The notes beneath the pieces are model-generated. The model was not told the DNA's origin, searched no databases, and saw nothing but the letters and a program-made list of their open reading frames with translations. Position numbers and translations under genes: made by a program. From NCBI GenBank assembly GCA_050633685.1, contig JBOEHA010000023.1, forward strand, positions 29,514 to 93,513: a stretch of 64,000 nt of DNA, in the 5' to 3' direction. Positions 1 through 64,000 of the stretch are shown here, piece by piece; positions within the stretch are counted from its first letter, which is position 1, and the number at the start of each line of letters is the position of its first letter. Origin of the DNA: Neptuniibacter sp. (GTDB taxonomy: Bacteria; Pseudomonadota; Gammaproteobacteria; Pseudomonadales; Balneatricaceae).

Positions 1-1
1 T

Positions 2-949
2 GGTCTGGCTTATCCTGCCTATACACATTTCACATCACCTATCCGTCGCTACCCTGATCTACTTGTACACCGGTTGATTCGTGCTGCGATCCATTCCGAG
101 AAAAAAGATGCTGCTGTTATGCGGCCGGAAGGGTTTGTTGCTAATCCGGCTTTCCACTGGAAGTACAGCATGGAGCAACTGCTGCAGTTGGGTGAACATT
201 GCTCAATGACTGAGCGCAGGTCTGACGAAGCGACCCGTGATGTTGTTGCCTGGCTGAAGTGTGAATATATGCAGGATCATGTCGGCGATGAGTATGAAGG
301 CGTTATTGCGGCAGTGACCAACTTTGGTGTGTTTGTAGAGCTGGATAATCTGTTTGTAGAAGGGTTGATCCATATAACCGCTCTGCCAAGTGACTATTAC
401 GTTTATGATCAGGCTAAGCAGCGACTGGTCGGTGAACGAACTCGTAAGAACTTCCGTCTGGGAGATCGTCTACTGGTTAAAGTTGTCCGGGTTGATCTGG
501 ATGAGCGAAAAATTGATTTCGAGTTGGTAGAGCAGGGAAAGCAGGTCAGAAAAAAGAAATCGACCCGTGAGCTTCTTGCTGAAGGTAAGTTAGGCGGTGA
601 GGGCGCTTCTGGCGGTAAAACCATGGGCAGTCGCAGCGAGTGGGGGCATAAACCTGGTCGTAACAAAAGCGATAAGGTTAACCCTCGTAAAGGTTCGCAG
701 CGTGAAGCTCTGATGCGCTCCGCCAAGAAAAAAGATGTAGTCAAACAGGATGGGCCGAAAAAACGTATCGTTGAGCCTAAAGCTGCTCCTTCAGCCAAAC
801 ATCAACTGTCTGCGGCTGAGCAGGAATTGATGGAGTTTACCGGTGGGGGCAGTGGCAAAAGTAAAAAGGCGAAAAAGCGCAAAGTAACGGCAAAGCCTAA
901 GTTAAAAGGGAAACAAAAAGGTTTGAAGGTGAAAAAACCTAAACACTGA
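2..949 (+). CDS. rnr: Ribonuclease R, 5'-truncated by the window edge
   Basis: Frame is open from base 2 and encodes the RNB signature HFTSPIRRYPDLLVHR, then an S1 domain (GVIAAVTNFGVFVEL...EGLIHI) and a long Lys-rich C-terminal tail. Confidence 0.95.
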   Translation, partial: GLAYPAYTHFTSPIRRYPDLLVHRLIRAAIHSEKKDAAVMRPEGFVANPAFHWKYSMEQLLQLGEHCSMTERRSDEATRDVVAWLKCEYMQDHVGDEYEGVIAAVTNFGVFVELDNLFVEGLIHITALPSDYYVYDQAKQRLVGERTRKNFRLGDRLLVKVVRVDLDERKIDFELVEQGKQVRKKKSTRELLAEGKLGGEGASGGKTMGSRSEWGHKPGRNKSDKVNPRKGSQREALMRSAKKKDVVKQDGPKKRIVEPKAAPSAKHQLSAAEQELMEFTGGGSGKSKKAKKRKVTAKPKLKGKQKGLKVKKPKH

Positions 950-991
950 TTTCTAAAGCATGGGAATTTCATGCCCATGCTGCTTTGCCTT

Positions 992-1000
992 TGTTATAAT
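992..1000 (+). promoter_or_regulatory. Extended -10 sigma70-type promoter for serB
   Basis: TGtTATAAT 35 nt upstream of the serB ATG; no clear -35. Confidence 0.45.
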
Positions 1001-1034
1001 CCGCCCATTTAAAGCCAGATATGAACTGCTCTCC

Positions 1035-2252
1035 ATGAAAGAGATTATTCTGCTCAATCTTTCCGGTGAAGATAAACCGGGAGTTACTTCAGCTATAACT
1101 TCAATCCTTGCCGAATATCAGATTAATATTCTGGATATCGGTCAGGCGGTGATTCATGACACCTTGTCTTTAGGAATCCTGATCGAGGTACCTAAAGCTG
1201 CGGAATCGTCCCCTTTACTGCGGGATATTTTGTTTAAAGCGCATGAGCTGAACATGAATATCCGCTTCCAGCCCGTTGAAGAAGGTAACTATGAACACTG
1301 GGTGGATGGTCAGGGCAAATCACGTCATATCATCACTCTGTTATCCCGTAAGCTGAGCTCAGAGCATATTGCTGTAGTAACACGTATCGCTGCGGATCAT
1401 GGGCTTAATATTGATAATATCAATCGTTTATCCGGTCGAGTGAGTCTTAGTGATACACAGGAAAAAACGAAAGCCTGTGTGGAGTTTTCTGTACGTGGCG
1501 CTCCTGCGGATACATCCGCATTGCGTGCTGAATTTTTAAAAGCGGCCAGTGATCTGGATGTAGATATCGCCTTTCAGAAGGATGATATTTACCGCCGTAA
1601 TCGCCGTTTGGTTGTGTTTGATATGGATTCAACCCTCATTGAAGCCGAAGTCATCGATGAGTTGGCTAAAGAGGCGGGTGTTGGTGAGCAGGTGGCTGAG
1701 ATCACTGAGGCTGCTATGCGCGGTGAGATCGACTTCAACGAGAGTTTCCGTCGACGTATGGCGTTGCTTAAAGGTATGGATACATCGGTGCTGGATGCCA
1801 TAGCTGAGCGTATTCCGATGACAGAAGGAGCTGAAGAGCTGGTTTCCAACTTAAAGGCTTTGGGTTTCAAAACTGCAATTTTGTCGGGTGGCTTCAATTA
1901 CTTTGCATCACGCCTGCAACAGAAACTTGGCTTTGATTACGTTTACGCCAATGATCTGGATATTGATGGCGATGGCAAGGTTACGGGTGAAGTAAAAGGT
2001 ACGATTGTAAATGGTGATCGTAAGGCTGAACTGCTGCGTGAGATCGCTGACAAAGAGGGCATACGCCTTGAGCAAACCATTGCCGTAGGTGATGGTGCGA
2101 ACGACTTGCCAATGCTCTCTATAGCCGGTTTAGGCATCGCTTTCCGTGCGAAGCCGCTTGTACGCCAGAGTGCGAAACAGGCTATTTCCACTCTGGGCCT
2201 GGACGGTATTCTCTATCTCATAGGCTTTCGAGATCGAGATACTCTGATCTAG
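1035..2252 (+). CDS. serB: Phosphoserine phosphatase with two N-terminal ACT domains
   Basis: HAD motifs FDMDSTL, SGGF and GDGANDL; ACT motif GEDKPGV. Start moved to the ATG at 1035 (MKEIILLN). Confidence 0.93.
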   Translation: MKEIILLNLSGEDKPGVTSAITSILAEYQINILDIGQAVIHDTLSLGILIEVPKAAESSPLLRDILFKAHELNMNIRFQPVEEGNYEHWVDGQGKSRHIITLLSRKLSSEHIAVVTRIAADHGLNIDNINRLSGRVSLSDTQEKTKACVEFSVRGAPADTSALRAEFLKAASDLDVDIAFQKDDIYRRNRRLVVFDMDSTLIEAEVIDELAKEAGVGEQVAEITEAAMRGEIDFNESFRRRMALLKGMDTSVLDAIAERIPMTEGAEELVSNLKALGFKTAILSGGFNYFASRLQQKLGFDYVYANDLDIDGDGKVTGEVKGTIVNGDRKAELLREIADKEGIRLEQTIAVGDGANDLPMLSIAGLGIAFRAKPLVRQSAKQAISTLGLDGILYLIGFRDRDTLI

Positions 2253-4379
2253 TTACTCTGCGAAGAAGTCGTAGTCCATTTCATGGCGCGGCTGTTGCAG
2301 GTAATAGCCCTGCACATAACTGACCCCAGCTTTCCACAATGTCACCATCGCTTTGCTGTCTTCGACCAGAGGAGCAATGGTGACTTTGTCCATGTCGGAT
2401 AGGTTCTTAACCAGAGTAAAGAACTGGCGGTCCTGATTCTTATCTTTGCCCAGTTCCTGAATATACAGTCCATCGAGCTTGATGTAGTCAGCGTCGACTT
2501 TTTTGAGCACCTCTTTATCATATGGGGCGCTACCAAAGTGCTTGATGCAGATCTGACATTTGAGCTCATGAATGGCCTTGGCAAATAAGCGGGCTTTTTT
2601 CGGAGCGATGGCTATGTCGCTGTTACTGAGCTGAAAAACCAACTGTTCCGGTTGGAGCTGGCTTTCCTTAAGTGAGCTTGCAAACCATGCCAGTAGCTCT
2701 TCATTCCCCAGACAGTGCACAGAGAGATTGATGATGAGAGTGTTTTTCTGGCCATTGTCTGAAGCGACTTTCAGTTTTGATAAGCAGTTTTCTATGACCC
2801 AGCGGTCTACCTTAATGGCTGTTTCCGGGTCGCTCATTGCGTTCCGGAATTCGTTAGGAGATATTTCTTTTTCTTCCTCTCCCAGCATACGTAGGAGTAC
2901 TTCGTAATGGGCCTCGATTTTTGCTGCGGTCAGGTTTACTACTGGCTGGAATAGCAATTTGAGCTGTTGCGAATCCACCGCCTTACTGACCTGCTTCATC
3001 TCATTGTCATCCAGTTCAAAAGAACTGGTTGAAGAATATAGCTGAACTCCGTTGTTTTCACTTTCAGTGGTCTTAATTTCACCCGCAGCAGATGTTGCGT
3101 GAGCGAGTAGTTCAACCGGAGGAGGAGAGTTGTCGTTAATTAAGGCGATACCAATTGAACATGTGCTTTGCAGGGTTTCATCTGCTATTTTTACTTCCAG
3201 CTTTGCTACATGCTCCCGAATTTTTTCCGCAAATTTATGTGCTTTGTCCGGGCTTGGATCAAGGAAGATTACAGCGAAAATATTATTTTCAATATGAGTT
3301 AACAGGTGTGGATGCTTGATCGCTTTGTTGAGGTGAGTGCCAATTTCTCCTATATAGCGTTCTCTGTGTTCCTGGGAGGTGTTGGCACAGATATCGTCGT
3401 AATTATCCAGAACGATATAGAGTAAGCTGCAATCGTTACCGCCGGATAAAGAACGTTGTATAATCAGATCCAGCTGGCGCAGTAAAAAGTCTTTATTCAG
3501 TAGGCCTGAAACCAGGTTAAGGTCTTCATTCAGGGATTTGCCAATTAGATGATCATCGACCTTTAAGGCGATACGGATCGCTTTTTTACCCTGAAATTGG
3601 GAAGTTGCTAATTCCAGGTTGGTATTGAATTCAGACTGGTCATTTCTTAGTCCAGTTACCTGAAGAGTGTGTTCACCAAAACTATATTGGTTGAGCTCGG
3701 TTAAATGGCTTTGTATTTCCCCGCGGTGTTGCTCTATGAAGCGTTCCGTTATGTCCTTATTTAGAACCAGACTTTCTTCGAATTCGCCAAACAGATCGAG
3801 AAAACTCTCATTGGCGTAGACCACTTTATTATCTTGGCAGCAGGCAATGGCATGTTTAGAACTTTCCATGAGTTGAAAGTTTCGTTTCTCGGTTTTTGCT
3901 AGGGCTGCTCTGGCTTTACGAAGTTGGCGTCGGTGCTCCAGATTTGCCAGTTCTTTCCTGACCTGAAAAAGCAGAAGTTCTTTTTCATCCAGTGGCACAA
4001 TGGCGGTGATTCTGTTTTTTAGGGCTTGTAACTGTTTCTTGCTATCCGCTTCGGGTATCAGTTGAATAACAGGTAGGTCTTTATCAAGTCGTTTAATATG
4101 TTCAATAGCATCAACAGCATTGAATTTCCCCTCTTTAGGAGAGCAGATAACCATATCCCATGAACGCTCGCTGAGTGAATTTAGAAACTGCTTTTCGGTT
4201 TTGATCTGGCGACCGCGAGCTGAAATTCTGGGCGTTCTGAGTAATGCGAGCAGAGGAGCTATATCTTCTGCACTGAGGCCTATAAACAACAGGTGGACGT
4301 GTTTTCTCGAACGCTGCTGGCTGGCACCTTTTGTGTCATGATGCAGTTTTGAGCGGTCGAGTGTTTCTGTGTGCGACAT
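2253..4379 (-). CDS. FimX-like REC-PAS-GGDEF-EAL protein, catalytically degenerate (probable c-di-GMP receptor)
   Basis: GGDEF position reads ENNIF; EAL reads EVLLRM; DDFG position reads KHFG. Adjacent to serB, as fimX is in P. aeruginosa. Confidence 0.75.
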   Translation of the reverse strand: MSHTETLDRSKLHHDTKGASQQRSRKHVHLLFIGLSAEDIAPLLALLRTPRISARGRQIKTEKQFLNSLSERSWDMVICSPKEGKFNAVDAIEHIKRLDKDLPVIQLIPEADSKKQLQALKNRITAIVPLDEKELLLFQVRKELANLEHRRQLRKARAALAKTEKRNFQLMESSKHAIACCQDNKVVYANESFLDLFGEFEESLVLNKDITERFIEQHRGEIQSHLTELNQYSFGEHTLQVTGLRNDQSEFNTNLELATSQFQGKKAIRIALKVDDHLIGKSLNEDLNLVSGLLNKDFLLRQLDLIIQRSLSGGNDCSLLYIVLDNYDDICANTSQEHRERYIGEIGTHLNKAIKHPHLLTHIENNIFAVIFLDPSPDKAHKFAEKIREHVAKLEVKIADETLQSTCSIGIALINDNSPPPVELLAHATSAAGEIKTTESENNGVQLYSSTSSFELDDNEMKQVSKAVDSQQLKLLFQPVVNLTAAKIEAHYEVLLRMLGEEEKEISPNEFRNAMSDPETAIKVDRWVIENCLSKLKVASDNGQKNTLIINLSVHCLGNEELLAWFASSLKESQLQPEQLVFQLSNSDIAIAPKKARLFAKAIHELKCQICIKHFGSAPYDKEVLKKVDADYIKLDGLYIQELGKDKNQDRQFFTLVKNLSDMDKVTIAPLVEDSKAMVTLWKAGVSYVQGYYLQQPRHEMDYDFFAE

Positions 4380-4668
4380 TGCAGCCTGTCCCTGTAAGGT
4401 TACTCAGCGAAGCTGAAAAATAGACCTGAGCGTTCTATTCATATACCTATAATTTTATCGGCTTTAATTTCTACTGTCAGGTTTTTCCAGCGAATTTGCA
4501 GGTGAGGCTATAAGCAATTGATCGAACAGCCGGGATAAAATTTCTAGTGAGCTTCGAGGCGGTGTTTCTTGTTGTAGCTTGCAAGCGACAATTTGTCGAA
4601 CTCTGGAGGTTCTATGAGTTTGCTTGGAAGTAATATATTTTCAGGGAAGTAAAACGGGTAGAAGATAG

Positions 4669-4743
4669 TGGCTGGGGTAGGAGGATTCGAACCTCCGCAT
4701 GACGAGATCAAAACCCGTTGCCTTACCGCTTGGCGATACCCCA
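4669..4743 (-). tRNA. tRNA-Gln(UUG)
   Basis: Reverse complement TGGGGTATCGCCAAGCGGTAAGGCAACGGG-TTTTGAT-CTCGTCATGCGGAGGTTCGAATCCTCCTACCCCAGCCA; 75 nt, encoded CCA. Confidence 0.95.
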
Positions 4744-4758
4744 GCATTATCTAAAGCA

Positions 4759-4835
4759 TGGTGGCAATAGCGGGACTCGAACCTGCGACCCTCGCATTAT
4801 GAATGCGATGCTCTAACCAACTGAGCTATATTGCC
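4759..4835 (-). tRNA. tRNA-Met(CAU), elongator type
   Basis: GGCAATATAGCTCAGTTGGTTAGAGCA-TCGCA-TTCATAA-TGCGA-GGGTCGCAGGTTCGAGTCCCGCTATTGCCACCA; 77 nt. G1-C72 pair argues against initiator; downstream of ychF as in Pseudomonas. Ile2 not formally excluded. Confidence 0.9.
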
Positions 4836-4852
4836 GTGCTTTAGAGGCGCGA

Positions 4853-4881
4853 ATTATTCTCTTTTTGTGTTTGTCTGTCAA
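4853..4881 (-). promoter_or_regulatory. sigma70 stable-RNA promoter for tRNA-Met/tRNA-Gln
   Basis: TTGACA-17 nt-AATAAT followed by the GC-rich discriminator TCGCGCC. Confidence 0.7.
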
Positions 4882-4963
4882 TAGATTAAAGGTGAAAAAA
4901 AGCGAAAAAATACATAAAAAAACCGGCCATTAACAGCCGGTTATTTTGTATACAGAATCGGGC

Positions 4964-6055
4964 TTATACGTTGAAGCGGAAGTGCACAACATCACCATCT
5001 TTTACGATGTAATCCTTGCCTTCGAGTCTCCAGCGACCAGCGTCTTTTGCGCCATTTTCGCCGTTGTATTCAACGAAATCATCGTAGCTGACAACTTCAG
5101 CGCGGATGAAGCCTTTTTCAAAGTCTGTATGGATAACGCCAGCAGCCTGTGGAGCGGTTGCGCCGACTTTAACTGTCCATGCGCGTACTTCTTTAACGCC
5201 TGCTGTGAAATAGGTGTGAAGTCCCAGAAGATCGTAGCCAGCACGAATAACGCGGTCTAAGCCTGGTTCTTCCATGCCGAGATCCGCGAGGAACTCAAGG
5301 CGCTCCTCGTCATCCAGTTCAGCTATTTCTGCTTCCAGTTTGTTGCATACTACAACCACGCCGGCGTTTTCAGACGCAGCAAGTTCGCTTACCTGATCCA
5401 GATATGGATTGTCTTCAAAACCATCTTCATCGACGTTTGCGATGTACATGGTGGGTTTGACTGTCAGCAAGTGAAAGGCTTTAACGACCTGCATTTCATC
5501 TTCATTCAGATTCATGCTGCGAACGGGCTTACCTTCTTCCAGAAACGGAATGATGCGCTCCAGCATGGCTTTCTGGGCAACGGCTTCTTTATCACCGCCT
5601 TTAGCCAGCTTTTGAATGCGCTGAAGTTGTTTCTCTGCAGAATCCAGATCTGCCAGAGCCAGTTCCAGATTAATGGTCTCAATATCAGCCAGAGGCTCAA
5701 TTTTGTTGGCAACATGGATGACATTGTCGTCTTCAAAACAGCGAACGACGTGTGCAATGGCATCCGTTTCTCGGATGTTTGCCAGGAATTTATTCCCCAG
5801 GCCTTCGCCTTTGGATGCGCCTGCTACCAAACCGGCAATATCCACAAATTCCATAGCCGTAGGTACGACTCTTTCCGGGCTTACAATCTCTGTCAGCTTG
5901 TCCAGACGGGGGTCCGGCATTGGTACAGTGCCAGCATTAGGCTCAATGGTGCAGAAAGGAAAGTTTTCCGCCGCAATGCCGTTTTTAGTCAGTGCGTTAA
6001 ATAAGGTGGATTTACCAACGTTTGGTAGACCAACAATTCCGCATTTAAAACCCAT
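4964..6055 (-). CDS. ychF: Redox-regulated ribosome-binding ATPase YchF
   Basis: [42 protein letters not shown]-terminus [11 protein letters not shown]. Confidence 0.97.
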
Positions 6056-6075
6056 GATTGATTCCTGTGAATAAA

Positions 6076-6666
6076 CTAGCTGGCTGAGAAACTGTGTAAC
6101 TGGTTCATGGCTTTGCCCCAGTCGCCGGAAATGGCTAGCTCAAGATAGCGTTCGGCTTCATCTATAGCTGCCAGAGTGGCTTCGCGTTCTTTTGCGGGAG
6201 CCTTATTTAATACAAAACCGCTTACCTGACTACTGTGGCCGGGATGACCAATGCCTAAACGTAAGCGGTAGAAATTTTTGTTGTTGCCGAGTTTGCTGAT
6301 GATGTCTCGCAAACCATTGTGACCACCGTGCCCTCCACCGAGTTTAAATTTGGCAATGCCGGGAGGAAGGTCTAGCTCATCATGAGCGACCAGAATCTCT
6401 TGAGGTGGAATTTTGTAAAAGTTGGCCAGCGCAGAGACTGACTGACCGCTCAGATTCATGAATGTGGTTGGAACCAGCAGGTGAATAACCTGACCATCAA
6501 TCTGAACTTTGGAATATAGCCCGTGATATTTCTTTTCGGGCTTTAGGGGGGAGAGATGTCGAGCAGCAAGCTGCTCGACAAACTCTGCACCGGCATTGTG
6601 ACGAGTTTGGGCGTATTTAGTGCCTGGATTTCCCAGGCCAACAATAAGCTGGATCTTGTCTTTCAT
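6076..6666 (-). CDS. pth: Peptidyl-tRNA hydrolase
   Basis: [33 protein letters not shown]. Confidence 0.97.
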
Positions 6667-6700
6667 GTCGGTGCACGTACCGATTAATCGTAGCGATTAA

Positions 6701-7291
6701 TTACTTGTTGCCGCGAGGAGCGTAAACGTAACCGATACCCTGATCGTGGTCACCGCCGCGACGCAGAGAAACGATTTCAACGCCTTCTGGCAGCGTGATG
6801 TCAGACAGGTGAAGAACCTGATCAGAATCACACTCAAGTAGGTCAACTGTCAGGCTCTCTGGCAGGTCTGCTGGCAAGCACAAGATTTCAACAGTGTTTT
6901 TCTCAGCAGCAAACTTGCATGCAGCTTTAGATGCTGGAGATTTTTCAAAGTTAGCAAATACAACAGGAACAGTGATTTTGATCTTGTTGGATTTAGTTAC
7001 GCGCTGGAAGTCAGCGTGCAGTACAACAGGTTTAGCTGGGTGACGCTGTAGGTCTTTAATGATGACCTGCTCTTCTTTACCGTCCAGAGACAGAGTCAGA
7101 ATAGAAGAGAAGAAAGCATCATCTTCAAGCATCTTAACCAGTTCGTTGTTAGCAACAGAGATAGAAGATGGCTTCTTACGCTTGTCACCACCAAATACGA
7201 TACCTGGAACCAGGCCTTCACGACGCAGGCGGCGGCTCGCACCTTTCCCCTCATCGTTACGTGCTACAGCATTAACTACAAAGTTAGACAT
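6701..7291 (-). CDS. rplY: 50S ribosomal protein L25/Ctc (long form)
   Basis: GKGASRRLRREG.VPG, LQRHP...HADF; located between prs and pth. Confidence 0.95.
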   Translation of the reverse strand: MSNFVVNAVARNDEGKGASRRLRREGLVPGIVFGGDKRKKPSSISVANNELVKMLEDDAFFSSILTLSLDGKEEQVIIKDLQRHPAKPVVLHADFQRVTKSNKIKITVPVVFANFEKSPASKAACKFAAEKNTVEILCLPADLPESLTVDLLECDSDQVLHLSDITLPEGVEIVSLRRGGDHDQGIGYVYAPRGNK

Positions 7292-7313
7292 TTTTCATAC
7301 CTTTAAATAAATA

Positions 7314-7346
7314 ATCTGCAAAATCTTGCGACCAGATTTTGCAGAT
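7314..7346 (-). promoter_or_regulatory. Perfect 13-bp stem-loop in the rplY leader
   Basis: ATCTGCAAAATCT-GGTCGCA-AGATTTTGCAGAT on the coding strand, 22 nt upstream of the rplY ATG. Confidence 0.5.
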
Positions 7347-7410
7347 ATTAAACCCTTGCGGGTATTAACCTTGCTGAATTGTCAGCAAGATACGTTATCA
7401 GGAGATATTC

Positions 7411-8352
7411 CTAGCGGAACATCGCGCTGATGGATTCTTCGTTACATACGCGGCGAACGGCTTCAGCCAGCATAGGTGCCAGAGTTAACTGACGAATTTT
7501 TTCACAGTTTTGGGCTGCGTCTGAAAGAGGGATTGTGTCAGTAACGACCAGTTCATCCAGTTCAGAGTTGGTAACGTTGGAAATAGCAGGTCCAGACAGT
7601 ACTGCGTGTGTTGCGTAAGCAATTACACGTTTCGCGCCCTTAGCTTTAAGTGCTTTAGCTGCTTTGCACAGAGTGCCAGCAGTGTCACACATGTCGTCAA
7701 CCAGTACGCAGGTACGGCCTTCAACGTCACCAATAATATTCATTACGTCAGATTCGTTCGCACGCTCACGACGTTTATCGATAATTGCCAGATCGCAATC
7801 CAGAATTTTGGCAACTGCGCGTGCACGAACAACGCCGCCTACATCTGGTGAAACGATCAGCATGTCTTCATATTCCTGATCAGCGATGTCATCCAGCAGT
7901 ACTGGAGAGCCGTAAACGTTATCTACGGGAACACTGAAGAAACCTTGAATCTGGTCGGCGTGCAGATCAACGGTCAGAACGCGGTCAATACCAATTGCGT
8001 CCATCATATCTGCAACAACTTTAGCGGTGATTGCTACGCGAGCAGAGCGTGGACGACGATCCTGACGTGCATAACCAAAGTAAGGAACAACGGCTGTAAT
8101 ACGAGAAGCAGATGCACGACGCAATGCGTCAGCAAGCACAATCAACTCCATCAGGTTGTCGTTTGTTGGTGCGCAGGTTGGTTGAATAATGAAAACGTCT
8201 TTACCACGTACGTTCTCCTGAATTTCAACGCTGACTTCGCCATCGCTAAAACGACCAACATTTGCTTTACCCATAGGGATATCAAGGCGATCGACTACTC
8301 TTCGCGCAAGATCCGGGTTAGCGTTGCCGGTGAAGACCATCATCTTTGACAC
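7411..8352 (-). CDS. prs: Ribose-phosphate pyrophosphokinase
   Basis: GTG start at 8352 gives (M)[14 protein letters not shown], 313 aa; [32 protein letters not shown]. The longer ORF-track start overlaps a tRNA. Confidence 0.96.
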
Positions 8353-8416
8353 GGCGTGCACCTTTTCGATTGTAAGTTGTTCGGAATCTGTAGATCGGGA
8401 ACCGTTCATAGGTTTT

Positions 8417-8491
8417 TGGCTGGGGTAGGAGGATTCGAACCTCCGCATACTGGTATCAGAAACCAGTGCCTTACCGCTTGGCGATACCCCA
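8417..8491 (-). tRNA. tRNA-Gln(CUG)
   Basis: TGGGGTATCGCCAAGCGGTAAGGCA-CTGGT-TTCTGAT-ACCAG-TATGCGGAGGTTCGAATCCTCCTACCCCAGCCA; 75 nt. Confidence 0.95.
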
Positions 8492-8535
8492 ACATTTCCT
8501 CTTGGAGGACCGGCCTCCCGTTGAAAGAGGCGCAG

Positions 8536-8564
8536 ATTATCCCGGATTGATTTTGCAAAGTCAA
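8536..8564 (-). promoter_or_regulatory. sigma70 promoter for tRNA-Gln(CUG)-prs
   Basis: TTGACT-17 nt-GATAAT followed by the GC-rich discriminator CTGCGCC. Confidence 0.7.
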
Positions 8565-8592
8565 ACCAGAAATCTTGGATATATGACAGTTG

Positions 8593-9180
8593 TTAGAGGG
8601 TGATCCAGCTGTGTACAACCAGAGTGATTTTCAGGCCATTTCGAAACAGTTTGATCTTGCGTGGCAGGGCGGGTTCCAGACTGTTATATCTTAGGTATTG
8701 GATCGTCCAGCCGTTTTGTTGCAAGGTCTTTAATCGATTGGATTCGAGGCTGTGCTCAAACTGGCTGTCCGGTGAAGGGAGGCCTCTTATCCACCAATAA
8801 ATGTCACTGATGGGGATATCCCATCCGAGTTGTTGGTAAAGAATGAATTCTGGATCAGGTCCTACAAAAATGCCTTCACCTGATATATCTACAGTTACCT
8901 GGCCTGGAGTGCCTTGTATGGATGCGCCCCCCTGACCTAAAGGGCCGTGAATATCTATCTGGTACTGCTGTTGTTCCTGTAACCATTTAAGGCTGGCAGA
9001 ATTGCTGCTGTCCGGAGTGATGATTCCAATTTTGCCGCTGATATCCCAGTTCTCGAGAGCTTTTAGGGCGGACTGATGGTTTTCCCAGCTATCAGAAGCA
9101 GGAGGCGGTGTCTGGGTATCGATAGAGCTACATGCAGCTAAGAATACGCTGAACGCAGTAATGGTGAGTTTTTTTAACAT
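8593..9180 (-). CDS. lolB: Outer-membrane lipoprotein insertase LolB
   Basis: Lipobox LAAC; W.ISGKIG, LHGPLG-like motif, LGWDIP...YWWIRGLP, QQNGWTIQY; conserved position after the TPR gene. Confidence 0.93.
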   Translation of the reverse strand: MLKKLTITAFSVFLAACSSIDTQTPPPASDSWENHQSALKALENWDISGKIGIITPDSSNSASLKWLQEQQQYQIDIHGPLGQGGASIQGTPGQVTVDISGEGIFVGPDPEFILYQQLGWDIPISDIYWWIRGLPSPDSQFEHSLESNRLKTLQQNGWTIQYLRYNSLEPALPRKIKLFRNGLKITLVVHSWITL

Positions 9181-9184
9181 AAGC

Positions 9185-10879
9185 TTAGTGGGGCCTTATG
9201 GCCTGCTCTGCTTCCTGAAGGTATGGGTTTTCAGGATTGGTTTTTTTGCTTTTTTCCAGCAGTTCTCTGGCTTTTTCTTCCTGACCAGTAGCCCAGTATG
9301 TCTGAATCAAATGGCTGGAAACTTCTGGGTCGGCAAACATGGCGTGTGCTTTCTCCAGATAGGGTATGGCTTCCTGGTAGCGTTCCAGCTTGAATAAAGC
9401 CCAGCCCATCGAATCCAGAATGGCTGGGTCGTCAGGTTCTTTATCCAGTGCTGATTTGATCAGGTCGTAGGCTTCTTCATATCGATCAGTATGCAGTAGA
9501 AGTGTATAGCCGAGAGCATTTTTGACGGTCGCGTTGTCTGGCTCTCTTTCCAGAATGCGTTTGAAGTCTTGCTCCGCTTTGGAAAAATCTGAATCTTCAA
9601 TCAACATCGCTCGAGAATATAGGAGAGTCGTGTTGTCCGTATGAATGGCCAGGGCGTCTTCGAGTACGGTGAGTGCTTCCTCTTCGTAATTATGTAGATT
9701 GAGCCATTCAGTTTCTAGCGCAAATAGTCTTGGTGCCTGAGATGGCACAGACGCACGTGCATCTTTGAGGATCAGTTGTACTTTGTTTTTGTCTTCAGGT
9801 CGGTTTAATAATCCAGTAGCTCGAGATATTGATTGAAGTACGTTGCCGCCATGACGGACTCTGCTGTAATGCTCTACGGCTTTATTTATGTTGCCGCGAG
9901 CTTGTTCGATATGTCCCAGATAGTAATTAGGGGAGCTATCCTCTGGTTTCAGAGTAAACAGGCTTTTAAGAATTTTTTCTGCACTATCTAGCTGCTCGTT
10001 TTCGAGCATTAATAAAGCCAGATAGTAGGCTAGTTGATGATCGTTAGGGTGATTGGCTATCAGGGCTTCAGCTTGTTCGGTTGCGGAGACGTGTTTTTCA
10101 GTCTGAAACAACAGTTGGGAATATAACAGGTGAAGTTGACGGTCATCAGGGTTGTGTTCAAAGGCGGATTGCACCAATTCCGTCGCTTCATAGAGCCTGT
10201 CCATCTCCCTAAGCAGCTCGGCTTTGCGCATAACTGCTTCGATGTTTTTGGGGTTCAGAAGCAGAGTACTGTCAAAGGCTCTTAAAGCATCATTAAGTTT
10301 ACCCTGCGCTCTGTATAAAAGAGCCAGAGTTAATTCCAGATCTGCATTGGGTTTGTTTGTTTCGGCGTGCTCATTGAGCATTTGGATCAAGGCGGTAATC
10401 ACTTGATCTGAAATGTTGTTGCTTTGGGAACGAATTAAAGCCAGGGTGCGAGCATCATTATATCCCAGGGCCTTCTCTATTAAAGGAAGCGCTTCTTCAT
10501 ATTTGTTCTGGTGCAGAAGGATGCTGGCTTCGATCTGGTAAGGCTCAGGGTTTTCCGTATCGACTTCTTTCCATACGCTGGCTGCAGATCTGATTTTTTC
10601 GGCATCGCGCAAGTATTGGGCAATGCGGGTGGCTCTTTCTGCAACGGCAGGATCGCGGGTTTTTTTAGCTTGGGTCAGGTAATTTTCGAAAGCGATGGGA
10701 AACTGCCTGCGTTGCCCGGCGATTTCGGCAAGCAGCAGATCGTATAAAGATTCCTGATTGAATTCGCCAGCAATATAAGTGGCAGGCTCAACCGGTTTTT
10801 CAACCACCTTGCTGGAATTACTCGTGCATCCTTGCAGTACTAAAAGGAAGCAACTTATGAGTAGAAGTTTATTTTTCAT
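9185..10879 (-). CDS. TPR-repeat lipoprotein (PA4667-like) upstream of lolB
   Basis: Start moved to 10879 (MKNKLLLISCFLLVLQGC, lipobox); LYDLLLAEIAGQR, NALGYTL, AILDSMGWALFK TPR motifs. Confidence 0.85.
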   Translation of the reverse strand: MKNKLLLISCFLLVLQGCTSNSSKVVEKPVEPATYIAGEFNQESLYDLLLAEIAGQRRQFPIAFENYLTQAKKTRDPAVAERATRIAQYLRDAEKIRSAASVWKEVDTENPEPYQIEASILLHQNKYEEALPLIEKALGYNDARTLALIRSQSNNISDQVITALIQMLNEHAETNKPNADLELTLALLYRAQGKLNDALRAFDSTLLLNPKNIEAVMRKAELLREMDRLYEATELVQSAFEHNPDDRQLHLLYSQLLFQTEKHVSATEQAEALIANHPNDHQLAYYLALLMLENEQLDSAEKILKSLFTLKPEDSSPNYYLGHIEQARGNINKAVEHYSRVRHGGNVLQSISRATGLLNRPEDKNKVQLILKDARASVPSQAPRLFALETEWLNLHNYEEEALTVLEDALAIHTDNTTLLYSRAMLIEDSDFSKAEQDFKRILEREPDNATVKNALGYTLLLHTDRYEEAYDLIKSALDKEPDDPAILDSMGWALFKLERYQEAIPYLEKAHAMFADPEVSSHLIQTYWATGQEEKARELLEKSKKTNPENPYLQEAEQAIRPH

Positions 10880-11106
10880 GAAAACCTGCAATTTTACTCT
10901 GACATCCCTGCTGTTTGGGTCACTATAGATGAATAAAGTGGCGCTTGTCAGTACATATGGGTAGTTTACCTTTATATATGGCAACCATATATTGAATTAA
11001 GTTCCAGGATTTGACCTGAGTTTTTTAACCTTTGAGGCAAAGCGTTGTATCATAGCGCGCTAATTTGGTTATGGGCTTCGAAAGCTCTCATAGTTTGGCG
11101 GTAGTA

Positions 11107-12381
11107 ATGGCGTTATTGGCACTTGGCATAAATCACAAAACAGCTCCGGTTGATGTGCGCGAACGGGTTGCGTTTGCACCTGAGTCGATGGCTGAAGCTA
11201 TGCGTGCGGCTAAAGTGTCTGCTGATCTTAAAGAGATCGCCATTCTTTCTACCTGCAACCGAACAGAATTGTATTGCTCTTCAAAACTTGAAGGTTCCCG
11301 GGCTCTATTAGAATGGCTCGGTGAATATCATGGTCTTGATCCGGCTCAGTTGCAGGGTTGTTCCTATGCTTTCTGGGATGAGGATGCTGCTCGCCATATG
11401 ATGCGTGTAGCCAGTGGTCTGGATTCTCTTGTGTTAGGTGAACCTCAGATTCTGGGGCAATTAAAATCAGCCTACAGTGTTTCTCAGGAAAATGGCCATG
11501 TGGGCGCTGAGCTTGGGCGTTTGTTTCAGCAGGCCTTTTCAGTTGCCAAACAGGTAAGAACCGATACGGCGATTGGAGAAAACCCGGTTTCTGTTGCCTA
11601 TGCAGCAGTCAGTCTTGCTCAGCATATTTTTGCGGAAATGAGCACCAGTAAGGCTTTGCTGATCGGCGCAGGAGAAACTATAGAACTGGTTGCCAGGCAC
11701 CTGTCGCAAGCAGGAGTTAAAGAGATTACCGTCGCTAACCGGACGTTGAACCGAGCGCTGGCACTGGCCGAGGAGTTTTCCGGTAAAGCGATTCTGCTGG
11801 GGGATATACCTGAAGCGTTAGCGGATGCGGATATTGTTATCGCTTCTACCGCCAGTCAGTTACCAATTTTGGGTAAAGGTGCGGTCGAGTCAGCGCTGAA
11901 AAAGCGTAAACATCGTCCGATCTTTATGGTGGATATTGCGGTACCTCGGGATATTGAAGCCGAGGTTGGTGAGCTGGATGATGTTTACCTTTATACCGTT
12001 GATGATCTCAAAGAGGTTATCGAAGAAAATCAGCGTACTCGTGAGACTGCGGCACAACAAGCGGAAGAGATAATCGAGAGTGGTGCGCATGACTTTATGC
12101 GTCAGTTGCGCTCATTGGATGCGGTTGATGTTCTTACCTTGTTCAGGGGTCAGGCTGAATCGCTTAGGGATCAGGAACTCGATAAAGCACTGAAACAACT
12201 TGAAAATGGTAAACCTGCCGAAGAAGTAATCGCGATGCTGGCACGGGGTTTGACCAATAAAATGCTCCATCACCCGACGATCCAGATGCGTAAAGCAAGT
12301 GCAGATGGCCGCGGTGATCTGCTAGAACTGGTGCAGGAACTGTATCAGTTGAGCGAATTTTCCAAAAACGAGAAGAAATGA
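11107..12381 (+). CDS. hemA: Glutamyl-tRNA reductase
   Basis: [44 protein letters not shown]; start moved to the ATG at 11107. Confidence 0.97.
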
Positions 12382-13466
12382 AAGAATCAATTTTAAATAA
12401 GCTGGAAAAGCTCAGTGATCGTTATGAAGAGCTTGCCGCTTTGCTGTCGGATGCTGAAGTAATATCTGATCAGAATAAATTCCGTGATTATTCGATGGAA
12501 TATTCTGAACTGGAACCGGTAGTGCAATCTTTCTCTGCATATCAGCAGGCGAAAGAAGATCTGGAAGAAGCCGAGATGATGATGGCTGACAGTGATCCGG
12601 ATATGCGAGAGATGGCTAAGGAAGAATATCCTTCTGTAAAAAGCCGGATAGAAGAGTTGGAAGCCGATCTTCAGATCCTGCTATTACCTAAAGATCCGAA
12701 TGATTCGCGTAATGCCTTTCTGGAAGTTCGTGCCGGTACTGGTGGTGACGAGGCTGCAATCTTTGCTGGTGATCTGTTTCGTATGTATTCCCGTTATGCG
12801 GAAACTCAGGGTTGGCGTGTTGAAATTGTCAGTGCCAATGAAGGTGAGCACGGCGGCTATAAAGAGGTTATTTCCAGAATCGTCGGAACCAATGTGTATT
12901 CCCAGTTAAAGTTTGAATCTGGCGCGCACCGGGTGCAGCGGGTTCCGGAAACTGAATCGCAAGGGCGTATCCATACATCGGCCTGTACTGTCGCAATTAT
13001 GGCTGAGATGGATGAGTCTGCAGAAATTGAAATTAACAAAGCTGATCTGCGTGTGGATACCTTCCGGGCATCGGGCGCGGGTGGTCAGCATGTCAACAAA
13101 ACAGACTCGGCTATTCGACTGACCCATATCCCTACGGGGGTAGTTGTTGAGTGTCAGGAAGAACGTTCGCAGCATAAAAACCGGGCCAAAGCGATGTCGC
13201 TTCTGGCTTCCAGGCTTCAAGCTGCAGAGCAGGAACGTCAGGCGGCTGAGATGGCTAACACGCGTAAGAGCCTTGTTGGTAGTGGAGATCGTTCGGAAAG
13301 GATCCGAACCTATAACTATCCACAGGGACGGGTGACCGATCATCGTATCAACCTGACTCTATATAAGCTGCAAGAGGTTGTTGCAGGTGAGTTGCAGCAT
13401 ATTATTGAACCACTTCTTAATGAGTACCAGGCAGAACAGCTAGGTGCGTTGTCTGAAGAGAGTTAA
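12378..13466 (+). CDS. prfA: Peptide chain release factor 1
   Basis: [12 protein letters not shown] (PxT), [30 protein letters not shown]. Confidence 0.97.
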
Positions 13467-13502
13467 CTGTCAGATTCAGGGCCTTTAATGGCCCTTTTTA
13501 TT

Positions 13503-14339
13503 ATGCAGATCCAAGATATATTAAAGCTCAGTCAGCGACTGGAAAAAGTCAGCGAATCACCGCAGCTTGATCTGGAATTGATGTTATGTCACTTGTTGGA
13601 TCGGCCTTCCAGTTACTTATACACCTGGCCGGAAAAACAACTGGATCCGGACGTAACAGATTCTTTATTGAAGATGTTAGAGCGCCGAGAGCAGGGCGAG
13701 CCTGTGGCTCATATTATCGGCCATCGTGGTTTCTGGAGCTTTGACCTGGAAGTCTCTCCGCATACATTGATACCCCGTCCAGATACAGAGGTTCTTGTTG
13801 AAAAGGCGCTTGAGCTTTGTGACGTTGAAAATGCACGAGTTGCAGATCTAGGCACCGGGACGGGAGCTATTGCCCTGGCTTTGGCAAAAGAGCATCCGGT
13901 TTGGCAGGTGGTCGCTTCAGACTATGTGCAGCCGGCGGCTGAGTTGGCAGAGCGTAACCGCCAGAGATTGCATCTGAATAATGTCAAAGTTGTTCAAGGT
14001 AGTTGGTTCGAGCCTCATTCAGGTCTGTATGACCTGGTCGTCAGTAATCCTCCGTATATAGACCCTGAAGATCAGCATTTGCAGCAGGGGGATGTTCGTT
14101 ATGAGCCGATCAGCGCTCTTGTGGCTGATAATAAAGGTATGGCGGATATTGAGCTGATCAGTGATCAAGCGAGAAGTTTCTTGTCTCCCGGAGGCTGGCT
14201 TTTGTTTGAGCATGGCTATGATCAGGGTGATAAAAGCAGACAGTTATTGCAAAAGCTGGGCTACAAACAAGTGGATACCTGTCGAGACTATGGGCAGAAT
14301 GAGCGTGTGACTTTTGGTTGCTGGTGCCCGCAAGAGTGA
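13503..14339 (+). CDS. prmC: Release factor glutamine methyltransferase
   Basis: GEPVAHIIG, TLIPRPDTE, DLGTGTGAIA, VSNPPYI. Confidence 0.96.
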   Translation: MQIQDILKLSQRLEKVSESPQLDLELMLCHLLDRPSSYLYTWPEKQLDPDVTDSLLKMLERREQGEPVAHIIGHRGFWSFDLEVSPHTLIPRPDTEVLVEKALELCDVENARVADLGTGTGAIALALAKEHPVWQVVASDYVQPAAELAERNRQRLHLNNVKVVQGSWFEPHSGLYDLVVSNPPYIDPEDQHLQQGDVRYEPISALVADNKGMADIELISDQARSFLSPGGWLLFEHGYDQGDKSRQLLQKLGYKQVDTCRDYGQNERVTFGCWCPQE

Positions 14340-14350
14340 AGGAGAATGAA

Positions 14351-15109
14351 ATGCTGAGTGATGAGCAGCTATTACGCTACAGCCGTCAGATTATGTTGCC
14401 TGATGTTGAAATTAATGGTCAGGAAACCTGGTTGAATTCCTGTGTTCTGGTATTAGGTCTGGGCGGACTCGGCAGTCCTGTAGCGATGTACTTGGCAGCG
14501 GCTGGTATCGGTGAGTTGGTGCTGGTGGATGACGACGAGGTAGAGCTTTCGAATTTACAGCGCCAGATTGCCCATCACAGCAAGCGTATTGGGCAGCCAA
14601 AAGTTGATTCCGCAAGAAACACGGTTGCTGCTTTAAATCCTGATGTGAAAGTCAGAACCCTGTTTTCTCGGCTCAGCGAAGAAGAGTTAACCAGTCTGGT
14701 GGCGACTGTTGATCTGGTAGTAGATTGCACAGATAACTTCTCAACCCGTTTTGCAATCAATAGAGCTTGTTTCAAGCATAAAAAACCTTTGGTTTCTGGT
14801 GCGGCAATTCGTATGGAAGGTCAGATTGCGGTTTATGATCCTGTAAATCCGGAGTCCCCTTGTTATCAATGCCTTTATAAAGAAGGTGAAGATGAGGATT
14901 TGACCTGTTCAGAATCCGGTGTTTTATCGCCCGTGGTGGGCATTATTGGATCTATTCAGGCGCTTGAAGCGTTGAAGGTTCTGGCCTCTGTAGGCAAAAC
15001 ACTGGCAGGTCGGTTAATGCTGCTGGATGCGAAAACCATGGAGTGGAGGACGTTAAAGCTACGCAAAGATCCAAAGTGTCCGGTTTGTTCTGGTGTTTCT
15101 AATAGCTGA
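14351..15109 (+). CDS. moeB: MoeB/ThiF family adenylyltransferase
   Basis: RYSRQI, GLGGLGSP, SNLQRQ, DCTDNF, two CxxC motifs (CYQC, CPVC); follows prmC as in Pseudomonas. Confidence 0.85.
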   Translation: MLSDEQLLRYSRQIMLPDVEINGQETWLNSCVLVLGLGGLGSPVAMYLAAAGIGELVLVDDDEVELSNLQRQIAHHSKRIGQPKVDSARNTVAALNPDVKVRTLFSRLSEEELTSLVATVDLVVDCTDNFSTRFAINRACFKHKKPLVSGAAIRMEGQIAVYDPVNPESPCYQCLYKEGEDEDLTCSESGVLSPVVGIIGSIQALEALKVLASVGKTLAGRLMLLDAKTMEWRTLKLRKDPKCPVCSGVSNS

Positions 15110-15123
15110 GTTGTTTGGCTGTG

Positions 15124-15720
15124 TTAGGTTAAAAACATCTGTCGAATTTTCAGATCCTCAACGCACTTCTCCGCGTATCTGATGATCTCTTCCTCATATC
15201 CTCTGCTGTTAATATCTTCAGGCAAAATTGCGCCGGAATTGAACAGGAAATTGATCAGCGGGAGTTCGCCCCTGCTTAGAGCGCAGTGAACAGTGTCGTC
15301 TGTAATCTCAGCCCCATTTTGAAGTAGCAGTGAAATGTGAAGCATCAACTGATTCGGCGCGCATTGGTTGAAGCAGTCTTTGAGTAATGCCTGACAGTCG
15401 TGGTTCTGTCCGGTTTCCAATAGGGATGTCAGTAAGGTGAGGCTGTTTTCCCTTTGAAGCGCTAGTTCGTATAAGCTCAAATCTGGTTGGTTCTTTGATT
15501 GTTGATCCGGAGATCCACCATTTTGTAGAACCAGTTTTAATGCTTTTGCGGACTCCTGCAGTATGCAGAACTCTGTCAGTGTGGGGAGAGTTTCTGAAAC
15601 CGGCTGGTTTATTTCGTTCGTACCGAACTTCTTCAGCAATTTACTTAGCTGTTCAAGGTTATCAGACTCTATTGCTTTGCAGGCTTTGGCGAGTCGGTCT
15701 GATTTAAATAAGTTCAGCAT
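15124..15720 (-). CDS. Hypothetical protein with degenerate ankyrin-like repeats
   Basis: Repeated A..G/N....LL..GA segments (LKLVLQNGGSPD, ISLLLQNGAEI, INFLFNSGA). Confidence 0.55.
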   Translation of the reverse strand: MLNLFKSDRLAKACKAIESDNLEQLSKLLKKFGTNEINQPVSETLPTLTEFCILQESAKALKLVLQNGGSPDQQSKNQPDLSLYELALQRENSLTLLTSLLETGQNHDCQALLKDCFNQCAPNQLMLHISLLLQNGAEITDDTVHCALSRGELPLINFLFNSGAILPEDINSRGYEEEIIRYAEKCVEDLKIRQMFLT

Positions 15721-15756
15721 ATTTGGTGTAGTCCATTTCTTGCTTATGAGCCTTAA

Positions 15757-16713
15757 TTAGATAACCCCTAGCACTCTCATTATGTAGATGCCGCCACTGA
15801 GTGTAAGAACAGAGCCGAGGGTTGTCATCAGAATAATATTTGCTGCCAGTTCAGCATTACCTCCCATCGCCTTGGCCATAACAAAGCTGGCCGCTGCCGT
15901 TGGGCAGCCGAACAGTATCATTAACATGGTCAGGTCTTGTCCACGGAAACCGTATAACCACGCTGCAATTGTAAGGCTGAAAGGCAAAATGATTAACTTC
16001 GCAATAGTTGCCCATGTTGCTGGAGCTGAAGTGTTGCGCAAACTGGCAAGGTTGAGCGACCCGCCTATCGCCAACAGTGCCAGGGGGAGGGTAAGGTTGG
16101 CAAAATAACGTCCGGTTTTTTGCACTAGTTCAGGGAGCTGAAAACCGAAATAAGAGAATGGCAAAGCCAACAATACAGCGATGATAAGCGGGTTTTTCAG
16201 TATTTCTAAGACCGTACTGGATAAGCTGGATGATCCACTGCGATGCGCAGGTATGGTCAAGGCGACGATTGAGAGCACGTTAAACAGAGGGATTACCAGA
16301 GCCAAAAGAATTGAGGCTTGCGCGAGGCCAGAGTCGGAAAATAGGTTGAAACTAACCGCGAGGCCGATAATCCCATAGTTACTTCTGAATGCACCTTGTA
16401 TGAAAACACCAAGGTCTTCAGGCTTCTTAATCCAGTGCTTGGCCGACAGCCAAAGGCCGACGAAGCTGAGTAGGGTTCCGCCAATAACAAAACTGAGTTG
16501 GTGGGGGTTAAAAACAGCGTGAAAATCAGTACGCGAAATCGACATGAATACCAGTGCTGGTAGCGTCACCATGAAAACCAGCTTTGATGCGGTATTTATA
16601 AACGCGTCATCAATCAGGTGGATGCGTTTAAGCAGATAGCCAAGAAAAACTATAAAAAAGATAGGGGCGACAATATCTGCTGTGAAGATTAAAGATTGAA
16701 GGTATAGATCCAC
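15757..16713 (-). CDS. AEC (auxin efflux carrier) family transporter
   Basis: About 10 hydrophobic segments; APIFFIVFLGY, V.LPAL, SNYGIIG, NPLIIA, PTAAASFVMA. Confidence 0.88.
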   Translation of the reverse strand: MDLYLQSLIFTADIVAPIFFIVFLGYLLKRIHLIDDAFINTASKLVFMVTLPALVFMSISRTDFHAVFNPHQLSFVIGGTLLSFVGLWLSAKHWIKKPEDLGVFIQGAFRSNYGIIGLAVSFNLFSDSGLAQASILLALVIPLFNVLSIVALTIPAHRSGSSSLSSTVLEILKNPLIIAVLLALPFSYFGFQLPELVQKTGRYFANLTLPLALLAIGGSLNLASLRNTSAPATWATIAKLIILPFSLTIAAWLYGFRGQDLTMLMILFGCPTAAASFVMAKAMGGNAELAANIILMTTLGSVLTLSGGIYIMRVLGVI

Positions 16714-16759
16714 GCTTGATCCTGCAAAAGGGTGATGTTACAGCGTATTCTGTTGCTGA

Positions 16760-17266
16760 TTATGCTGGGAATGTTTGGTGTTTTTTTGGGTAATCAAACA
16801 GCTCAATTGTACCACAGCCCTCGGCCAGCTCTTGCCAGTTTTTGATGCTCAGGTGGATATGCATAACTGCAGCGGTAGGGAACTTTGTTACATGTTGTTG
16901 GCAGAGATAGAAACCCAGCGTTTCCAGGCCAGGATTGTGACCTACCAGCATTAGATGCCGGGCGTGGTCGGGGCAGTTTTGCAACAGGTACAGTAGGGTT
17001 TCACTACAGGACTCGTAAACTTCAGGCTGTATTACAAAGTTGTCTTCAGATATTTTCAGACGTTTTTGTATTGCGGTGGCAGTGGTGAGGGCTCTTCTCG
17101 CGCCGCTGGTTATGATTAGGTCAGGAATGATTTGCTGAAGGTACAGGCGTTCAGCCATCTCGGGTAAATCGTTTTTTCCGCGTTTGTTGAGTGGTCGATC
17201 GAAATCAGTCAGGTCTGGATCTTTCCAGCTGGATTTAGCATGTCGAACGAGGGTGAGATGTTTCAT
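16760..17266 (-). CDS. sixA: SixA-type phosphohistidine phosphatase
   Basis: LVRHAKSSW, DFDRPLNKRG, LVGHNPG. Confidence 0.8.
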   Translation of the reverse strand: MKHLTLVRHAKSSWKDPDLTDFDRPLNKRGKNDLPEMAERLYLQQIIPDLIITSGARRALTTATAIQKRLKISEDNFVIQPEVYESCSETLLYLLQNCPDHARHLMLVGHNPGLETLGFYLCQQHVTKFPTAAVMHIHLSIKNWQELAEGCGTIELFDYPKKHQTFPA

Positions 17267-17364
17267 GGTGTAAATCCATTCTTTGGAAGATGTAATTCAA
17301 GTATTGAGGGCGTTTGCCTGAATAGCGAATCTTAATTCAATCTTATGGCGATAAAATGAAAAAG

Positions 17365-17543
17365 CATCCAGAGAGCGTGCAGATTCCCCTTCAAAAAAGC
17401 ATTCAGCTTTGGCGAATAATAGGCGGATTCTCCCCGCTGTAATTGATCTGCAGGCTCTCAGTGGGGTGTTTTTTCTTACAAGCCTATAAACAATAACGCC
17501 GCACAGCGCTTATGGCTTGATTCCTTGAAAACACCCCTGGATG
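17365..17543. other. Unassigned ~180-nt structured intergenic element (three-way junction)
   Basis: CATCCA/TGGATG closing stem; GAGAGC-g-TGCAGAT/ATCTGCA-g-GCTCTC arm; GGGGTGTTTT/AAAACACCCC arm with inner CAAGCC/GGCTTG stem. Confidence 0.5.
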
Positions 17544-17564
17544 AAAAAGGGTTATCCTTAACCC
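17544..17564 (-). terminator. Rho-independent terminator overlapping the CoA-transferase stop codon
   Basis: Minus strand GGGTTA-AGGA-TAACCC-TTTTT. Confidence 0.6.
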
Positions 17565-19216
17565 GCTGAAACTGTAGGTAACGCAGAAAGTGGCGCTTCT
17601 TGTTCGTTGTGTTGTAGGACTTTTTTCATCAGCGAGCGCATTTGGGCCATAGGTCTGCTGCCGGGATGATCCAGTCGCATTGGGCTGTCGCGGAATATGC
17701 GGTGGTCCATTGGCTGAAGGTCATCATCAATAAGGGGTCTGAAATCCATTTGGTCCAGAATGTCTTTTTGCAGGTCGATCCCTGGCGCAATTTCAGTCAG
17801 TTTTATGCCTGCAGGAGTCAGCTTAAATACAGCTCTTTCAGTAATAAACATCACATTTTGTTGGCAACTCATGGCATATTCGCCGTTGAATGTTATCTGC
17901 TCAACTGACTTTTTGAATTTTCTTAATGGGCCGTTCTTAATGATTTTTAGCCCTTGATCAGAGATTTCTATTTCCTGTTTTCCTGACGTAAAAGTGCCAA
18001 GAAAATAAACATCTTGGGTGTTTTGAGTAATGTTGATAAAGCCGCCGCAGCCAGCAAGTTTAGGGCCGAACTTGCTGACGTTTACATGCCCTTCCATGCA
18101 GGTTTCAGCTAAGCCTAAAAATGCCTGATCCAGCCCGCCACCGTCATAGAAATCAAATTGGGCAGGTTGATCGACTATGCAGTCCGCATTGCTGACAGCG
18201 CCAAAACTCAAGCCGCTGGCGGGTTGGCCTCCAATGCCGCCGGGTTCGACGGTCAAAGTGAAATCATCAATTTTATTCTCTTCTGCAGCGACATCGGTAA
18301 TGGCTTCAGGCATTCCGATACCTAAGTTTACAATCGAATTTTTCCCAAGTTCCATCAGCGCGCGGCGGGCGATGATTTTGCGGACATTCATTGGCATGGG
18401 TTCGGTTTTGTTACTGGCGAGTCTTATATCTCCGGTGTAGGAAGGGTTAAAGTTTTCAGCAAATGTTTGTGGGTGATCTTCAGGGGAGGCGACTACAACA
18501 TGATCCACTAAGATGCCAGGGATTCGGATGCGATCCGGTGTCAGCTTATGTTGAGCGGTTATCTGCTCAACCTGAACAAGCACCAATCCGCCGCTGTTTT
18601 TTACGGCTTGCGCTATGGAAAGGGCCTCAAGGGGGAGGGCTTCCCTTTCCATAGAAATATTTCCTTTCTCATCGGCTGTAGTGCCGCGAAGCAAAGCAAC
18701 GTTCACCGGTATGTGTTTATAGAGTAGAGCTTCTTCGCCGTTGATGTCGAAAAGCTGAACCAGATCTTCTTTGCTCAGATTGTTGACCTTGCCGCCTTCA
18801 ATGCGAGGGTCAACAAAGGTATGTAGGCCAACTTTTGAAAAAGTACCGGGTTTGCCTGCCGCAATGTCGCGGAACATATGGCAGATAACCCCTTGTGGTA
18901 GGTTGTAGCCTTCTATTTTGTTCTCAATAGCCAGTTTGCCAAGTGAGGGAGCTAGCCCCCAGTGACCTCCGACTACTCTTCTGACCATGCCCTCGTGGCC
19001 GAAGTGATTTAGACCACAGCCGCATGCATCGCCCTGACCGGCGGCATAGAAGAGGCAAAGATTGTTGGGTTGCCCGGAGTTGAGAAAACGTTGCTCAATG
19101 GCTTTGGAGAGTGATTCGGCAAAACCGATACCAATAAAACCGCCTGTGACTATTGTGTCGTTTGATTTTACCAGCGAGGCTGCTTGTTCTGCAGAGATAA
19201 CTTTGCTTTGTTTCAT
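17558..19216 (-). CDS. Single-chain acyl-CoA:acetate CoA-transferase (YdiF/Pct family)
   Basis: GGFIGIG, GGHWG, YNLPQG, GLHTFVDPR, VNLGIGMP, catalytic Glu context TVEPGG, GGFINITQ, TERAVF. Confidence 0.9.
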   Translation of the reverse strand: MKQSKVISAEQAASLVKSNDTIVTGGFIGIGFAESLSKAIEQRFLNSGQPNNLCLFYAAGQGDACGCGLNHFGHEGMVRRVVGGHWGLAPSLGKLAIENKIEGYNLPQGVICHMFRDIAAGKPGTFSKVGLHTFVDPRIEGGKVNNLSKEDLVQLFDINGEEALLYKHIPVNVALLRGTTADEKGNISMEREALPLEALSIAQAVKNSGGLVLVQVEQITAQHKLTPDRIRIPGILVDHVVVASPEDHPQTFAENFNPSYTGDIRLASNKTEPMPMNVRKIIARRALMELGKNSIVNLGIGMPEAITDVAAEENKIDDFTLTVEPGGIGGQPASGLSFGAVSNADCIVDQPAQFDFYDGGGLDQAFLGLAETCMEGHVNVSKFGPKLAGCGGFINITQNTQDVYFLGTFTSGKQEIEISDQGLKIIKNGPLRKFKKSVEQITFNGEYAMSCQQNVMFITERAVFKLTPAGIKLTEIAPGIDLQKDILDQMDFRPLIDDDLQPMDHRIFRDSPMRLDHPGSRPMAQMRSLMKKVLQHNEQEAPLSALPTVSAG

Positions 19217-19253
19217 GGCTGTATCACTTATTATTTTTAGTGATTCTTAACTA

Positions 19254-19270
19254 AGCAATTGTACTTCCAG
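19254..19270 (-). promoter_or_regulatory. sigma54 (-24/-12) promoter of the CoA-transferase
   Basis: CTGGAAGTACAATTGCT = GG-N10-GC, about 40 nt upstream of the ATG. Confidence 0.75.
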
Positions 19271-19333
19271 TTTTTAAAAATCTTTATTAAACAATAGGTA
19301 AGCAGGTTTTCAGGGTTTGAGATGAAGACAGTG

Positions 19334-19383
19334 TGTCTATTTTGTTGGACAGTCCTGTAGCTGCACGTCTTTTATAATAGACA
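19334..19383. promoter_or_regulatory. Two candidate upstream activator sites
   Basis: TGTCT-N8-GGACA (19334-19351) and CGTCT-N8-AGACA (19366-19383), 32 bp apart. Confidence 0.6.
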
Positions 19384-19385
19384 GT

Positions 19386-20753
19386 TTAGCTTGGCTTGCT
19401 TAGTTGTTGATAGAGACTAGCACGTGAGATGCCTAGTAATTTGGCGGCTTCTGTTTTATTGCCGTTGCACTTTTGAATGGCTTCCTGGATCGACCTTATA
19501 GATGTATCCCTTTTAATGCTTTTAAGGTCGGCAGGCTGTTCAGGGGAGCACATTTCTGGAGGTACATCATTAGCTCCGAGATCTTCAGCATGGATCATTT
19601 CGCCTTCGGCCATTACGCAGCCTCGCTCCAGCCTGTTGCGAAGCTCACGAATATTGCCAGGCCATTTGTATGCTGAAAGCCATTTTATAGCGTCATCGGA
19701 GAGTTTTAGCTCTGGTAGTTGTGACTGTGTTTGGATCTTAACCAGCAGGTGTTGCGTAAGCTCAGTGATATCTTCAATGCGCTTGCGTAATGGTGGCAAT
19801 CTGATGGGTAAAACATTTAAGCGGTAGTATAAGTCTTCGCGAAACTCTCCTGCCTGGACCTGCTTTATTAGGTCTTTGGAGGTTGCGGCAATAATTCTGA
19901 CATCTACTTTCTCAAGACGGTTGGAGCCTAGAGCCTCAACTTCGCGTTCCTGAAGTACCCGCAGTAGTTTTGCCTGCATCGGTAGTGGCATTTCTGCTAT
20001 TTCATCTAAAAATAGGGTGCCACCATCGGCTAGCTGTACTTTCCCAATACGGCCTTTTCGGTCTGCTCCCGTATAAGCGCCAGGCGCTGTCCCAAACAAC
20101 TCTGCTTCCGCTAATGATTCTGGAAGAGCGCCCATGTTAATACCAACAAAGGGGCCGCTCCTGCGATGAGATGCATGATGAATACCTTGAGCAAGTAATT
20201 CTTTACCGGTACCTGTTTCACCTAATAGAAGGAGAGTGGTGTCTAATTGCGCAGCTCTCAGCGCTTTTCTGCGAAGCTGTTGGGTTGTTAGCGAACTGCC
20301 GATCATATCGTCCAGTTCATAGCGACTGGGGCGGATGATCTTCTCATCTTCAAATTTGTGCTTCAGGCGGGCAAATTTATCAAACAATGGTTGGAGACTG
20401 TCGAGATCGTCGTAGAAGACAAAGCCAATCGCACCGATAACCTTCTGCTCTGGATTGCGAACTGGTAGACGAGTCACAACGCACCAGCGGTTGTTGATGA
20501 GCATCAGGTCTATGAATAAAGGTTTTCCGCTTTTGACCACTCTAGGCATCTGAGTGCTGGGAAGGAGGTCTTCTATAGGTTTGCCTATAGGATCATTATC
20601 ATCAGGAAGTTCAATTAAGCTGCGATAGGCATCACTGATCCAGATAACCTTGCACTGTTCATCTATTGCTATGGCGCATTTACAAAAGCTGTTGAGCAGA
20701 TCGAGAAGGTTGTGATTGCTATCCTGTTGGATCAGTTGTCGTAAGGAATTCAT
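19386..20753 (-). CDS. PAS-AAA+-Fis sigma54 enhancer-binding protein
   Basis: GETGTGKELLA, GAYTGA, LFLDEI, WPGNIREL, GNKTEAAKLLGISRASLY; N-terminal PAS-like region. Confidence 0.92.
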   Translation of the reverse strand: MNSLRQLIQQDSNHNLLDLLNSFCKCAIAIDEQCKVIWISDAYRSLIELPDDNDPIGKPIEDLLPSTQMPRVVKSGKPLFIDLMLINNRWCVVTRLPVRNPEQKVIGAIGFVFYDDLDSLQPLFDKFARLKHKFEDEKIIRPSRYELDDMIGSSLTTQQLRRKALRAAQLDTTLLLLGETGTGKELLAQGIHHASHRRSGPFVGINMGALPESLAEAELFGTAPGAYTGADRKGRIGKVQLADGGTLFLDEIAEMPLPMQAKLLRVLQEREVEALGSNRLEKVDVRIIAATSKDLIKQVQAGEFREDLYYRLNVLPIRLPPLRKRIEDITELTQHLLVKIQTQSQLPELKLSDDAIKWLSAYKWPGNIRELRNRLERGCVMAEGEMIHAEDLGANDVPPEMCSPEQPADLKSIKRDTSIRSIQEAIQKCNGNKTEAAKLLGISRASLYQQLSKPS

Positions 20754-20758
20754 GTTTT

Positions 20759-21067
20759 CTATTTAAGAGCATCAAGCGCTTTTTGCATTTTGTTAGCTTT
20801 AGAGAGGGTTTGCTTCTCTTTTACTAGTGATGTTTTAAATTTCTCAGCGAGTTGTTCTGCGTCACGGCTTAGCTTTCTTGCCTCAATAAGAAGATTGCGA
20901 ATAGTAGTCGCTTCCGCTTCAGCAACTTCAGCTATGGCGATTCGATTTACTGTCTCAGCGTAGCTCCCTTGTAGTTTCTCAATGGCGGCCCAGTCCTTTT
21001 CTTTAGCAGCATTGTTTATATCTTTGGCTTGAGAAAGTACTTGTTGGGCTAACTCTAAAACGCTCAT
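20759..21067 (-). CDS. Small helical protein, FliT-like
   Basis: 102 aa, all helical; A...DWAAIEKL and C-terminal K.QKAL resemble FliT; adjacent to fliC. Confidence 0.5.
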   Translation of the reverse strand: MSVLELAQQVLSQAKDINNAAKEKDWAAIEKLQGSYAETVNRIAIAEVAEAEATTIRNLLIEARKLSRDAEQLAEKFKTSLVKEKQTLSKANKMQKALDALK

Positions 21068-21091
21068 TTGAAAGTCCCGAATAATTTTTAC

Positions 21092-21118
21092 TAAGGATCA
21101 GTGTGAGTGTGCCGATAA
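21092..21118 (+). promoter_or_regulatory. sigma28 (FliA) promoter P1 of fliC
   Basis: TAAG-N15-GCCGATAA. Confidence 0.8.
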
Positions 21119-21169
21119 CAAAAAGCAACGAGGTTATTTAAGCATTCAGAAAAAATTTAACTTTTTTTC

Positions 21170-21196
21170 TAAAGCGTTGCCGTCTCTGGTCGATAA
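21170..21196 (+). promoter_or_regulatory. sigma28 (FliA) promoter P2 of fliC
   Basis: TAAA-N15-GTCGATAA. Confidence 0.75.
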
Positions 21197-21299
21197 CCTG
21201 CTCAAGCTTGTCTTCTCTGTAAATTTAAAAAGTGGAAGGCAGATAGCAAAAAATTTCTAAAAGCCGGTCAGACTCGGCTGATAATGAGGAGAACAACTC

Positions 21300-23066
21300 A
21301 TGGCAATGGTAATTAACTCAAACATTATGTCGCTGAACGCTCAGCGTAACCTGATGATCTCCCAGGGCGATCAGAACCAGGCGATGGAGCGTTTGTCTAG
21401 CGGTAAGCGTATCAACTCTGCAGCTGATGATGCAGCGGGTCTGGCAATCTCTAACCGTATGACCTCACAGGTTCGTGGTCTGGACCAGGCAATTCGAAAC
21501 GCTAACGACGGTATCTCTCTGATTCAAACTGCAGAGGGTGCACTGGATGAAACAACAAACATCCTGCAGCGTATGCGTGAACTGTCTATCCAGTCTGCCA
21601 ACGGTACTTACGATGATGGCAACCGTGCAACTCTGGATGCAGAGGTTCAGCAGCTGATTTCTGAGATCGACCGTATCTCTGAAACTACTAAGTTCAACGG
21701 TTTGAACATCCTTGATGGTACTCTGGGTAAAGTTGATCTGCAGGCGGGTGCAGATGCATACGAAACGATATCCTTGGAAATCGGTGCTACAAGTACAAAT
21801 AGCCTAGGTTCGGCCGCTTCTGCTGATGTTGTTGGTTACACAACAAGTAATGCAGGCGGTACTGATGCTGGTTCGTTTGCAGGTAGTGTAACGATTAATG
21901 GTCAGACATTGACTTCGACTGCTTTGAACGCTGCGACCAATATGGATGAATTCCTGGGTGTCATTAATGACGGCGTGGCTGGAGTTGAAGCAAGCTCGTT
22001 TGTTGAAGCTACGGCAACTGCAGTAGGTACAGGTATTTTGGCTACTGGTACGACTTTCCAGGTGCAAGTGACATTTAACGATGACACTACTGCTACATGG
22101 CAGGTTTCTGAAACTGCGAGTCTGGAAGAATTGGCAGATAAAATCACTAGTACGACAAATGGCGCAGTTGAAGCTTCAATTAACGATGAAGGTCGCTTGG
22201 TACTTTTTGCTCAAGATGCGACTCTGATTACAACAGTAGATGGATCAACTTCAGATGGAGCTTCCGGTATTACGGACGGAGCATTCGCTAACTCTATCCA
22301 GTTAACAGACACCCTTGGTGATAAAGCAATTACCATTGACTATGCATCTACTGGCGCTAGCCTCACTGCAGATTCTCAGCTACTTGGTTTAGATGAGCGT
22401 TTGACTGCAGGGGACGTGGTTGGTACCACAACGATGGTCGGTAGTACTGACTTCAACGATGGTGACGTTACCATCAATGGTGTAAATCTGGGGGCTTACG
22501 ACGCGAGTAACGACTATGATGGAACTCTAAGTGGTGCTGCTTCTTCGGATGCTAACTTGGTGAACTTCATCAACTTGAAGAGCGGTGAAACTGGTGTTGT
22601 TGCGTCTGTTGCTACCACAGATGGTATCGATCAACTGACTCTGAACTCAGTAGATGGATCTGAAATTAGTGTAGACTACCGCGAGTCTGTAGCTAGCACA
22701 ATGGAAGGCCTGTTGGGTATACAGCAGACCAACGTGGCAGCTGGATTCGGTAACTCTGTTGCAGATATTGATATCTCAACAGCAGCCGGTGCACAGGAAG
22801 CGATTGAAGTAATTGATACAGCTCTGGAGCAGATTAACTCGACTCGAGGTGACTTGGGTGCGATCAGTAACCGTCTGGACTTTACTATCAATAACCTGTC
22901 CAACGTATCTGAGAACGTAGCATCTGCCCGTTCACGTATCGAAGATGCTGACTTTGCTTCAGAATCTGCAGCGCTGTCCCGTGCACAGGTACTGCAGCAG
23001 GCTGGTACTGCGATGTTGGCTCAGGCTAATGCAGCGCCTCAGCAAGTACTGTCACTGCTTCAGTAA
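21300..23066 (+). CDS. fliC: Flagellin, 588 aa
   Basis: INSN..SLNAQRNL, RLSSGKRINSAADDAAGLAI, RSRIEDADFA.E, MLAQAN..PQ.VLSLLQ. Confidence 0.98.
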   Translation: MAMVINSNIMSLNAQRNLMISQGDQNQAMERLSSGKRINSAADDAAGLAISNRMTSQVRGLDQAIRNANDGISLIQTAEGALDETTNILQRMRELSIQSANGTYDDGNRATLDAEVQQLISEIDRISETTKFNGLNILDGTLGKVDLQAGADAYETISLEIGATSTNSLGSAASADVVGYTTSNAGGTDAGSFAGSVTINGQTLTSTALNAATNMDEFLGVINDGVAGVEASSFVEATATAVGTGILATGTTFQVQVTFNDDTTATWQVSETASLEELADKITSTTNGAVEASINDEGRLVLFAQDATLITTVDGSTSDGASGITDGAFANSIQLTDTLGDKAITIDYASTGASLTADSQLLGLDERLTAGDVVGTTTMVGSTDFNDGDVTINGVNLGAYDASNDYDGTLSGAASSDANLVNFINLKSGETGVVASVATTDGIDQLTLNSVDGSEISVDYRESVASTMEGLLGIQQTNVAAGFGNSVADIDISTAAGAQEAIEVIDTALEQINSTRGDLGAISNRLDFTINNLSNVSENVASARSRIEDADFASESAALSRAQVLQQAGTAMLAQANAAPQQVLSLLQ

Positions 23067-23097
23067 GATACGAGCTATACTTTACTGATAGATGAAT

Positions 23098-23129
23098 AAT
23101 CCCCCTGAGCCATCGTGCGATGGGGGATT
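23098..23129 (+). other. Interrupted stem-loop between fliC and flaG, no U-tract
   Basis: AATCCC...CCATC-GTGC-GATGG-GGGATT; possible mRNA stability or attenuation element. Confidence 0.35.
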
Positions 23130-23157
23130 GTCATAAAGTTAAAGAGAGGGATATGTT

Positions 23158-23532
23158 ATGGCAGATTCAATGAGTGTTACGGCTTCAGTCGTTGCTCCTT
23201 CGTCACAGCAGCCTCAGCAAGCTCAGCAGCCAGTAGTACGTAAGCCACCTGTGGAAGCGCCTAGCAATGAGCGGTTCCAGAAGCAGGCACAAGAGATACA
23301 AGATGTGTCTATGGAAAAGCTGGATGCTGCAATTGATCGCTTAAATGAGATGATGCAAAATAGCCAACGGTCTTTAAGTTATTCTGTTGATAAAGCATCT
23401 GATAAGGTTGTAGTCCAGGTGCGTGACTATACGACGGATCAGGTTATTCGGCAGATACCCACTGAAGAAGCGCTTAGGTTTGCAGAATCCTTAGATCGCA
23501 TGTTAGGCATGTTATTTGATCAAGAGGTCTGA
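23158..23532 (+). CDS. flaG: Flagellar protein FlaG
   Basis: L.YSVDK....VVQVRD..T.QVIRQIPTEE. Confidence 0.9.
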   Translation: MADSMSVTASVVAPSSQQPQQAQQPVVRKPPVEAPSNERFQKQAQEIQDVSMEKLDAAIDRLNEMMQNSQRSLSYSVDKASDKVVVQVRDYTTDQVIRQIPTEEALRFAESLDRMLGMLFDQEV

Positions 23533-23583
23533 ATAATTTAGGCCTCTTTATTAACCTCCCATAATTAACCAGAGGTGTTGGCG

Positions 23584-25686
23584 ATGAGTGATAGTATTAT
23601 TCGGTCACTGGGAGCCGGTTCTGGTATCGATACCACCAGTCTTGTTTCCAGCCTTGTTGAAATTGAAAGAGCGCCGAAGCAAAGTCGCTTAGATAATAAA
23701 CAGGAAACTCTGGAAGCACAGATCTCCGCATACGGTGTTCTAAAAAGCAGTCTTTCAGAATTACAGTCCTTTTTAGCCCCTTTAGCGGATAATGACACTT
23801 ATAATGCGCGTTCAGTATCGTTTACAGATAGTGAGGCCATTACCCCAAATGCCGTTGATCCCGGTGCACAAACAGGGACTTACCAGATAGAAGTTGTGGA
23901 TGTTGCTCAAGCGCAGTCCTTGGCTTCAGGTGCGTTCGCTGACAAAGATTCAGCGTTGAATGAGACCGGTACACTGACTATCAGTTTTGGTACCTGGACT
24001 TACGTTGCGGACGATACACACCTTCCTGCAGATGCTGACAGTAATGAGGATCCGGATAGTTTTGTTGTAAATGATGAGCGTGCTGCTCTAAATATTACAA
24101 TTGAAGCGGATGATACGCTGCAGGATCTGGCTGATAAAATTAATGATGAAGATGCCGGTTTGCAGGCATCAGTGCTATTGGTTGATGGTCAATACCAACT
24201 GATGATGACTGCACCATCAGGTGCCAATAATGCGATAAGAGTTACCAGTGATGATGCCACTAAAGGTGACACAACTGGCCTTAGTGTTTTTGAGTTTAAC
24301 GAGAGTGAGCACACTCAGGTAATCGAAACTCAACAGGCTCAAGATGCAGAGTTGAAAGTTAATGGGCTGACGGTTTTCCGTGAGACCAATGAAATCGATG
24401 ATGTTATCCAGGGCTTGAACTTTTCGCTGAATAAAAGTGATGCAGGTAATCCTGTTACATTTACGGTTTCTGAAGATACCTCAACCGCTGAGCAGTCAAT
24501 ACGAGATTTTGTAGAAGCCTATAACCTGTTTTATGAAACAGCACAGAGCTTGGTAGGTTATAGCGAAGACGCTGAAACAAATCAGACAACTAGAGGTGAT
24601 CTCGCTACAGACGGTACTGCTAAGACCTTAATCACTCGACTCCGTAATTCTATTGGCTCGCTGGTTCCAGGGGTCGAGACAGGTTTTACTGCATTAACCA
24701 ATGTTGGTATCCGAACTGAACTTGACGGTACATTGGCGATTGATGAAGACGACTTTTCCTCGGCAATGAATGAAAACTTTGATCTGGTGGAAACGCTCTT
24801 CGCGACGGATACCACTTCAACCAGTAATCAGGTAGACGTGTCGGCCGGTAGTTATGCCGGGGGTACGGTAGCGGGTAGTTATGAAGTAGTAGTAACTACA
24901 GATCCGGAAAAAGCTACGGTAGCCGTTGGTAATCCAACACCGGCATTCAGTTTTCCACTAACCATCGCTGAAGCGGATGCATCATATTCATTTGCGCTTA
25001 CTGTGGATGGAACCAAGAGTACAACAATTACGTTGACAGGCTCTTATTCATCGGAAGATGAAGTAGCATCAGCCTTGCAAGCGTTGATCAACGGTGATGT
25101 GAATATTGATAATGCCGGGGTTGGTGTTGATGTCTCTTTTGACAGCTTAAACAATAATTTTGTTTTTACTTCTCGTAGTTATGGGAACTCATCCAGTATC
25201 AACTTTTCGTCAGCAGACTTTGGCGTAAATGCGGGGCAGTTTGGTTTGGTAGCAGACTACAGTGATACCGGGGTGGATGCTGAAGGTACAATAGCTGGGG
25301 AAGATGCTTTTGGTTCGGGCAATATTCTTTTGCCGCCGATTGATTCAGATGCCTATGGCCTGAACTTTACTATAGGTGAAAATGCCGTTGCTGCAGGCAC
25401 TGTAACTACCAACTTCTCACGCGGTTTTGCTGGTGAGTTGAATGTATTAATTGATAGTTTCCTGGGCGGCTCAGGTAGTATTCAGTTGCGTGAGGATAAT
25501 ATCAGTGATTCGCTTAGCGAAATTGCGGATGACCAAGAAGAACTTGATCGCAAAATGGAAAAACTGGAGATTCGTTTAACGGCACAGTATCTTGCGATGG
25601 AACAGATTATCAGTAGCTTCCAAAGTACAGGCAATCAGCTGGATGGTATTCTTGAACGCCTCCCATTTACCGCAACAAATAATTAA
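23584..25686 (+). CDS. fliD: Flagellar filament cap protein
   Basis: SLGAGSGID, QISAYGVLKS, AQAQSLAS, AQDAELKVNGL, QYLAMEQII. Confidence 0.95.
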   Translation: MSDSIIRSLGAGSGIDTTSLVSSLVEIERAPKQSRLDNKQETLEAQISAYGVLKSSLSELQSFLAPLADNDTYNARSVSFTDSEAITPNAVDPGAQTGTYQIEVVDVAQAQSLASGAFADKDSALNETGTLTISFGTWTYVADDTHLPADADSNEDPDSFVVNDERAALNITIEADDTLQDLADKINDEDAGLQASVLLVDGQYQLMMTAPSGANNAIRVTSDDATKGDTTGLSVFEFNESEHTQVIETQQAQDAELKVNGLTVFRETNEIDDVIQGLNFSLNKSDAGNPVTFTVSEDTSTAEQSIRDFVEAYNLFYETAQSLVGYSEDAETNQTTRGDLATDGTAKTLITRLRNSIGSLVPGVETGFTALTNVGIRTELDGTLAIDEDDFSSAMNENFDLVETLFATDTTSTSNQVDVSAGSYAGGTVAGSYEVVVTTDPEKATVAVGNPTPAFSFPLTIAEADASYSFALTVDGTKSTTITLTGSYSSEDEVASALQALINGDVNIDNAGVGVDVSFDSLNNNFVFTSRSYGNSSSINFSSADFGVNAGQFGLVADYSDTGVDAEGTIAGEDAFGSGNILLPPIDSDAYGLNFTIGENAVAAGTVTTNFSRGFAGELNVLIDSFLGGSGSIQLREDNISDSLSEIADDQEELDRKMEKLEIRLTAQYLAMEQIISSFQSTGNQLDGILERLPFTATNN

Positions 25687-25712
25687 TTAGATTTATAGAT
25701 AAGGTGCCCTTG

Positions 25713-26114
25713 ATGAGTGTTAACTTGAACGCGTTGAAGCAGTATCAAAGTGTTGACTTGCGTGCGACAGTTGAGACGGCTTCGCCACACAAAATGGTAT
25801 CGATGCTGTTTGATGGTGTTTTAAAAGCTCTTGCAACAGCAAAAGGCTGCTGTGAACGAGCAGATATTGAAGGTAGATCGGCCTCAATTAATAAGGCTTC
25901 AGAAATTATCATAGGCTTAAAAGGGTGTTTAGACCTTGAACAAGGTGGAGAGGTCGCTCAGCGTCTTGATGAGCTATATGATTATTCACTCCGCCAGTTG
26001 TACCAGGCTAACAAGGAAAATAGTTCTGAGCTCGTACAGGAGATTATTGGTCTGATATCGGAGGTGAGCTCTGGCTGGAACGATATGCCTGTAGAATACA
26101 AAGTCGGAGAGTGA
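25713..26114 (+). CDS. fliS: Flagellar export chaperone FliS
   Basis: ASPHKMVSMLFDG, L.LEQGGEVA..L..LYDY. Confidence 0.95.
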   Translation: MSVNLNALKQYQSVDLRATVETASPHKMVSMLFDGVLKALATAKGCCERADIEGRSASINKASEIIIGLKGCLDLEQGGEVAQRLDELYDYSLRQLYQANKENSSELVQEIIGLISEVSSGWNDMPVEYKVGE

Positions 26115-26118
26115 TGAT

Positions 26119-27903
26119 TTGACCAGCAATGTGAGTGGTTTGGTCAAGCGTGCGACTCAGCTTGCCGCTGAATGCGAGAAAAAAAAAGACTTCAAGCAGG
26201 CTATCGAACTTTACATTAAGGCAATAAATTTAGAGCCTACAAACACCCTTGCAGTTACCTCGCTTTGCGCCATTTATTTTAATATGGGCAAGCATGACGT
26301 GGTGGAAAAAATTCTGCTGGGGGTTATCAAAATAGCGCCTAACAATTGTTACTTTTATTTCCAACTTGGAAAGCTTTATACGACACAACGACAATTTGAT
26401 AAGGCGATAGATCAATTCCTAAAATCCTTTAAGTTAAACAAAGATCTTAAAGAGAATTACCTCAACCTTGCTCACGCCTACGCTGAGAAACATGAATATG
26501 TGACAGCGCTGGAGTATGCTCAGGAGGGAATTAAAAAATATCCGGATTATGCCAAGCTATACAATAACATTGCTTATATTTTACGAGCTCTAGGCGATAT
26601 TGAGGGTGCTTTTAGGTATCAAGAGATTTCTGTTGATAAAAACCCTAGAGAATTTAGTTTGTTCAGTAATTACCTTTTCTATCTGTCTCAATCACCCTTT
26701 GTTTCGCCTGAAGAATATTTAGAAAAAGCTAAAGAGTATGGCTGTAGAGTGTCGCAAGGCATTAAACAATATGAGACTTGGCCAGGGTTAGCTTCAAAAG
26801 AAAAACTGCGTATTGGTTTTGTTTCAGGTGACTTACGCAATCATCCGGTCTCGTTCTTTATTGAAAACTGGCTAGGGTTGATTGATAAAACTAAGTTTGA
26901 ATTGGTTGCTTATTACAATTTTTCTCAAAATGATGAGAAAACATTGAGTTTGCACTCGATGTTCTCTGAGTGGTATCCGGTGACTGCGTTATCAGACGCA
27001 GAACTTGCAGAAAAGATTCACAAAGACCATATCCATATCCTGATTGATTTATCGGGTCATACTGCACATAACAGATTACCCGCATTTGCATGGAAACCCG
27101 CACCAATACAGATTAGCTGGGTGGGTTTTCCTACGAGTACCGGTTTGGAGCAGATGGATTACATGATGCCAAATCGGAATATGTCTCCTCCAGAATTCGA
27201 TCATCACTATCTTGAAAAACAGTGGTATTTACCTTCAGCTGGTTGTTTAAAGCCACCCGAAGTTGATATTGATGTGAATGATCTACCAGCCATTAAAAAC
27301 AGATATATAACGTTTGGTAGTTTCCACAGTGTTACTAAGCTAACAGATCAGGTGCTAACAACTTGGAGTGAGATATTAAAGCGGCTTCCAGATTCTAAAA
27401 TTTTATTTAAATGTAAAGAGCTAAAAGAGCTGAAAACCCAAGAGGTACTGTTGGAAAAAATGGTTAACTTGGGGATTGAGCCAGATAGAATTCTTATAGA
27501 GGGACCCTGTCCGCTACAAGAATACTTTAAGGCTTATCATTCTATTGATATAGGCTTAGACCCATTCCCATATAATTCAGGAACTGTTGGTTATCACAGT
27601 GTCTGGATGGGTGTTCCATATGTAGCGTTAGCGGGTGATCGGTTGCTTTCCAGAGTGGGCTATTCAAATATCCAGTTGGTAGGGCTTGAGCAATTTGCAG
27701 CCGAAAGCATTGAAGAATATATTCAGATAGCAGTTGATGTCGCATCCGATTTGGAAAATTTACAAAGCATTAGGCAAAAGCTCAGACAAACCTCTTTAGA
27801 TTCAGGTTTGTATGATGGCAGTAAAATGGCTTTAGATCTGGAAACAGCTTTTGAAAGTATGTGGCAGCAGTTTCTGAATAATAACGATAATACAGATAAA
27901 TAA
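26119..27903 (+). CDS. TPR plus GT41 (OGT/SPINDLY-like) glycosyltransferase, putative flagellin glycosyltransferase
   Basis: N-terminal TPRs, then LRIGFVSGDLRNHPV, ILIDLSGHT..NRL, PAPIQISWVGFP.STG, FGSF, DIGLDPFPYN, MGVP; TTG start 4 nt after fliS. Confidence 0.88.
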   Translation: MTSNVSGLVKRATQLAAECEKKKDFKQAIELYIKAINLEPTNTLAVTSLCAIYFNMGKHDVVEKILLGVIKIAPNNCYFYFQLGKLYTTQRQFDKAIDQFLKSFKLNKDLKENYLNLAHAYAEKHEYVTALEYAQEGIKKYPDYAKLYNNIAYILRALGDIEGAFRYQEISVDKNPREFSLFSNYLFYLSQSPFVSPEEYLEKAKEYGCRVSQGIKQYETWPGLASKEKLRIGFVSGDLRNHPVSFFIENWLGLIDKTKFELVAYYNFSQNDEKTLSLHSMFSEWYPVTALSDAELAEKIHKDHIHILIDLSGHTAHNRLPAFAWKPAPIQISWVGFPTSTGLEQMDYMMPNRNMSPPEFDHHYLEKQWYLPSAGCLKPPEVDIDVNDLPAIKNRYITFGSFHSVTKLTDQVLTTWSEILKRLPDSKILFKCKELKELKTQEVLLEKMVNLGIEPDRILIEGPCPLQEYFKAYHSIDIGLDPFPYNSGTVGYHSVWMGVPYVALAGDRLLSRVGYSNIQLVGLEQFAAESIEEYIQIAVDVASDLENLQSIRQKLRQTSLDSGLYDGSKMALDLETAFESMWQQFLNNNDNTDK

Positions 27904-27967
27904 GATAGGTTTAGCAGGTATTTAACCTTTCTTTATCTGTTATACAAATACTTAGAATTGATCTTTG

Positions 27968-29095
27968 ATGAAGCATCCTTTTTATCGCCCAGCCGCTCTC
28001 AATACAACTCGCCTGGTTCAGTACCTGGAAGAGATTAATGAAAGACGGTGGTACACAAATAATGGACCTCTGATTCGTCAGTTGACGGAGAAACTCGAAG
28101 ACTATCTTGGGGTTAAAAATCTGTTATTGGTGTCCAGTGGAACGGTAGCACTACAAGTCGCATATAAAGCATTACATCGAAAGGGAAGAATTTACACGAC
28201 TCCCTTGAGCTTTATCGCAAGTTCAAGTGCATTCGGTTGGTTGGGAAGTGAGATCCATTATGCAGATATCGATAACCAAACGCTGAATCTGGATCCGGAA
28301 TCTGTAAGAAATTCTTTGGATTTAACTGCGGACGATACGATTGTAGCCACTCACCTGTACGGCAATCCGTGCGATATAAACGCCTTTGAAAACTTAAAGA
28401 ACGAAACGCAATGTAAAATTATTTATGATGCGTCCCATGCGTTTGCGACCCGGTTTCAGGGGCAGAATATTCTTAACCTGGGCGATGCTTCGACGGTTAG
28501 TTTTCATGCTACAAAGCTGTTCCATACTATTGAAGGTGGTGGTGTAATCTTTGCAGATGAGGATGATCTGGCTCGAGCCCAGAAAATGATTAACTTCGGT
28601 TTCAATCAGAAAAACGAAATAGAAGAGATTGGTATCAACGCTAAAATGAGTGAGCTTCATGCCGCAGTAGGTTTGGTTGTGTTGGAGGAGCTTGATGCAA
28701 TTATTGAACAACGTTGTGCTATTGCAGATCAATACCGTTCGATTCTCGATCAGACAGATATAGCTACGACAGTGATCCAGGAAGGAACTGATATTTGTTC
28801 ACCCAGTTATATGCCGATTGTGCTTGCGAGTGCTAAAGAGAGGGAGTTACTCCAGGCCAGTATGCTTCATGACGGTATTGAAACAAGAAACTATTTTGAT
28901 TCCTTGCAATCCACCACGGAATTGTTTGAGGGGTCTCATAAAGTTCTTCCAAACTCCCAGCGTTTTAATAAGCGCGTTTTATGCCTTCCCCTTTATCCTG
29001 AACTAACTTCTGCCGATATAACTTATATATGTGATCGTTTGCGATTTAATCTGGAGAACATCAGATCTGAAGAGCAAGTATGCTGTGCACAGTAA
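27968..29095 (+). CDS. DegT/DnrJ/VioA-type PLP sugar aminotransferase
   Basis: WYTNNGP, ATHLYGNPC, IYDASHAF, SFHATKLFHTIEGG, GINAKMSE, LCLPLYP. Confidence 0.9.
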   Translation: MKHPFYRPAALNTTRLVQYLEEINERRWYTNNGPLIRQLTEKLEDYLGVKNLLLVSSGTVALQVAYKALHRKGRIYTTPLSFIASSSAFGWLGSEIHYADIDNQTLNLDPESVRNSLDLTADDTIVATHLYGNPCDINAFENLKNETQCKIIYDASHAFATRFQGQNILNLGDASTVSFHATKLFHTIEGGGVIFADEDDLARAQKMINFGFNQKNEIEEIGINAKMSELHAAVGLVVLEELDAIIEQRCAIADQYRSILDQTDIATTVIQEGTDICSPSYMPIVLASAKERELLQASMLHDGIETRNYFDSLQSTTELFEGSHKVLPNSQRFNKRVLCLPLYPELTSADITYICDRLRFNLENIRSEEQVCCAQ

Positions 29096-29166
29096 CAGAT
29101 CATTTCCTGGTTCTTTAAACCAGTGTGCTTATTGTCACGCTGATTGAAATGAGTGGTATGCATTCA

Positions 29167-30219
29167 ATGTTGAAGGTGGTTGTGGTGGGCCCAGGACTTA
29201 TGGGTCGTCAACACATAGAGCTTCTTGCTTCTACAAATGATGCTTGTTTATCAGGTATCGTTGCACCTGCTTCAGATAAAAATATGCAATATGCTGAAGA
29301 GCTGGGCGTGTCTTTTTTTTCAGACCTAAGAGCTTGTATCGAACAGGTTCAACCAGCCGGTGTTATCATCTCTAGCCCCAATGAATTCCACGCAGAGCAA
29401 GCAGCTATATGTGTGGAAAACCGGATTCCTTTTCTGTTGGAAAAGCCGCTGGCGACAACTCAGGATGAAGGCCGGGAGTTGCTGGATATAGTACTCAAGG
29501 CAGAGTTTCACGGTAATGCAATGGTGGGCCATCACCGTTCCCATGGTGCAATTATCAAGAAATCATCAGATCTAATTGATAGTGGAATCTTGGGTCGTTT
29601 AGTTGCTGTCCAAGGAAGTGCACAATTTTTCAAACCCCATAGTTACTTCGTTCAGGGGCCATGGCGAAGCAAGCTTGGTGGCGGCCCCATTCTTCTGAAT
29701 ATGATTCATGAAATTAGTAACCTCAGGGCGCTGTTGGGGGAGATTGAATCGGTACAGGTGATCGCGTCTTCAGATGTAAGGAACACAGAGGTGGAAGATA
29801 CAGCTGTCATCAACTTACGTTTTGAATCAGGCACTTTAGGTTCTTTTGTTTTGTCGGATTGTACCGCGTCATCAAAAAGCTGGGAGATGACTTCTGGTGA
29901 AAACCCCAGTTACCCTTTTTTCCCTAATGAATATTGCTATGTGCTTGCTGGTACGAAAGGAACCCTAGAAATTCCATCTATGGTGATCAAAGCATATGGG
30001 GAAGAGAAAGTAGCCTCGTGGATGACATCTTTTGAAGAATCGCGAGCGGGCTTAGATCGAGTGGATCCGCTGGAAAAACAGATTGCAGAATTTGTCGAGC
30101 TGATGAAAGGTGAAACAACGCCAACAGTAACGATTCAGGACGGCTACAGGAACCTGGCTGTGGTCGAGGCGATCAAGCGTGCCGCTGAAAATGGCTCTCT
30201 GGAAAAAGTCGAGTATTGA
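29167..30219 (+). CDS. Gfo/Idh/MocA family NAD(P)-dependent oxidoreductase
   Basis: VVGPGLMG, SPNEFH, LLEKP, VGHHR, GGGPIL..MIHEI; start uncertain (29125-29167). Confidence 0.88.
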   Translation: MLKVVVVGPGLMGRQHIELLASTNDACLSGIVAPASDKNMQYAEELGVSFFSDLRACIEQVQPAGVIISSPNEFHAEQAAICVENRIPFLLEKPLATTQDEGRELLDIVLKAEFHGNAMVGHHRSHGAIIKKSSDLIDSGILGRLVAVQGSAQFFKPHSYFVQGPWRSKLGGGPILLNMIHEISNLRALLGEIESVQVIASSDVRNTEVEDTAVINLRFESGTLGSFVLSDCTASSKSWEMTSGENPSYPFFPNEYCYVLAGTKGTLEIPSMVIKAYGEEKVASWMTSFEESRAGLDRVDPLEKQIAEFVELMKGETTPTVTIQDGYRNLAVVEAIKRAAENGSLEKVEY

Positions 30220-30221
30220 TT

Positions 30222-31367
30222 ATGGGTGAAAAAGTTCTGTTGGTTGATACTGGCTTTTCAGCTCAACCGATCTATCAATCCATTCAGAAACTAGACTTTG
30301 ATGTCCATGTAGTGGGAGGTCGTCCGGAAGATCCGTTGGCTAAAACGGCCGAGCAATACTGGTGTTTGGATTACTCTGATACTGACAAGTTAGCTGAGTT
30401 GGTTAGACGGGAAGAATACAGATTTATCGTACCGGGCTGCACAGATCGTTCTTACACATCCTGTTCTGTAGTCAGCGAAAGGCTGGGCTTTCCTGGAATA
30501 GAATCACCAGAGAATGATGCCCAGATCAATCTGAAAGACAAATTTAGAAATTTGTCGGAAAGGTTGGGTGTTCCTATTCCTGCGGTGCAAAAACAATCAG
30601 CGGATCTATCCTTTCCGATGATTGTAAAGCCGGTCGATGCCTTCAGTGGAAACGGTATTACAGTAGTGCATCGTCCAGAGCAATTGAACGAGGCGGTAGA
30701 GTTAGCGAGAAACTGCTCGCCATCACAAAATTATGTTTGTGAAGAGTATCTGCAAGGCCAGCTATACAGCCACTCAGCTTTCGTGAAAAGTGGCAAAGTG
30801 GCGGTGGATTTTATAGTGCGCGAAGACTCCACCGCTTATCCTTTTGCGGTTGATTTGAGTTATGTGGAATCTGATTACCCAGAGGCTCTTTTGGGTGAAA
30901 TGCGTCAATCCATAGAATCCATCGTAGCTGAGTTGAACCTGTTGGATGGATTGATTCATACGCAGTTTATTCAGACGGATGGGCGGGTTTATCTGATTGA
31001 AATGACCCGAAGGTGCCCCGGTGATTTATACAGCTCGTTGATAGAGCTTCAAACCGGTTTTGCCTATACAGATAATTATGTGCGGCCTTTTTTAGGCCTA
31101 GAGATAGAGCCGGTGCAACCGAGCCAAACAGATTGTGCAGTAGTCAGGCATACAGTTTCTTCCAAGAGTGCTACCGCGTTTAATGGCATTCGATATCTGG
31201 AAACTACACAGATGGAGAAATGGGTGCCTTTAGCTGTCACAGGTGAGCAGCTTCTGCCAAGCCCGAAAGGTCGTATTGGGATTGCGTTTATGCGCTGCGT
31301 AGGTCCATCTGAACTAGAAAAATTGTACGGCACGCTTTTACGCCGTGAGCTATATGAACTGTTTTAA
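30222..31367 (+). CDS. ATP-grasp fold protein
   Basis: KDKFR, PMIVKPVDAFSGNGIT, CEEYLQG, GLIHTQF, YLIEMTRRCPG. Confidence 0.85.
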   Translation: MGEKVLLVDTGFSAQPIYQSIQKLDFDVHVVGGRPEDPLAKTAEQYWCLDYSDTDKLAELVRREEYRFIVPGCTDRSYTSCSVVSERLGFPGIESPENDAQINLKDKFRNLSERLGVPIPAVQKQSADLSFPMIVKPVDAFSGNGITVVHRPEQLNEAVELARNCSPSQNYVCEEYLQGQLYSHSAFVKSGKVAVDFIVREDSTAYPFAVDLSYVESDYPEALLGEMRQSIESIVAELNLLDGLIHTQFIQTDGRVYLIEMTRRCPGDLYSSLIELQTGFAYTDNYVRPFLGLEIEPVQPSQTDCAVVRHTVSSKSATAFNGIRYLETTQMEKWVPLAVTGEQLLPSPKGRIGIAFMRCVGPSELEKLYGTLLRRELYELF

Positions 31368-31418
31368 ACAAATGACCAGCCGAGTCAGATAGCTGTTCTT
31401 TGAACTAAGAGGTTATTC

Positions 31419-33281
31419 TTGAAGATACTAGCGATTAACTTTGGGCATGATGCCAGCCTGGCTCTTTATGAAGATCAGAAGCTAACTTCGTTTTTGGAGC
31501 TGGAACGTGTTACTCGGCTGAAACACACTGTGGGTGTCAGCCGCTCAGATGTTGTCGGCTTTCTGCAAGCTAACTCTCTACGTTGGCAGGACCTGGAGTT
31601 TGTCGCTTTGGTTGGTACCCAGTGGTACAAAGCTAAGCATTCCGATGACATTGTTATTGAAGAGTCTGATGCTGAGTTCTCTGTTTTGAAAGACCATGGG
31701 GTTAAGACGGAAGCTGACAGTGAGGTTGGTGGTACCGATAAATGGTACGACTACGCGCATCATCAGAACCGCTTAGGAGAGGTTACCCAAACAGAGTTTC
31801 CGTTGGATGCTGTTTCAGGAGGCGTTTGCGACTTAGGTAAGTTTTCTATAGATCAGGTGGGAATTGATCCCTACAAAACGGTTTATCCATATTCGATTGA
31901 AATTGATGGCATAAAATTACCTGCTGCTTTTGTTCCTCACCAGATAGCTCATGCCGCCTATGGTGCATTCTATCGCTCTCCAGAAAAAGAGAAGGCGATT
32001 ATCCTAAGCCATGATGGCGGTTGGCCACATATCCCGTTTAATTCGGGCGGTATTTTTTTATATCAGAATGACACGATCTGTCCTGTGTTAGACCCCAGAA
32101 TGTTCTTGGGTCAGCTGTATCAAATCATGGGCGAAAGAGCGGGGTTTCGCCCGTCAGAGGCTCCGGGCAAACTGATGGGGCTAGCTTCTTACGGTATTCC
32201 AGAGCCTGCTGGGTTGACCAAACTGTCCCAGGTTTTAGAAGGCTTGGCAGAAAAATGTGCAGAGATATCTGCCGAGCAATTCCATGTGAAATTTGCTCAG
32301 CTTTGTGACCTGATCGAAGCGGAAGCGCCTAACGTCTATGTGCGCGAAGGGGCTAAGCAGTATGATTTCAGCTTTGAGAATGTGCGTGCCTCGATTGGCA
32401 TTGCTGCCTACACACAAAAGTTGGTTGAAAACATGTGGGCAGGAAAAATGTCGGTGCTGCTGGAGTCTATCGCAGATCGCTATGAGGTTGCCGATAGTGT
32501 GGCAGTGGTCGGGGGCTTTTCGTTGAACTGCCCAAGCAATAGCTTATTGCAGTCCTCGCTGACATCTTTAAAGGTAAAACCGTTACCTGGTGGATCCGAT
32601 ATGGGAGTTTCAATTGGAGCCGGGGCGTTGCTAGTGTCTTTCCTTACAGGGAAATTCCCATGTAATGATCAACAAAACCCTTTATCTCCTGCCTTTCCTC
32701 CCAGGCCTGATATTTTTGAATGTGATGTGCCTCAATCACTTAAGGCAATGGAGCTTGATGATCCGCTGGGTTTTTATGCGACTCAGTTGGTGGAAGGGAA
32801 AATTTTCTGTCATGTGGAAGGTGAATCTGAAGTGGGTCCACGGGCGTTAGGGCATAGGTCAATTATTGCTCATGCGGCAAATGGAGCAGTTCGAGATCGT
32901 ATTAATCAATGTAAAGGCCGTGAAATGTGGCGTCCATTAGCGCCTATTGTGCGTGCTTGTGATCTGCCAAAATTCTTTGAAGGTCCTGATGCCGGGGAGA
33001 TGTCACGTTTTATGTTGTCTACCTATAGGGTTATTAACCCTAAACAGTTGCCGGCCGTTACTCATGTGGATCAGACTGCCAGAACGCAAATGGTAGAGGG
33101 CGGTACGATTTCAGATTTGTTGGATCGGCTTTCTGAAGTGAGTGATATTCCGGTGATTGTGAATACGTCGTTTAATGTAGCAGGAGAGCCATTGGTGGAA
33201 AATTTGCGGCAGGTATCAGACAGCTTTGAAAAATTAAACTTCGATTTTATATATATCAACGGTTCTATTTATCGCCTATAA
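31419..33281 (+). CDS. Carbamoyltransferase (NodU/CmcH/TobZ family)
   Basis: HDASLA, HQIAH (metal HxxxH), SHDGG, GKLMGLASYG, GGFSLNC, SDMG, EVGPRALGHRSI, KGRE.WRPLAP, HVD.TARTQ, NTSFN. Confidence 0.92.
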   Translation: MKILAINFGHDASLALYEDQKLTSFLELERVTRLKHTVGVSRSDVVGFLQANSLRWQDLEFVALVGTQWYKAKHSDDIVIEESDAEFSVLKDHGVKTEADSEVGGTDKWYDYAHHQNRLGEVTQTEFPLDAVSGGVCDLGKFSIDQVGIDPYKTVYPYSIEIDGIKLPAAFVPHQIAHAAYGAFYRSPEKEKAIILSHDGGWPHIPFNSGGIFLYQNDTICPVLDPRMFLGQLYQIMGERAGFRPSEAPGKLMGLASYGIPEPAGLTKLSQVLEGLAEKCAEISAEQFHVKFAQLCDLIEAEAPNVYVREGAKQYDFSFENVRASIGIAAYTQKLVENMWAGKMSVLLESIADRYEVADSVAVVGGFSLNCPSNSLLQSSLTSLKVKPLPGGSDMGVSIGAGALLVSFLTGKFPCNDQQNPLSPAFPPRPDIFECDVPQSLKAMELDDPLGFYATQLVEGKIFCHVEGESEVGPRALGHRSIIAHAANGAVRDRINQCKGREMWRPLAPIVRACDLPKFFEGPDAGEMSRFMLSTYRVINPKQLPAVTHVDQTARTQMVEGGTISDLLDRLSEVSDIPVIVNTSFNVAGEPLVENLRQVSDSFEKLNFDFIYINGSIYRL

Positions 33282-33294
33282 CACAGGCCGGATT

Positions 33295-33915
33295 ATGAAA
33301 ACATTTACTGCGAATAATATTAATATTTATTTCCATCCAAACCATAACGGTGGGGGTATGGATTTTGGACAGGACTATATCAAAGTTATAGCTCAACGTT
33401 ATGGGAAGCCTTTTAATAAGGTTTATGAGTTTTGTTCAGGCCCAGGGTTTATTGGCTTCTCATTGTTGGGGGCTGGCCAAGCAGAGCATCTGATTTTGTC
33501 TGACCTTTATGAGCCATTGAATGAAGTGATCGAAAAAACGGTCGAAAGTAATGGGTTAGAAGGGCGTGTGAATTTTTACAATATGCCAGGTGTAAAGGAA
33601 CTACCGGAGGGAGAAATTGATTTAGTTGTTTCCAATCCGCCCCATTTTTTAACAGAGCAAAGTTGGTTGGGGCATATTGAAAACCGGATTTATATCGATG
33701 AGAACTGGGAAGTCCATAGGGAGTTCTATCATAACATTGCCTCCAAATTGTCTGATGATGGCATCGTTCTATTTCAGGAAAATGCATTAGGTTCAGGTTT
33801 GCATGACTTTGAGCTGATGATATCCGAGGGTGGGCTACAAGTGACTGATGTGTTTTCCATGGAAAATAGGGTTGGGAATGATCAGATCTATTATATCGAG
33901 GCAAAAAAGTGCTAG
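33295..33915 (+). CDS. Class I SAM methyltransferase, HemK/MTS-like
   Basis: EFCSGPGFIG (motif I) and DLVVSNPPHF (NPP motif). Confidence 0.8.
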   Translation: MKTFTANNINIYFHPNHNGGGMDFGQDYIKVIAQRYGKPFNKVYEFCSGPGFIGFSLLGAGQAEHLILSDLYEPLNEVIEKTVESNGLEGRVNFYNMPGVKELPEGEIDLVVSNPPHFLTEQSWLGHIENRIYIDENWEVHREFYHNIASKLSDDGIVLFQENALGSGLHDFELMISEGGLQVTDVFSMENRVGNDQIYYIEAKKC

Positions 33916-33924
33916 GTGGTATGA

Positions 33925-34860
33925 GTGTCTAAGGTGGAAGTGCCTAATAAGGCATTAAAACAGTTGTACATTAAGAACGATCTATACGCAGCTGTCCATG
34001 TCGGGTTGCACCTTTCGTTGTTCCTGTTTTTTTTTGCTGGAAGTTGCTACCTAATTGATAAAGGCGATTTTCTCGCAGCATTTATATGTCTGATTGCGAC
34101 GGGGTTTCTGGGGAATTTTTTGGGCTGGTCAGGTATTGGTCATGAGTTATTGCATGAAACAGTTTTTAGTAGTCGTAAATTAAACCGTTTTTTGGTTAGA
34201 GCATTTGCGATTTATTTATGGAATAACTGGGCATACCATCAAATCAGTCATCGCATCCATCACCGTTCAACCATGCTTACTGGTGTGGATTTTGAATTTG
34301 ATCCTAATCAAAAACACCTGGAGCGATGGGATGTTTTTATCTCAGTTACTTTTAATTATAAATTTCTTGGCAGAGCATTAAGGAACACCCTTGAAAATGC
34401 ATTTGGAACCGTTAATGGTGGGTTTGCCTCATTATATATTCTGAATAATGATGAGAACTACAGAAAGGTAGTAAGTGCTGCGAGACTGATACTTTTGGCC
34501 CATTTCTCTATATTTTTGATAGCCTGGGCAGTCGATTTTGTTGCCATTTCAATGGTTTTTAGCCTAAGCCCTTTTATGTGTAACTTGTTTTCAAGAATCC
34601 TAGCATTGTCACAACATTTTGGTATGGAAGTTGATGTTAATGATCCCAGAAGAACAAGCCGCTCTATCACAATTCCTCGTTGGCTGGAGTTCTTCTATGC
34701 AAATATGAACTACCATGTTGAACATCATATTTATGCGGGTATCCCTTTTTATAATTTGCCTAGGGCTAGAAAGCTTCTTGAGGATCAACTGCCTGAAGCT
34801 CTGAATTTGAAGGATGCTATTCAGTTGGCACTAAACCCACCCCAAAAAAGTACAACGTAA
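33925..34860 (+). CDS. Membrane di-iron fatty-acid-desaturase-like protein
   Basis: Three His boxes HELLH, HRIHH and HVEHH with hydrophobic segments; IPFYNLP. Confidence 0.85.
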   Translation: MSKVEVPNKALKQLYIKNDLYAAVHVGLHLSLFLFFFAGSCYLIDKGDFLAAFICLIATGFLGNFLGWSGIGHELLHETVFSSRKLNRFLVRAFAIYLWNNWAYHQISHRIHHRSTMLTGVDFEFDPNQKHLERWDVFISVTFNYKFLGRALRNTLENAFGTVNGGFASLYILNNDENYRKVVSAARLILLAHFSIFLIAWAVDFVAISMVFSLSPFMCNLFSRILALSQHFGMEVDVNDPRRTSRSITIPRWLEFFYANMNYHVEHHIYAGIPFYNLPRARKLLEDQLPEALNLKDAIQLALNPPQKSTT

Positions 34861-35891
34861 TGAATCTATTAGTTTTTCCATCTGATAACGTAGATGAAGA
34901 ACGGTTTTATCTGTTGAATAGAGTGGGGGTGGAGATCGTTCCTGCAAGCTCATCCCTAAGTCACTTATTCTTAGGTAAGACAGTAAATTTTTTACCGTAT
35001 GTTACCGATAAGGTATTTGTACAGGCATTCACTCGTTTGGTAGTTGAAAAAAACATTACGCACTTTTATACGGAGCATGCGGGGGTATGGGGTGTTATAG
35101 ATTCGTTATTAAAACAATCTGATGAATTACAGTTTGAACTTGTGGCGGACTTCCCATTTGATTCAACGTGGCAAGAATTTGAGAAATATTCATTATGGGC
35201 CGATGCGGTTAATAATTCTGAGTCATTGTTAGGTGGTACAAGGCTGGACAAAGATAGTTTGGCATCATTATGCCAACGGTATAATCAGATACCCGGCCAA
35301 TCTGATAATGTGAAGCTTGAAGCATTGGTCAATCTGGCAACTTCTATTCCTGAAGGCGATTGGGTGGAAATAGGGGCTTTATATGGAAGGTCTTCTTATG
35401 CTTTGGGGGTGCTTGCGGGTTACAACAATTCCAAATTAATCTGTATTGATCCCTGGGATGCTTTGAAGGTTCGGCCACAACAGGGTAAAGCGTCTATTTT
35501 GGATAGTCAGTCAGACCTGATAGATAACACTAAAATATTTAATGTTTTTCGATCTTCAATCGCGTTGTTGAGTAATACTTCTTATATCCGTAGCCTCTCA
35601 GAAGATGCTTTGCCACGATATCTAACATCTGATTTTGATGGCAGATCAGTCACGATAAATAAAAGTATCTCTTTTCTGCATATTGATGGTAATCATCATT
35701 ACGACGAGGTGAGCAAAGATATTGCTTTATGGGAACCTCATGTCTGTGTTGGAGGCTGGATAGCTGTCGATGATTACCTCTGGGCTTTTGGTGATGGGCC
35801 TAAGAAGGCGGGGGATAATTTACTTAGAACCGGTCGCTTTGATGAGGCGTTCGTGTCTGGTGATACGCTGTATATGCGTAAGGCTTTTTGA
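34860..35891 (+). CDS. Methyltransf_24-like SAM methyltransferase with extra N-terminal region
   Basis: VEIGALYGRSS, IDPW, FLHIDGNHHY..V..D, GGWIAVDDY. Confidence 0.8.
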   Translation: MNLLVFPSDNVDEERFYLLNRVGVEIVPASSSLSHLFLGKTVNFLPYVTDKVFVQAFTRLVVEKNITHFYTEHAGVWGVIDSLLKQSDELQFELVADFPFDSTWQEFEKYSLWADAVNNSESLLGGTRLDKDSLASLCQRYNQIPGQSDNVKLEALVNLATSIPEGDWVEIGALYGRSSYALGVLAGYNNSKLICIDPWDALKVRPQQGKASILDSQSDLIDNTKIFNVFRSSIALLSNTSYIRSLSEDALPRYLTSDFDGRSVTINKSISFLHIDGNHHYDEVSKDIALWEPHVCVGGWIAVDDYLWAFGDGPKKAGDNLLRTGRFDEAFVSGDTLYMRKAF

Positions 35892-35938
35892 TTCAGGCGC
35901 CAAAAAAAAGTCGTTATGAAGGCAGTGTTTTTATTTGC

Positions 35939-35952
35939 GTCATTAAATTGAC
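35939..35952. promoter_or_regulatory. FleQ-box upstream of fleQ
   Basis: GTCATTAAATTGAC matches the P. aeruginosa FleQ consensus GTCaNTAAAtTGAC. Confidence 0.7.
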
Positions 35953-36004
35953 TTTTTGGTATTCTAAGGCCACTATAATCAAAAAGTTAAACGAGACGTG
36001 ATTG

Positions 36005-37444
36005 ATGTCAGATTCGCCTCAAGTTCTCATCATTGATGATGACCTAACCCGGCGCGATGTATTGGAAGCTTCCCTTGCGTTTCTGGATCAGAAGTGCAGA
36101 TTTTTCAGCTTTGTGGATTGGCTGCAATCGGTTCAGGATAAAGAGAATGTTCCATCGATTAAGTTGATTTTGCTGGGGCAGAGTCAATTGCCTTTGTCAC
36201 TTGAAAAAATCATTGGCGACCTTGCTGATCAGTACCCTACCTCTGCAATTATCACGATCGGTGAATGGAATGAAGCGGCAAGCCTTCCCGATGAAATCGG
36301 TGCTCGTTTGGTTGGGCAGTTGCAGTTGCCTCTCAACTACCAGCAGGTTTTGGATTGTTTTCATAAAGCACAAATCTACCGTGGTTCACTGATTTCAAAA
36401 TCATCCGCCAGTGATTCAGCAGAACTTTTTGCCTCTCTGGTGGGTAATAGTGAGTCGATGGTTCAGGTTCGTTCCTCTATGCAGAAGGTTGCTGGGAGGG
36501 ATGTGAATGTCATGATCACAGGTGAGTCTGGTACAGGCAAGGAAGTTGTCGCGCGTAACCTGCATGATCACTCTGTTCGAAAGAACGGTCCATTTGTTCC
36601 CATCAACTGTGGGGCAATACCAGCAGATCTTCTTGAAAGTGAACTCTTTGGTCATGAAAAAGGCGCTTTTACTGGAGCGGTGAGTAGCCGGCCAGGTCGA
36701 TTTGAGTTGGCGCAAGGGGGGACTCTGTTTCTGGACGAAATCGGGGATATGCCTCTGCCGATGCAGGTCAAACTTTTGCGGGTCCTTCAGGAGCGTAAGT
36801 ATGAAAGGATCGGCGGTAGTAAAACGCTTGAAGCTGATGTCCGGGTGATTGCGGCCACGCATAAAAACCTAGAGGATATGATCGTTTCCGGGGAATTCAG
36901 GGAGGATTTGTATTATCGCTTGAATGTCTTTCCTATCGAGATGCCACCACTTCGTCAAAGAATTGAAGACTTACCGCTGTTGCTGGAAGAATTACTGGAA
37001 AGACTAAAACAGCAGGGGCTGGATTCTGTAAAACTGCACGCCAGTGCGATTGAATCCCTGAAAAAGCATTCATGGCCGGGCAATGTCCGTGAACTTTCAA
37101 ATCTGTTGGAAAGGCTCGCTATTGTATATCCTGACGGAGTGGTGGGTGTGTCAGAGTTGCCCGCGAAATTTCAGTATATAGATGAGCCTGATCCCGAAAG
37201 ATATAAGGTAATTGAGAATGGTGAGTCAGGTAGTGCTGATGTGTTGTCTTCGGCACCCTCACTGGATCTTTTGCCGGAAGGAGGTGTTGACCTAAAAGAG
37301 CATCTGGAACTGATCGAAAAATCACTTATCGAGCAGGCGCTAAGCCGAAATTCTGGTGTGGTTGCCAGAGCTGCTGAGACGTTACAGATCCGAAGGACTA
37401 CCTTGGTTGAAAAAATGCGTAAGTTCGGGATACAGCGGAAATAA
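36005..37444 (+). CDS. fleQ: Flagellar master regulator FleQ/FlrA
   Basis: Atypical N-terminal domain; [48 protein letters not shown]. Confidence 0.93.
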
Positions 37445-37445
37445 T

Positions 37446-38552
37446 ATGTCTGACCTTAATAATCTGGAATTTTGTCAGAATCGCATTGCGGAATTAGAAG
37501 CAAAACTAGCAGCGACTGAAACACGGCTCTCGCATGAGTCGGAACAGCGGCAGGCTGAAGATGATAAACATGCGGGGTTACATGACCGCTTTAAGCATCT
37601 GCTGCAGCTTTTACCTGCAGGTGTTGTACTGATTGATGGGTCGGGAGTTGTTTCCGATGCCAATTCAGCAGCGGAAGGGTTGCTGGGGACTCCCTTAAAA
37701 GGACGTCCCTGGTTTGAAGTGATCAACCGTAGCTTTGCTCCGCAAAGTGATGATGGTCATGAGGTCTCGCTGAAGGATGGTCGTAAGGTCAGTATCATGA
37801 CGCGGGCGATGGATGTTGAGCCGGGTCAGTTGCTCTTGCTGACGGACCAGACAGAAACCCGCCTGTTACAAAGCCGCCTGTCGCACTACCAGCGGCTTTC
37901 GGAGATGGGGCGAATGATGGCGTCACTGGCCCATCAGATAAGAACGCCTTTATCAGCAGCTTTACTCTATGTGGATCACCTAACAAGACCTGACCTACAG
38001 ATCGAGCAGCGTCAGAAATTTGCCGGGAAGGCGAAGTCGCGTTTAACCAATCTGGAACAACAGGTTCGGGATATGCTGATCTTTGCCCGGGGTGAGATGA
38101 GGTTGGATGATACTGTCTCATCTTCTGAGCTTATGTCAGCACTGGAAGATCTGTTGGATCTTCCATTGGTGAACTATGACGCGGATTGTGATTGTGAAAA
38201 CCTTGCGCCTGATCTGAAGGTTCAATGCAACAAAGAGGCTCTGTTAGGTGTTTGCATGAATCTGGTAGAAAACGCGCTTCAGGCCAGCGGTAAGGGCAGT
38301 GAGCTGCAAGTTCGCTTCTCGGAGAACGATGGCATGCTGAGGCTGGATATATGCGATCAGGGGCCGGGTATGAGTGATGAAGAGATTAATAATGCGCTGC
38401 AGCCTTTTTACACCACCAAATCTCACGGCACGGGTTTAGGGCTGGCTGTTGCTCAGGTCGTTGCTCATGCTCATCAGGGTGTTTTTAAACTCAGCTCATC
38501 AAAAAATGTTGGGACAACTGCCTCAATTTTTATTCCATGCATAACGCCATAA
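37446..38552 (+). CDS. fleS: PAS histidine kinase FleS/FlrB
   Basis: LPAGVVLID, EVSLKDGRKVS, ASLAHQIRTPLSAA, FYTTKSHGTGLGL; real start at 37446. Confidence 0.92.
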   Translation: MSDLNNLEFCQNRIAELEAKLAATETRLSHESEQRQAEDDKHAGLHDRFKHLLQLLPAGVVLIDGSGVVSDANSAAEGLLGTPLKGRPWFEVINRSFAPQSDDGHEVSLKDGRKVSIMTRAMDVEPGQLLLLTDQTETRLLQSRLSHYQRLSEMGRMMASLAHQIRTPLSAALLYVDHLTRPDLQIEQRQKFAGKAKSRLTNLEQQVRDMLIFARGEMRLDDTVSSSELMSALEDLLDLPLVNYDADCDCENLAPDLKVQCNKEALLGVCMNLVENALQASGKGSELQVRFSENDGMLRLDICDQGPGMSDEEINNALQPFYTTKSHGTGLGLAVAQVVAHAHQGVFKLSSSKNVGTTASIFIPCITP

Positions 38553-38586
38553 GCTAAATGTGTAACCGGCTCTTACGGAAATCTTT

Positions 38587-39954
38587 ATGAGTAATAAAAT
38601 CCTGATCGTTGAAGATGATAATGAACTCAGAGAAGCGTTGTGCGACACGCTGGAATTAGCCGGATTTGATTTCCTGGCTGCGGAAGATGCCGAACGGGCT
38701 TTGGTGCTGCTTCAGGAACATCAGGTTGATATGGTGGTCAGTGATGTCAATATGCCGGGTATGGATGGTCATGAGCTGCTGGAAAAAATCAGAGCTGGTT
38801 ACCCCGCCCTGCCTGTAATGTTGATTACTGCTTTTGGTCAGGTTAATAAAGCAGTAGAGGCAATTAAGGCCGGTGCTGTTGATTACCTTATGAAGCCTTT
38901 TGATTCAGATGCTCTGATCTCTGCCGTTCGGCGCTTTGCAATAGGGGAAACGACCAGTCAGGAAGTGGAACAGCCTATTGCTGAGGAGGCCTCCAGTAAA
39001 CAGTTGCTGCAACTTGCCCGTAGGGTCGCTTCGTCTGACTCAACGGTTCTGATTTCTGGTGAGTCGGGCACTGGTAAAGAGGTTTTGGCACAGTATATAC
39101 ACAGCCACTCGAGTCGCGCGGGTAAGCCTTTTATTGCTATTAACTGTGCAGCGATCCCTGAAAATATGCTTGAAGCGACTCTGTTTGGGCATGAAAAAGG
39201 TGCCTTTACGGGGGCATATGCCAGTTCGCCCGGGAAGTTTGAACAAGCTAATGGCGGAACCATCCTGTTAGATGAAATTTCTGAAATGGATCTGGGGCTG
39301 CAAGCTAAATTGCTCCGGGTGCTTCAGGAGCAGGAAGTTGAGCGTATTGGTGGCAGAAAAGTGATCTCTCTTGACGTTCGTGTCCTTGCAACCACAAACA
39401 GGAAGCTGGAAGCCTACGTTAAGGAAGGTAAGTTCAGAGAGGATCTGTTTTATCGTCTTAATGTTTTCCCTTTGCAGTGGAAACCTTTGCGTGAGCGTCG
39501 GTTGGATATAGCGCCGTTAGCTGAAAAACTATTTAGAAAATACTGCCAAAAAATGCACCGATCTCCAGTATCTGTTTCGAGTGAGGTAAAGCAGACTCTT
39601 ACGGATTATTCCTGGCCGGGTAATGTGCGTGAATTAGATAATGTGGTGCAACGGGCATTGATCCTTCAATCAGGAACAGAGATTGGAGTCTCTGATCTGA
39701 TGCTTAATCCAGAAGACCTTCCACAAACGCAGTTTGCTGAACAGGAAAGTAGTGTAGAGGATGATCTGGCGGGTCAACTTGGCGAAGATATGCGCCAGCA
39801 TGAATTTCAGTTGATTATCGATGCCTTGAAAACAACAAATGGTAGCCGTAAAGAAGCATCGGAAAAGCTAGGAATTAGTCCTCGAACGCTGCGCTATAAA
39901 CTGGCTAAAATGCGTGAAATTGGTCTGGATCTGGATAAATTACTCGGCCGTTAG
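38587..39954 (+). CDS. fleR: sigma54 response regulator FleR/FlrC
   Basis: REC (VEDD, VSDVNMP), [26 protein letters not shown]. Confidence 0.93.
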   Translation: MSNKILIVEDDNELREALCDTLELAGFDFLAAEDAERALVLLQEHQVDMVVSDVNMPGMDGHELLEKIRAGYPALPVMLITAFGQVNKAVEAIKAGAVDYLMKPFDSDALISAVRRFAIGETTSQEVEQPIAEEASSKQLLQLARRVASSDSTVLISGESGTGKEVLAQYIHSHSSRAGKPFIAINCAAIPENMLEATLFGHEKGAFTGAYASSPGKFEQANGGTILLDEISEMDLGLQAKLLRVLQEQEVERIGGRKVISLDVRVLATTNRKLEAYVKEGKFREDLFYRLNVFPLQWKPLRERRLDIAPLAEKLFRKYCQKMHRSPVSVSSEVKQTLTDYSWPGNVRELDNVVQRALILQSGTEIGVSDLMLNPEDLPQTQFAEQESSVEDDLAGQLGEDMRQHEFQLIIDALKTTNGSRKEASEKLGISPRTLRYKLAKMREIGLDLDKLLGR

Positions 39955-40187
39955 AGCCTCAAAAACAGCCTTAAATTAAAAAAATTACGAAAAACAGGCT
40001 GTGATTGACAAGAATAATTGTCGAGCCGACTTTCATCATGTTATAGATAAGACCGGTAATACGCAGTTCATAGTGTTCGAATTGCGAATTGTCAGATTGT
40101 GCTTTCACAAAGCGTAATAACAATAACAAGTATATATAACAAAAAGAGTTTTCGGTCAGGTAGAGTAGAATTCGATAGTACCCATAG

Positions 40188-40199
40188 AGACTAAGGTCT
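40188..40199. promoter_or_regulatory. Palindrome upstream of acs, candidate CrbR site
   Basis: AGAC-TAAG-GTCT. Confidence 0.45.
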
Positions 40200-40351
40200 T
40201 ATCTTGGATATACCAATGTCTAATTCAGGGTATTGTCATCACTTCTGTATAAATCTAAGTCCCGATGGGACCTCGCTGGCTGAGAATAAGAATGTACAAA
40301 TGCTTGTGATGGCTATCCACGATAAATAATAATCAAGCTAAGGGCATCACG

Positions 40352-42301
40352 ATGAGTGAAAAGGTATATCCAGTAAGTCCGGAAATCGCAGCTAACGCGC
40401 ACATTGACAACGAAAAATATCAGGCAATGTACGAGCAGTCAGTAAATGATCCGGATACATTCTGGGGCGAAGCAGGTAAGCGCCTAGATTGGTTCAAACC
40501 ATATACAAAAGTTAAAAACACTTCTTTTGATCCGCATAATGTTGATATCCGTTGGTATGAAGACGGAACTCTGAACGTATCTCATAACTGTCTTGACCGT
40601 CATCTTGAAACGCGCGGCGACCAGGTTGCTATTATCTGGGAAGGTGATGACCCAAGTGAATCTGAAAATATTACTTACCGCGATCTGCATGAGCGCGTGT
40701 GTAAGTTTGCAAACGCACTGAAAGCACAGGGTGTTGAGAAGGGTGACGTTGTAACTCTTTACCTTCCAATGATTCCTGAAGCTGCTGTAGCAATGCTGGC
40801 TTGTACGCGTATTGGTGCTGTTCACTCAATCGTATTCGGTGGTTTCTCTCCAGAAGCACTGGCGGCACGTATTGAAGGTGCGAACTCTAAAGTTGTTGTA
40901 ACGTCTAACTACTCTCTGCGTGCTGGCAAGTCTGTTCCTCTAAAAGCGAACGTTGATAAAGCTCTGGAGCATGAAGCTGCTAAAGCTGCTGTAGAAAGCG
41001 TTATTGTGGTTAACCGTGTTGACCAGGATGTTGCTTGGAATGACAGCGTTGACGTTTGGTACGAAGAACTGGTTGCTGCAGCTTCTGCAGACTGCCCAGC
41101 TGAAGAGCTGAATGCAGAAGACCCAATGTTCATTCTTTACACATCTGGTTCTACAGGTGCTCCAAAAGGTCTGAAGCACACTACAGGTGGTTACCTGGTA
41201 TATGCGTCTATGACTCATGAGTACGCATTTGACTACAAAGAAGGCGACATCTACTGGTGTACTGCTGACGTTGGTTGGGTAACAGGTCACAGCTATATCG
41301 TATATGGACCTCTGGCGAACGGCGCAACTTCTCTGATGTTTGAAGGTGTACCAAGCTACCCGGATAACAGCCGCTTCGGCCGTGTTATCGAAAAACATAA
41401 AGTTAACCAGTTCTACACTGCACCAACGGCTATCCGTGCACTGATGCAGCAGGGCGAAGACGTACTGGGTGACTCTGATCTGTCTACTCTACGTATTCTG
41501 GGTTCTGTAGGTGAGCCAATCAACCCAGAAGCATGGGATTGGTACCACCGTATTATCGGTCAGGGCCGCTGCCCAATCGTTGATACTTGGTGGCAGACAG
41601 AAACTGGCGGCATGATGATTCTGCCTCTGCCAGGTGCATGTGACGCTAAGCCAGGTGCTGCTTCTCGTCCATTCTTCGGTGTTCAACCAGCGCTGCTTGA
41701 TGCAGATGGTAAAACACTGGAAGGTGCAACTGACGGTAATCTGGTTATTACTGATTCTTGGCCATCACAGGCACGTTCTATCTGGGGTGATCACGAGCGC
41801 TTTACTCAGACGTACTTCAGTACTTACAAAGGCGTTTACACTACCGGTGATGGCGCTCGTCGCGACGAAGATGGTTACTACTGGATCACAGGCCGTGTAG
41901 ATGACGTAATCAACGTATCTGGTCACCGTATGGGTACTGCCGAAGTAGAATCTGCTCTGGTAGCTCACGAAGCGGTTGCTGAAGCGGCTGTAGTAGGTTA
42001 CCCGCACGAAGTTAAGGGTCAGGGTATCTACGTATACGTAACTCTGCAGGCTGGTTTCGAACAGTCTGACGAGCTTCTGAAAGAACTGCGTCTGCATGTA
42101 CGTAAAGAAATTGGACCAATTGCATCACCTGATTTGATCCAGTTTGCGCCAGGCATGCCTAAGACTCGTTCTGGTAAGATCATGCGTCGTATCCTGCGTA
42201 AGATTGCAGAAGATGATTTCGATGCGCTGGGTGACACTTCTACCCTGGCTGATCCATCAGTTGTTGATGACCTGATCGACAACCGCATGAACCGCAAGTA
42301 A
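40352..42301 (+). CDS. acs: Acetyl-CoA synthetase
   Basis: [51 protein letters not shown]. Confidence 0.97.
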
Positions 42302-42327
42302 AGACTAATTTATTAGTCATTAGTAAC

Positions 42328-42375
42328 AAAAACTCCCGCCGGGCTAGGAAATACCTAGTCTTGCGGGAGTTTTTT
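42328..42375 (+). terminator. acs terminator
   Basis: AAAAACTCCCGC..GGCTAGG-AAATA-CCTAGTC..GCGGGAGTTTTTT. Confidence 0.85.
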
Positions 42376-42458
42376 GTTTTATAGTGTAGTTGCGCCGAGG
42401 GAAAGCCATTTCTTCAGGTCAGCGTTCTATCAGGATTTCTTAAGGGGGAACTGAACGC

Positions 42459-43124
42459 ATGCAGTTAGCACAAAAAATTATAATCGCAGACGACCATCCT
42501 TTGTTCCGAGCTGCGTTAAAACAGGCGGTTGCGCAAGCGTTGCCTGGCGTTGAAACAATTGAAGCGGATTCTTTACAGGCGGTTCAAGCAGCAGTAGATC
42601 AGCACTCGGATGCCGATTTAGTACTGCTAGATATCCATATGCCTGGTACAAATGGTTTTTCTGGTTTAGTTTTCCTACGCGGTCAGAATCCGGGTATTCC
42701 GGTTGTGGTCGTTTCTGGTAGTGAACAGCCGAATGTCATGAAGCGAGCGATTGATTACGGTGCATCCGGTTTTATTCCTAAATCAGCACCTCTGGATACC
42801 ATTGGCGAAGCTATTGTTGCGGTGCTTCAAGGGGAGGAGTGGTTGCCTCAGGAAGTAGCGGACAATCTGGGTGATGTCAGTGAAGATGATCAGAAATTTG
42901 CTGCTGCTCTTGCGGCGCTGACGCCGCAGCAGTTCAGAGTGCTGACGATGCTAACCGAAGGGTTGTTAAATAAGCAGATTGCGTATGAATTGAGCGTTTC
43001 TGAAGCGACCATCAAGGCTCATGTAACTGCAATTTTGCGTAAGCTTGGTGTTCATAGCCGTACTCAGGCAGTAATTGCAGCACAAAGGCTGGGTGTTGAA
43101 CCACCGAAGACAGACCTCGAGTGA
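42459..43124 (+). CDS. LuxR/NarL family response regulator (CrbR/ErdR-like)
   Basis: IADDHPLFR, LLDIHMPG, LTPQQFRVL..L.EGLLNKQIAYEL.VSEATIKAHVTAILRKL. Confidence 0.88.
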   Translation: MQLAQKIIIADDHPLFRAALKQAVAQALPGVETIEADSLQAVQAAVDQHSDADLVLLDIHMPGTNGFSGLVFLRGQNPGIPVVVVSGSEQPNVMKRAIDYGASGFIPKSAPLDTIGEAIVAVLQGEEWLPQEVADNLGDVSEDDQKFAAALAALTPQQFRVLTMLTEGLLNKQIAYELSVSEATIKAHVTAILRKLGVHSRTQAVIAAQRLGVEPPKTDLE

Positions 43125-43154
43125 TCACAACTTAAGTACTCAAGGCTTAAAGTT

Positions 43155-43181
43155 AAAAAGGCGCTTAATAGCGCCTTTTTT
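43155..43181. terminator. Bidirectional terminator between the convergent regulator and sensor genes
   Basis: AAAAAGGCGCT-TAAT-AGCGCCTTTTTT. Confidence 0.85.
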
Positions 43182-43202
43182 GTGCTTAAGCAGCAGCTCG
43201 GA

Positions 43203-46200
43203 TTAGCTGATGTCACCGGCGCGTGAAGTGGCAATGGTTTTGTTGATCATAGCCCGGAGTGCGGCAGGTCGGATCGGTTTTGTCAGTAGCTGTGCACCGT
43301 ATTCTTCAACTTCCACTTTGACTTCTTCAGTGCGATCCGCTGTGATCACGATTGCAGGTACTGATTTTTCCAGTAGAGGTTCTAGTTCCTTGAGTGCCAT
43401 GATTCCGGTAAGTGTTTCAGACAAATGATAGTCGGCTAGAATCAGTTCAGGCTGGAAGGATTCAGAGTTAACCAGAGCAACCGCTGCTTCAGAGGAGATG
43501 GCTGTTTTGCATATACAGCCCCAGCCATTAAGAAGAGCAGACATACCTTCAAGAATTTTAGGTTCATTATCGATGACCAGTACGCTGATTCCATTCAGGC
43601 CTTTACTGCGAATCCAGCCGCGTTTTTCGGGTTTTGGTTTTATTGCTTTGCTCTTATCGCCTAATGGAACTTCTATACTGAATACAGTGCCTTTTGTTGG
43701 CCATGAGCGTACCTGTAACCTATGATTGAGCATTTTGGCGATACGCTCGGTAATTGCTAAGCCCAATCCAAGCCCCTGAACCTGAGAGTGTCTAGGATTA
43801 TCGATACGGCGAAATTCTTCAAAGACCTCTTTGAGCTTATCCTCAGGAATGCCGACACCGGTATCCCATACTTCTATGCGCAGCATGTTTTTTCTGCGGC
43901 GGCAGCCCAGTAAAACTTTGCCTTCCTGAGTGTAACGGATGGCATTGGATATGAAGTTTTGAATGATTCGTCTCAATAGCTGCTGGTCTGAGCGAACCAC
44001 TTCTTTGCATGACTGGTATCTGAAGTTAAGTTCCTTTTTCTCTGCGACCGCAGTGTAATCAGTCCCCAGAGTGGAGAACATATCCTCAAGAGAGAAATCT
44101 GTGATTGAAGGCTCCAGAGCGCCAGCATCAAGCTTGGATATATCCAGAATTGCCGTAATAAGCTCTTCAGCTGCGGTAAGAGAGCCGTTAAGGTTCTCCA
44201 CAAGTGTACGGGTATCATCGGTGTGACTTTGCTGTGCCAGTGCTGAGGTGAAGAGTCTCGCGGCATTCAAAGGTTGCAGCAAGTCGTGACTTGCTGATGC
44301 CAGAAAGCGGGTTTTACCCAGATTAGCTTCATCGGCATCTGATTTTGCCTGCCTGAGTTCATCTTCCATGAGTGAGCGGATGGTGTTTTCTTTACGCAGC
44401 TCCTTGTTTACAACAGAGAGGGCGTGAGTTCGCTCCCGAACCCTTTGCTCCAGTGTTTCGTTGGTTTCTTTTAGGGCTTGTTCTGCCTTTTTCCTTTCGG
44501 TTATGTCTTGATAAAGGGAGAAATATCCAAGTATGTCGCCATATTCCCCGATGTGAGGGATGTATTTAACTTCGGCGTAGCGGATTTCGTTGTTCTGGCT
44601 GGGTAGTGTGGTAATGAACTGTTGCTGTTTGCCGGTCAGAACGCCGGTAATGTACGGGCGACGTATTTCGTAAGCTTCCGTAGGCATGACTGTGTAGCAG
44701 GGTTGTCCGCTGATTGTCTTGCGATCAAGGCCAAAGGTGTCCGCATAGGCTTTGTTGACAAAGAGATAGCGCCTTTCCGGATCTAAATAGGCGATGAGAA
44801 CAGGCACATTGTCAGTGTAGATACGAATGTTCTGCTCGCTTTCACGTAATGCTTCTTCAATGTGTTTGTGGTTGGTTATATCCATATAGGTATTAACATA
44901 ACCACCGTTTGGCATTGGGTTGCCTCGCACCTCAAGAACGGTGCCATCGGGGCGGAAGCGCTCGTAACTATGGCGCTTGCCGGATTGAAGGATTTTCAGT
45001 CGCTTGGAAACTTCTTTGTCGGTATCCGTTGGGCCGTATTCCCCTTTCATTGCGTTAAAGCGGAAAACCTCTTCAATCGGGCGGCCTACGCATATCAATC
45101 CTTCCGGGTAATCAAACATCTCAATATACACACGGTTCCACGCCACGAGTCGCATTTGCTGATCGACTACGCTAATGCCCAGGCTGATGTTTTCAATGGT
45201 TGACTGCAGTAAGGATCGATTAAATCTGAGCGCCTGAGAGGCTTCGTCAACGATAGTAACAACATCGCCGATGTGCATATCCCGACCTCTTAGAGTAGAG
45301 GCCAGGACAATGCGTGCAGATGAGGCTCCAATAACGCCCGATAACAGGCGTTCAGTAAATTGAATTAATTCCGGTGTGGCTTTGTCTCCTGCAAGAGGCA
45401 TCTCTTCGCTTTTTTGCAGGGCAAAACCGGTGAACGCATGCTGAGTTCTGCTAATGCCAAGAAATCTCTCAGTCAGCATTTGCAGGTCGCCTACGGTCAC
45501 TTGTCCATAATGACGAGAGGTTTCTGTCAGATCTTTGCTGTAAACATCGACAAAGGCGCTTGCCTGGATACGGTCGACCATACGGATTGGGGTGTACAGG
45601 GATACAAGGACATAGAGACATGTATTCACGGCTACACTCCAGAAAACCCCGTGGGTCAGAGGGTCCAGAGCGGTGATGCCAAATAGAGAGGTGGGGTTGA
45701 GAAGTTCAATGCCAAAGATGCCGCTATTCAGATATTCTGGTCCAACTAGCCCGGCTTCACTGAATGAAGGCAATACTAGGGTGTAAAGCCATAGCAGGAA
45801 GCCGCCAATCAGACCGGCTAAAACGCCGTGTCGGGAGCCTCTTTTCCAGTAGATGCCACCCAAAATTGCGGGCAAAAATTGTGTTGCTGCAACAAACGCT
45901 AATAAGCCGAAAGAGGCTAGGGTCGATTGTTCTCCAAGAATTCGGTAGTAGAAATACGCCAGAATCATCAGGCACATAATTGTGATGCGCCTCACGCGTA
46001 ACAAGAGCGCGCCAACATCCTGATTGCTGGAGAGATTGAGCCAGGAGATGCGGAAAAGCAGCGGCATGATGATGTCGTTACAGACCATGGTAGCCAGTGT
46101 AATACTTGCCACAATTACCATGCTGGTGGAAGCAGATAGTCCGCCAATGAAAGCGAAGGTTGCCAGGCTTTTATGCCCCTCAATAAGTGGGAGCATCAGT

Positions 46201-47144
46201 ACAATTGTATCGGGGTCGATGTTGCTGTCGTGGAAATGAACCATGCCCGCTGTGGCAATAGGCATGACAAATGCTGCCAGTAATATCAGGTATAAAGGGA
46301 ACAGCCAGCGGGCCAATTTAAGGTGCCCAGGGTTAGTGTTTTCTACAATGGTGACGTGAAATTGACGCGGTAGACAGATCACTGCCGCGCAGGCCAGAAG
46401 GGTTTCCGTTATAAAGCTGTCCTGTAACAGCGAATTGTAGTTGCTGTTGTTTTGCAGTTGGACAGCAATGTTATATGCCATGTCATCGAAACTATCAAAG
46501 ATCTCAAAGGTGACAAATAAGCCGACGGCGATAAAAGCGGCGAGTTTGATGATCGATTCAAAAGCAACTGCCAGGACAAGTCCTTCATGGTGTTCCGTAG
46601 CGTCTATGTGTCTGGTGCCGAATAAAATGGAAAAAATCGCCATGATAATGGCCACAAAGAGCGCTGTGTCACTACCTTTATTCAGCAGTTCATCCGCACC
46701 TGGGGCGATAGCGTTGTAACTGATTGCAACCGCTTTAAGCTGCATTGCAATATACGGCATGGTGCCAGTAACCGCGATGATGGTGATTAAAACTGCAAGG
46801 GCCTGGCTTTTGCCGTAGCGGGAGGAGATGAAGTCAGAAATGGTGGTTATGTTTTGTTGCTTACTCACCAGAATCATTTTTTCGATCATGCGCCAAGCGA
46901 AGATGAAAACGATGACAGGGCCGAGGTAAGTGGCTAAAAACTCCCATCCACTTGTTGTGGCTCTCCCTACGGCGCCATAAAAGGTCCAGGAAGAACAGTA
47001 CACCGCCAGAGAGAGAGAGTAGATGATCGGTCGGCTGATAAGGTGCTTATTTCGTTCGGCGGATTTGTCGCCATAGTAAGCAATTGCAAAAAGAAGGCTG
47101 AGGTAGCCTAGCGAGATAAGAATGATTGACCAGCCTGACAACAT
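43203..47144 (-). CDS. SLC5-STAC-PAS hybrid histidine kinase (CrbS/MxtR-like)
   Basis: N-terminal sodium:solute-symporter-like TM domain (YSLSLAVYCSSWTFYGAVG), PAS domains, H-box ASHDLLQPL, DTGVGI, GLGLGL, C-terminal REC. Confidence 0.9.
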   Translation of the reverse strand: MLSGWSIILISLGYLSLLFAIAYYGDKSAERNKHLISRPIIYSLSLAVYCSSWTFYGAVGRATTSGWEFLATYLGPVIVFIFAWRMIEKMILVSKQQNITTISDFISSRYGKSQALAVLITIIAVTGTMPYIAMQLKAVAISYNAIAPGADELLNKGSDTALFVAIIMAIFSILFGTRHIDATEHHEGLVLAVAFESIIKLAAFIAVGLFVTFEIFDSFDDMAYNIAVQLQNNSNYNSLLQDSFITETLLACAAVICLPRQFHVTIVENTNPGHLKLARWLFPLYLILLAAFVMPIATAGMVHFHDSNIDPDTIVLMLPLIEGHKSLATFAFIGGLSASTSMVIVASITLATMVCNDIIMPLLFRISWLNLSSNQDVGALLLRVRRITIMCLMILAYFYYRILGEQSTLASFGLLAFVAATQFLPAILGGIYWKRGSRHGVLAGLIGGFLLWLYTLVLPSFSEAGLVGPEYLNSGIFGIELLNPTSLFGITALDPLTHGVFWSVAVNTCLYVLVSLYTPIRMVDRIQASAFVDVYSKDLTETSRHYGQVTVGDLQMLTERFLGISRTQHAFTGFALQKSEEMPLAGDKATPELIQFTERLLSGVIGASSARIVLASTLRGRDMHIGDVVTIVDEASQALRFNRSLLQSTIENISLGISVVDQQMRLVAWNRVYIEMFDYPEGLICVGRPIEEVFRFNAMKGEYGPTDTDKEVSKRLKILQSGKRHSYERFRPDGTVLEVRGNPMPNGGYVNTYMDITNHKHIEEALRESEQNIRIYTDNVPVLIAYLDPERRYLFVNKAYADTFGLDRKTISGQPCYTVMPTEAYEIRRPYITGVLTGKQQQFITTLPSQNNEIRYAEVKYIPHIGEYGDILGYFSLYQDITERKKAEQALKETNETLEQRVRERTHALSVVNKELRKENTIRSLMEDELRQAKSDADEANLGKTRFLASASHDLLQPLNAARLFTSALAQQSHTDDTRTLVENLNGSLTAAEELITAILDISKLDAGALEPSITDFSLEDMFSTLGTDYTAVAEKKELNFRYQSCKEVVRSDQQLLRRIIQNFISNAIRYTQEGKVLLGCRRRKNMLRIEVWDTGVGIPEDKLKEVFEEFRRIDNPRHSQVQGLGLGLAITERIAKMLNHRLQVRSWPTKGTVFSIEVPLGDKSKAIKPKPEKRGWIRSKGLNGISVLVIDNEPKILEGMSALLNGWGCICKTAISSEAAVALVNSESFQPELILADYHLSETLTGIMALKELEPLLEKSVPAIVITADRTEEVKVEVEEYGAQLLTKPIRPAALRAMINKTIATSRAGDIS

Positions 47145-47525
47145 ATCTCTGTGACCCGGAAACTTGGTTAAGAATTTTGCTTAAGAATCTTTGAAACAGT
47201 TCTGTTAGAGCCTACACGACTTCTTCTCAGTTTTGTTAGACATTAGTGTACTTATATTTTTACTAATGGGCTCAAATAATAGTGATTCAGTGCACTGAAA
47301 TCCATTGTGCGGTTGCTGGTAAGACCTTTGTATAGCTTGTTGTTGTTATTAGCTTTTTTTATCTTAGGGGGTATTCAGCCTGAAAGGTTGATTGTAGCGG
47401 TGTAGAGTGCTGTATGAGCTGTGCGTGTCGACTAAAGTTGAGCTTTGTTTGACCGCGCTGTCTGATAGTCTCTATCTCTCTGAAAGTTTTAGCCAATTTG
47501 AAATAACAAAAATAAGGATGGTGCT

Positions 47526-47786
47526 ATGTCAATCAGTAATGAGCAGGCGCAAGCCTACTGGCGCGAAAATTTGCGCATCATTATGACTCACCTCGCGGTT
47601 TGGTTCGTAGTTTCCTACGGCTGCGCGATCCTGTTTGTTGAACAGCTTAACGAGATTCCATTCTTTGGTTTCCCATTAGGTTTCTGGTTCGGTCAGCAGG
47701 GGTCAATCTTCGTATTCGTCATCTTGATCTGGACATACGTGTTCAGTATGAACAAGCTTGACGAGAAGTATGACGTTCACGAATAA
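47526..47786 (+). CDS. DUF4212 small membrane protein (symporter partner)
   Basis: YWRENL, WFVVSYG, GFPLGFWFGQQGS. Confidence 0.85.
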   Translation: MSISNEQAQAYWRENLRIIMTHLAVWFVVSYGCAILFVEQLNEIPFFGFPLGFWFGQQGSIFVFVILIWTYVFSMNKLDEKYDVHE

Positions 47787-47819
47787 CAATAATAATTTTT
47801 AGTTTAGGACGGCATTGCT

Positions 47820-49634
47820 ATGAGTCTCGACGCATTAACATTTCTATTTGTAGGTGGCTCCTTTGTGCTATATATCGGTATCGCGATATGGGCACGTGCG
47901 GGATCTACTAAAGAATTCTACGTTGCGGGCGGTGGTGTACCACCAATTGCAAACGGTATGGCGACTGCAGCTGACTGGATGTCTGCGGCTTCGTTTATCT
48001 CTCTGGCCGGCTTGGTTTCCTTCGTTGGTCGTGACGGTTCAGCTTATCTGATGGGTTGGACAGGTGGTTACGTACTGCTGGCGCTTCTGCTGGCTCCTTA
48101 CCTGCGTAAGTTTGGTAAGTTCACAGTGCCTGACTTCATCGGTGATCGATACTACTCAAGTACTGCGCGTACAATTGCAGTAGTTTGTACAATCGTAATC
48201 TCTTTCACATACGTAGCTGGTCAGATGCGTGGTGTTGGTATCGTATTCTCTCGTTACCTGCACGTTGACATCAATACTGGTGTTGTCATCGGTATGGCTA
48301 TCGTATTCTTCTACGCTGTACTGGGTGGAATGAAAGGTATTACTTATACTCAGGTAGCTCAGTACTGCGTACTGATTCTGGCGTTCACTGTTCCGGCATT
48401 CTTCTTGTCTGCTCAGGTAACAGGTCATATCCTGCCTCAGATCGGTCTGGGTGCAACTCTTGAGAGTGGTATGTCTGTACTGGCGACACTGGATCAGCTG
48501 TCTGTTGATCTAGGCTTCCATCAGTATACTGACGGTAAGAAATCAACCATTGATCTCTTCTTCCTGACTGTAGCTCTGATGTGTGGTACTGCGGGTCTGC
48601 CTCACGTAATCGTACGTTTCTTCACTGTACCTCGTGTAAAAGACGCTCGTCTGTCTGCAGGTTACGCGCTGATTTTCATCGCGCTGCTGTACACTGCGGT
48701 TCCTGGTGTAGCTGGTTTCGGTCGTGTAAACCTGATTCAGACTTTGAACGGTGCAGATAATGCAGGTACTGAGTACGCTGCAATGCCTGAATGGTTCAAG
48801 AACTGGGAAAACACAGGTCTGTTGGCTTGGCAGGATCGTAACGGCGACGGCAAAGTACAATACTCTGCTGGTGCAGCGTTCGATGCTGGTAAAGGTAAGC
48901 CTAAGTTCATCGATGAGCGTGGCGAATACGGTCAGCGTCTGACAAGCAATGCGATCACTTCTGAAGATCCAGCAGTTGCTGCAGGCAAAAAACCTTTCGC
49001 TAACGAAGTATATGTAGACCGTGACATCATGGTACTGGCTAACCCAGACATCGCTCAGCTTCCAAACTGGGTAATTGCTCTGGTAGCAGCGGGTGCGGTT
49101 GCTGCGGCACTATCAACTGCAGCAGGTCTGCTGTTGGTAATCTCTACAGCGATCTCGCATGACTTGATGAAGAAGACAATCAATCCTGATATCTCTGATA
49201 AGCAGGAGCTGATGTACGCTCGTATGGCGGCTGTCGTAGCAATCTGTATCGCAGGTTACTTCGGTATAAACCCTCCAGGCTTCGTGGCCCAGGTAGTAGC
49301 TCTGGCATTCGGTCTGGCGTGTGCGTCCGTATTCCCGGCTATCATCATGGGTATCTTCTGGACTCGTCACACTTCTCAGGGTGCGATCGCAGGTATGCTG
49401 GTAGGTCTGGTATCTACTATGTGCTACATGTACTACTTCGCATTCGGCGGCGGTACTCCAGATCAGTACATCATGGGTATCTCTCCAGGTGGCTTTGGTA
49501 CTGTGGGTGCAATCCTGCACATTATTGTTGGCTTCGTAGTCTCTAAAATGACTGCAGAACCACCGCAGGAAATCCAGGACATCGTTGCGGATCTTCGTAT
49601 CCCACGTGGCGCTGGTGCAGCTCACGATCATTAA
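47820..49634 (+). CDS. Sodium:solute symporter, ActP-like (probable acetate/monocarboxylate uptake)
   Basis: NGMATAADWMSAASF, GGMKGITYTQV, GTAGLPHV..RFFT, AAALSTAAGLL. Confidence 0.88.
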   Translation: MSLDALTFLFVGGSFVLYIGIAIWARAGSTKEFYVAGGGVPPIANGMATAADWMSAASFISLAGLVSFVGRDGSAYLMGWTGGYVLLALLLAPYLRKFGKFTVPDFIGDRYYSSTARTIAVVCTIVISFTYVAGQMRGVGIVFSRYLHVDINTGVVIGMAIVFFYAVLGGMKGITYTQVAQYCVLILAFTVPAFFLSAQVTGHILPQIGLGATLESGMSVLATLDQLSVDLGFHQYTDGKKSTIDLFFLTVALMCGTAGLPHVIVRFFTVPRVKDARLSAGYALIFIALLYTAVPGVAGFGRVNLIQTLNGADNAGTEYAAMPEWFKNWENTGLLAWQDRNGDGKVQYSAGAAFDAGKGKPKFIDERGEYGQRLTSNAITSEDPAVAAGKKPFANEVYVDRDIMVLANPDIAQLPNWVIALVAAGAVAAALSTAAGLLLVISTAISHDLMKKTINPDISDKQELMYARMAAVVAICIAGYFGINPPGFVAQVVALAFGLACASVFPAIIMGIFWTRHTSQGAIAGMLVGLVSTMCYMYYFAFGGGTPDQYIMGISPGGFGTVGAILHIIVGFVVSKMTAEPPQEIQDIVADLRIPRGAGAAHDH

Positions 49635-49654
49635 GATCTGAGTAATATCTTAGG

Positions 49655-49688
49655 AGGGCGCCCAGCGTAATGTTGGTGCGCCCTTTTT
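49655..49688 (+). terminator. Terminator-like hairpin after the symporter
   Basis: AGGGCGC-CCAGC-GTAA-TGTTGG-TGCGCCCT-TTTT. Confidence 0.7.
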
Positions 49689-49711
49689 ATTTCTAATACG
49701 GGGTTTAGGAA

Positions 49712-51541
49712 ATGCCTGATTCTTTCAAAATGACAAATCTTCCTTTCAGCTTATTGGATGAAAAGGAGCAAGCTCTTTTAAAGTCGAGTTTGGATATTGC
49801 TTACTACCAGAAGGGAGAAGTTATTCTGGCGGCGAACACGGAGCCGGAAGGTGTATATGTCATTTTTAAAGGAAAGGTTGGTGAGAGTGAAGCAACAGAA
49901 AATGAAGAGGATATTGCTGACCACGTATTCGTTCATTACACCAATGAGGATTATTTCGGTGCCTGGTCAGCTATTCGTGGTAAGGCAATTCATAACTTTA
50001 TAGCGGAAGAGGAAACAATTTGTCACCTTCTGCCAACTAAGACTTTGCTGGATTTGATGGCTACCAACGGTACTTTTGCGGATTATTTCCAGCAAAACCT
50101 GTCGGCAAAAACTGAAATTGTTCAGCAGCAAAGCAAAGACCAGGATATGGCAGAATTCATGCTTGCGAAGGTCTCGGATGGCTTGGTTCGCGATCCTTTG
50201 GTTATCAATGAGGGTACGTCGATTAAAGATGCCACTCTGATGATGAGAAGGGAGAAGGCAGACTGTATTCTGGTCAAAAGGGGTAACCGTTTCGGGATGG
50301 TAACGGGTACCGACCTTCTGGATGCGGTCATTGTGAATGGCCTCTCGTTAGACAGTGATCTCGCAGAAATAGCGAGCTACAGGTTGATCACCGTTAAGCC
50401 TGATGATTATTTGTTTAATGCTCTGATCATCATGACTCAGCAGCATATAGAGCGTGTTGTGGTGATGCGAGATGCTGAGATGACCGGTATCGTTGAGCTG
50501 ACAGATGTTTTGAGCTATTTCTCAAGCCATTCTCATGTAATTGGGTTGAAAATTGAAAGGGCTCAAACCATTGAAGATCTAAAAGAGGCTGAGCAGGGGC
50601 TGGAAGATCTTATCAGGGCCTTAGTTTCGAATGGGGTTAAGACACGGTTTGTAATGGATCTTCTCGCTGCCATGAATGGCCGGATTATCGCCAAGCTTTT
50701 TAATATTATTATTCCTTCAGACATGCAGCCGCATGTTTGCCTTCTGGTTATGGGCTCCGAGGGGCGTGGTGAGCAGATCATGAAGACTGATCAGGATAAT
50801 GCTATCGTTTATCGTGATGGGTTGGTTTGGCCGGGAATGCAGGAAACTCTGAATAAGTTTAGTCAGACTTTAATCGAATTTGGCTTTCCCCCATGTCCGG
50901 GTAACATAATGGTATCCAATCCTAACTGGGTAAAATCCCTGGGTGAGTGGACAAAAATGCTGAGCGATTGGGCGGCATCTTGTGAAGGTGATGCTCAGAT
51001 GAATCTTGCAATTGCAGTTGATGCTAAGCCGGTGGCTGGGAATCCAGCTATATTTAAAGCTGCTCGTAACTGGTTTAACCGCCATTTGAGAAATAATGAT
51101 GTTTTTTTCTCGCACTTTGCAAAAGCCTCACTTGAGTTTGATACGCCACTAACTTTCTTCGGCAACCTTAAAGATAAAGGTGAATTGGATATTAAGAAGG
51201 GCGGGATTTTTCCTATTGTTCATGGTGTTCGGACGATTGCCCTTGAGAAACGGATTAAAGCAACAAACACTTTTGAGCGAATCGAAGTATTGGTTGCAGA
51301 TGGTGAGCTGAAAGAGAAGCATGGCAAAGAAATGACGGAAGCTTTAAGTCTGTTTATCAGCCTGCGGTTGCGTCAGCAAGTTAAGCGAATTGAATGCAGT
51401 GAAGATGGGCTTGATAGTACGCCAAACATTATAGAATTGAGTTCTCTTGATAAATTAGAAAGAGATCTGTTAAGAGATGCTTTACATATAGTTAAGGGTT
51501 TCAAAAAGCATCTTGAACTCAGGTATCACCTCGGAGGTTGA
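49712..51541 (+). CDS. cNMP-binding-CBS-DUF294 nucleotidyltransferase-like protein
   Basis: cNMP-like N-terminus, CBS pair, NTase motif MGSEGR.EQ..KTDQDNA, LDIKKGGIFPIVHGVR. Confidence 0.88.
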   Translation: MPDSFKMTNLPFSLLDEKEQALLKSSLDIAYYQKGEVILAANTEPEGVYVIFKGKVGESEATENEEDIADHVFVHYTNEDYFGAWSAIRGKAIHNFIAEEETICHLLPTKTLLDLMATNGTFADYFQQNLSAKTEIVQQQSKDQDMAEFMLAKVSDGLVRDPLVINEGTSIKDATLMMRREKADCILVKRGNRFGMVTGTDLLDAVIVNGLSLDSDLAEIASYRLITVKPDDYLFNALIIMTQQHIERVVVMRDAEMTGIVELTDVLSYFSSHSHVIGLKIERAQTIEDLKEAEQGLEDLIRALVSNGVKTRFVMDLLAAMNGRIIAKLFNIIIPSDMQPHVCLLVMGSEGRGEQIMKTDQDNAIVYRDGLVWPGMQETLNKFSQTLIEFGFPPCPGNIMVSNPNWVKSLGEWTKMLSDWAASCEGDAQMNLAIAVDAKPVAGNPAIFKAARNWFNRHLRNNDVFFSHFAKASLEFDTPLTFFGNLKDKGELDIKKGGIFPIVHGVRTIALEKRIKATNTFERIEVLVADGELKEKHGKEMTEALSLFISLRLRQQVKRIECSEDGLDSTPNIIELSSLDKLERDLLRDALHIVKGFKKHLELRYHLGG

Positions 51542-51544
51542 TAA

Positions 51545-52177
51545 ATGATCATACCTAGAGCGGTCAGAAGAATAAAAGAAAAATACGACCATAGGTCTGG
51601 GCCTTATGCTTCTCTGTTTGTGCCTTATGATGGAGATGAGGTGGTTTCTCTGGACTGCGAAACGACCAGTTTGGATGTGAAGCAGGGGGAAATCGTTTCT
51701 ATTGGCGCGGTAAAGATCAAAGGTAAAAAGGTGCTCAGTAGTGATCGTCTGGACATCAAGTTAAAACCGCCAAAATCTCTTACGGGGGATTCGATTAAGA
51801 TTCACAAAATTCGTGAAGCGGATCTGGCAGAAGGGATCGATATCGAAGATGCGCTTGAGCAGGTTCTGGAATTCGTAGGTAATCGCCCGATATTAGGGTA
51901 TTACGTCAACTATGATATTCGTATGCTGGATAAGTTTATTCGTCCGCAGTTTGGGTTCGGTCTTCCGAACAAAGCGATAGAACTCTCGCATGTATATCAC
52001 GATATTATTAAGTGGAAATCGGTCGGCGGAAATGTTGATCTGCGCTTTGATACGATCTCTAAAGAATTGGATATACCTATGCTGGAGCGCCATACCGCTA
52101 TAGGTGATGCGCTAACAGTTGCGCTCATGTACGTACGCTTGAAATATGGTGATCCGCCGGAAGTGCAGTACATCTAG
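51545..52177 (+). CDS. DEDDh 3'-5' exonuclease family protein
   Basis: SLDCETT, GYYVNYD, RHTAIGDA. Confidence 0.85.
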   Translation: MIIPRAVRRIKEKYDHRSGPYASLFVPYDGDEVVSLDCETTSLDVKQGEIVSIGAVKIKGKKVLSSDRLDIKLKPPKSLTGDSIKIHKIREADLAEGIDIEDALEQVLEFVGNRPILGYYVNYDIRMLDKFIRPQFGFGLPNKAIELSHVYHDIIKWKSVGGNVDLRFDTISKELDIPMLERHTAIGDALTVALMYVRLKYGDPPEVQYI

Positions 52178-52196
52178 TTAAAACTGTCAAAACAAT

Positions 52197-52219
52197 AACG
52201 GGCCAATGGCCCGTTTTTT
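52197..52219 (+). terminator. Terminator of the acetate operon
   Basis: AACGGGCC-AAT-GGCCCGTT-TTTT. Confidence 0.75.
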
Positions 52220-52222
52220 GCT
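52207..52222 (+). promoter_or_regulatory. sigma54 promoter of the fliE operon, overlapping the terminator
   Basis: TGGCCCGTTTTTTGCT = TGGC-N7-TTGCT (GG-N10-GC). Confidence 0.65.
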
Positions 52223-52351
52223 TTTATATGCTTGTAAGCTTTTGGGTTTTAGTGCTTTAGACAAAAAAATGTCACTATAGGCGTTTTAAGGCATTGATGG
52301 CTTCTCGTAACTGGTTATAATGTCAAATAATTGCCGTTTTGAGGGTGTGTG

Positions 52352-52705
52352 ATGGAAAGGACTGATATTAATAGTGTGCTGATGCAGATGCGTGCGATTA
52401 AGTCGCAGGTCCAAAATACTTCACCTGAACTTTCTCAAATTGCTAACCCAGCTGGTATTAATGGTGTACAGCCTAATGAGCGCACCGGGTTTGGCGATAT
52501 TCTGAAAAACGCGGTTGACGGTGTTAACGAAGTTCAGGCGGATGCCAAAAAAATGGCGGTTGCCTATGAGCAGGGCGTTGAAGGTATTGACCTGCCTCAG
52601 GTAATGATCGCAGCGGAGAAGGCTTCAGTCTCCTTTCAGGCAATGACGCAGGTGAGAAATCGCTTAGTCAGTGCTTATGAAGATATAATGAAGATGCCAA
52701 TTTAA
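52352..52705 (+). CDS. fliE: Hook-basal body protein FliE
   Basis: [43 protein letters not shown]. Confidence 0.96.
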
Positions 52706-52740
52706 CTGTTTGATAACTACAAGAAAATTAAGGTGAGTTT

Positions 52741-54405
52741 GTGGCAGATGCAGAAGCGTTAAGTGGAAGTCCAATGCTGGGCTTTAATAAGCTTAGTATT
52801 GTGCGTCAAATTGGTCTGATGGTTGGGCTTGCAGCAAGTGTTGCGATAGGCTTTGCTGTTGTTTTGTGGTCGCAGAAGGCTGAGCAGCGAGTGTTGTTTA
52901 GTAACCTTACTTTTGCTGATGCAAACCAGATCATTGAGCAGCTACGCCTTTATAATGTTCCTCACGAGTTCGATGCTGATGGCCGCGCTATTCTTGTTCC
53001 TGATGAATATGTACACCAAGCTCGCCTTAAATTAGCAGCAGAAGGTTTTACCTCTGATAAAACGGTTGGTTTTGAAATTCTGGATCAGGAGCAAAGCCTG
53101 GGTACCAGTCAGTTTATGGAAACCGCACGTTATCGTCGTGGTCTTGAGGGTGAGCTTGCCAGAACGATTGCAAGTATGACTTCTGTGCGCAACGCACGAG
53201 TTCATCTGGCTATCCCAAAAGATACTGTTTTTATTCGTGATACGCGAAAACCCACCGCTTCCGTTTTTCTTGAGTTGTTCTCTGGGCGCAAGCTGGAGCG
53301 AGATCAGGTGGCTTCAATCGCGAATCTTGTTGCTTCCAGTATTCCAGCGTTAAATGTTAAAGATGTTACTGTTGTTGACCAGAAAGGCCGTTTATTAAAC
53401 ATTCGTGATAAAGATGTGAATGTGGTGCTGGCAGCGAAACAGCTGGAGTACACTCGTTCTATCGAAGATACGTTGCTGAATCGTGTAAATAGTATCCTGC
53501 AGCCAGTTGTTGGTATTGGTCGTTTTCGTGCAGAGGTTTCAGCGGATGTGGATTTTACATCTGTAGAGCAGACTGATGAGCTTTATAATCCTGATTTGCC
53601 TGCACTTCGCAGTGAGCAAACCATGGATGAGTCACGGGTTGGTAATGGTGCCCCGGTGGGTGTTCCTGGAGCGTTGTCTAATCAGCCTCCAGGTCCAAGT
53701 AGTGTGCCAGAAGAAGCTTCTGGAACAGGAGTTCTGGCTGGGGGAGGTTCCGCTCCTGGTTCATCACGTAAGCAGGCAACGCGAAACTTTGAATTGGATC
53801 GGACTATCAGCTATACCCGGCATCAACAGGGGCGTCTGCGTCGGTTGACCGTTGCTGTTGTGGTTGATGATCTTCAAAGTATTAACGCTGAGTCGGGCGA
53901 GGCTGCACGTACACCCTGGGACCAAAATGAGTTGGAGAGATTACGTATTCTTGTTCAGGATGCGGTTGGATTCTCAGCATATAGGGGTGATAGCGTTAAT
54001 GTTGTGAATACGCCGTTTGTGGTAGATGCGCCGGTTGTTACTGAGGAAGTTGCGATCTGGCAGCAGGACTGGGTGTGGGATCTGGTAAAACAGGTTATGG
54101 CTGCCATTTTTGTATTGGTGTTGGTATTTGGCATCTTGCGTCCAATCTTACGTAACCTCGCTACAGCTGGAACGGCGGGTAATGTTGCGGGGCTTGGTGC
54201 GGCAGGTGAAGTGGCAGCTGAGTTGGAAGGTCTTGAAAGTGGGGACTTCTCTGCTGAATCGGTTTCTTTTGGTTCAGATGATGGCTTGTTGCCAACCCCG
54301 AACGAAAGTTTTGATTATCAGTTGAACGCAATTCGTAGCATGGTTGCGGAAGATCCTGCCAAAGTCGCTCAGGCTGTGAAGCAGTGGGTTAAAGAAGATG
54401 AGTGA
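52741..54405 (+). CDS. fliF: MS-ring protein FliF
   Basis: GFEILD, LEGELARTI, ARVHLAIP, GVPGALSNQPP, NFELDRTI. Confidence 0.97.
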   Translation: MADAEALSGSPMLGFNKLSIVRQIGLMVGLAASVAIGFAVVLWSQKAEQRVLFSNLTFADANQIIEQLRLYNVPHEFDADGRAILVPDEYVHQARLKLAAEGFTSDKTVGFEILDQEQSLGTSQFMETARYRRGLEGELARTIASMTSVRNARVHLAIPKDTVFIRDTRKPTASVFLELFSGRKLERDQVASIANLVASSIPALNVKDVTVVDQKGRLLNIRDKDVNVVLAAKQLEYTRSIEDTLLNRVNSILQPVVGIGRFRAEVSADVDFTSVEQTDELYNPDLPALRSEQTMDESRVGNGAPVGVPGALSNQPPGPSSVPEEASGTGVLAGGGSAPGSSRKQATRNFELDRTISYTRHQQGRLRRLTVAVVVDDLQSINAESGEAARTPWDQNELERLRILVQDAVGFSAYRGDSVNVVNTPFVVDAPVVTEEVAIWQQDWVWDLVKQVMAAIFVLVLVFGILRPILRNLATAGTAGNVAGLGAAGEVAAELEGLESGDFSAESVSFGSDDGLLPTPNESFDYQLNAIRSMVAEDPAKVAQAVKQWVKEDE

Positions 54406-55402
54406 CGAGTCTGGACTCGGTGAAATTGAAAAAGCTGCCATATTGCTGATCAGCCTGGGGGAGGCTGATGCCGCAGAGATCCTTAAACATATGGGCCCTA
54501 AAGAGGTTCAGATGATCGGGGAAGCAATGGCTCAGCTGAATAATGTGCCGCAGTCCAAAGTGGAGACTGTGGTCGGTGATTTCATGGGCGTGGTCAGCGA
54601 CCAGACGGGTATAGGTATCAATAATGACGTTTATATTCGTTCAATGCTTAATCAGGCTTTAGGTGAAGAGAAAGCCAAAACACTCCTTGATCGAATTCTT
54701 ATGAGTACCAATACCTCAGGTTTGGATACTCTTCGTTGGATGGAACCTCGCCAGATCGCTGAAATAATCCGCTATGAGCACCCCCAGATACAGGCGGTTG
54801 TTGTGGCTTACCTTGAGCCAGACGCTGCAGCAGGTGTGTTAGGTTGCTTTGATGATAAGCAGCGTTTGGATATTCTGATGCGTGTTGCTGCTCTTGATCG
54901 TATTCAGCCTCAGGCGCTTCAGGAGTTGAATGATATTCTTGAGCGTCAATTTGCTGGCGCCAGCGGCGCAAGCTCCGCAACACTGGGTGGTATCAAATCT
55001 GCTGCAGATATTATGAACTTCATTGATTCCAGCATTGAGGCGGAATTGATGGACGGCATTAAAGAGTCGGATGAGAATATGGCGAATACCATCTCGGATC
55101 TGATGTTTGTGTTCGAGAACCTTCAGGATGTTGAGGATATTGGTATTCAGGCTATTCTTCGAGAGGTATCCACGGATGTGCTAGTGGTTGCCCTGAAGGG
55201 TGCTGATGTGTCACTTCAGGAGAAAATATTCCGCAATATGTCGAAACGAGCGGCAGAGCTCCTGCGTGATGACCTTGAGGCCAAAGGCCCTGTTAGAGTC
55301 AGTGAAGTTGAAGAAGCACAGAAAGAAGTTCTTACAATTGCGCGTCGCCTTGCTGATGAGGGTGAAATTATCCTTGGTGGCGGCGGTGAAGCAATGGTTT
55401 AG
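54398..55402 (+). CDS. fliG: Motor switch protein FliG
   Basis: KAAILL.SLGE, EHPQIQA, MFVFENL, GPVRVSEVEEAQ. Confidence 0.97.
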   Translation: MSDESGLGEIEKAAILLISLGEADAAEILKHMGPKEVQMIGEAMAQLNNVPQSKVETVVGDFMGVVSDQTGIGINNDVYIRSMLNQALGEEKAKTLLDRILMSTNTSGLDTLRWMEPRQIAEIIRYEHPQIQAVVVAYLEPDAAAGVLGCFDDKQRLDILMRVAALDRIQPQALQELNDILERQFAGASGASSATLGGIKSAADIMNFIDSSIEAELMDGIKESDENMANTISDLMFVFENLQDVEDIGIQAILREVSTDVLVVALKGADVSLQEKIFRNMSKRAAELLRDDLEAKGPVRVSEVEEAQKEVLTIARRLADEGEIILGGGGEAMV

Positions 55403-55414
55403 GGCTAGTTGGTT

Positions 55415-56185
55415 ATGTCTCAGGATTCTAAGCCATTTAAGCGCCTTCGAGCAGACGAGATTGATAGTTTCGAGAACTGGAGTTTACCACAGGTCGGTAG
55501 TCCTGCATCTGTGGGCCTGGAGCGAAAGGAGTCTGTGCCGGTCCAGGTGATTGAAGAAGAGATTGCGGCGGAAAAAATTACTGTTTCTGAGCTGGAGTCT
55601 ATTCGTGAAACTGCAAGGCTGGAAGGGTTAGCAGCAGGTCTGGAAGAGGGTCGGGCTGAAGGTCAGAAGCAGGGCAGAGAGGCTGGTGCTCTTGAGGGTA
55701 AAGAGCAGGGTTATCAAGAGGGTTTTGCTCAAGGTGAAGCTGAAGTTAAACGTCTGCAAGGGATGTTGCAGCAGATGCTGACAGAGCTTGAATCCCCTGT
55801 TGAGAGCGTTGCTGAGGATGTGGAGCGGTTGTTGCTGACTATGGTGGTTGAGCTTTCTGAAAAGGTAGTTGGAAGAGAGCTAGCGCTGAATAAAAATATT
55901 CTACAGGATGCTATCTCTTCTGCGCTCCAGCAGCTACCTGAGTCATCTGGTGCGATCAAGCTTCAGGTAAATGTGGCAGACCATCAGTTCATCAAGGATG
56001 TACTTGTAAAATCTCATCCTGATCTGGAGGTGGTCGATAGTGACGCCATTGCTCCCGGTGGGTTTAAAATGGAAACACTGAATACTCTGGTGAAGCATGA
56101 AGTTGAAGACCGTTTTGCTCATGTTGCAGAACAGTTTTTAGCATCAGGAGCTAATCCGGAGGTTGATGATGAGCAGGGTTCTTAA
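55415..56185 (+). CDS. fliH: Export apparatus protein FliH
   Basis: GxxxG repeats ([13 protein letters not shown]...GYQEGFAQG); located between fliG and fliI. Confidence 0.92.
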
Positions 56186-57560
56186 GCGCCTTCAGAAATA
56201 TCAGAATCCGCATCTGGATTCTTTACCCCCTCGTATTGTTGGTAAAATCACCCGTCTTATCGGCTTAACTCTTGAAGCTGTTGGTATTAAGGCTGCAATC
56301 GGTGATTGCTGCTTTATCGAAATGTCTGAATCACTGAAGGTTGAAGCGGAAGTTGTGGGTTTCTCCGGTGATCGAGTCTATTTAATGCCGCTTTACCCCG
56401 TTGAGGGTATTCAGGCTGGAACCCGGGTTATTGCGTCTTCTCAGTCTGGAAAAGTCCCTGTCGGTGAAACACTGTTGGGGCGGGTGTTGGACGGTGTTGG
56501 AAAACCTATTGATGGCAAAGGCCCATTAAGACCAGAGTCCGAGACGGATCTTTCTGGCGACATTATAAATCCGTTGATAAGGGAGCCAATCAAACAGCCT
56601 CTTGACGTTGGTATTAGAGCAATTAACGGGTTGCTTACCGTCGGTCGTGGTCAGCGCATGGGGCTGTTTGCGGGGAGTGGTGTTGGTAAATCTGTCCTCT
56701 TGGGGATGATGACGCGTTTTACAGAGGCAGAAATAATAGTGGTTGGCCTCATCGGTGAGCGAGGCAGGGAAGTAAAAGAATTTATTGAGCATAGCTTGGG
56801 GGAGCAGGGTTTGAAGCGCTCGGTTGTAGTCGCTTCGCCTGCAGATGACTCTCCCTTGATGCGCCTGCGCGCTTCGCAATTGGCGACGCGTATTGCTGAG
56901 GATTTTCGTGATAAAGGCAAAAATGTCCTATTGTTGATGGATTCTTTGACCCGTTATGCACAAGCCCAGCGAGAGATTGCGCTTGCGGTTGGTGAGCCTC
57001 CGGCAACCAAGGGGTATCCACCTTCGGTATTTGCCAAAATTCCCAAATTGGTTGAAAGGGCGGGTAATGGTGAGGCTGGAGGCGGTTCGATTACGGCTTT
57101 TTATACTGTGTTGACGGAAGGTGATGATCAGCAGGACCCAGTAGCCGATGCAGCCAGAGCGATTCTGGATGGGCATATTGTTCTGTCGCGCCAGTTAGCC
57201 GAGCAGGGGCATTATCCAGCCATCGATGTGGAGGCTTCTATCAGTCGAGCGATGCCGCAGATTGTGGATGAAACCCACCTGAAGATGGCTATGAAATTTA
57301 AGCAGCTATACTCCAAATATCGCTTAAATGAAGATCTTATTAATGTTGGGGCTTATGTGAAAGGTAGTGACCCGGATACGGATTTTGTGATTGATAATCT
57401 GCCCTCACTAATGGGCTATTTGCGCCAGGGAATTAATGAATCCTTTCCTTTGGTTCAATCTATGCAAGAGATGATTATGGTCTTATCAGCTCCGCCCACG
57501 GCTTCCGAAGCAAGCTCTCAACAGTTGCGACGGCCTCCGGTTAATGGATTGCAGAAATGA
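56169..57560 (+). CDS. fliI: Flagellar export ATPase FliI
   Basis: [42 protein letters not shown]. Confidence 0.97.
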
Positions 57561-58000
57561 ATAAACGTTCAAAGCGCTTACAGATCGTATTGGATCTGGC
57601 AGAAAAGAAAAAACAGCAGGCTGATCAGTTTCTTGCTGCCAGTCGACAGCGCGTTGAGCAGGATAATAAAACTATGCTGCAACTTGAGCAGTACATGTCT
57701 GAGTATCATGCTAACTATCTGGGTGTGAACGCAGAGGGGTGTAGTGGTGCGCAGTTGCATGCTCAGCAGGCGTTTATGCAGAAGATTCAGGATGCTCAGA
57801 ATACGCAACAGCAGGCGATGGAACAGAACCGTAAGGAGCTAGAGGTGGTTGAGCAGCACTGGAAAGAAACTTATGCGCGTTTGCAGGGTATCTCTAAGTT
57901 GACAGACAAAGTTCGTAAACAAGAGTTGCAGGAGCAGGAAAAGGCTCTGCAGAAACAGATAGATGAGCGTTCACAGAATAACCGTCCCGCCTTTATTTAA
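57557..58000 (+). CDS. fliJ: FliJ
   Basis: Coiled-coil; [19 protein letters not shown]-like C-terminus; follows fliI. Confidence 0.9.
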
Positions 58001-58003
58001 TGT

Positions 58004-58019
58004 TGGCCTTCTTTTTGCT
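58004..58019 (+). promoter_or_regulatory. sigma54 promoter of fliK
   Basis: TGGCCTTCTTTTTGCT (GG-N10-GC), 35 nt upstream of the ATG. Confidence 0.75.
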
Positions 58020-58054
58020 GTTTAGTATTTAGGCATGACCCAGAGGAGCCTGAA

Positions 58055-59890
58055 ATGAGTCAACAGCTATCAATTCCCGCAGGTAACGGATTGTTATCCA
58101 TTAACCTGCAAACTCTTCCGCAAACAGGCGCTATGCCGTCTGAGGGAGGGGTGCCTGTCTTTACCGGATTCAGTTCGATGATGAGTGACGCCGTGTCGGA
58201 AAAAGGTGTTCCTGGCGGCGCATTTTTGCCGCCTCAGGGTGTCAGCTTGCCGCAAGAGGCTGTTCAGCAGCTGAATCTGGATTCGGAGCAGTTAAAAGAA
58301 AGGCTGATGCATTTAGCAGAGATGCTGGGGCAGCAGAGTGAGACCAGAGCCGAAGGTGACGGATTGTCAGCCGAAGTGATGGCCGAACTCGGCAAAGCTT
58401 TACGTAGTTTTGCAGAAGGCGAAATTCCAGAACTTCCAGATGAGCTTAGGCAGAAGCTAGAAGAGGCGCGTGCCGTTTCAGCGGAATTGATGGATGTTGA
58501 AGAGGGAGCGGATCAGGAGGTTGCTCCTGTCGTCGACGTTACAGATGAACCTGTAACTGAGGCGCTATCCGTCGAGCGACTGGTTTCAGAGGAGCTTCTT
58601 GATCAGGTTGATCCTGAGTTGACAGATAAGAACGTTGAAGAGCCTGTTTCTTTACCTGAGCAGGAGTTGATAACTGAAAACTCCGACAAAGAAGTAGCGG
58701 ACGAGCTTGTCGTTGCTGGCGTTGAGGAAGAGGTTGTAGATGAGGTTGTTCAGAGTCTTGATTCTGTTGAGGGTGATGAGCAAGTCGGTTCTGATGAGCA
58801 AGTCAATACTGATGAGGTACAGCCTGCAGCGCAGGTGAGGCCGGAAGTTGAAGTTGATGTTGCTGCTCCGGAGAGTGAAGCGGATGAAGAGGTGGTTGCT
58901 GTTGCAGCGAACGATCCCCGACGTTCACCAGTGGCTGAAGCGGCGCGGCAGGACTTCAATGCTGAAGCATTTAAAAATAAGGGTGAATATGTCAGTCAGG
59001 TGGCACGTTCTCAGAACCAGAGCGGAAATAATGCTCCTGCAGTCAATGTGGCTAACGCTACTTCAGGTTCTGACGCGGATGCTGATCTGGTACAACAGAA
59101 CCGGGTAGGTCAGCAGGTAAATGTCGATGCGCGCCCTGTTGAGCGAGAATTGCAACGTAGCGCTCCAAAGGTAGATCCCCAATTGGCCGCAAATACGGCC
59201 CAGTCTAAAACCGCGAGCAAGCCTTCAGAGAACCCACAGGTCCGTCCGGTTGCTTCATCTTTTTCGTTAGATAAATTTGAATCCATGCTGGAAGCTTCAC
59301 AAAAGCTGATGACTAAAGCGACAGCTGGGGCTGAAAAGCTAGGTGACTCGCCTTTTTCTTCGCGTTTGGAAAGTGCTTCATCTTCCGCAAACGTTGTGCC
59401 TCAGTCTGTAAGTCAGCCGACACAGGTGCAAAAAGCTGTTACTGAAGCAAATAATCTGATGATGCCGCAGAATGTGAAGTTGAATACGCCTGCATGGAGC
59501 AGTGCGCTGGCTGAGCGTGCAGTTATGGTGGCTGCTCAAAATACCAATGTGGCACAGATTCAGCTCGATCCTCCAGAGCTTGGAAGTTTAAATATCAGGG
59601 TACAGATTAATCAGGACCAGGTAAGCCTTAACTTTACTTCCCCTCATGCCCATGTCAGGGATGCGGTTGAACAGAGTCTGCCGAGGTTGCGGGAGATGTT
59701 TGCGGAGCAAGGCTTAGCTCTCAATGAATCATCGGTATCAGATCAGCAAAGCGGCGGGGCATCTAAGGAAGAGATGGCAGGTGAAGGTCAGGGTGGTGAA
59801 GGTGGATACCTTGGTCAGTCAGTAGAAGACGATATAATCGAGGGCTCAGGTGCTGCGCGAAGTATGTCATTGGTCGACTACTACGCTTAA
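58055..59890 (+). CDS. fliK: Hook-length control protein FliK
   Basis: C-terminal AQIQLDPPELGSL, VRDAVEQSLPRLREMF, LVDYYA; long acidic N-terminal region. Confidence 0.93.
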   Translation: MSQQLSIPAGNGLLSINLQTLPQTGAMPSEGGVPVFTGFSSMMSDAVSEKGVPGGAFLPPQGVSLPQEAVQQLNLDSEQLKERLMHLAEMLGQQSETRAEGDGLSAEVMAELGKALRSFAEGEIPELPDELRQKLEEARAVSAELMDVEEGADQEVAPVVDVTDEPVTEALSVERLVSEELLDQVDPELTDKNVEEPVSLPEQELITENSDKEVADELVVAGVEEEVVDEVVQSLDSVEGDEQVGSDEQVNTDEVQPAAQVRPEVEVDVAAPESEADEEVVAVAANDPRRSPVAEAARQDFNAEAFKNKGEYVSQVARSQNQSGNNAPAVNVANATSGSDADADLVQQNRVGQQVNVDARPVERELQRSAPKVDPQLAANTAQSKTASKPSENPQVRPVASSFSLDKFESMLEASQKLMTKATAGAEKLGDSPFSSRLESASSSANVVPQSVSQPTQVQKAVTEANNLMMPQNVKLNTPAWSSALAERAVMVAAQNTNVAQIQLDPPELGSLNIRVQINQDQVSLNFTSPHAHVRDAVEQSLPRLREMFAEQGLALNESSVSDQQSGGASKEEMAGEGQGGEGGYLGQSVEDDIIEGSGAARSMSLVDYYA

Positions 59891-60038
59891 TGTAACCGGG
59901 TTAACTATCGGTAGCTATGCAGTAAAGCGTTGGTTTAAATTTCTAATCTTTGGCTTCAGCCTTTAGATCAGTGTGTTATATTAACGCATTGATTTCAGGG
60001 TCTAATCTAACCTTCTGTTATTAGTTGAGGATATGCGA

Positions 60039-60569
60039 ATGGCAGATGAGCCGGAACAGAATGGAAATGAAGAGGAAGGCGGTAAAAAGTCTTCAAAAAT
60101 GAAGCTGATCATTATTGGTGTGCTGGCGTTGTTATTAGTTGGCGGCGGCGGAGCGGCGGCGACATTTTTCCTTCTGAGTGGGGATAATGAGGCTGCTACA
60201 GAAGAGGCGGCACCCGCTGAGCCGGTAAGAGCTGAAGCGATTTATACAAAAGTGCGAACAATGGAAGGTAAACCAATGTTCGTTGTTACGCTTCAGTCCC
60301 AGGATAAGCGTGCCCACTATATGCAGTTATATGTAGAGGCAAAAAGCCGTGATCAGGCTGTTGCGGATGCCCTTAAACTCCATATGCCTTTGATTGTTTC
60401 GCGTTTGAATAACCTGTTTACAACGCAGGATTTCCGGACGTTGCAAACAATGGAAGGAAAAGTAGCTCTTCGGGATGGTGCGACTGATCTCGTGCGTGAA
60501 ATTATGCAAGAAAAAATGGGTAAGCCTGGAGTCGAGACGATTCTGTTTACCAATATGGTTATGCAGTAA
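60039..60569 (+). CDS. fliL: FliL
   Basis: Single N-terminal TM helix; HMPLIV.RL, LFTNMVMQ. Confidence 0.9.
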   Translation: MADEPEQNGNEEEGGKKSSKMKLIIIGVLALLLVGGGGAAATFFLLSGDNEAATEEAAPAEPVRAEAIYTKVRTMEGKPMFVVTLQSQDKRAHYMQLYVEAKSRDQAVADALKLHMPLIVSRLNNLFTTQDFRTLQTMEGKVALRDGATDLVREIMQEKMGKPGVETILFTNMVMQ

Positions 60570-60598
60570 TTAATATTCTTAGTCAGGAAGCGGTGTAA

Positions 60599-61576
60599 AT
60601 GTCAGTAAAAGATCTGCTTTCTCAGGATGAAATTGATGCGTTACTTCATGGTGTTGATGATGGTGACGTAGAAACTTCTGAAGAGACAGAGGTCGAGGAC
60701 GGGGATGTCCGTTCTTATGACTTGGCGAGCCACGAACGTATTGTTCGTGGACGTATGCCGACGCTTGAAATGATCAACGAGCGTTTTGCTCGTTATACAC
60801 GTATTAGTTTGTTTAACCTGCTGCGTCGCGCTGCTGATGTAACTGTCGGTGGTGTGCAGGTGATGAAATACGGCGACTATATCCACACTCTTTACGTTCC
60901 CACCAGTATGAACCTAATTCGGGTTATGCCTCTTAGAGGAACAGCCCTGTTTATTATGGATGCGAAGCTGGTTTTTAAACTGGTTGATAACTTCTTTGGT
61001 GGCGATGGCAGGCATGCCAAAATCGAAGGGCGTGAATTTACGCCGACAGAGACTCGTCTGATTCATAAAGCGCTGGAACAGTTCTTTGTGGATCTTGAAG
61101 AAGCCTGGAGGCCGGTTAAAGAGCTCAATTTTGAACATCTGGGTCATGAAATGAACCCGGCAATGGCAAACGTTATCAACCCAACAGAGGTTGTTGTGGT
61201 GAGTACTTTTCAGGTGGATCTGGAGGGTGGTTCCGGTGAGTTTCATGTGGCTATGCCATATTCAATGCTGGAGCCTATTCGGGATCTGCTGGTCTCTGGT
61301 TTCCAGAGCGGTGAAGATGAAAAAGATGAGCGTTGGCAGATAGCGCTACAGAGAGATATTCTCATGGCTAAACTGCCGCTGGAGATGACCATTGCTGAGC
61401 AGGATATGACCTTGCGAGATGTGATTGAGTTGGAGGCCGGAGATGTGATCCCGATTGAACTGCCGGAGTCTTTCCAGTTGAAAGCGAATAAAGTCCCTGT
61501 TTTTAACTGTACCATGGGCGTTTCTCGCGGTAATCTAGCACTAAAAATAACAGATCAGATTGTTCGGCCTAAGTGA
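60599..61576 (+). CDS. fliM: Motor switch protein FliM
   Basis: LLSQDEIDALL, RGRMPTLEMINERFAR, GGDGRH.KIEGREFTPTE. Confidence 0.97.
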   Translation: MSVKDLLSQDEIDALLHGVDDGDVETSEETEVEDGDVRSYDLASHERIVRGRMPTLEMINERFARYTRISLFNLLRRAADVTVGGVQVMKYGDYIHTLYVPTSMNLIRVMPLRGTALFIMDAKLVFKLVDNFFGGDGRHAKIEGREFTPTETRLIHKALEQFFVDLEEAWRPVKELNFEHLGHEMNPAMANVINPTEVVVVSTFQVDLEGGSGEFHVAMPYSMLEPIRDLLVSGFQSGEDEKDERWQIALQRDILMAKLPLEMTIAEQDMTLRDVIELEAGDVIPIELPESFQLKANKVPVFNCTMGVSRGNLALKITDQIVRPK

Positions 61577-61605
61577 TTTTATGTCGACACCAGAGAGTTT
61601 GATGA

Positions 61606-62043
61606 ATGAGCGATGATACTGACCAGCAAGCATTAGCCGATGAATGGGCTTCAGCAATGGAAGAGCAGGTGGGTGATGAAGGCGGCGAAGTCGTTGATCC
61701 CGATGAGCTTCTTGCTGCTACAGGTGTGACTGGAGACTCTGTTGAGCTGGATGAGCTTAAGGATGAAGGTACGCCTGTTTCGGATCCTAAGCTGGATGTA
61801 ATTCTTGATATTCCTGTCACACTTTCAATGGAGGTTGGTCAAACTGACATCCCTATCAGTAACTTGCTGCAACTAAATCAGGGCTCAGTTATTGAGTTGG
61901 ATCGTGTTGCTGGGGAGCCTTTGGATGTTATGGTGAACGGTACGCTGATTGCTCACGGTGAAGTAGTGGTAGTCAACGATCGTTATGGCATTCGCCTCAC
62001 GGATGTTATCAGTCCACAAGAACGTATCAAACGACTGAAATAG
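61606..62043 (+). CDS. fliN: Motor switch protein FliN
   Basis: LDVILDIPVTLSMEVG, LLQLNQGSVIELDR.AGEPLD, GEVVVVN.RYGIR. Confidence 0.97.
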   Translation: MSDDTDQQALADEWASAMEEQVGDEGGEVVDPDELLAATGVTGDSVELDELKDEGTPVSDPKLDVILDIPVTLSMEVGQTDIPISNLLQLNQGSVIELDRVAGEPLDVMVNGTLIAHGEVVVVNDRYGIRLTDVISPQERIKRLK

Positions 62044-62048
62044 TCTGG

Positions 62049-62501
62049 ATGCGTTACTTATCTGCTTTTATTCTTTTTAGTCTATCAACCGCTGTGACTG
62101 CAGCGGACGTAGCCTCTACCGCAAAAATTTCTTTAGCACCCGCCTATCAGGAGCCATTTTCAGCCGAGGCATTAATGCAATTGCTGTTGGGTTTGGTTCT
62201 GGTTGTGCTGCTAATTCTAGCTGTCTCCTGGGTGTTGAGACGCTTCTCTGGAATTGCACCTGTAAGCAAGAATATGCGGGTGTTGGGCGTGATGCCGCTT
62301 GGGGCGCGTGAAAAAGTGGTCTTAGTAAAAGTAGGGGATAAGCAAATTCTCCTTGGGGTGGCTCCTGGTCGGGTTTCACATCTGCAATCGTTTGATAAAC
62401 CTGTGGTAGATAGTGATGAACCAGGAAAAGGGTTTGCTCATCGTTTAAGTGAGGCGATGTCAAAACAAAAAGGAGGAGGTAATGATGAGAAAACTAGTTA
62501 A
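62049..62501 (+). CDS. fliO: FliO
   Basis: TM helix, then [20 protein letters not shown]. Confidence 0.9.
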
Positions 62502-63234
62502 TTACTTCCTGTTAAGTTTGTTTGTTGTGCTCCCCTCTGTGGGCTGGGCGGCTGATGTCGGTATCCCTGCAGTGACTGTGACAACTGGCGAAGATGGGCA
62601 GAGCAATTACAGTGTAACGCTGCAGATTCTGATCCTTATGACCATGCTGACATTCTTGCCAGCTATGGTCATGATGATGACATCCTTTGCTCGAATTATT
62701 ATTGTATTTGCGATCCTGCGCCAGGCTCTCGGTCTGCAACAGACACCGTCAAACCAGATAATGGTGGGCATGGCGATGTTTTTGACATTGTTCATCATGA
62801 CTCCGGTTCTGGATCAGGTGTATGCAGAAGCAGTGCAGCCTTATGTTAATGAAGAGCTCAGTGTTGTTGAAACTCTGCAAGTTGCAAGCGGCCCCTTTCG
62901 GGAGTTTATGATGTTGCAAACCCGGGAGAGCGACCTTGATCTGTTTATGCGGATTTCAGGCACTCCAGCGGTTGAGAGCGCTGATCAGATTCCTTTTACC
63001 ATCCTAGTACCGGCGTTTGTGACCAGTGAATTGAAAACGGCGTTTCAGATTGGTTTTATGTTGTTTATTCCCTTTCTGGTAATCGACCTGGTGGTGGCGA
63101 GTGTTCTTATGGCTATGGGTATGATGATGTTATCGCCGATCATTATTTCACTGCCATTCAAAATCATGCTATTTGTTTTAGTTGATGGTTGGGCGTTGGT
63201 AATTGGCACACTTGCAGCCAGTTTTGGGATATAG
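62482..63234 (+). CDS. fliP: Export gate protein FliP
   Basis: [44 protein letters not shown]. Confidence 0.97.
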
Positions 63235-63260
63235 AAACTTAACACTAACAGGAGACGAGC

Positions 63261-63530
63261 ATGACACCTGAAGTTGTACTCGGTTTGTTTGGTGAGGCAT
63301 TCTGGCTGATAGTGTTGTTGGTCTCGGTGATTATTGTTCCGAGTCTGCTTGTTGGTTTGGTGGTTTCAACCTTTCAGGCTGCGACTCAGATTAACGAACA
63401 AACTTTAAGCTTTCTGCCGCGTTTGTTGGTTACCATTCTGGTTATTATGTGGGCAGGCCCCTGGATTCTTGCCAAATTGACCGATCATTTCACCACCCTG
63501 GTGAAAAATATTCCTTATGTGATTGGGTAG
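63261..63530 (+). CDS. fliQ: Export gate protein FliQ
   Basis: FQAATQINEQTLSFLPRL. Confidence 0.97.
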   Translation: MTPEVVLGLFGEAFWLIVLLVSVIIVPSLLVGLVVSTFQAATQINEQTLSFLPRLLVTILVIMWAGPWILAKLTDHFTTLVKNIPYVIG

Positions 63531-63536
63531 TTTCCC

Positions 63537-64000
63537 TTGTTTGAGATCGGTATCAGTGAGATCGAACAGTGGATAGCGGCTTTTCTCTGGCCGTTGTTCA
63601 GGGTGGCTTCGTTTTTTATGGCGGTTCCACTGATCGGCAGTCAGTTGCTTAATATGCGGCTGCGTTTAATGTTGGCTATTGTGGTGACGGCTGTTGTATC
63701 GCCTCTGCTTCCTGAGATGCCTGACTTTGACGGCTTGCATTTCAACTCCTACCTTATAATCGGTCAGCAAATACTGATTGGTGCTATGTTAGGGTTCTTG
63801 TTTCAGGTGTTCTACCAGATATTTGTGTTGGGTGGTCAAATGATCGCTATGCAGATGGGTCTGGGTTTTGCTTCTATGACAGACCCCGCTAATGGTATTT
63901 CGGTTGTAATGCTGGGTCAGTTTTACCTGACTTTGATTATGATGTTGTTTGTCGCGCTGAATGGGCATCTGATTATGATCGAAGTGATCGTCCGAAGTTT
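63537..64000 (+). CDS. fliR: Export gate protein FliR, 3'-truncated by the window edge (not in the ORF track)
   Basis: TTG start gives (M)FEIGISEIEQWIAAFLWPLFRVASFFMAVP; later GGQMIAMQMGLGFASMTDPANG and LNGHL. Confidence 0.93.
   Translation, partial: MFEIGISEIEQWIAAFLWPLFRVASFFMAVPLIGSQLLNMRLRLMLAIVVTAVVSPLLPEMPDFDGLHFNSYLIIGQQILIGAMLGFLFQVFYQIFVLGGQMIAMQMGLGFASMTDPANGISVVMLGQFYLTLIMMLFVALNGHLIMIEVIVRS

Follow-up and report, generated by a model that had tools for sequence, protein, structure and literature searches.

The ispE gap between lolB and tRNA-Gln in Neptuniibacter fits an ancient, family-wide replacement of the MEP pathway by a mevalonate operon at the gene level

The closest described systems belong to relatives of Neptuniibacter. 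Among the entries of Table S1 of a 2026 survey that are drawn on here, Amphritea, Marinobacterium, Neptunomonas and Nitrincola are assigned MEV, not MEP, and Neptuniibacter does not appear (PMC13001223). The sections of the same survey used here describe Legionella as devoid of PmvK and mostly of HmgS, so that it stays under the survey's threshold for the MEV label (PMC13001223). In the 2017 Liberibacter genome paper the mevalonate cluster of Marinobacterium is the closest relative of the one in 'Candidatus Liberibacter', the two agreeing in gene order and exceeding 50% identity at the amino-acid level (PMC5291501). NCBI already names Neptuniibacter proteins HMG-CoA synthase. Neither the mevalonate nor the MEP pathway is mentioned in the genus taxonomy papers of Neptuniibacter and Amphritea, which include an in silico chemotaxonomy of isoprenoid quinones. 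Pathway replacement is already recorded for related genera, and our analysis leaves the current understanding unchanged. What it adds is detail: clean junctions at former MEP sites, an ispA-dxs pair, pdxJ and thiG that are all retained, an operon whose place next to polB is conserved, and a predicted promoter and leader that are conserved in the spacer at the position of ispE.

We analysed a window, which is a stretch of 64,000 nucleotides of DNA from an assembly of Neptuniibacter sp. (3.49 Mb, 48 contigs, scored 100% complete). The locus of interest lies on the minus strand and has the gene order TPR gene, lolB, tRNA-Gln(CTG), prs, ctc/L25, pth, ychF. The TPR-repeat protein gene (9185-10984) is a 599-aa open reading frame with TPR-family matches only, all of which are under the cut-off. 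It is followed by lolB, the gene for the outer-membrane lipoprotein insertase (8593-9180; TIGR00548, 143.5 bits, cut-off 59.6), whose product shares 93% identity with its counterpart in a Neptuniibacter MAG. Then come tRNA-Gln with the anticodon CTG (8417-8491; called by ARAGORN and matched by Rfam RF00005 with 63.5 bits) and prs, which encodes ribose-phosphate diphosphokinase (7411-8352; NF002320, 511 bits, cut-off 297). The prs profile alignment begins at residue 33 of a long open reading frame that overlaps the tRNA; judged from the sequence and from family alignments, the GTG at 8352 is the likely start of prs. The distance between tRNA-Gln and prs is 64 bp. Further along the same strand are ctc, for ribosomal protein L25 (6701-7291; NF004130, 231.9 bits, cut-off 199), pth, for peptidyl-tRNA hydrolase (6076-6666; TIGR00447, 202.6 bits), and ychF (4964-6055; TIGR00092, 537 bits). 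Divergent from the TPR-lolB unit, the plus strand carries hemA (11065-12381; TIGR01035, 468.8 bits), then prfA (12378-13466; 566 bits) and prmC (13488-14339; 285.5 bits). As a side observation, the minus strand encodes at 2253-4379, just beyond a tRNA-Met/tRNA-Gln pair, a sensor protein of 708 aa whose GGDEF and EAL domains are of the kind linked to cyclic-di-GMP turnover; it has no connection with the ispE finding.

The lolB stop codon TAA occupies 8593-8595, and the spacer between it and tRNA-Gln on the minus strand, at 8492-8592, measures 101 bp. This is the position that ispE holds in sister families. In all ten ispE loci examined, taken from sister families within the order, the gene order is TPR-lolB-ispE-tRNA-Gln(TTG)-prs-ctc, with a homologue of the TPR gene upstream of lolB in 10/10. 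There ispE is an open frame of 291-350 codons between lolB and tRNA-Gln, and only 8-20 nt separate its stop codon from the start of the tRNA. Within the window's own family, the gap between lolB and prs is just 147-335 bp in each of 30 loci. The absence of ispE is meaningful because of these two sets of loci, and the comparison confirms that in the ancestral arrangement ispE sat exactly where the spacer of the window is now. A search of the spacer for a remnant by tblastn with ten sister IspE proteins gave noise only, the best E value being about 0.05 for a 321-nt target. These results bear out the description given in an earlier note on this DNA, according to which 101 bp separate the lolB stop from tRNA-Gln, neither an ispE reading frame nor a remnant of one is present, and the lolB-ispE-prs order is otherwise conserved.

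The tRNA genes of the locus vary in their own right. The tRNA-Gln next to prs has the anticodon CTG in the window and in 17/30 family loci, and TTG in six family loci; in the remaining 7/30 no tRNA is called beside prs, and these sequences contain no N. All ten sister-family loci have TTG at this place. The window also holds a second tRNA-Gln, with the anticodon TTG, at 4669-4743 next to tRNA-Met, and the pair spans 4669-4835.

We then turn to the genome as a whole, which was searched with curated models for each MEP gene; every one of these searches detected the MEP-using control genomes. In the Neptuniibacter genome the best match to the dxr model scores 13 bits (cut-off 316), the best to ispD 40.6 bits (cut-off 181), and ispF has no match at all. 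No match at E <= 1 was found for ispG and ispH, both of which are detected in nine MEP-using control genomes. The best match to the ispE model scores 17 bits (cut-off 139) and is the mevalonate decarboxylase, and the ten sister IspE proteins have no tblastn match at E <= 0.01 anywhere in the genome.

In the sister genome G164 the order is uppS-cdsA-dxr-rseP, and here cdsA and rseP are 7 bp apart. For ispD and ispF the order in G164 is eno-ftsB-ispD-ispF-truD-surE, and here the distance from ftsB to truD is 5 bp. The ispH site, ileS-lspA-fkpB-ispH in G164, reads here as fkpB followed by 152 bp and then by pilus genes. The gap at ispE belongs to a set of neat excisions. As regards ispG, it lies near purA in the sister genomes G164 and G337, and in the genome studied here the gene after purA is suhB-like and convergent with it. 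In the sister family of G164 and G337 (f15), ispG lies near hflKC-hisZ-purA; its usual place, as in E. coli and Pseudomonas, is the rodZ-ispG-hisS neighbourhood. The location of ispG in the sister family is non-canonical, and therefore the comparison shows its absence alone and no clean junction.

Could the MEP genes simply have moved, or lie in an unassembled part of the draft, with the MEP pathway still running? The assembly is indeed a draft in 48 contigs, and dxs is present. However, the genome is scored 100% complete, six separate genes are missing from it by models that detect every control genome, and tblastn with the ten sister IspE proteins is empty. Moreover, ispE exceeds the cut-off in none of 151 genomes from 16 genera of the family, many of those listed being single-contig assemblies, and the genes that once flanked dxr and ispDF are now separated by only 5-7 bp. 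We regard this explanation as effectively refuted. The earlier note had offered a choice between relocation of ispE and replacement of MEP by mevalonate-pathway genes: the first part fails, with no ispE in a 100% complete genome, and the second holds at the level of genes. The search that it had proposed, MEP against mevalonate genes, finds dxr, ispD, ispE, ispF, ispG and ispH absent and a mevalonate set with a type 2 isomerase present; an intact ispE with a full MEP set elsewhere in the genome, which would have meant simple relocation, was looked for and not found.

One refinement is that dxs is retained. It matches TIGR00204 with 747 bits (cut-off 466), and the FPP synthase gene ispA is directly upstream. 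DXP also feeds the synthesis of vitamin B6 (PLP, through pdxJ) and of thiamine (through thiG), and pdxJ and thiG are both present in the genome. Going by these established pathways, dxs has probably been kept because pdxJ and thiG still consume DXP.

The mevalonate genes form an operon on another contig (C9:38818-44966), which is followed by the gene for DNA polymerase II (polB). The first gene encodes HMG-CoA reductase (C9:38818-39852, or L005:6819-7853; 344 aa; PF00368, 287 bits, cut-off 27). The solved enzymes closest to it are of class I (E 3e-64), an assignment made less certain by the fact that the protein scores 282 bits on the class I equivalog model, under the cut-off of 442, and is short. 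It is without some 85 N-terminal residues, and its alignment starts at about residue 90 of the solved class I enzymes. This gap is no annotation artefact, because just 122 bp are available upstream before tolC. Gene 2 encodes a type 2 IPP isomerase (TIGR02151, 373 bits, cut-off 281); the mevalonate route yields IPP only, hence an isomerase is needed. Gene 3 encodes HMG-CoA synthase (TIGR01835, 507.7 bits, cut-off 360). Genes 4 and 5 encode a mevalonate-kinase-like GHMP kinase of 322 aa (TIGR00549, 145 bits, below the cut-off of 163) and a mevalonate kinase of 309 aa (TIGR00549, 178 bits, cut-off 163), and gene 6 encodes diphosphomevalonate decarboxylase (TIGR01240, 294 bits, cut-off 171). The genome has only three GHMP kinases; they stand side by side on contig C9 and all belong to the mevalonate operon. 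Acetoacetyl-CoA thiolases, of which there are three (433-489 bits, cut-off 241), are encoded outside the operon.

The classical mevalonate gene set appears to be complete by these matches, the phosphomevalonate kinase step being its weak point. No protein of the genome reaches the cut-off of the phosphomevalonate kinase model; on TIGR01220 (cut-off 165.7) the 322-aa candidate reaches 42.6 bits. Apart from one weak galactokinase match, every solved relative of this candidate is a mevalonate kinase. The two adjacent kinases (C9:42065-43975, or L005:10066-11976) are 23% identical to each other. The decarboxylase scores 124 bits on the phosphomevalonate decarboxylase model (cut-off 475); it fits the diphosphate-using type far better, and therefore a second kinase step is expected. 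We assign this step to the 322-aa kinase-like paralogue, presumably the candidate phosphomevalonate kinase, because of its 23% identity to the neighbouring kinase, its conserved position and the diphosphate-type decarboxylase.

The same facts can be taken to mean that the mevalonate route is non-classical and that the extra kinase is not a phosphomevalonate kinase, the order of steps being modified or the substrate a different one. The failure of either GHMP kinase to reach the phosphomevalonate kinase cut-off, the nature of the candidate's solved relatives and the low identity between the two kinases would all suit such a route, as would the example of Legionella, for which the survey sections used here report no recognisable PmvK (PMC13001223). 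We consider it unlikely, since the decarboxylase prefers the diphosphate model (294 bits, cut-off 171) over the monophosphate one (124 bits, cut-off 475) and the kinase-like gene is found at the same position of the operon in different genera. The survey itself, in the same sections, withholds MEV from Legionella for want of PmvK and HmgS and yet grants it to the genera related to Neptuniibacter (PMC13001223).

How old the exchange is can be judged from its spread. Diphosphomevalonate decarboxylase is found in 149 of the 151 family genomes, and the two without a match are 96% and 86% complete. By comparison, of the 201 genomes of the order that were searched with the ispE model, 190 have the gene. 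Kinase-like gene, kinase, decarboxylase and polB follow one another in this order in 22 of 24 family loci. HMG-CoA synthases that carry the names Neptuniibacter, Marinobacterium, Amphritea, Aliamphritea, Nitrincola and Pontibacterium share 75-100% identity, the named genera being tied to the window's family through locus titles and the names attached to homologues. The swap is ancient and family-wide, no peculiarity of one organism, which is the second refinement of the earlier note. These data fit a single gain and a single set of losses in the common ancestor of the family, followed by vertical descent.

A recent horizontal arrival of the operon in this strain, coupled with a recent deletion of ispE at strain level, would be an alternative. 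Mevalonate operons are patchy in Gammaproteobacteria: of 400 genomes sampled evenly over the class, 50 have the decarboxylase above its cut-off, most of them small, which agrees with the earlier note's statement that a minority of the class has mevalonate-pathway genes. A second, unrelated swap in another family of the order would also lend some credit to this alternative. Set against this, loss and gain are common to all 16 sampled genera of the family, the operon adjoins polB in 22/24 loci, and the lolB-prs gap is short in 30/30 family loci, so that we hold a recent arrival to be very improbable.

The other family deserves a remark of its own. Three genomes of genus g67 in family f52 of the same order (G201, G248 and G288; 98-100% complete) lack ispE and have the decarboxylase, which in their loci (L087-L089) is 37-38% identical to the Neptuniibacter enzyme and stands in a different gene context. 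In the sister genus g118, ispE is present and the decarboxylase absent. On these comparisons g67 looks like a second, independent MEP-to-mevalonate swap in the order. We also looked for the donor of the Neptuniibacter operon among homologues of its HMG-CoA synthase; the best 120 are all from the own family and do not reveal a source.

The reading that we favour, with a probability of roughly 95%, is that an ancestor of the family acquired a mevalonate operon and then abandoned the MEP pathway, the loss of which left several clean scars, the missing ispE among them. The order of events would have been gain of the operon and then loss of the six committed MEP genes. Since then, acetyl-CoA would have been converted to IPP by way of mevalonate, the type 2 isomerase would provide DMAPP, and the mevalonate-kinase-like paralogue would perform the phosphomevalonate kinase step. 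DXP synthase would survive only for the synthesis of vitamin B6 and thiamine.

Finally, the spacer is not empty. The earlier note had placed a sigma70 promoter in it, and one sigma-70-like site is indeed predicted, on the gene strand at 8536-8564 (minus): TTGACT (8564-8559) and GATAAT (8541-8536), set 17 nt apart, which together match at 10/12 positions and are followed by a discriminator-like GCGCC run. Shuffled sequence of the 1.1-kb region yields 1.2 such sites on average, so that the one observed is at chance level. The site carries weight because it is conserved across the family and not as a single match: of the 23 family loci that bear the tRNA, 20 have a TTGAC(A/T/C)-16-18-GAnAAT site that precedes it by 39-51 nt, and most of these have the GCGCC run after the site. 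Runs of this type resemble the GC-rich discriminators found at stable-RNA promoters under stringent control. In the sister loci the last 110 nt of ispE contain no good promoter-like site, with two weak matches in ten loci, and no counterpart of the promoter or the leader. We also considered the spacer as a relic of the 3' end of ispE; such a derivation could not be demonstrated.

Between the site and the tRNA lies a 5' leader of about 37 nt (8495-8531, minus strand) with a predicted hairpin; the 42 nt that precede the tRNA have a minimum free energy (MFE) of -14.5 kcal/mol. The corresponding segment (8492-8533 in the window) forms hairpins in most family members, with sequences that vary between genera. 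Over 22 family leaders the mean MFE z-score against shuffles is -1.87, and 15 of them are under -1.5. RNAalifold, run on an automatic MAFFT alignment of the 22 leaders, predicted no consensus pairs, and no Rfam family matched in the leader. The hairpin is a prediction drawn solely from single-sequence folds and z-scores. Sister families do not have such a leader because there the tRNA abuts ispE.

Taking promoter and leader together, we infer that tRNA-Gln, and perhaps also prs, is transcribed from the spacer promoter, and the arrangement would have arisen with or after the loss of ispE. After the deletion, a dedicated promoter with a structured leader would serve tRNA-Gln and probably prs. 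More tentatively, a new promoter of the stringent type and the structured leader could have arisen to replace the read-through from lolB-ispE that tRNA-Gln, and probably prs, had lost. That this happened in the ancestor of the family, and that the promoter-leader unit has been kept across genera since, is a suggestion we make with the same reserve. If true, the locus would offer a datable birth of a promoter that compensates for the truncation of an operon.

For annotation pipelines and metabolic models, the practical consequence is that missing MEP genes should not cause such genomes to be flagged as incomplete. Judged from gene content, these bacteria should be naturally insensitive to fosmidomycin-type inhibitors of Dxr and may be sensitive to inhibitors of class I HMG-CoA reductases. 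More generally, the family offers a neat case from nature of the replacement of a whole pathway, in which six scattered genes disappeared from their conserved sites, dxs stayed because DXP has other uses, and an operon gained once was inherited vertically.

Compared with the canonical gammaproteobacterial lolB-ispE-(tRNA-Gln)-prs locus, order and strand of TPR gene, lolB, tRNA-Gln, prs, ctc, pth and ychF are identical here. The differences are that ispE is missing, that the anticodon of the tRNA is CTG and not TTG as in the sister loci, and that a promoter-bearing spacer of 101 bp, the promoter being predicted, replaces the ispE-tRNA junction of 8-20 nt. Regarding the pathway, 'Candidatus Liberibacter' is an alphaproteobacterial obligate parasite, and its cluster is probably related by horizontal transfer. 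Legionella and Coxiella represent another type that likewise consists of Gammaproteobacteria with mevalonate genes; unlike Legionella, Neptuniibacter has HMGS and a candidate second kinase. The closest match is to Marinobacterium, Amphritea, Neptunomonas and Nitrincola: their HMG-CoA synthases are 75-80% identical to that of Neptuniibacter, the order kinases-decarboxylase-polB is the same across the family, and there is no real difference between their system and the one described here.

Follow-up and report, generated by a model that had tools for sequence, protein, structure and literature searches.

Flagellins of Pseudomonas syringae, a-type P. aeruginosa and Burkholderia carry viosamine-type glycans (VioA/VioB, Fgt), and none of these glycans is known to bear a carbamoyl group. 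The noviose sugar of novobiocin is tailored by the 4-O-methyltransferase NovP and the 3-O-carbamoyltransferase NovN. In Dickeya dadantii 3937 the flagellin glycosylation cluster comprises Dda3937_03424-03419, and the FliC mass of 32,170 Da falls to 28,890 Da in the mutant of one glycosyltransferase gene and to 31,034 Da in that of the other; the ATP-grasp protein of the cluster is annotated as a carbamoyl phosphate synthase (PMC6637903). GT41 flagellin islands that encode DegT aminotransferases and methyltransferases are common in enterobacteria; they are hypervariable between and within species and bear the hallmarks of horizontal transfer, and the rmlB they rely on often sits at another site in the genome (De Maayer and Cowan 2016, PMC4875605). 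The type B locus of Clostridioides difficile (CDR20291_0244-0247) holds an ATP-grasp 'carbamoyl-phosphate synthetase-like' enzyme and a DegT-family aminotransferase, both implicated in a peptidyl-amido sugar on flagellin (PMC5207246).

We analysed a stretch of 64,000 nucleotides, here called the window, from the marine bacterium Neptuniibacter, in which eight genes stand between fliS and fleQ. The best explanation, and one we consider probable, is that they decorate the protein of the flagellar filament with a modified amino-sugar and form a horizontally mobile O-glycosylation island in the fliS-fleQ spacer. The island is a known kind of system, flagellin glycosylation, with a rare add-on module.

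Position and integrity of the island

The eight ORFs are co-oriented and tightly spaced, with gaps of -4 to 61 bp (Table 1), at exactly the coordinates given in an earlier note on this DNA, each of whose domain calls was borne out by Pfam. All eight are intact, with lengths matching those of homologues, and no strong internal terminator was found within the island. Pfam places fliC-flaG-fliD-fliS upstream and fleQ-fleS-fleR downstream; the GT41 gene starts 4 bp past the fliS stop, and 110 bp separate the stop of the Methyltransf_24 (MT24) gene from fleQ. GC content is 42.6% in the island and 38.9% in its GT41 gene, versus 45.5% in the genome. Because fliS and fleQ lie ~200 bp apart, without an island, in six same-genus genomes, the block is an insertion and not a chance run of ORFs.

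Table 1. The island and its flanking flagellar genes, in positions of the window
Feature	Position	Strand	Assignment
fliC	21300..23066	+	Flagellin (588 aa), presumed acceptor; Flagellin_N/C domains
flaG-fliD-fliS	23158..26114	+	Upstream island boundary; Pfam FlaG, FliD_N/C, FliS
Island	26119-35891	+	Eight genes between fliS and fleQ
GT41	26119..27903	+	TPR + GT41 protein O-glycosyltransferase, SPINDLY/OGT-like; presumed flagellin glycosyltransferase
DegT	27965..29095	+	PLP sugar aminotransferase, DesI-like; presumed NDP-4-keto-6-deoxyhexose 4-aminotransferase
GFO	29125..30219	+	Gfo/Idh/MocA NAD(P) oxidoreductase, sugar C-3 dehydrogenase-like
ATP-grasp	30216..31367	+	Carboxylate-amine ligase; presumed amino-sugar N-acylating enzyme
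Carbamoyltransferase	31419..33281	+	NodU/CmcH/TobZ family; Carbam_trans_N plus Carbam_trans_C
MTS	33295..33915	+	MTS/HemK-like SAM methyltransferase, NPPH motif
Di-iron enzyme	33925..34860	+	Integral-membrane FA_desaturase-superfamily oxygenase; FA_desaturase 6e-34
MT24	34860..35891	+	Methyltransf_24 enzyme with extra N-terminal domain; presumed metal-dependent sugar O-methyltransferase
fleQ	36002..37444	+	Downstream island boundary; FleQ + Sigma54_activat + HTH_8

In all seven GT41-positive relatives fetched from the same genus the GT41 gene is directly beside fliS, followed by differing tailoring sets, and together with the six genomes that have no insert this supports the proposal of a flagellin glycosylation island. 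In a metagenome relative (L011), genes one to five of the island occur at 85-94% identity and at the same site, followed by a swapped tail that includes rmlA/rmlB. Another genome (G020), in which the part of FleQ that was fetched (298 aa) shares 98% identity with that of the window, carries DegT-GFO-ATP-grasp-MT24 with a different middle section. The sugar cassette also occurs outside the flagellar context, in polysaccharide-like loci (L094, L095) and in pilin loci of Dyella and Stenotrophomonas, and what ties it to the flagellum here is therefore its position together with the GT41 gene.

Sugar core and the position of the amine

The island probably yields an N-acylated 4-amino-4,6-dideoxyhexose with an O-methyl and an O-carbamoyl group, which is moved to Ser/Thr of flagellin; the gene content is observed, and from it we infer the chemistry. 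Chromosomal rmlA/rmlB, sited elsewhere, would supply dTDP-4-keto-6-deoxyglucose. In the genome from which the window comes, rmlBACD stands on contig C7, and rmlA/rmlB lie within or adjoin the cassette in five independent loci (L011, L094, G007, G343, G125). The aminotransferase (DegT_DnrJ_EryC1, 4e-77 in Pfam), in which the lysine of an SFHATK motif was found, would then form a dTDP-4-amino-4,6-dideoxyhexose of viosamine type. DesI is clearly its closest structural relative (PDB 2po3 at 1e-48; non-DesI aminotransferases, WbpE included, reach 1e-34), and the window's enzyme scores 225 bits against the NCBIfam model PLP_DesI, under the equivalog cut-off.

The ligase (ATP-grasp_4/3 in Pfam) matches the PurD-like protein 4dim and the L-amino-acid ligase 3vot in the PDB and, below cut-off, the NCBIfam models PylC and PurT. 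It would join a free carboxylic acid or amino acid to the sugar amine as an amide, in place of a VioB-type acyltransferase; in Pfam searches the island has no hexapeptide or GNAT acyltransferase, ACP or ketosynthase. The earlier note's amino-sugar, with its amine acylated by an ATP-grasp ligase and with carbamoyl, methyl and oxidative tailoring, is supported. The ligase has 1723 homologues, and DegT and GFO genes adjoin it in every locus inspected; this trio is a widespread module, which elsewhere neighbours rmlA/rmlB or belongs to polysaccharide or type IV pilin loci. Four sister cassettes, here type B (L012, L013, L097, L113), carry a VioB + AMP-ligase + carrier-protein version.

The MT24 enzyme (Methyltransf_24, 3e-16 in Pfam), which is NovP/MycF/MeT1-like, would place an O-methyl on one sugar hydroxyl. 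Its AF2 model (pLDDT 81.6) has MeT1, SpnH, MycF, NovP and CalS11 as best fold matches, and the protein is kept at 57-63% identity beside fleQ in other same-genus islands. These fold matches are sugar O-methyltransferases, NovP and the TDP-rhamnose enzyme CalS11 among them.

The Gfo/Idh/MocA enzyme (N and C domains in Pfam) would oxidise or reduce a hydroxyl or keto group, on the sugar or on the acyl group. Its top PDB matches are 3q2i (2e-19) and 3q2k (1e-17), which we take to be WlbA UDP-GlcNAcA 3-dehydrogenases, and its sub-cut-off NCBIfam matches are inositol 2-dehydrogenase and UDP-GlcNAc 3-dehydrogenase. Such 3-dehydrogenases normally partner a 3-aminotransferase. With relatives of this kind beside an aminotransferase under the DesI equivalog cut-off, the amine is placed at C-4 only tentatively, and there is a modest chance that the flagellin island makes a 3-amino sugar straight from UDP-GlcNAc or UDP-GlcNAcA by WlbA/WbpE or GnnA/GnnB logic: the oxidoreductase would oxidise C-3, the DegT enzyme transaminate and the ligase acylate the 3-amine, the Rml enzymes being unneeded. 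After DesI, WbpE ranks in the next group of aminotransferase matches, DegT and GFO adjoin in all cases, and the Dyella and Stenotrophomonas pilin loci carry the trio without rmlA/rmlB (20 kb fetched). However, DesI, a 4-aminotransferase, scores 169 bits versus 121 for WbpE, the similarity of the oxidoreductase to its PDB relatives is weak (73 bits), and the five loci with rmlA/rmlB speak for the dTDP route. The type B cassettes, moreover, place GFO between the acyl-ligase and carrier-protein genes, an arrangement which suggests that the enzyme works on the acyl group. The 4-amino sugar is the preferred reading.

The carbamoyltransferase and oxygenase module

The module of carbamoyltransferase, MTS methyltransferase and di-iron enzyme alone is the rare part of the island, an exchangeable sub-module grafted onto a core that other islands of the genus have too. 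The carbamoyltransferase matches 7xb6, TobZ, GdmN and NovN in the PDB, and its metal and YrdC-like motifs (H174, H178, D199, D394, R475-S481, K499/R501, N582-N586) are invariant in a 32-sequence alignment; as a TobZ/NovN-like enzyme it would add an O-carbamoyl group to another hydroxyl from carbamoyl phosphate and ATP. It is absent from 22 same-genus genomes. Within its clade at identities of at least 43% the sugar cassette is present in 9/9 loci found besides the window, and at 39% in one of three (L114, not L014 or L099). Cassette loci thus total 11 including the window, four of them beside fliC (the window, L011, L012 and L013). Across 79 loci with carbamoyltransferase homologues at 39% identity or less, no FA_desaturase or flagellar genes were found.

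The HemK-like methyltransferase (MTS, 3e-07 in Pfam; PrmC/HemK NCBIfam matches below cut-off) aligns full-length with PDB 9l4q_A (3.5e-33). The di-iron enzyme has invariant His boxes, an AF2 model of pLDDT 94.9 and just 30 homologues found; its NCBIfam matches, GntB (arginine hydroxylase, 9e-15) and DesB (1.5e-13), are far below cut-off. An integral-membrane enzyme of the desaturase type is an odd companion for a soluble nucleotide-sugar pathway. In every locus inspected an O2-dependent hydroxylase partners the MTS methyltransferase, and in some a PhyH oxygenase and/or a radical-SAM enzyme stands in for the di-iron enzyme. The two proteins would act as a pair whose target is probably the acyl side chain, which would gain a methyl along with a hydroxyl or double bond.

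It is rather unlikely that the eight genes do not all serve one glycan and that one or both of these enzymes are passengers, the HemK-like enzyme methylating Gln/Lys of flagellin and/or the desaturase-like enzyme acting on a membrane lipid. The methyltransferase does have the protein glutamine methyltransferases PrmC and PrmB as best named relatives, with a weak lysine methyltransferase match, related loci, L012 among them, encode flagellin lysine methylases (FliB), and substrates in the desaturase superfamily are mostly lipids. Yet the MTS-oxygenase pair accompanies the carbamoyltransferase in non-flagellar cassettes as well (L094, L095, L115), and in L011 and L113 a soluble PhyH oxygenase, matching the 'sporadic carbohydrate cluster' oxygenase family, replaces the di-iron enzyme while MTS is retained; both observations argue for a common small-molecule substrate.

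Flagellin as presumed acceptor and comparison with known systems

The GT41 protein (Glyco_transf_41, 3e-53, plus TPRs in Pfam) has Arabidopsis SPINDLY as its top PDB match (1e-88, residues 12-586, i.e. full length). SPINDLY is a protein O-glycosyltransferase that uses a 6-deoxyhexose donor. The Neptuniibacter enzyme would transfer the finished nucleotide-sugar, in the cytoplasm and before export, to FliC, at Ser/Thr residues of its large central domain. FliC is the genome's only long flagellin, and its central region is 24% Ser+Thr. A non-flagellar product (LPS O-antigen, capsule, pilin glycan or free aminoglycoside-like metabolite), with the fliS site incidental, is very improbable: the cassette is known from polysaccharide-type and pilin loci, and a carbamoyltransferase with a sugar O-methyltransferase is a classic antibiotic-tailoring set (NovN/NovP), but Pfam finds no flippase, polymerase, initiating transferase, oligosaccharyltransferase or exporter in the island, its sole transferase is the cytoplasmic TPR-GT41 protein glycosyltransferase, and that gene abuts fliS here and in the seven relatives, with the same clade beside fliC in L011, L012 and L013.

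The proposed product of the flagellin island shares with the viosamine systems a 4-amino-4,6-dideoxyhexose derived from dTDP-4-keto-6-deoxyglucose, N-acylated, O-methylated and carried on flagellin Ser/Thr, and fliC is close by in both. The viosamine systems use a VioB-type left-handed beta-helix acyltransferase with acyl-CoA/acyl-ACP donors, whereas the window has an ATP-grasp ligase instead. As with NovP/NovN, a TylF/NovP-fold metal-dependent O-methyltransferase and a NodU/CmcH-family carbamoyltransferase would meet on a 6-deoxyhexose from dTDP-4-keto-6-deoxyglucose; novobiocin, however, belongs to a Streptomyces antibiotic pathway whose acceptor is an aglycone-bound sugar, and identity to its enzymes is low (NovN 94 bits; ~17% to NovP in the fold alignment).

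The enterobacterial islands likewise combine GT41, DegT aminotransferases and methyltransferases, but most of their GT41 enzymes have a fused methyltransferase domain, which that of the window lacks; the words carbamoyl, ATP-grasp and desaturase are absent from the main text of that study (PMC4875605). The C. difficile type B locus has the same pairing of ATP-grasp enzyme and DegT-family sugar aminotransferase, and differs in its Gram-positive host, GT2 transferases, rhamnose-containing oligosaccharide, 3-amino (FdtB-like) aminotransferase and lack of a carbamoyltransferase (PMC5207246). With GT41 flagellin islands common (PMC4875605), ATP-grasp and aminotransferase together in C. difficile (PMC5207246) and the trio widespread, the earlier note's proposal of a candidate new system was overstated. 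Its claim of an unfamiliar gene combination stands for the carbamoyltransferase and the membrane di-iron enzyme, neither of which our literature search found reported in a flagellin island, and the product of the carbamoyltransferase/methyltransferase/oxygenase module was found described on no flagellin; it does not stand for the core, which is matched in Dickeya dadantii (PMC6637903).

The Dickeya cluster, likened here by published annotation, also lies in the flagellar region and holds a GT41 'O-GlcNAc transferase', a nucleotide-sugar transaminase, an ATP-grasp protein, an oxidoreductase and a methyltransferase; unlike the window's island it has a second glycosyltransferase and sits between fliA and fliC, and it is not reported to have a carbamoyltransferase, a HemK-like methyltransferase or a desaturase-like enzyme (PMC6637903). 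Because the core has this experimentally supported counterpart, by annotation, it is the carbamoyl/oxygenase module alone that is new.

Flagellar setting and insertion site

The ORF listing returned, coordinate for coordinate, the eight co-oriented plus-strand genes that the earlier note had reported between fliS and fleQ, with gaps of -4 to 61 bp, and Pfam agreed with all eight of its domain calls: a GT41 glycosyltransferase with TPRs, a DegT aminotransferase, a Gfo/Idh/MocA oxidoreductase (GFO), an ATP-grasp protein, a two-domain carbamoyltransferase, a methyltransferase of the MTS family, an FA_desaturase-like protein and a Methyltransf_24 (MT24) protein. The GT41 gene starts 4 bp past the fliS stop, and the terminator scan found no strong terminator within the eight-gene block. 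Flagellar genes in the window run fliC-flaG-fliD-fliS, then the island, then fleQ, fleS and fleR, which places the island beside the flagellin genes, as in other flagellin glycosylation islands. FliC has 588 aa and its central domain is 24% Ser+Thr. The island is 42.6% GC versus 45.5% for the 3.49 Mb genome, with the lowest values in the GT41 gene (38.9%) and the last three genes (39-41%). Neptuniibacter is the most likely host, being the name borne by cluster members of the neighbouring acetyl-CoA synthetase and by an ATP-grasp homologue.

Three further features of the flagellar genes were recorded. Far from the island, another contig, C25, has a second gene of flagellin type, much shorter, whose product shares 44% identity with the flagellin over 157 N-terminal residues and 41% over 88 C-terminal ones. 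The last 89 bp of fleQ are also covered by the longest fleS ORF, and the real fleS start is probably further downstream. Divergent from fliC are a FliT-like gene and a gene for a PAS-containing sigma-54 activator; with FleQ and FleR, the latter brings to three the sigma-54 enhancer-binding proteins encoded no further than 20 kb from fliC.

Coordinates of the island and of the features and comparison loci discussed
Feature	Sequence	Positions	Strand
Eight-gene island	Window	26119-35891	+
PAS-containing sigma-54 activator and FliT-like gene	Window	19386-21067	-
Overlap of longest fleS ORF with fleQ end	Window	37356-37444	
rmlBACD	Contig C7, same genome	6762-10140	
Second flagellin-like gene	Contig C25, same genome	about 219745-220542	
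Stretch in the flagellar island of same-genus genome G004	L103	11140-14472	
Stretch in the flagellar island of same-genus genome G005	L105	6466-9089	
DegT-GFO-ATP-grasp in type IV pilin locus	L107, Dyella terrae CP089414.1	7747-11152	
DegT-GFO-ATP-grasp in type IV pilin locus	L108, Stenotrophomonas sp.	7739-11164	
HMW1C/NGT-like transferase beside fliC	L012	17110-18936	
HMW1C/NGT-like transferase beside fliC	L013	16584-18419	
Natural-product-like cluster	L070, Actinomycetota MAG	2523-17443	

The same site was compared across the genus. In an empty-site survey of eight same-genus genomes lacking a GT41 gene, six have only about 200 bp between fliS and fleQ; of the remaining two, one has other content of about 7 kb at this place, and in the other no fleQ lies in the 20 kb examined. 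A full-length GT41 homologue (33-82% identity) is present in 8 of 22 same-genus genomes and directly adjoins fliS in all seven of the GT41-positive genomes examined, and the genes that follow it vary strongly across these seven relatives. Genome G020, whose partial FleQ (298 aa) is 98% identical to that of the window, carries DegT-GFO-ATP-grasp, a class III aminotransferase, an FkbM methyltransferase, an iron alcohol dehydrogenase and MT24. Another relative, G007, has rmlB-rmlA-DegT-GFO-ATP-grasp, a GT2/radical-SAM fusion and MT24, and in G004 GT41 is followed by three sulfotransferases, WbqC, DegT, rmlA and rmlB. Because three sulfotransferase genes stand in its flagellar island, the flagellin glycan of G004 may be sulfated. 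By homology the layout in G005 is similar to that in G004, the domain scan lacking its three middle ORFs. None of the 22 same-genus genomes has the carbamoyltransferase, the only match being a weak one (2e-17). Empty sites, differing content, low GC and the absence of the carbamoyltransferase together give the variability between close relatives and the signs of horizontal transfer that characterize flagellin glycosylation islands, and the published hallmarks of such islands are the insertion, variability and GC features found here (PMC4875605). The eight genes have been inserted at a flagellar site whose content is hypervariable.

Proposed sugar supply, amination and acylation

Residues 12-586 of the GT41 protein align with Arabidopsis SPINDLY (1e-88), with OGT as the next match, and its Glyco_transf_41 domain (3e-53) with TPRs places it among the transferase types (GT2, GT25 or GT41) of flagellin islands. 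SPINDLY is a protein O-fucosyltransferase and hence uses a 6-deoxyhexose donor. The precursor dTDP-4-keto-6-deoxyglucose is available in trans, since rmlBACD lies on contig C7 of the same genome; rmlA and rmlB also occur within sister cassettes. Supply in trans is likewise reported for enterobacterial flagellin islands (PMC4875605).

The aminotransferase keeps the PLP lysine, and its best PDB match is DesI, a dTDP-4-keto-6-deoxyglucose 4-aminotransferase (169 bits, 1e-48), with WbpE and others near 120 bits. DesI is also its top NCBIfam match, scoring 225 bits where the equivalog cut-off is 650; regiochemistry is not readable from sequence. The GFO protein is most closely related in the PDB to 3q2i and 3q2k, which we take to be WlbA 3-dehydrogenases, and the match is weak (73 bits). 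Relatives of the ATP-grasp protein include L-amino-acid ligases, PurT/PurD and PylC. Pfam gave no Hexapep or GNAT domain in any of the eight proteins; the island lacks a VioB/PglD-type hexapeptide N-acyltransferase, and the ATP-grasp ligase stands at the N-acyltransferase position of a viosamine-type pathway. The idea that it serves as the carbamoyl phosphate source for the carbamoyltransferase was rejected, because its family is common in cassettes without a carbamoyltransferase.

The trio of DegT, GFO and ATP-grasp is far commoner than the carbamoyltransferase module. ATP-grasp homologues number 1723 at E < 1e-10, many of them near 47-50% identity, and the trio was found in 3 of 400 sampled gammaproteobacterial genomes, in two of them near rmlA/rmlB. 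It also lies inside two type IV pilin loci, in Dyella terrae and in a Stenotrophomonas sp., among genes for pilin, PilB/C/D, a flippase, GT2s and a PMT_2-like protein, which suggests that these pilin glycans are made with the same N-acyl amino-sugar module.

Carbamoyltransferase, its partner enzymes and the module map

The carbamoyltransferase consists of Carbam_trans_N and Carbam_trans_C and matches PDB 7xb6, TobZ (9e-35), GdmN and NovN. It has the Kae1-like N domain, YrdC-like C domain and conserved metal and nucleotide motifs of the NodU/CmcH/TobZ family, and across 32 homologues H174, H178, D199, D394, R475, R480, S481, K499, R501, N582, S584 and N586 are invariant. Judging by the sugar-cassette context, the carbamoyl acceptor would be a sugar hydroxyl. 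Next to it, the MTS enzyme, with its NPPH motif, is HemK/PrmC-like; its sole close structural relative, matched over the full length, is the unpublished PDB entry 9l4q. The MT24 model (AlphaFold, pLDDT 81.6) best matches sugar O-methyltransferases, with Foldseek placing MeT1 first (6e-10) and SpnH, MycF, NovP and the TDP-rhamnose enzyme CalS11 at about 5e-8 to 6e-7. Residues D197, D276, D304 and D305 do not vary among six homologues and are presumed metal ligands; this fold with conserved acidic residues is that of the TylF/NovP/MycF/MeT1 group.

The desaturase-like protein is modelled with high confidence (pLDDT 94.9) as a membrane protein, and has the three histidine boxes (invariant H73/H77, H109/H112/H113 and H264/H267/H268) and four-helix membrane core of membrane fatty-acid desaturases and hydroxylases. 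Only 30 homologues are detectable, and the PDB gave no sequence match. Its fold matches the desaturase-like chain in 8xks/8xqw and, weakly, SCD1, matches that are uninformative on substrate. The top NCBIfam families, GntB (a free-arginine hydroxylase; 55 bits, cut-off 380) and the desaturase DesB, are both far below cut-off, and there are no lipid genes in its context.

A module map was built from the genomic loci of carbamoyltransferase homologues and an orthologue table. All nine other loci with a carbamoyltransferase at least 43% identical contain a sugar cassette; at 39%, L114 has one, and L014 and L099 do not. This gives 11 cassette loci including the window, four of them beside fliC (the window, L011, L012 and L013), while the cassettes of L094 and L095 are set among GT1/GT2 and polysaccharide genes. 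Two types of cassette were distinguished. Type A (window, L011, L094, L095 and L115) has DegT, GFO and ATP-grasp; type B (L012, L013, L097 and L113) has DegT, a VioB/NeuD-type acyltransferase, an AMP-forming ligase, a different GFO and a small carrier protein. The metagenome contig L011 has an island in the same fliS-fleQ site with its first five genes 85-94% identical, and in place of the window's tail carries radical-SAM/SPASM, a divergent MTS, a PhyH oxygenase, MT24 (57%), rmlA and rmlB.

In every cassette described, an oxidative enzyme accompanies the carbamoyltransferase: MTS with the FA_desaturase-like protein (window, L012, L094, L095 and L115), MTS with PhyH and radical-SAM/SPASM (L011 and L113), or radical-SAM/SPASM alone (L013 and L097). 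MTS is thus always found with an O2-dependent hydroxylase of either of two unrelated folds, which argues that the pair shares one substrate, and the exchange of the two folds beside MTS looks like non-orthologous displacement. The proposal that radical-SAM takes the place of the di-iron enzyme under anaerobic conditions was weakened, as L011 and L113 have it together with the O2-dependent PhyH. As a control, a profile search for the carbamoyltransferase was run over species-representative genomes; among the matches listed none was closer than 39% identity, and the 79 loci at 39% or below contained no sugar cassette, desaturase-like gene or flagellar genes, with MTS in one of the 79.

Some of these loci have features of their own. 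In L012 and L013 the transferase beside fliC is HMW1C/NGT-like, not TPR-GT41 (NCBIfam N-glucosyltransferase, 4e-62), which hints at N-linked or HMW1C-style flagellin glycosylation, and L012 also encodes a FliB-like lysine methylase. The natural-product-like cluster L070 encodes an MTS methyltransferase 46% identical to 9l4q together with a PCP-thioesterase, a thioesterase, a transketolase, an SDR, a GMC oxidoreductase, a carbamoyltransferase (31%), two B12 radical-SAM proteins and a GT1; the pairing of MTS and carbamoyltransferase therefore exists outside glycan cassettes too.

Putative pathway and comparison with known systems

Read from gene content, positions and homologies, the chemistry would run as follows. 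RmlA and RmlB would provide dTDP-4-keto-6-deoxyglucose, which DegT would convert to a 4-amino-4,6-dideoxyhexose, and ATP-grasp would acylate the amine with a free acid, the job done in type B by VioB, acyl ligase and carrier protein. The resulting 4-acylamido-4,6-dideoxyhexose would have two free hydroxyls, one to be methylated by MT24 and the other carbamoylated, a parallel to noviose, which is methylated by NovP and carbamoylated by NovN. MTS and the oxygenase would then modify the acyl chain, or the oxygenase might make the very hydroxyl that is carbamoylated. Finally, GT41 would move the sugar onto Ser/Thr of the FliC central domain.

It is possible, if on balance rather doubtful, that carbamoyltransferase, HemK-like methyltransferase and oxygenase form a self-contained, horizontally exchanged glycan-tailoring module that adds a substituent undescribed on protein glycans. 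Candidate substituents would be an O-carbamoyl group beside a hydroxylated, methylated N-acyl chain, or an N-methyl-carbamate, and the oxygenase slot would be filled by a membrane di-iron or a soluble 2-oxoglutarate (PhyH) enzyme, with radical-SAM/SPASM in some versions. If so, the desaturase-fold enzyme would hydroxylate a soluble substrate linked to a sugar, and the Neptuniibacter flagellin would be the first carbamoylated one. No flagellin island with a carbamoyltransferase or a desaturase-fold enzyme was found in the literature searched; matches on carbamoyl chemistry and flagellin glycosylation concerned only enzymes of primary metabolism (aspartate/ornithine carbamoyltransferase, carbamoyl-phosphate synthase) or ATP-grasp proteins annotated as carbamoyl-phosphate-synthase-type.

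Flagellin glycans influence motility, recognition by phages and predators, and the chemistry of the surface, and much sugar chemistry that is still unexplored lies in their islands. Compact, with eight genes and only one transferase, this island could serve as a test case for how ATP-grasp replaces acyl-CoA-dependent N-acylation of an amino sugar, and for the action on a protein glycan of a NodU-type carbamoyltransferase, a HemK-like methyltransferase and a desaturase-fold oxygenase. It opens no new class of system and answers no long-standing question; the main value lies in a tailoring module of three genes that is rare and well defined, and in a clear map of modules, which over flagellin, pilin and polysaccharide loci tells which genes are one functional unit, for joint study.

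Among the closest known systems is that of Dickeya dadantii, where the flagellar cluster is annotated with a GT41, a transaminase, a carbamoyl-phosphate synthase (that is, ATP-grasp), an oxidoreductase, a methyltransferase and a second transferase, and where mutants of the two transferase genes show a FliC mass lower by as much as 3.3 kDa (PMC6637903); the likeness to the window's island is one of published annotations. In C. difficile type B, similarly, a peptidyl-amido sugar on flagellin is built with ATP-grasp and a sugar aminotransferase (PMC5207246). Given these two precedents the core of the island is not new, and the earlier note's proposal of a new flagellin tailoring system narrows to what they leave standing, a flagellin island that carries a rare module.

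Follow-up and report, generated by a model that had tools for sequence, protein, structure and literature searches.

A predicted NodU/CmcH/TobZ-family carbamoyltransferase in a putative flagellin glycosylation island of a Neptuniibacter-like bacterium

A gene for a carbamoyltransferase of the NodU/CmcH/TobZ family, placed among the genes of the flagellar filament, raises the question of what such an enzyme would modify. Flagellin glycans are surface structures of great variability, and they influence the assembly of filaments, the adsorption of phages, and recognition by immune systems or predators. To our knowledge, their chemistry has been described for only a few model organisms. We analyzed a 64,000-nucleotide stretch of DNA (the window) from a marine, Neptuniibacter-like genus, the source organism of which appears to be cultivable, together with homologous loci and congeneric genomes.

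The carbamoyltransferase and its predicted active site

The open reading frame at exactly 31419-33281 (+) encodes 620 residues from a TTG start codon, with a Shine-Dalgarno sequence (AGAGG) ending 6 nt 5' of that codon. The family is defined by Pfam PF02543 and PF16861, a Kae1/ASKHA-like N-domain joined to a YrdC-like C-domain. Both domains are detected, Carbam_trans_N with 68 bits (E 1e-18, cut-off 24 bits) and Carbam_trans_C with 153 bits (E 5e-45, cut-off 27 bits), and together they cover residues 3-617; the full-length AlphaFold model (pLDDT 91.6) has the same two-domain architecture. The best 19 Foldseek matches of this model are all O-carbamoyltransferases, with TobZ, GdmN, VtdB and NovN as the best structural matches, and sequence matches to these four enzymes range from E 1e-26 to 5e-36.

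The motifs HQIAH, SHDGG, SDMG, PRALGHRS, KGREMWRP and NTSFN lie at positions 174, 197, 393, 474, 499 and 582. Alignment to TobZ equates its residues H14, H114, H118, D137, D338, K443 and S530 with H10, H174, H178, D199, D394, K499 and S584; the HMMER alignment shifts D199 by one column, yet this residue lies within the conserved DG motif. All four metal ligands, that is, the HxxxH pair and two Asp of the Kae1-like domain (TobZ H114, H118, D137 and D338), are present, as are the equivalents of the TobZ residues tested by variants (H14, K443 and S530; variant names confirmed by PDB titles). Across 115 aligned homologues H174, H178, D199, D394, K499 and the residues of PRALG.RS and K.RE.WRP are invariant and H10 is kept in 113, while S584 is invariant in a 27-sequence alignment. 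The gene is present as a single copy in the genome and, judged by a dN/dS of 0.12 against its closest homologue (locus L135), is under purifying selection.

Sequence, catalytic residues and fold therefore back the earlier identification of a full-length family member, and every motif quoted in the sequence-only reading was found. The product is predicted to be an active enzyme whose two domains would work as in TobZ: the YrdC-like C-terminal domain would convert carbamoyl phosphate and ATP to carbamoyl-adenylate, and the Kae1-like N-terminal domain would then pass the carbamoyl group to the acceptor. Orthology to NodU itself was ruled out because the protein reaches only 100 bits with the NCBIfam model for that equivalog (NF041651), the cut-off of which is 1000 bits.

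The fliS-fleQ interval and a proposed sugar pathway

The gene order is fliC-flaG-fliD-fliS, eight island genes, and then fleQ-fleS-fleR, all on the plus strand (Table 1), which bears out the flagellar location that had been claimed for the carbamoyltransferase. The island genes form a tightly packed block with intergenic gaps of -4 to 62 nt; the first begins 4 nt past the fliS stop codon, and the carbamoyltransferase gene is the fifth. Promoter and terminator scans performed no better than on shuffled sequence, and the search for a sigma-54 site near the island returned none, the only sites being the sigma-28-like matches 5' of fliC. GC content shows a modest dip, to 0.39-0.41, at the GT41 gene and the last three island genes relative to 0.45-0.49, which hints at a foreign origin without settling it.

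Table 1. Features of the fliC-fleQ region (positions in the window)
Feature	Position	Strand	Basis
Two sigma-28 (FliA)-like promoter matches 5' of fliC	21092-21118, 21170-21196	+	TAAAG-N14-GCCGATAA, 1 mismatch each; consensus match only
fliC, flagellin, 588 aa, presumed glycan acceptor	21300..23066	+	Pfam Flagellin_N, Flagellin_C
flaG	23158..23532	+	Pfam FlaG
fliD, filament cap	23575..25686	+	Pfam FliD_N, FliD_C
fliS, flagellin chaperone, left island border	25704..26114	+	Pfam FliS
TPR + GT41 (OGT-like) glycosyltransferase	26119..27903	+	Pfam Glyco_transf_41 E 3e-53 + TPR repeats
DegT/DesI-like PLP sugar aminotransferase	27965..29095	+	Pfam DegT E 4e-77
Gfo/Idh/MocA oxidoreductase	29125..30219	+	Pfam GFO_IDH_MocA N + C domains
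ATP-grasp ligase, presumed N-acylating amide ligase	30216..31367	+	Pfam ATP-grasp_4, ATP-grasp_3
NodU/CmcH/TobZ-family carbamoyltransferase (subject of this study)	31419..33281	+	Pfam domains, motifs, fold
Small-domain (MTS, HemK-like, NPPH motif) methyltransferase	33295..33915	+	Pfam MTS, NCBIfam PrmC/HemK-type matches
FA-desaturase-family di-iron enzyme, presumed hydroxylase	33925..34860	+	Pfam FA_desaturase E 6e-34
Methyltransf_24 methyltransferase, last island gene	34860..35891	+	Pfam Methyltransf_24 E 3e-16
fleQ, right island border	36002..37444	+	Pfam FleQ + Sigma54_activat + HTH_8

The locus has three of the features by which flagellin O-glycosylation islands are recognized: co-oriented placement within the filament gene cluster, a soluble protein glycosyltransferase of its own that carries a protein-binding module (TPR), and gene content that varies between strains while the flagellar site stays fixed. 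Of 15 congeners, six have no genes between fliS and fleQ, which follow each other directly, and the others hold different islands of 7 to >14 kb there; the fliS-fleQ interval is hypervariable in the genus. No carbamoyltransferase orthologue was found in any of the 22 other congeneric species searched. The Methyltransf_24 gene is kept at 58% identity in two congeners (G007 and G020), in the second of which fleQ is 96% identical.

The TPR-GT41 enzyme is the only glycosyltransferase within the island, and its neighbors resemble enzymes of amino-sugar synthesis. The aminotransferase has PLP_DesI as its top NCBIfam match (225 bits, under the cut-off of that model) and 2po3 as its top PDB match (E 1e-48), while the top PDB matches of the oxidoreductase are 3q2i (E 2e-19) and 3q2k (E 1e-17). 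Both proteins score far under the NCBIfam equivalog cut-offs, so that the identity of the sugar is a guess. Among the PDB matches of the ATP-grasp ligase are PurT-type enzymes and an L-amino acid ligase. In the pathway that we propose, RmlA and RmlB, encoded elsewhere in the genome, would supply dTDP-4-keto-6-deoxyglucose, which the DesI-like aminotransferase would convert to a dTDP-4-amino-4,6-dideoxyhexose. Next, the ATP-grasp ligase would join a carboxylic acid or an amino acid to the sugar amine through an amide bond. Decoration of the amidated sugar would fall to the oxidoreductase, the di-iron hydroxylase, both methyltransferases and the carbamoyltransferase. Finally, while FliC is still in the cytoplasm, the TPR-GT41 enzyme would attach the finished sugar to its Ser/Thr residues, ahead of export. 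In this scheme the nature of the sugar, the sequence in which the enzymes act, the acceptor of the carbamoyl group, and the attachment of the end product to flagellin are inferred.

Homologous loci and possible acceptors of the carbamoyl group

Close homologues of the carbamoyltransferase (43-89% identity) nearly always adjoin the same amino-sugar cassette, and their constant neighbors are the sugar aminotransferase, the Gfo oxidoreductase and an N-acylation system. Four of these homologues lie in flagellar loci (L135, 89% identity; L114, L010 and L011, 66% each). From fliC, the product of which is 93% identical to the L135 flagellin, through to the carbamoyltransferase, the proteins are 86-95% identical to those of L135, whereas fleQ is 66% identical; the block has therefore been inherited together with flagellin. 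A single-protein scan of species-representative genomes returned no match to the carbamoyltransferase, and an alignment-based scan returned only relatives of at most 39% identity. Distant homologues in this range are uninformative on function because they occur without the amino-sugar cassette and without flagellar genes.

The same cassette, with a carbamoyltransferase of 37-52% identity, also occurs in polysaccharide-type loci (L012, L013, L018) that encode GT1 and GT2 enzymes and have no flagellar gene in view, so the module is not flagellum-specific. Similar cassettes at these sites (L012, L013/L014, L018) are accompanied by RmlA/B/C, an ABC transporter and polysaccharide epimerases, as would be expected if the island, or at least its tailoring genes, served a cell-surface polysaccharide (O-antigen or capsule) and its adjacency to fliS were incidental. 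We regard this as improbable: an initiating transferase, a flippase, a polymerase and a GT-C enzyme are all missing from the island, the one glycosyltransferase there is a soluble TPR-GT41 enzyme of the protein-modifying type whose gene begins directly behind fliS, and the four other flagellar-locus homologues and the shared inheritance with fliC argue against a chance association.

Carbamoyl transfer directly to a protein (Lys, Ser or Thr of flagellin), or to an unrelated small molecule, would dispense with a glycan acceptor altogether. HypF, which acts on a protein cysteine, counts in favor of this possibility. The family further includes enzymes that act on peptide lysine (PMC13174530). The constant neighbors of homologues of at least 43% identity are sugar genes and no particular protein, however, and the same enzyme clade is found in loci without flagellin, which makes direct protein modification very improbable.

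An intact carbamoyltransferase inside a putative island of flagellin-sugar genes makes carbamoylation of the flagellin sugar probable. The carbamoylated flagellin glycan put forward in the sequence-only reading stands as the best-supported interpretation, given the fliS-adjacent block, the sole GT41 enzyme, the four homologues in flagellar loci and the co-inheritance with fliC, although no proof is possible from sequence. As to the substrate, we consider it likely that the enzyme acts on the N-acylated sugar derived from dTDP-4-amino-4,6-dideoxyhexose that the GT41 enzyme attaches to flagellin.

The acceptor, which may belong to the sugar ring or to the N-acyl side chain, is most likely a hydroxyl, by analogy with all structurally characterized relatives. 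An O-linkage is not assured, since a NodU-like enzyme, StdF, carbamoylates the epsilon-amine of lysine, the product of which is then hydroxylated (PMC13174530). N-carbamoylation of a flagellin glycan would yield a ureido group, formed either on the sugar amine or on a side-chain amine of the aminoacyl group that the ATP-grasp ligase would attach; this ureido side chain would in turn be the substrate of the desaturase-like hydroxylase and of the HemK-like N-methyltransferase. Several features of the island are in keeping with this route: it would make an amino sugar, its amide ligase is related to L-amino acid ligases, the MTS enzyme (74% identical to its homologue in L010) resembles HemK-type amide-N methyltransferases, and the desaturase-like protein has the arginine hydroxylase GntB as its best NCBIfam match. 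The GntB match is weak (55 bits) and no better than that to the lipid desaturase DesB, however; nothing points to the identity of the ligated acid, and the exclusively O-carbamoylating structural relatives argue against transfer to an amine, so we judge the N-linked product unlikely.

The N-acylation step itself takes more than one form. Five cassettes (L010, L011, L015, L116, L117) are without the ATP-grasp gene and instead encode a hexapeptide transferase, an AMP-binding ligase and a small carrier-like protein, and conversely two congeners (G007 and G020) and the published Dickeya and Acidovorax islands have the ATP-grasp gene but no carbamoyltransferase. We rejected the ATP-grasp protein as a supplier of carbamoyl phosphate to the carbamoyltransferase because either gene occurs without the other and the genome has a normal carB. 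The genes rmlA and rmlB, present elsewhere in this genome, lie inside the island in L135, L114 and G007. The slot of the desaturase-like enzyme is occupied by a PhyH dioxygenase in L135, L116 and L018.

These replacements are non-homologous, ATP-grasp for AMP-ligase/carrier/acyltransferase and desaturase-like for PhyH, and the comparison offers handles on the pathway in the form of a conserved core (GT41, aminotransferase, oxidoreductase and N-acylation system) and a swappable tailoring slot. More tentatively, and with some doubt on our part, the carbamoyltransferase, the HemK-like methyltransferase and a C-H hydroxylase (desaturase-like, PhyH-like or radical-SAM/SPASM) may constitute an exchangeable tailoring module that plugs into differing amino-sugar N-acylation cores and moves between flagellin islands and polysaccharide loci. 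Its product on flagellin would be a previously undescribed acyl-viosamine that is hydroxylated, N-methylated and carbamoylated (carbamate or ureido). If so, the module would represent new glycan chemistry with likely roles in the evasion of phages or grazers by marine bacteria.

The open-access literature that we searched contains no report of a carbamoyl group in a flagellin glycan or of a NodU-type enzyme in a flagellin glycosylation island, in agreement with the earlier statement that no characterized system has such a glycan. If present, such a group would be new among the substituents described for flagellin glycans, and the TobZ/NodU family, whose acceptors include antibiotics and Nod factors, would gain a protein-linked sugar as a further acceptor.

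Comparison with known systems

TobZ, the tobramycin/kanamycin 6''-O-carbamoyltransferase, has the same architecture of a Kae1-like N-domain and a YrdC-like C-domain and the same fold as the model presented here (Foldseek E 3e-29, TM 0.66-0.72). Its iron ligands (HxxxH, D, D), its catalytic His, and the Lys and Ser of its carbamoyl-adenylate site are conserved in this enzyme, and since architecture, fold and active-site residues are shared, the use of carbamoyl phosphate and ATP via carbamoyl-AMP would be expected by analogy. Identity to TobZ, GdmN, VtdB and NovN is only ~22-30%, and relative to TobZ there is an insertion of ~60 residues in the Kae1-like domain, between residues ~65 and ~168. 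The settings differ as well, an antibiotic cluster for the TobZ group and a putative protein-glycan pathway here. The Nod-factor O-carbamoyltransferases NodU and NolO are members of this superfamily too, and the group that they carbamoylate is a sugar hydroxyl within a glycoconjugate, but no nod genes lie near the carbamoyltransferase gene described here.

Among flagellin islands, those of Dickeya dadantii (Dda3937_03419-03424) and Acidovorax avenae K1 (Fgt/Fmt/Fcs/Fst) have a core in common with this one: an O-GlcNAc-transferase-like glycosyltransferase, a nucleotide-sugar transaminase, an ATP-grasp protein and a methyltransferase, and, in Dickeya, an oxidoreductase (PMC6637903, PMC4622738). 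Gene loss lowers flagellin mass in both systems, and the ATP-grasp protein is annotated as "carbamoyl phosphate synthase" in the corresponding papers (PMC6637903, PMC4622738). This annotation is the only sense in which "carbamoyl" appears there, and neither a NodU/TobZ-type carbamoyltransferase nor a desaturase-like enzyme is reported for these islands.

Viosamine-type flagellin glycosylation provides a further comparator, to which FlmQ of Burkholderia cenocepacia reportedly belongs. The vio island of Pseudomonas syringae pv. tabaci, which is of this type, comprises vioA, vioB, vioM, vioR, vioS and acp (PMC3927599, PMC4622738). These systems and the island described here are both placed in a flagellar locus, and both combine a dTDP-6-deoxyhexose 4-aminotransferase with enzymes for acylating the amine and for methylation and with a protein O-glycosyltransferase of their own. 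In contrast to them, N-acylation here would proceed via an ATP-grasp ligase, and the carbamoyltransferase, the HemK-like methyltransferase and the di-iron hydroxylase are additions that have not been described for those systems. The logic of vioB and acp is itself resembled by the alternative cassette of hexapeptide transferase, AMP-ligase and carrier protein found beside carbamoyltransferase homologues in L010, L011, L015 and L116.

Carbamoyltransferase gene and predicted chemistry

The carbamoyltransferase (CT) of the window probably adds a carbamoyl tailoring step to a flagellin glycan, which is the most likely reading of the eight-gene island between fliS and fleQ. The sequence-only reading had described a full-length NodU/CmcH/TobZ-family gene, and its coordinates, both Pfam domains and all of the motifs it quoted (residues 174, 197, 393, 474, 499 and 582) were confirmed. 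The gene, the only one in the source genome encoding Carbam_trans_C, specifies 620 aa from a TTG start codon, with an AGAGG ribosome-binding site ending 6 nt 5' of it; Carbam_trans_N spans residues 3-401 (68 bits) and Carbam_trans_C residues 454-617 (153 bits). NodU orthology was rejected because the NCBIfam NodU score (100 bits) falls below the cut-off of 1000; CT belongs to the family without being an orthologue of NodU. Its best PDB-sequence matches by phmmer are VtdB (7xb6, E 5e-36) and TobZ (3ven, 9e-35), and also GdmN and NovN.

Allowing for a 6-residue offset in the TobZ chain, TobZ H14, H114, H118, D137, D338, K443 and S530 map to CT H10, H174, H178, D199, D394, K499 and S584; the TobZ variants studied, from PDB entry titles, are H14N, K443A and S530A. 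Residues H174, H178, D199, D394, K499, R501/E502/R505/P506 and the PRALG.RS segment are invariant among 115 aligned sequences (H10 in 113), and S584 is invariant in a separate 27-sequence alignment. An AlphaFold2 model was made from the latter (mean pLDDT 91.6, pTM 0.92). The top 19 PDB matches of the model in Foldseek (E about 1e-26 to 3e-29, TM 0.57-0.73) are O-carbamoyltransferases without exception, namely TobZ, GdmN, VtdB and NovN, with Kae1/TsaD and HypF ranking far below. Compared with TobZ, CT has extra sequence in the Kae1-like domain (about residues 65 to 168), which is predicted to be ordered.

Because of these conserved residues and the established work on TobZ and GdmN, CT would be expected to form carbamoyl-AMP from carbamoyl phosphate and ATP, with transfer following at the Fe site. 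N-carbamoylation is possible, since a NodU-like enzyme forms homocitrulline in a RiPP (PMC13174530), but all structural relatives of the modeled fold favor O-carbamoylation.

Flagellar locus and proposed pathway

The island begins 4 nt past the fliS stop, has intergenic gaps of -4 to 62 nt, and contains a single glycosyltransferase, the GT41 enzyme. Its aminotransferase is nearest to DesI (PDB 2po3, E 1e-48; NCBIfam PLP_DesI, 225 bits) whereas the ATP-grasp protein most resembles an L-amino acid ligase and enzymes of the PurT/GAR type. The nearest PDB entries to the oxidoreductase are 3q2i and 3q2k, WlbA sugar-nucleotide 3-dehydrogenases. Housekeeping proteins fall in clusters whose names point to a Neptuniibacter-like source. 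The source genome has an rmlB-rmlA pair on a different contig as well as carB, so both presumed precursors are on hand. The listed fleS ORF opens with GTG at 37356 and shares its first 89 nt (37356-37444) with the 3' end of fleQ; the real start probably lies further downstream.

Features of the window and of comparison loci (prefixed by locus or genome)
Feature	Position	Strand
fliC	21300-23066	+
flaG	23158-23532	+
fliD	23575-25686	+
fliS	25704-26114	+
TPR-GT41 glycosyltransferase	26119-27903	+
DegT aminotransferase	27965-29095	+
Gfo/Idh/MocA oxidoreductase	29125-30219	+
ATP-grasp ligase	30216-31367	+
Carbamoyltransferase	31419-33281	+
MTS/HemK-like methyltransferase	33295-33915	+
FA_desaturase-family protein	33925-34860	+
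Methyltransf_24	34860-35891	+
fleQ, then fleS, fleR	from 36002	+
PhyH enzyme	L135:13700-14410; L116:6414-7127; L018:12904-13644	
Short flagellin	L010:19295-20110; L011:18779-19594	
1330-aa fusion	L015:9203-13195; L016:6461-10453	
770-aa fusion	L029:9820-12132	
fliS with in-frame stop	G008:C55:9027-9428; G010:C15:216-614	

In the proposed pathway, RmlB would convert dTDP-glucose to dTDP-4-keto-6-deoxyglucose, from which the DesI-like enzyme would form a 4-amino-4,6-dideoxyhexose as substrate for N-acylation by the ATP-grasp ligase. The acylated sugar would next undergo redox, hydroxylation, methylation and carbamoylation steps, and GT41 would finally move the decorated sugar onto FliC. The identities of sugar, acid and acceptor atom are those that we infer.

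Homologous cassettes and exchange of the fliS-fleQ interval

The nearest relatives of CT are all metagenomic, and species-representative genomes contain no homologue above 39% identity. Neither cassette nor flagellar genes occur at L017 (39%) or at 80 representative-genome loci (39% or less).

Cassettes around CT homologues
Locus	Identity to CT	Gene content
L135	89%	fliC-flaG-fliD-fliS-GT41-DegT-Gfo-ATP-grasp-CT-rSAM/SPASM-(MTS, PhyH)-Methyltransf_24-(rmlA, rmlB)-fleQ
L114	66%	FliS-GT41-RmlB-RmlA-DegT-Gfo-ATP-grasp-CT-radical SAM
L010	66%	between flagellin/flaG/fliD and fliS/fleQ; HMW1C-like transferase, hexapeptide transferase, AMP-ligase, Gfo, carrier protein, MTS, desaturase-like gene, DegT, FliB
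L011	66%	L010-like; rSAM/SPASM replaces MTS and desaturase-like gene
L115	53%	GT41-ATP-grasp-Gfo-CT-MTS-desaturase-like-Methyltransf_24
L012	52%	RmlB/A or RmlC, CT-MTS-desaturase-like-DegT-ATP-grasp-Gfo, then GT1/GT2; polysaccharide-like, flagellar genes absent from region in view
L013/L014	50%	same as L012
L015, L117, L116	43-44%	DegT-hexapeptide-AMP-ligase-Gfo-small protein-rSAM/SPASM-CT-Methyltransf_24, with TPR-GT2 proteins
L018	37%	FdtA, two DegT, ATP-grasp, PhyH, MTS, SPASM

A Gfo oxidoreductase accompanies every homologue of at least 43% identity, as does an N-acylation system; a DegT aminotransferase is present too wherever enough of the contig is available. Among cassettes, the AMP-ligase/carrier/hexapeptide set and the ATP-grasp ligase stand in for one another, a substitution that points to amino-sugar N-acylation as the role of both. 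The MTS methyltransferase is invariably accompanied by a desaturase-like or PhyH enzyme, and cassettes without this pair have an rSAM/SPASM enzyme. Beside MTS, otherwise similar cassettes carry either a desaturase-family di-iron protein or a PhyH (Fe/2-oxoglutarate) dioxygenase, the latter in L135 despite its 89% CT identity; judged from gene content, one hydroxylase seems to have taken the place of another that is not homologous to it, and the swap fits both being C-H hydroxylases.

L010 and L011 have flagellins of only 271 aa, in which the variable outer domain is absent, and an HMW1C-like glycosyltransferase of about 610 aa instead of TPR-GT41; L010 also encodes a FliB-like lysine methyltransferase (FliB_C). 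Directly 3' of the CT/Methyltransf_24 pair, L015 and L016 encode a 1330-aa fusion (GT2, TPR, DUF5672, Methyltransf_21), which may be a giant protein glycosyltransferase.

Within the genus, no CT orthologue was found in 22 other species, where the lone match is a distant paralogue (32% identity, C-domain only). Among 15 congeneric fliS neighborhoods (L019-L033), fliS is followed directly by fleQ in 6, while the islands of G016, G004 and G002, from 7 to more than 14 kb long, are at most weakly related. The G007 island reads GT41-RmlB-RmlA-DegT-Gfo-ATP-grasp-[GT2/radical-SAM fusion]-Methyltransf_24, and that of G020 GT41-DegT-Gfo-ATP-grasp-[class III aminotransferase, FkbM methyltransferase, Fe-alcohol dehydrogenase]-Methyltransf_24; the window carries CT, MTS and the desaturase-like gene at this position. 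Together these gene orders indicate a conserved core with an exchangeable slot between ATP-grasp and Methyltransf_24, and the fliS-fleQ interval (25704-36002), occupied by differing islands in the congeners where it is not empty, is a recombination hot spot in the genus. The G007 slot (locus L029) holds a 770-aa protein joining a GT2 glycosyltransferase to a radical SAM domain. The fliS matches of G008 and G010 each bear one in-frame stop (TAG and TAA) and could be pseudogenes or assembly errors.

By sequence identity, the window is a three-way mosaic with affinities to L135, L010 and G020. Identity to L135 is high for fliC (93%), fliS (91%), GT41 (86%), DegT (93%), Gfo (95%), ATP-grasp (90%) and CT (89%), and low for MTS (32%), Methyltransf_24 (57%) and fleQ (66%). 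Against L010, CT (66%), MTS (74%) and the desaturase-like protein (67%) are similar, DegT is only 27% identical, and the two loci have non-homologous genes for glycosyl transfer and acylation. Against G020, fleQ/S/R are 96-98% identical (fleQ 96%) and fliS 61%. This pattern shows that fliC and the glycan genes through CT were exchanged as one block, which is the strongest sequence-level argument for CT serving the flagellin glycan. Between the window and L135, dN/dS is 0.12 for CT and 0.07-0.15 for its neighbors. The carbamoylated flagellin glycan proposed in the sequence-only reading is supported, with fairly high confidence, as the likeliest interpretation.

Comparison with published flagellin islands

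Open-access full texts combining carbamoyl with flagellin glycosylation yielded only pyrB/argI-type or ATP-grasp mentions. The flagellin islands of Dickeya dadantii (PMC6637903) and Acidovorax avenae K1 (PMC4622738) share core genes with the window, namely an OGT-like transferase, a transaminase, an ATP-grasp 'carbamoyl phosphate synthase' and a methyltransferase, joined in Dickeya by an oxidoreductase. The viosamine island of P. syringae follows the same logic, building an N-acylated, methylated 4-amino-4,6-dideoxyglucose. A NodU/TobZ-type enzyme is unmentioned for these three islands. The island of the window belongs to an already known type, the flagellin glycosylation island, with a probable carbamoyl tailoring step added.
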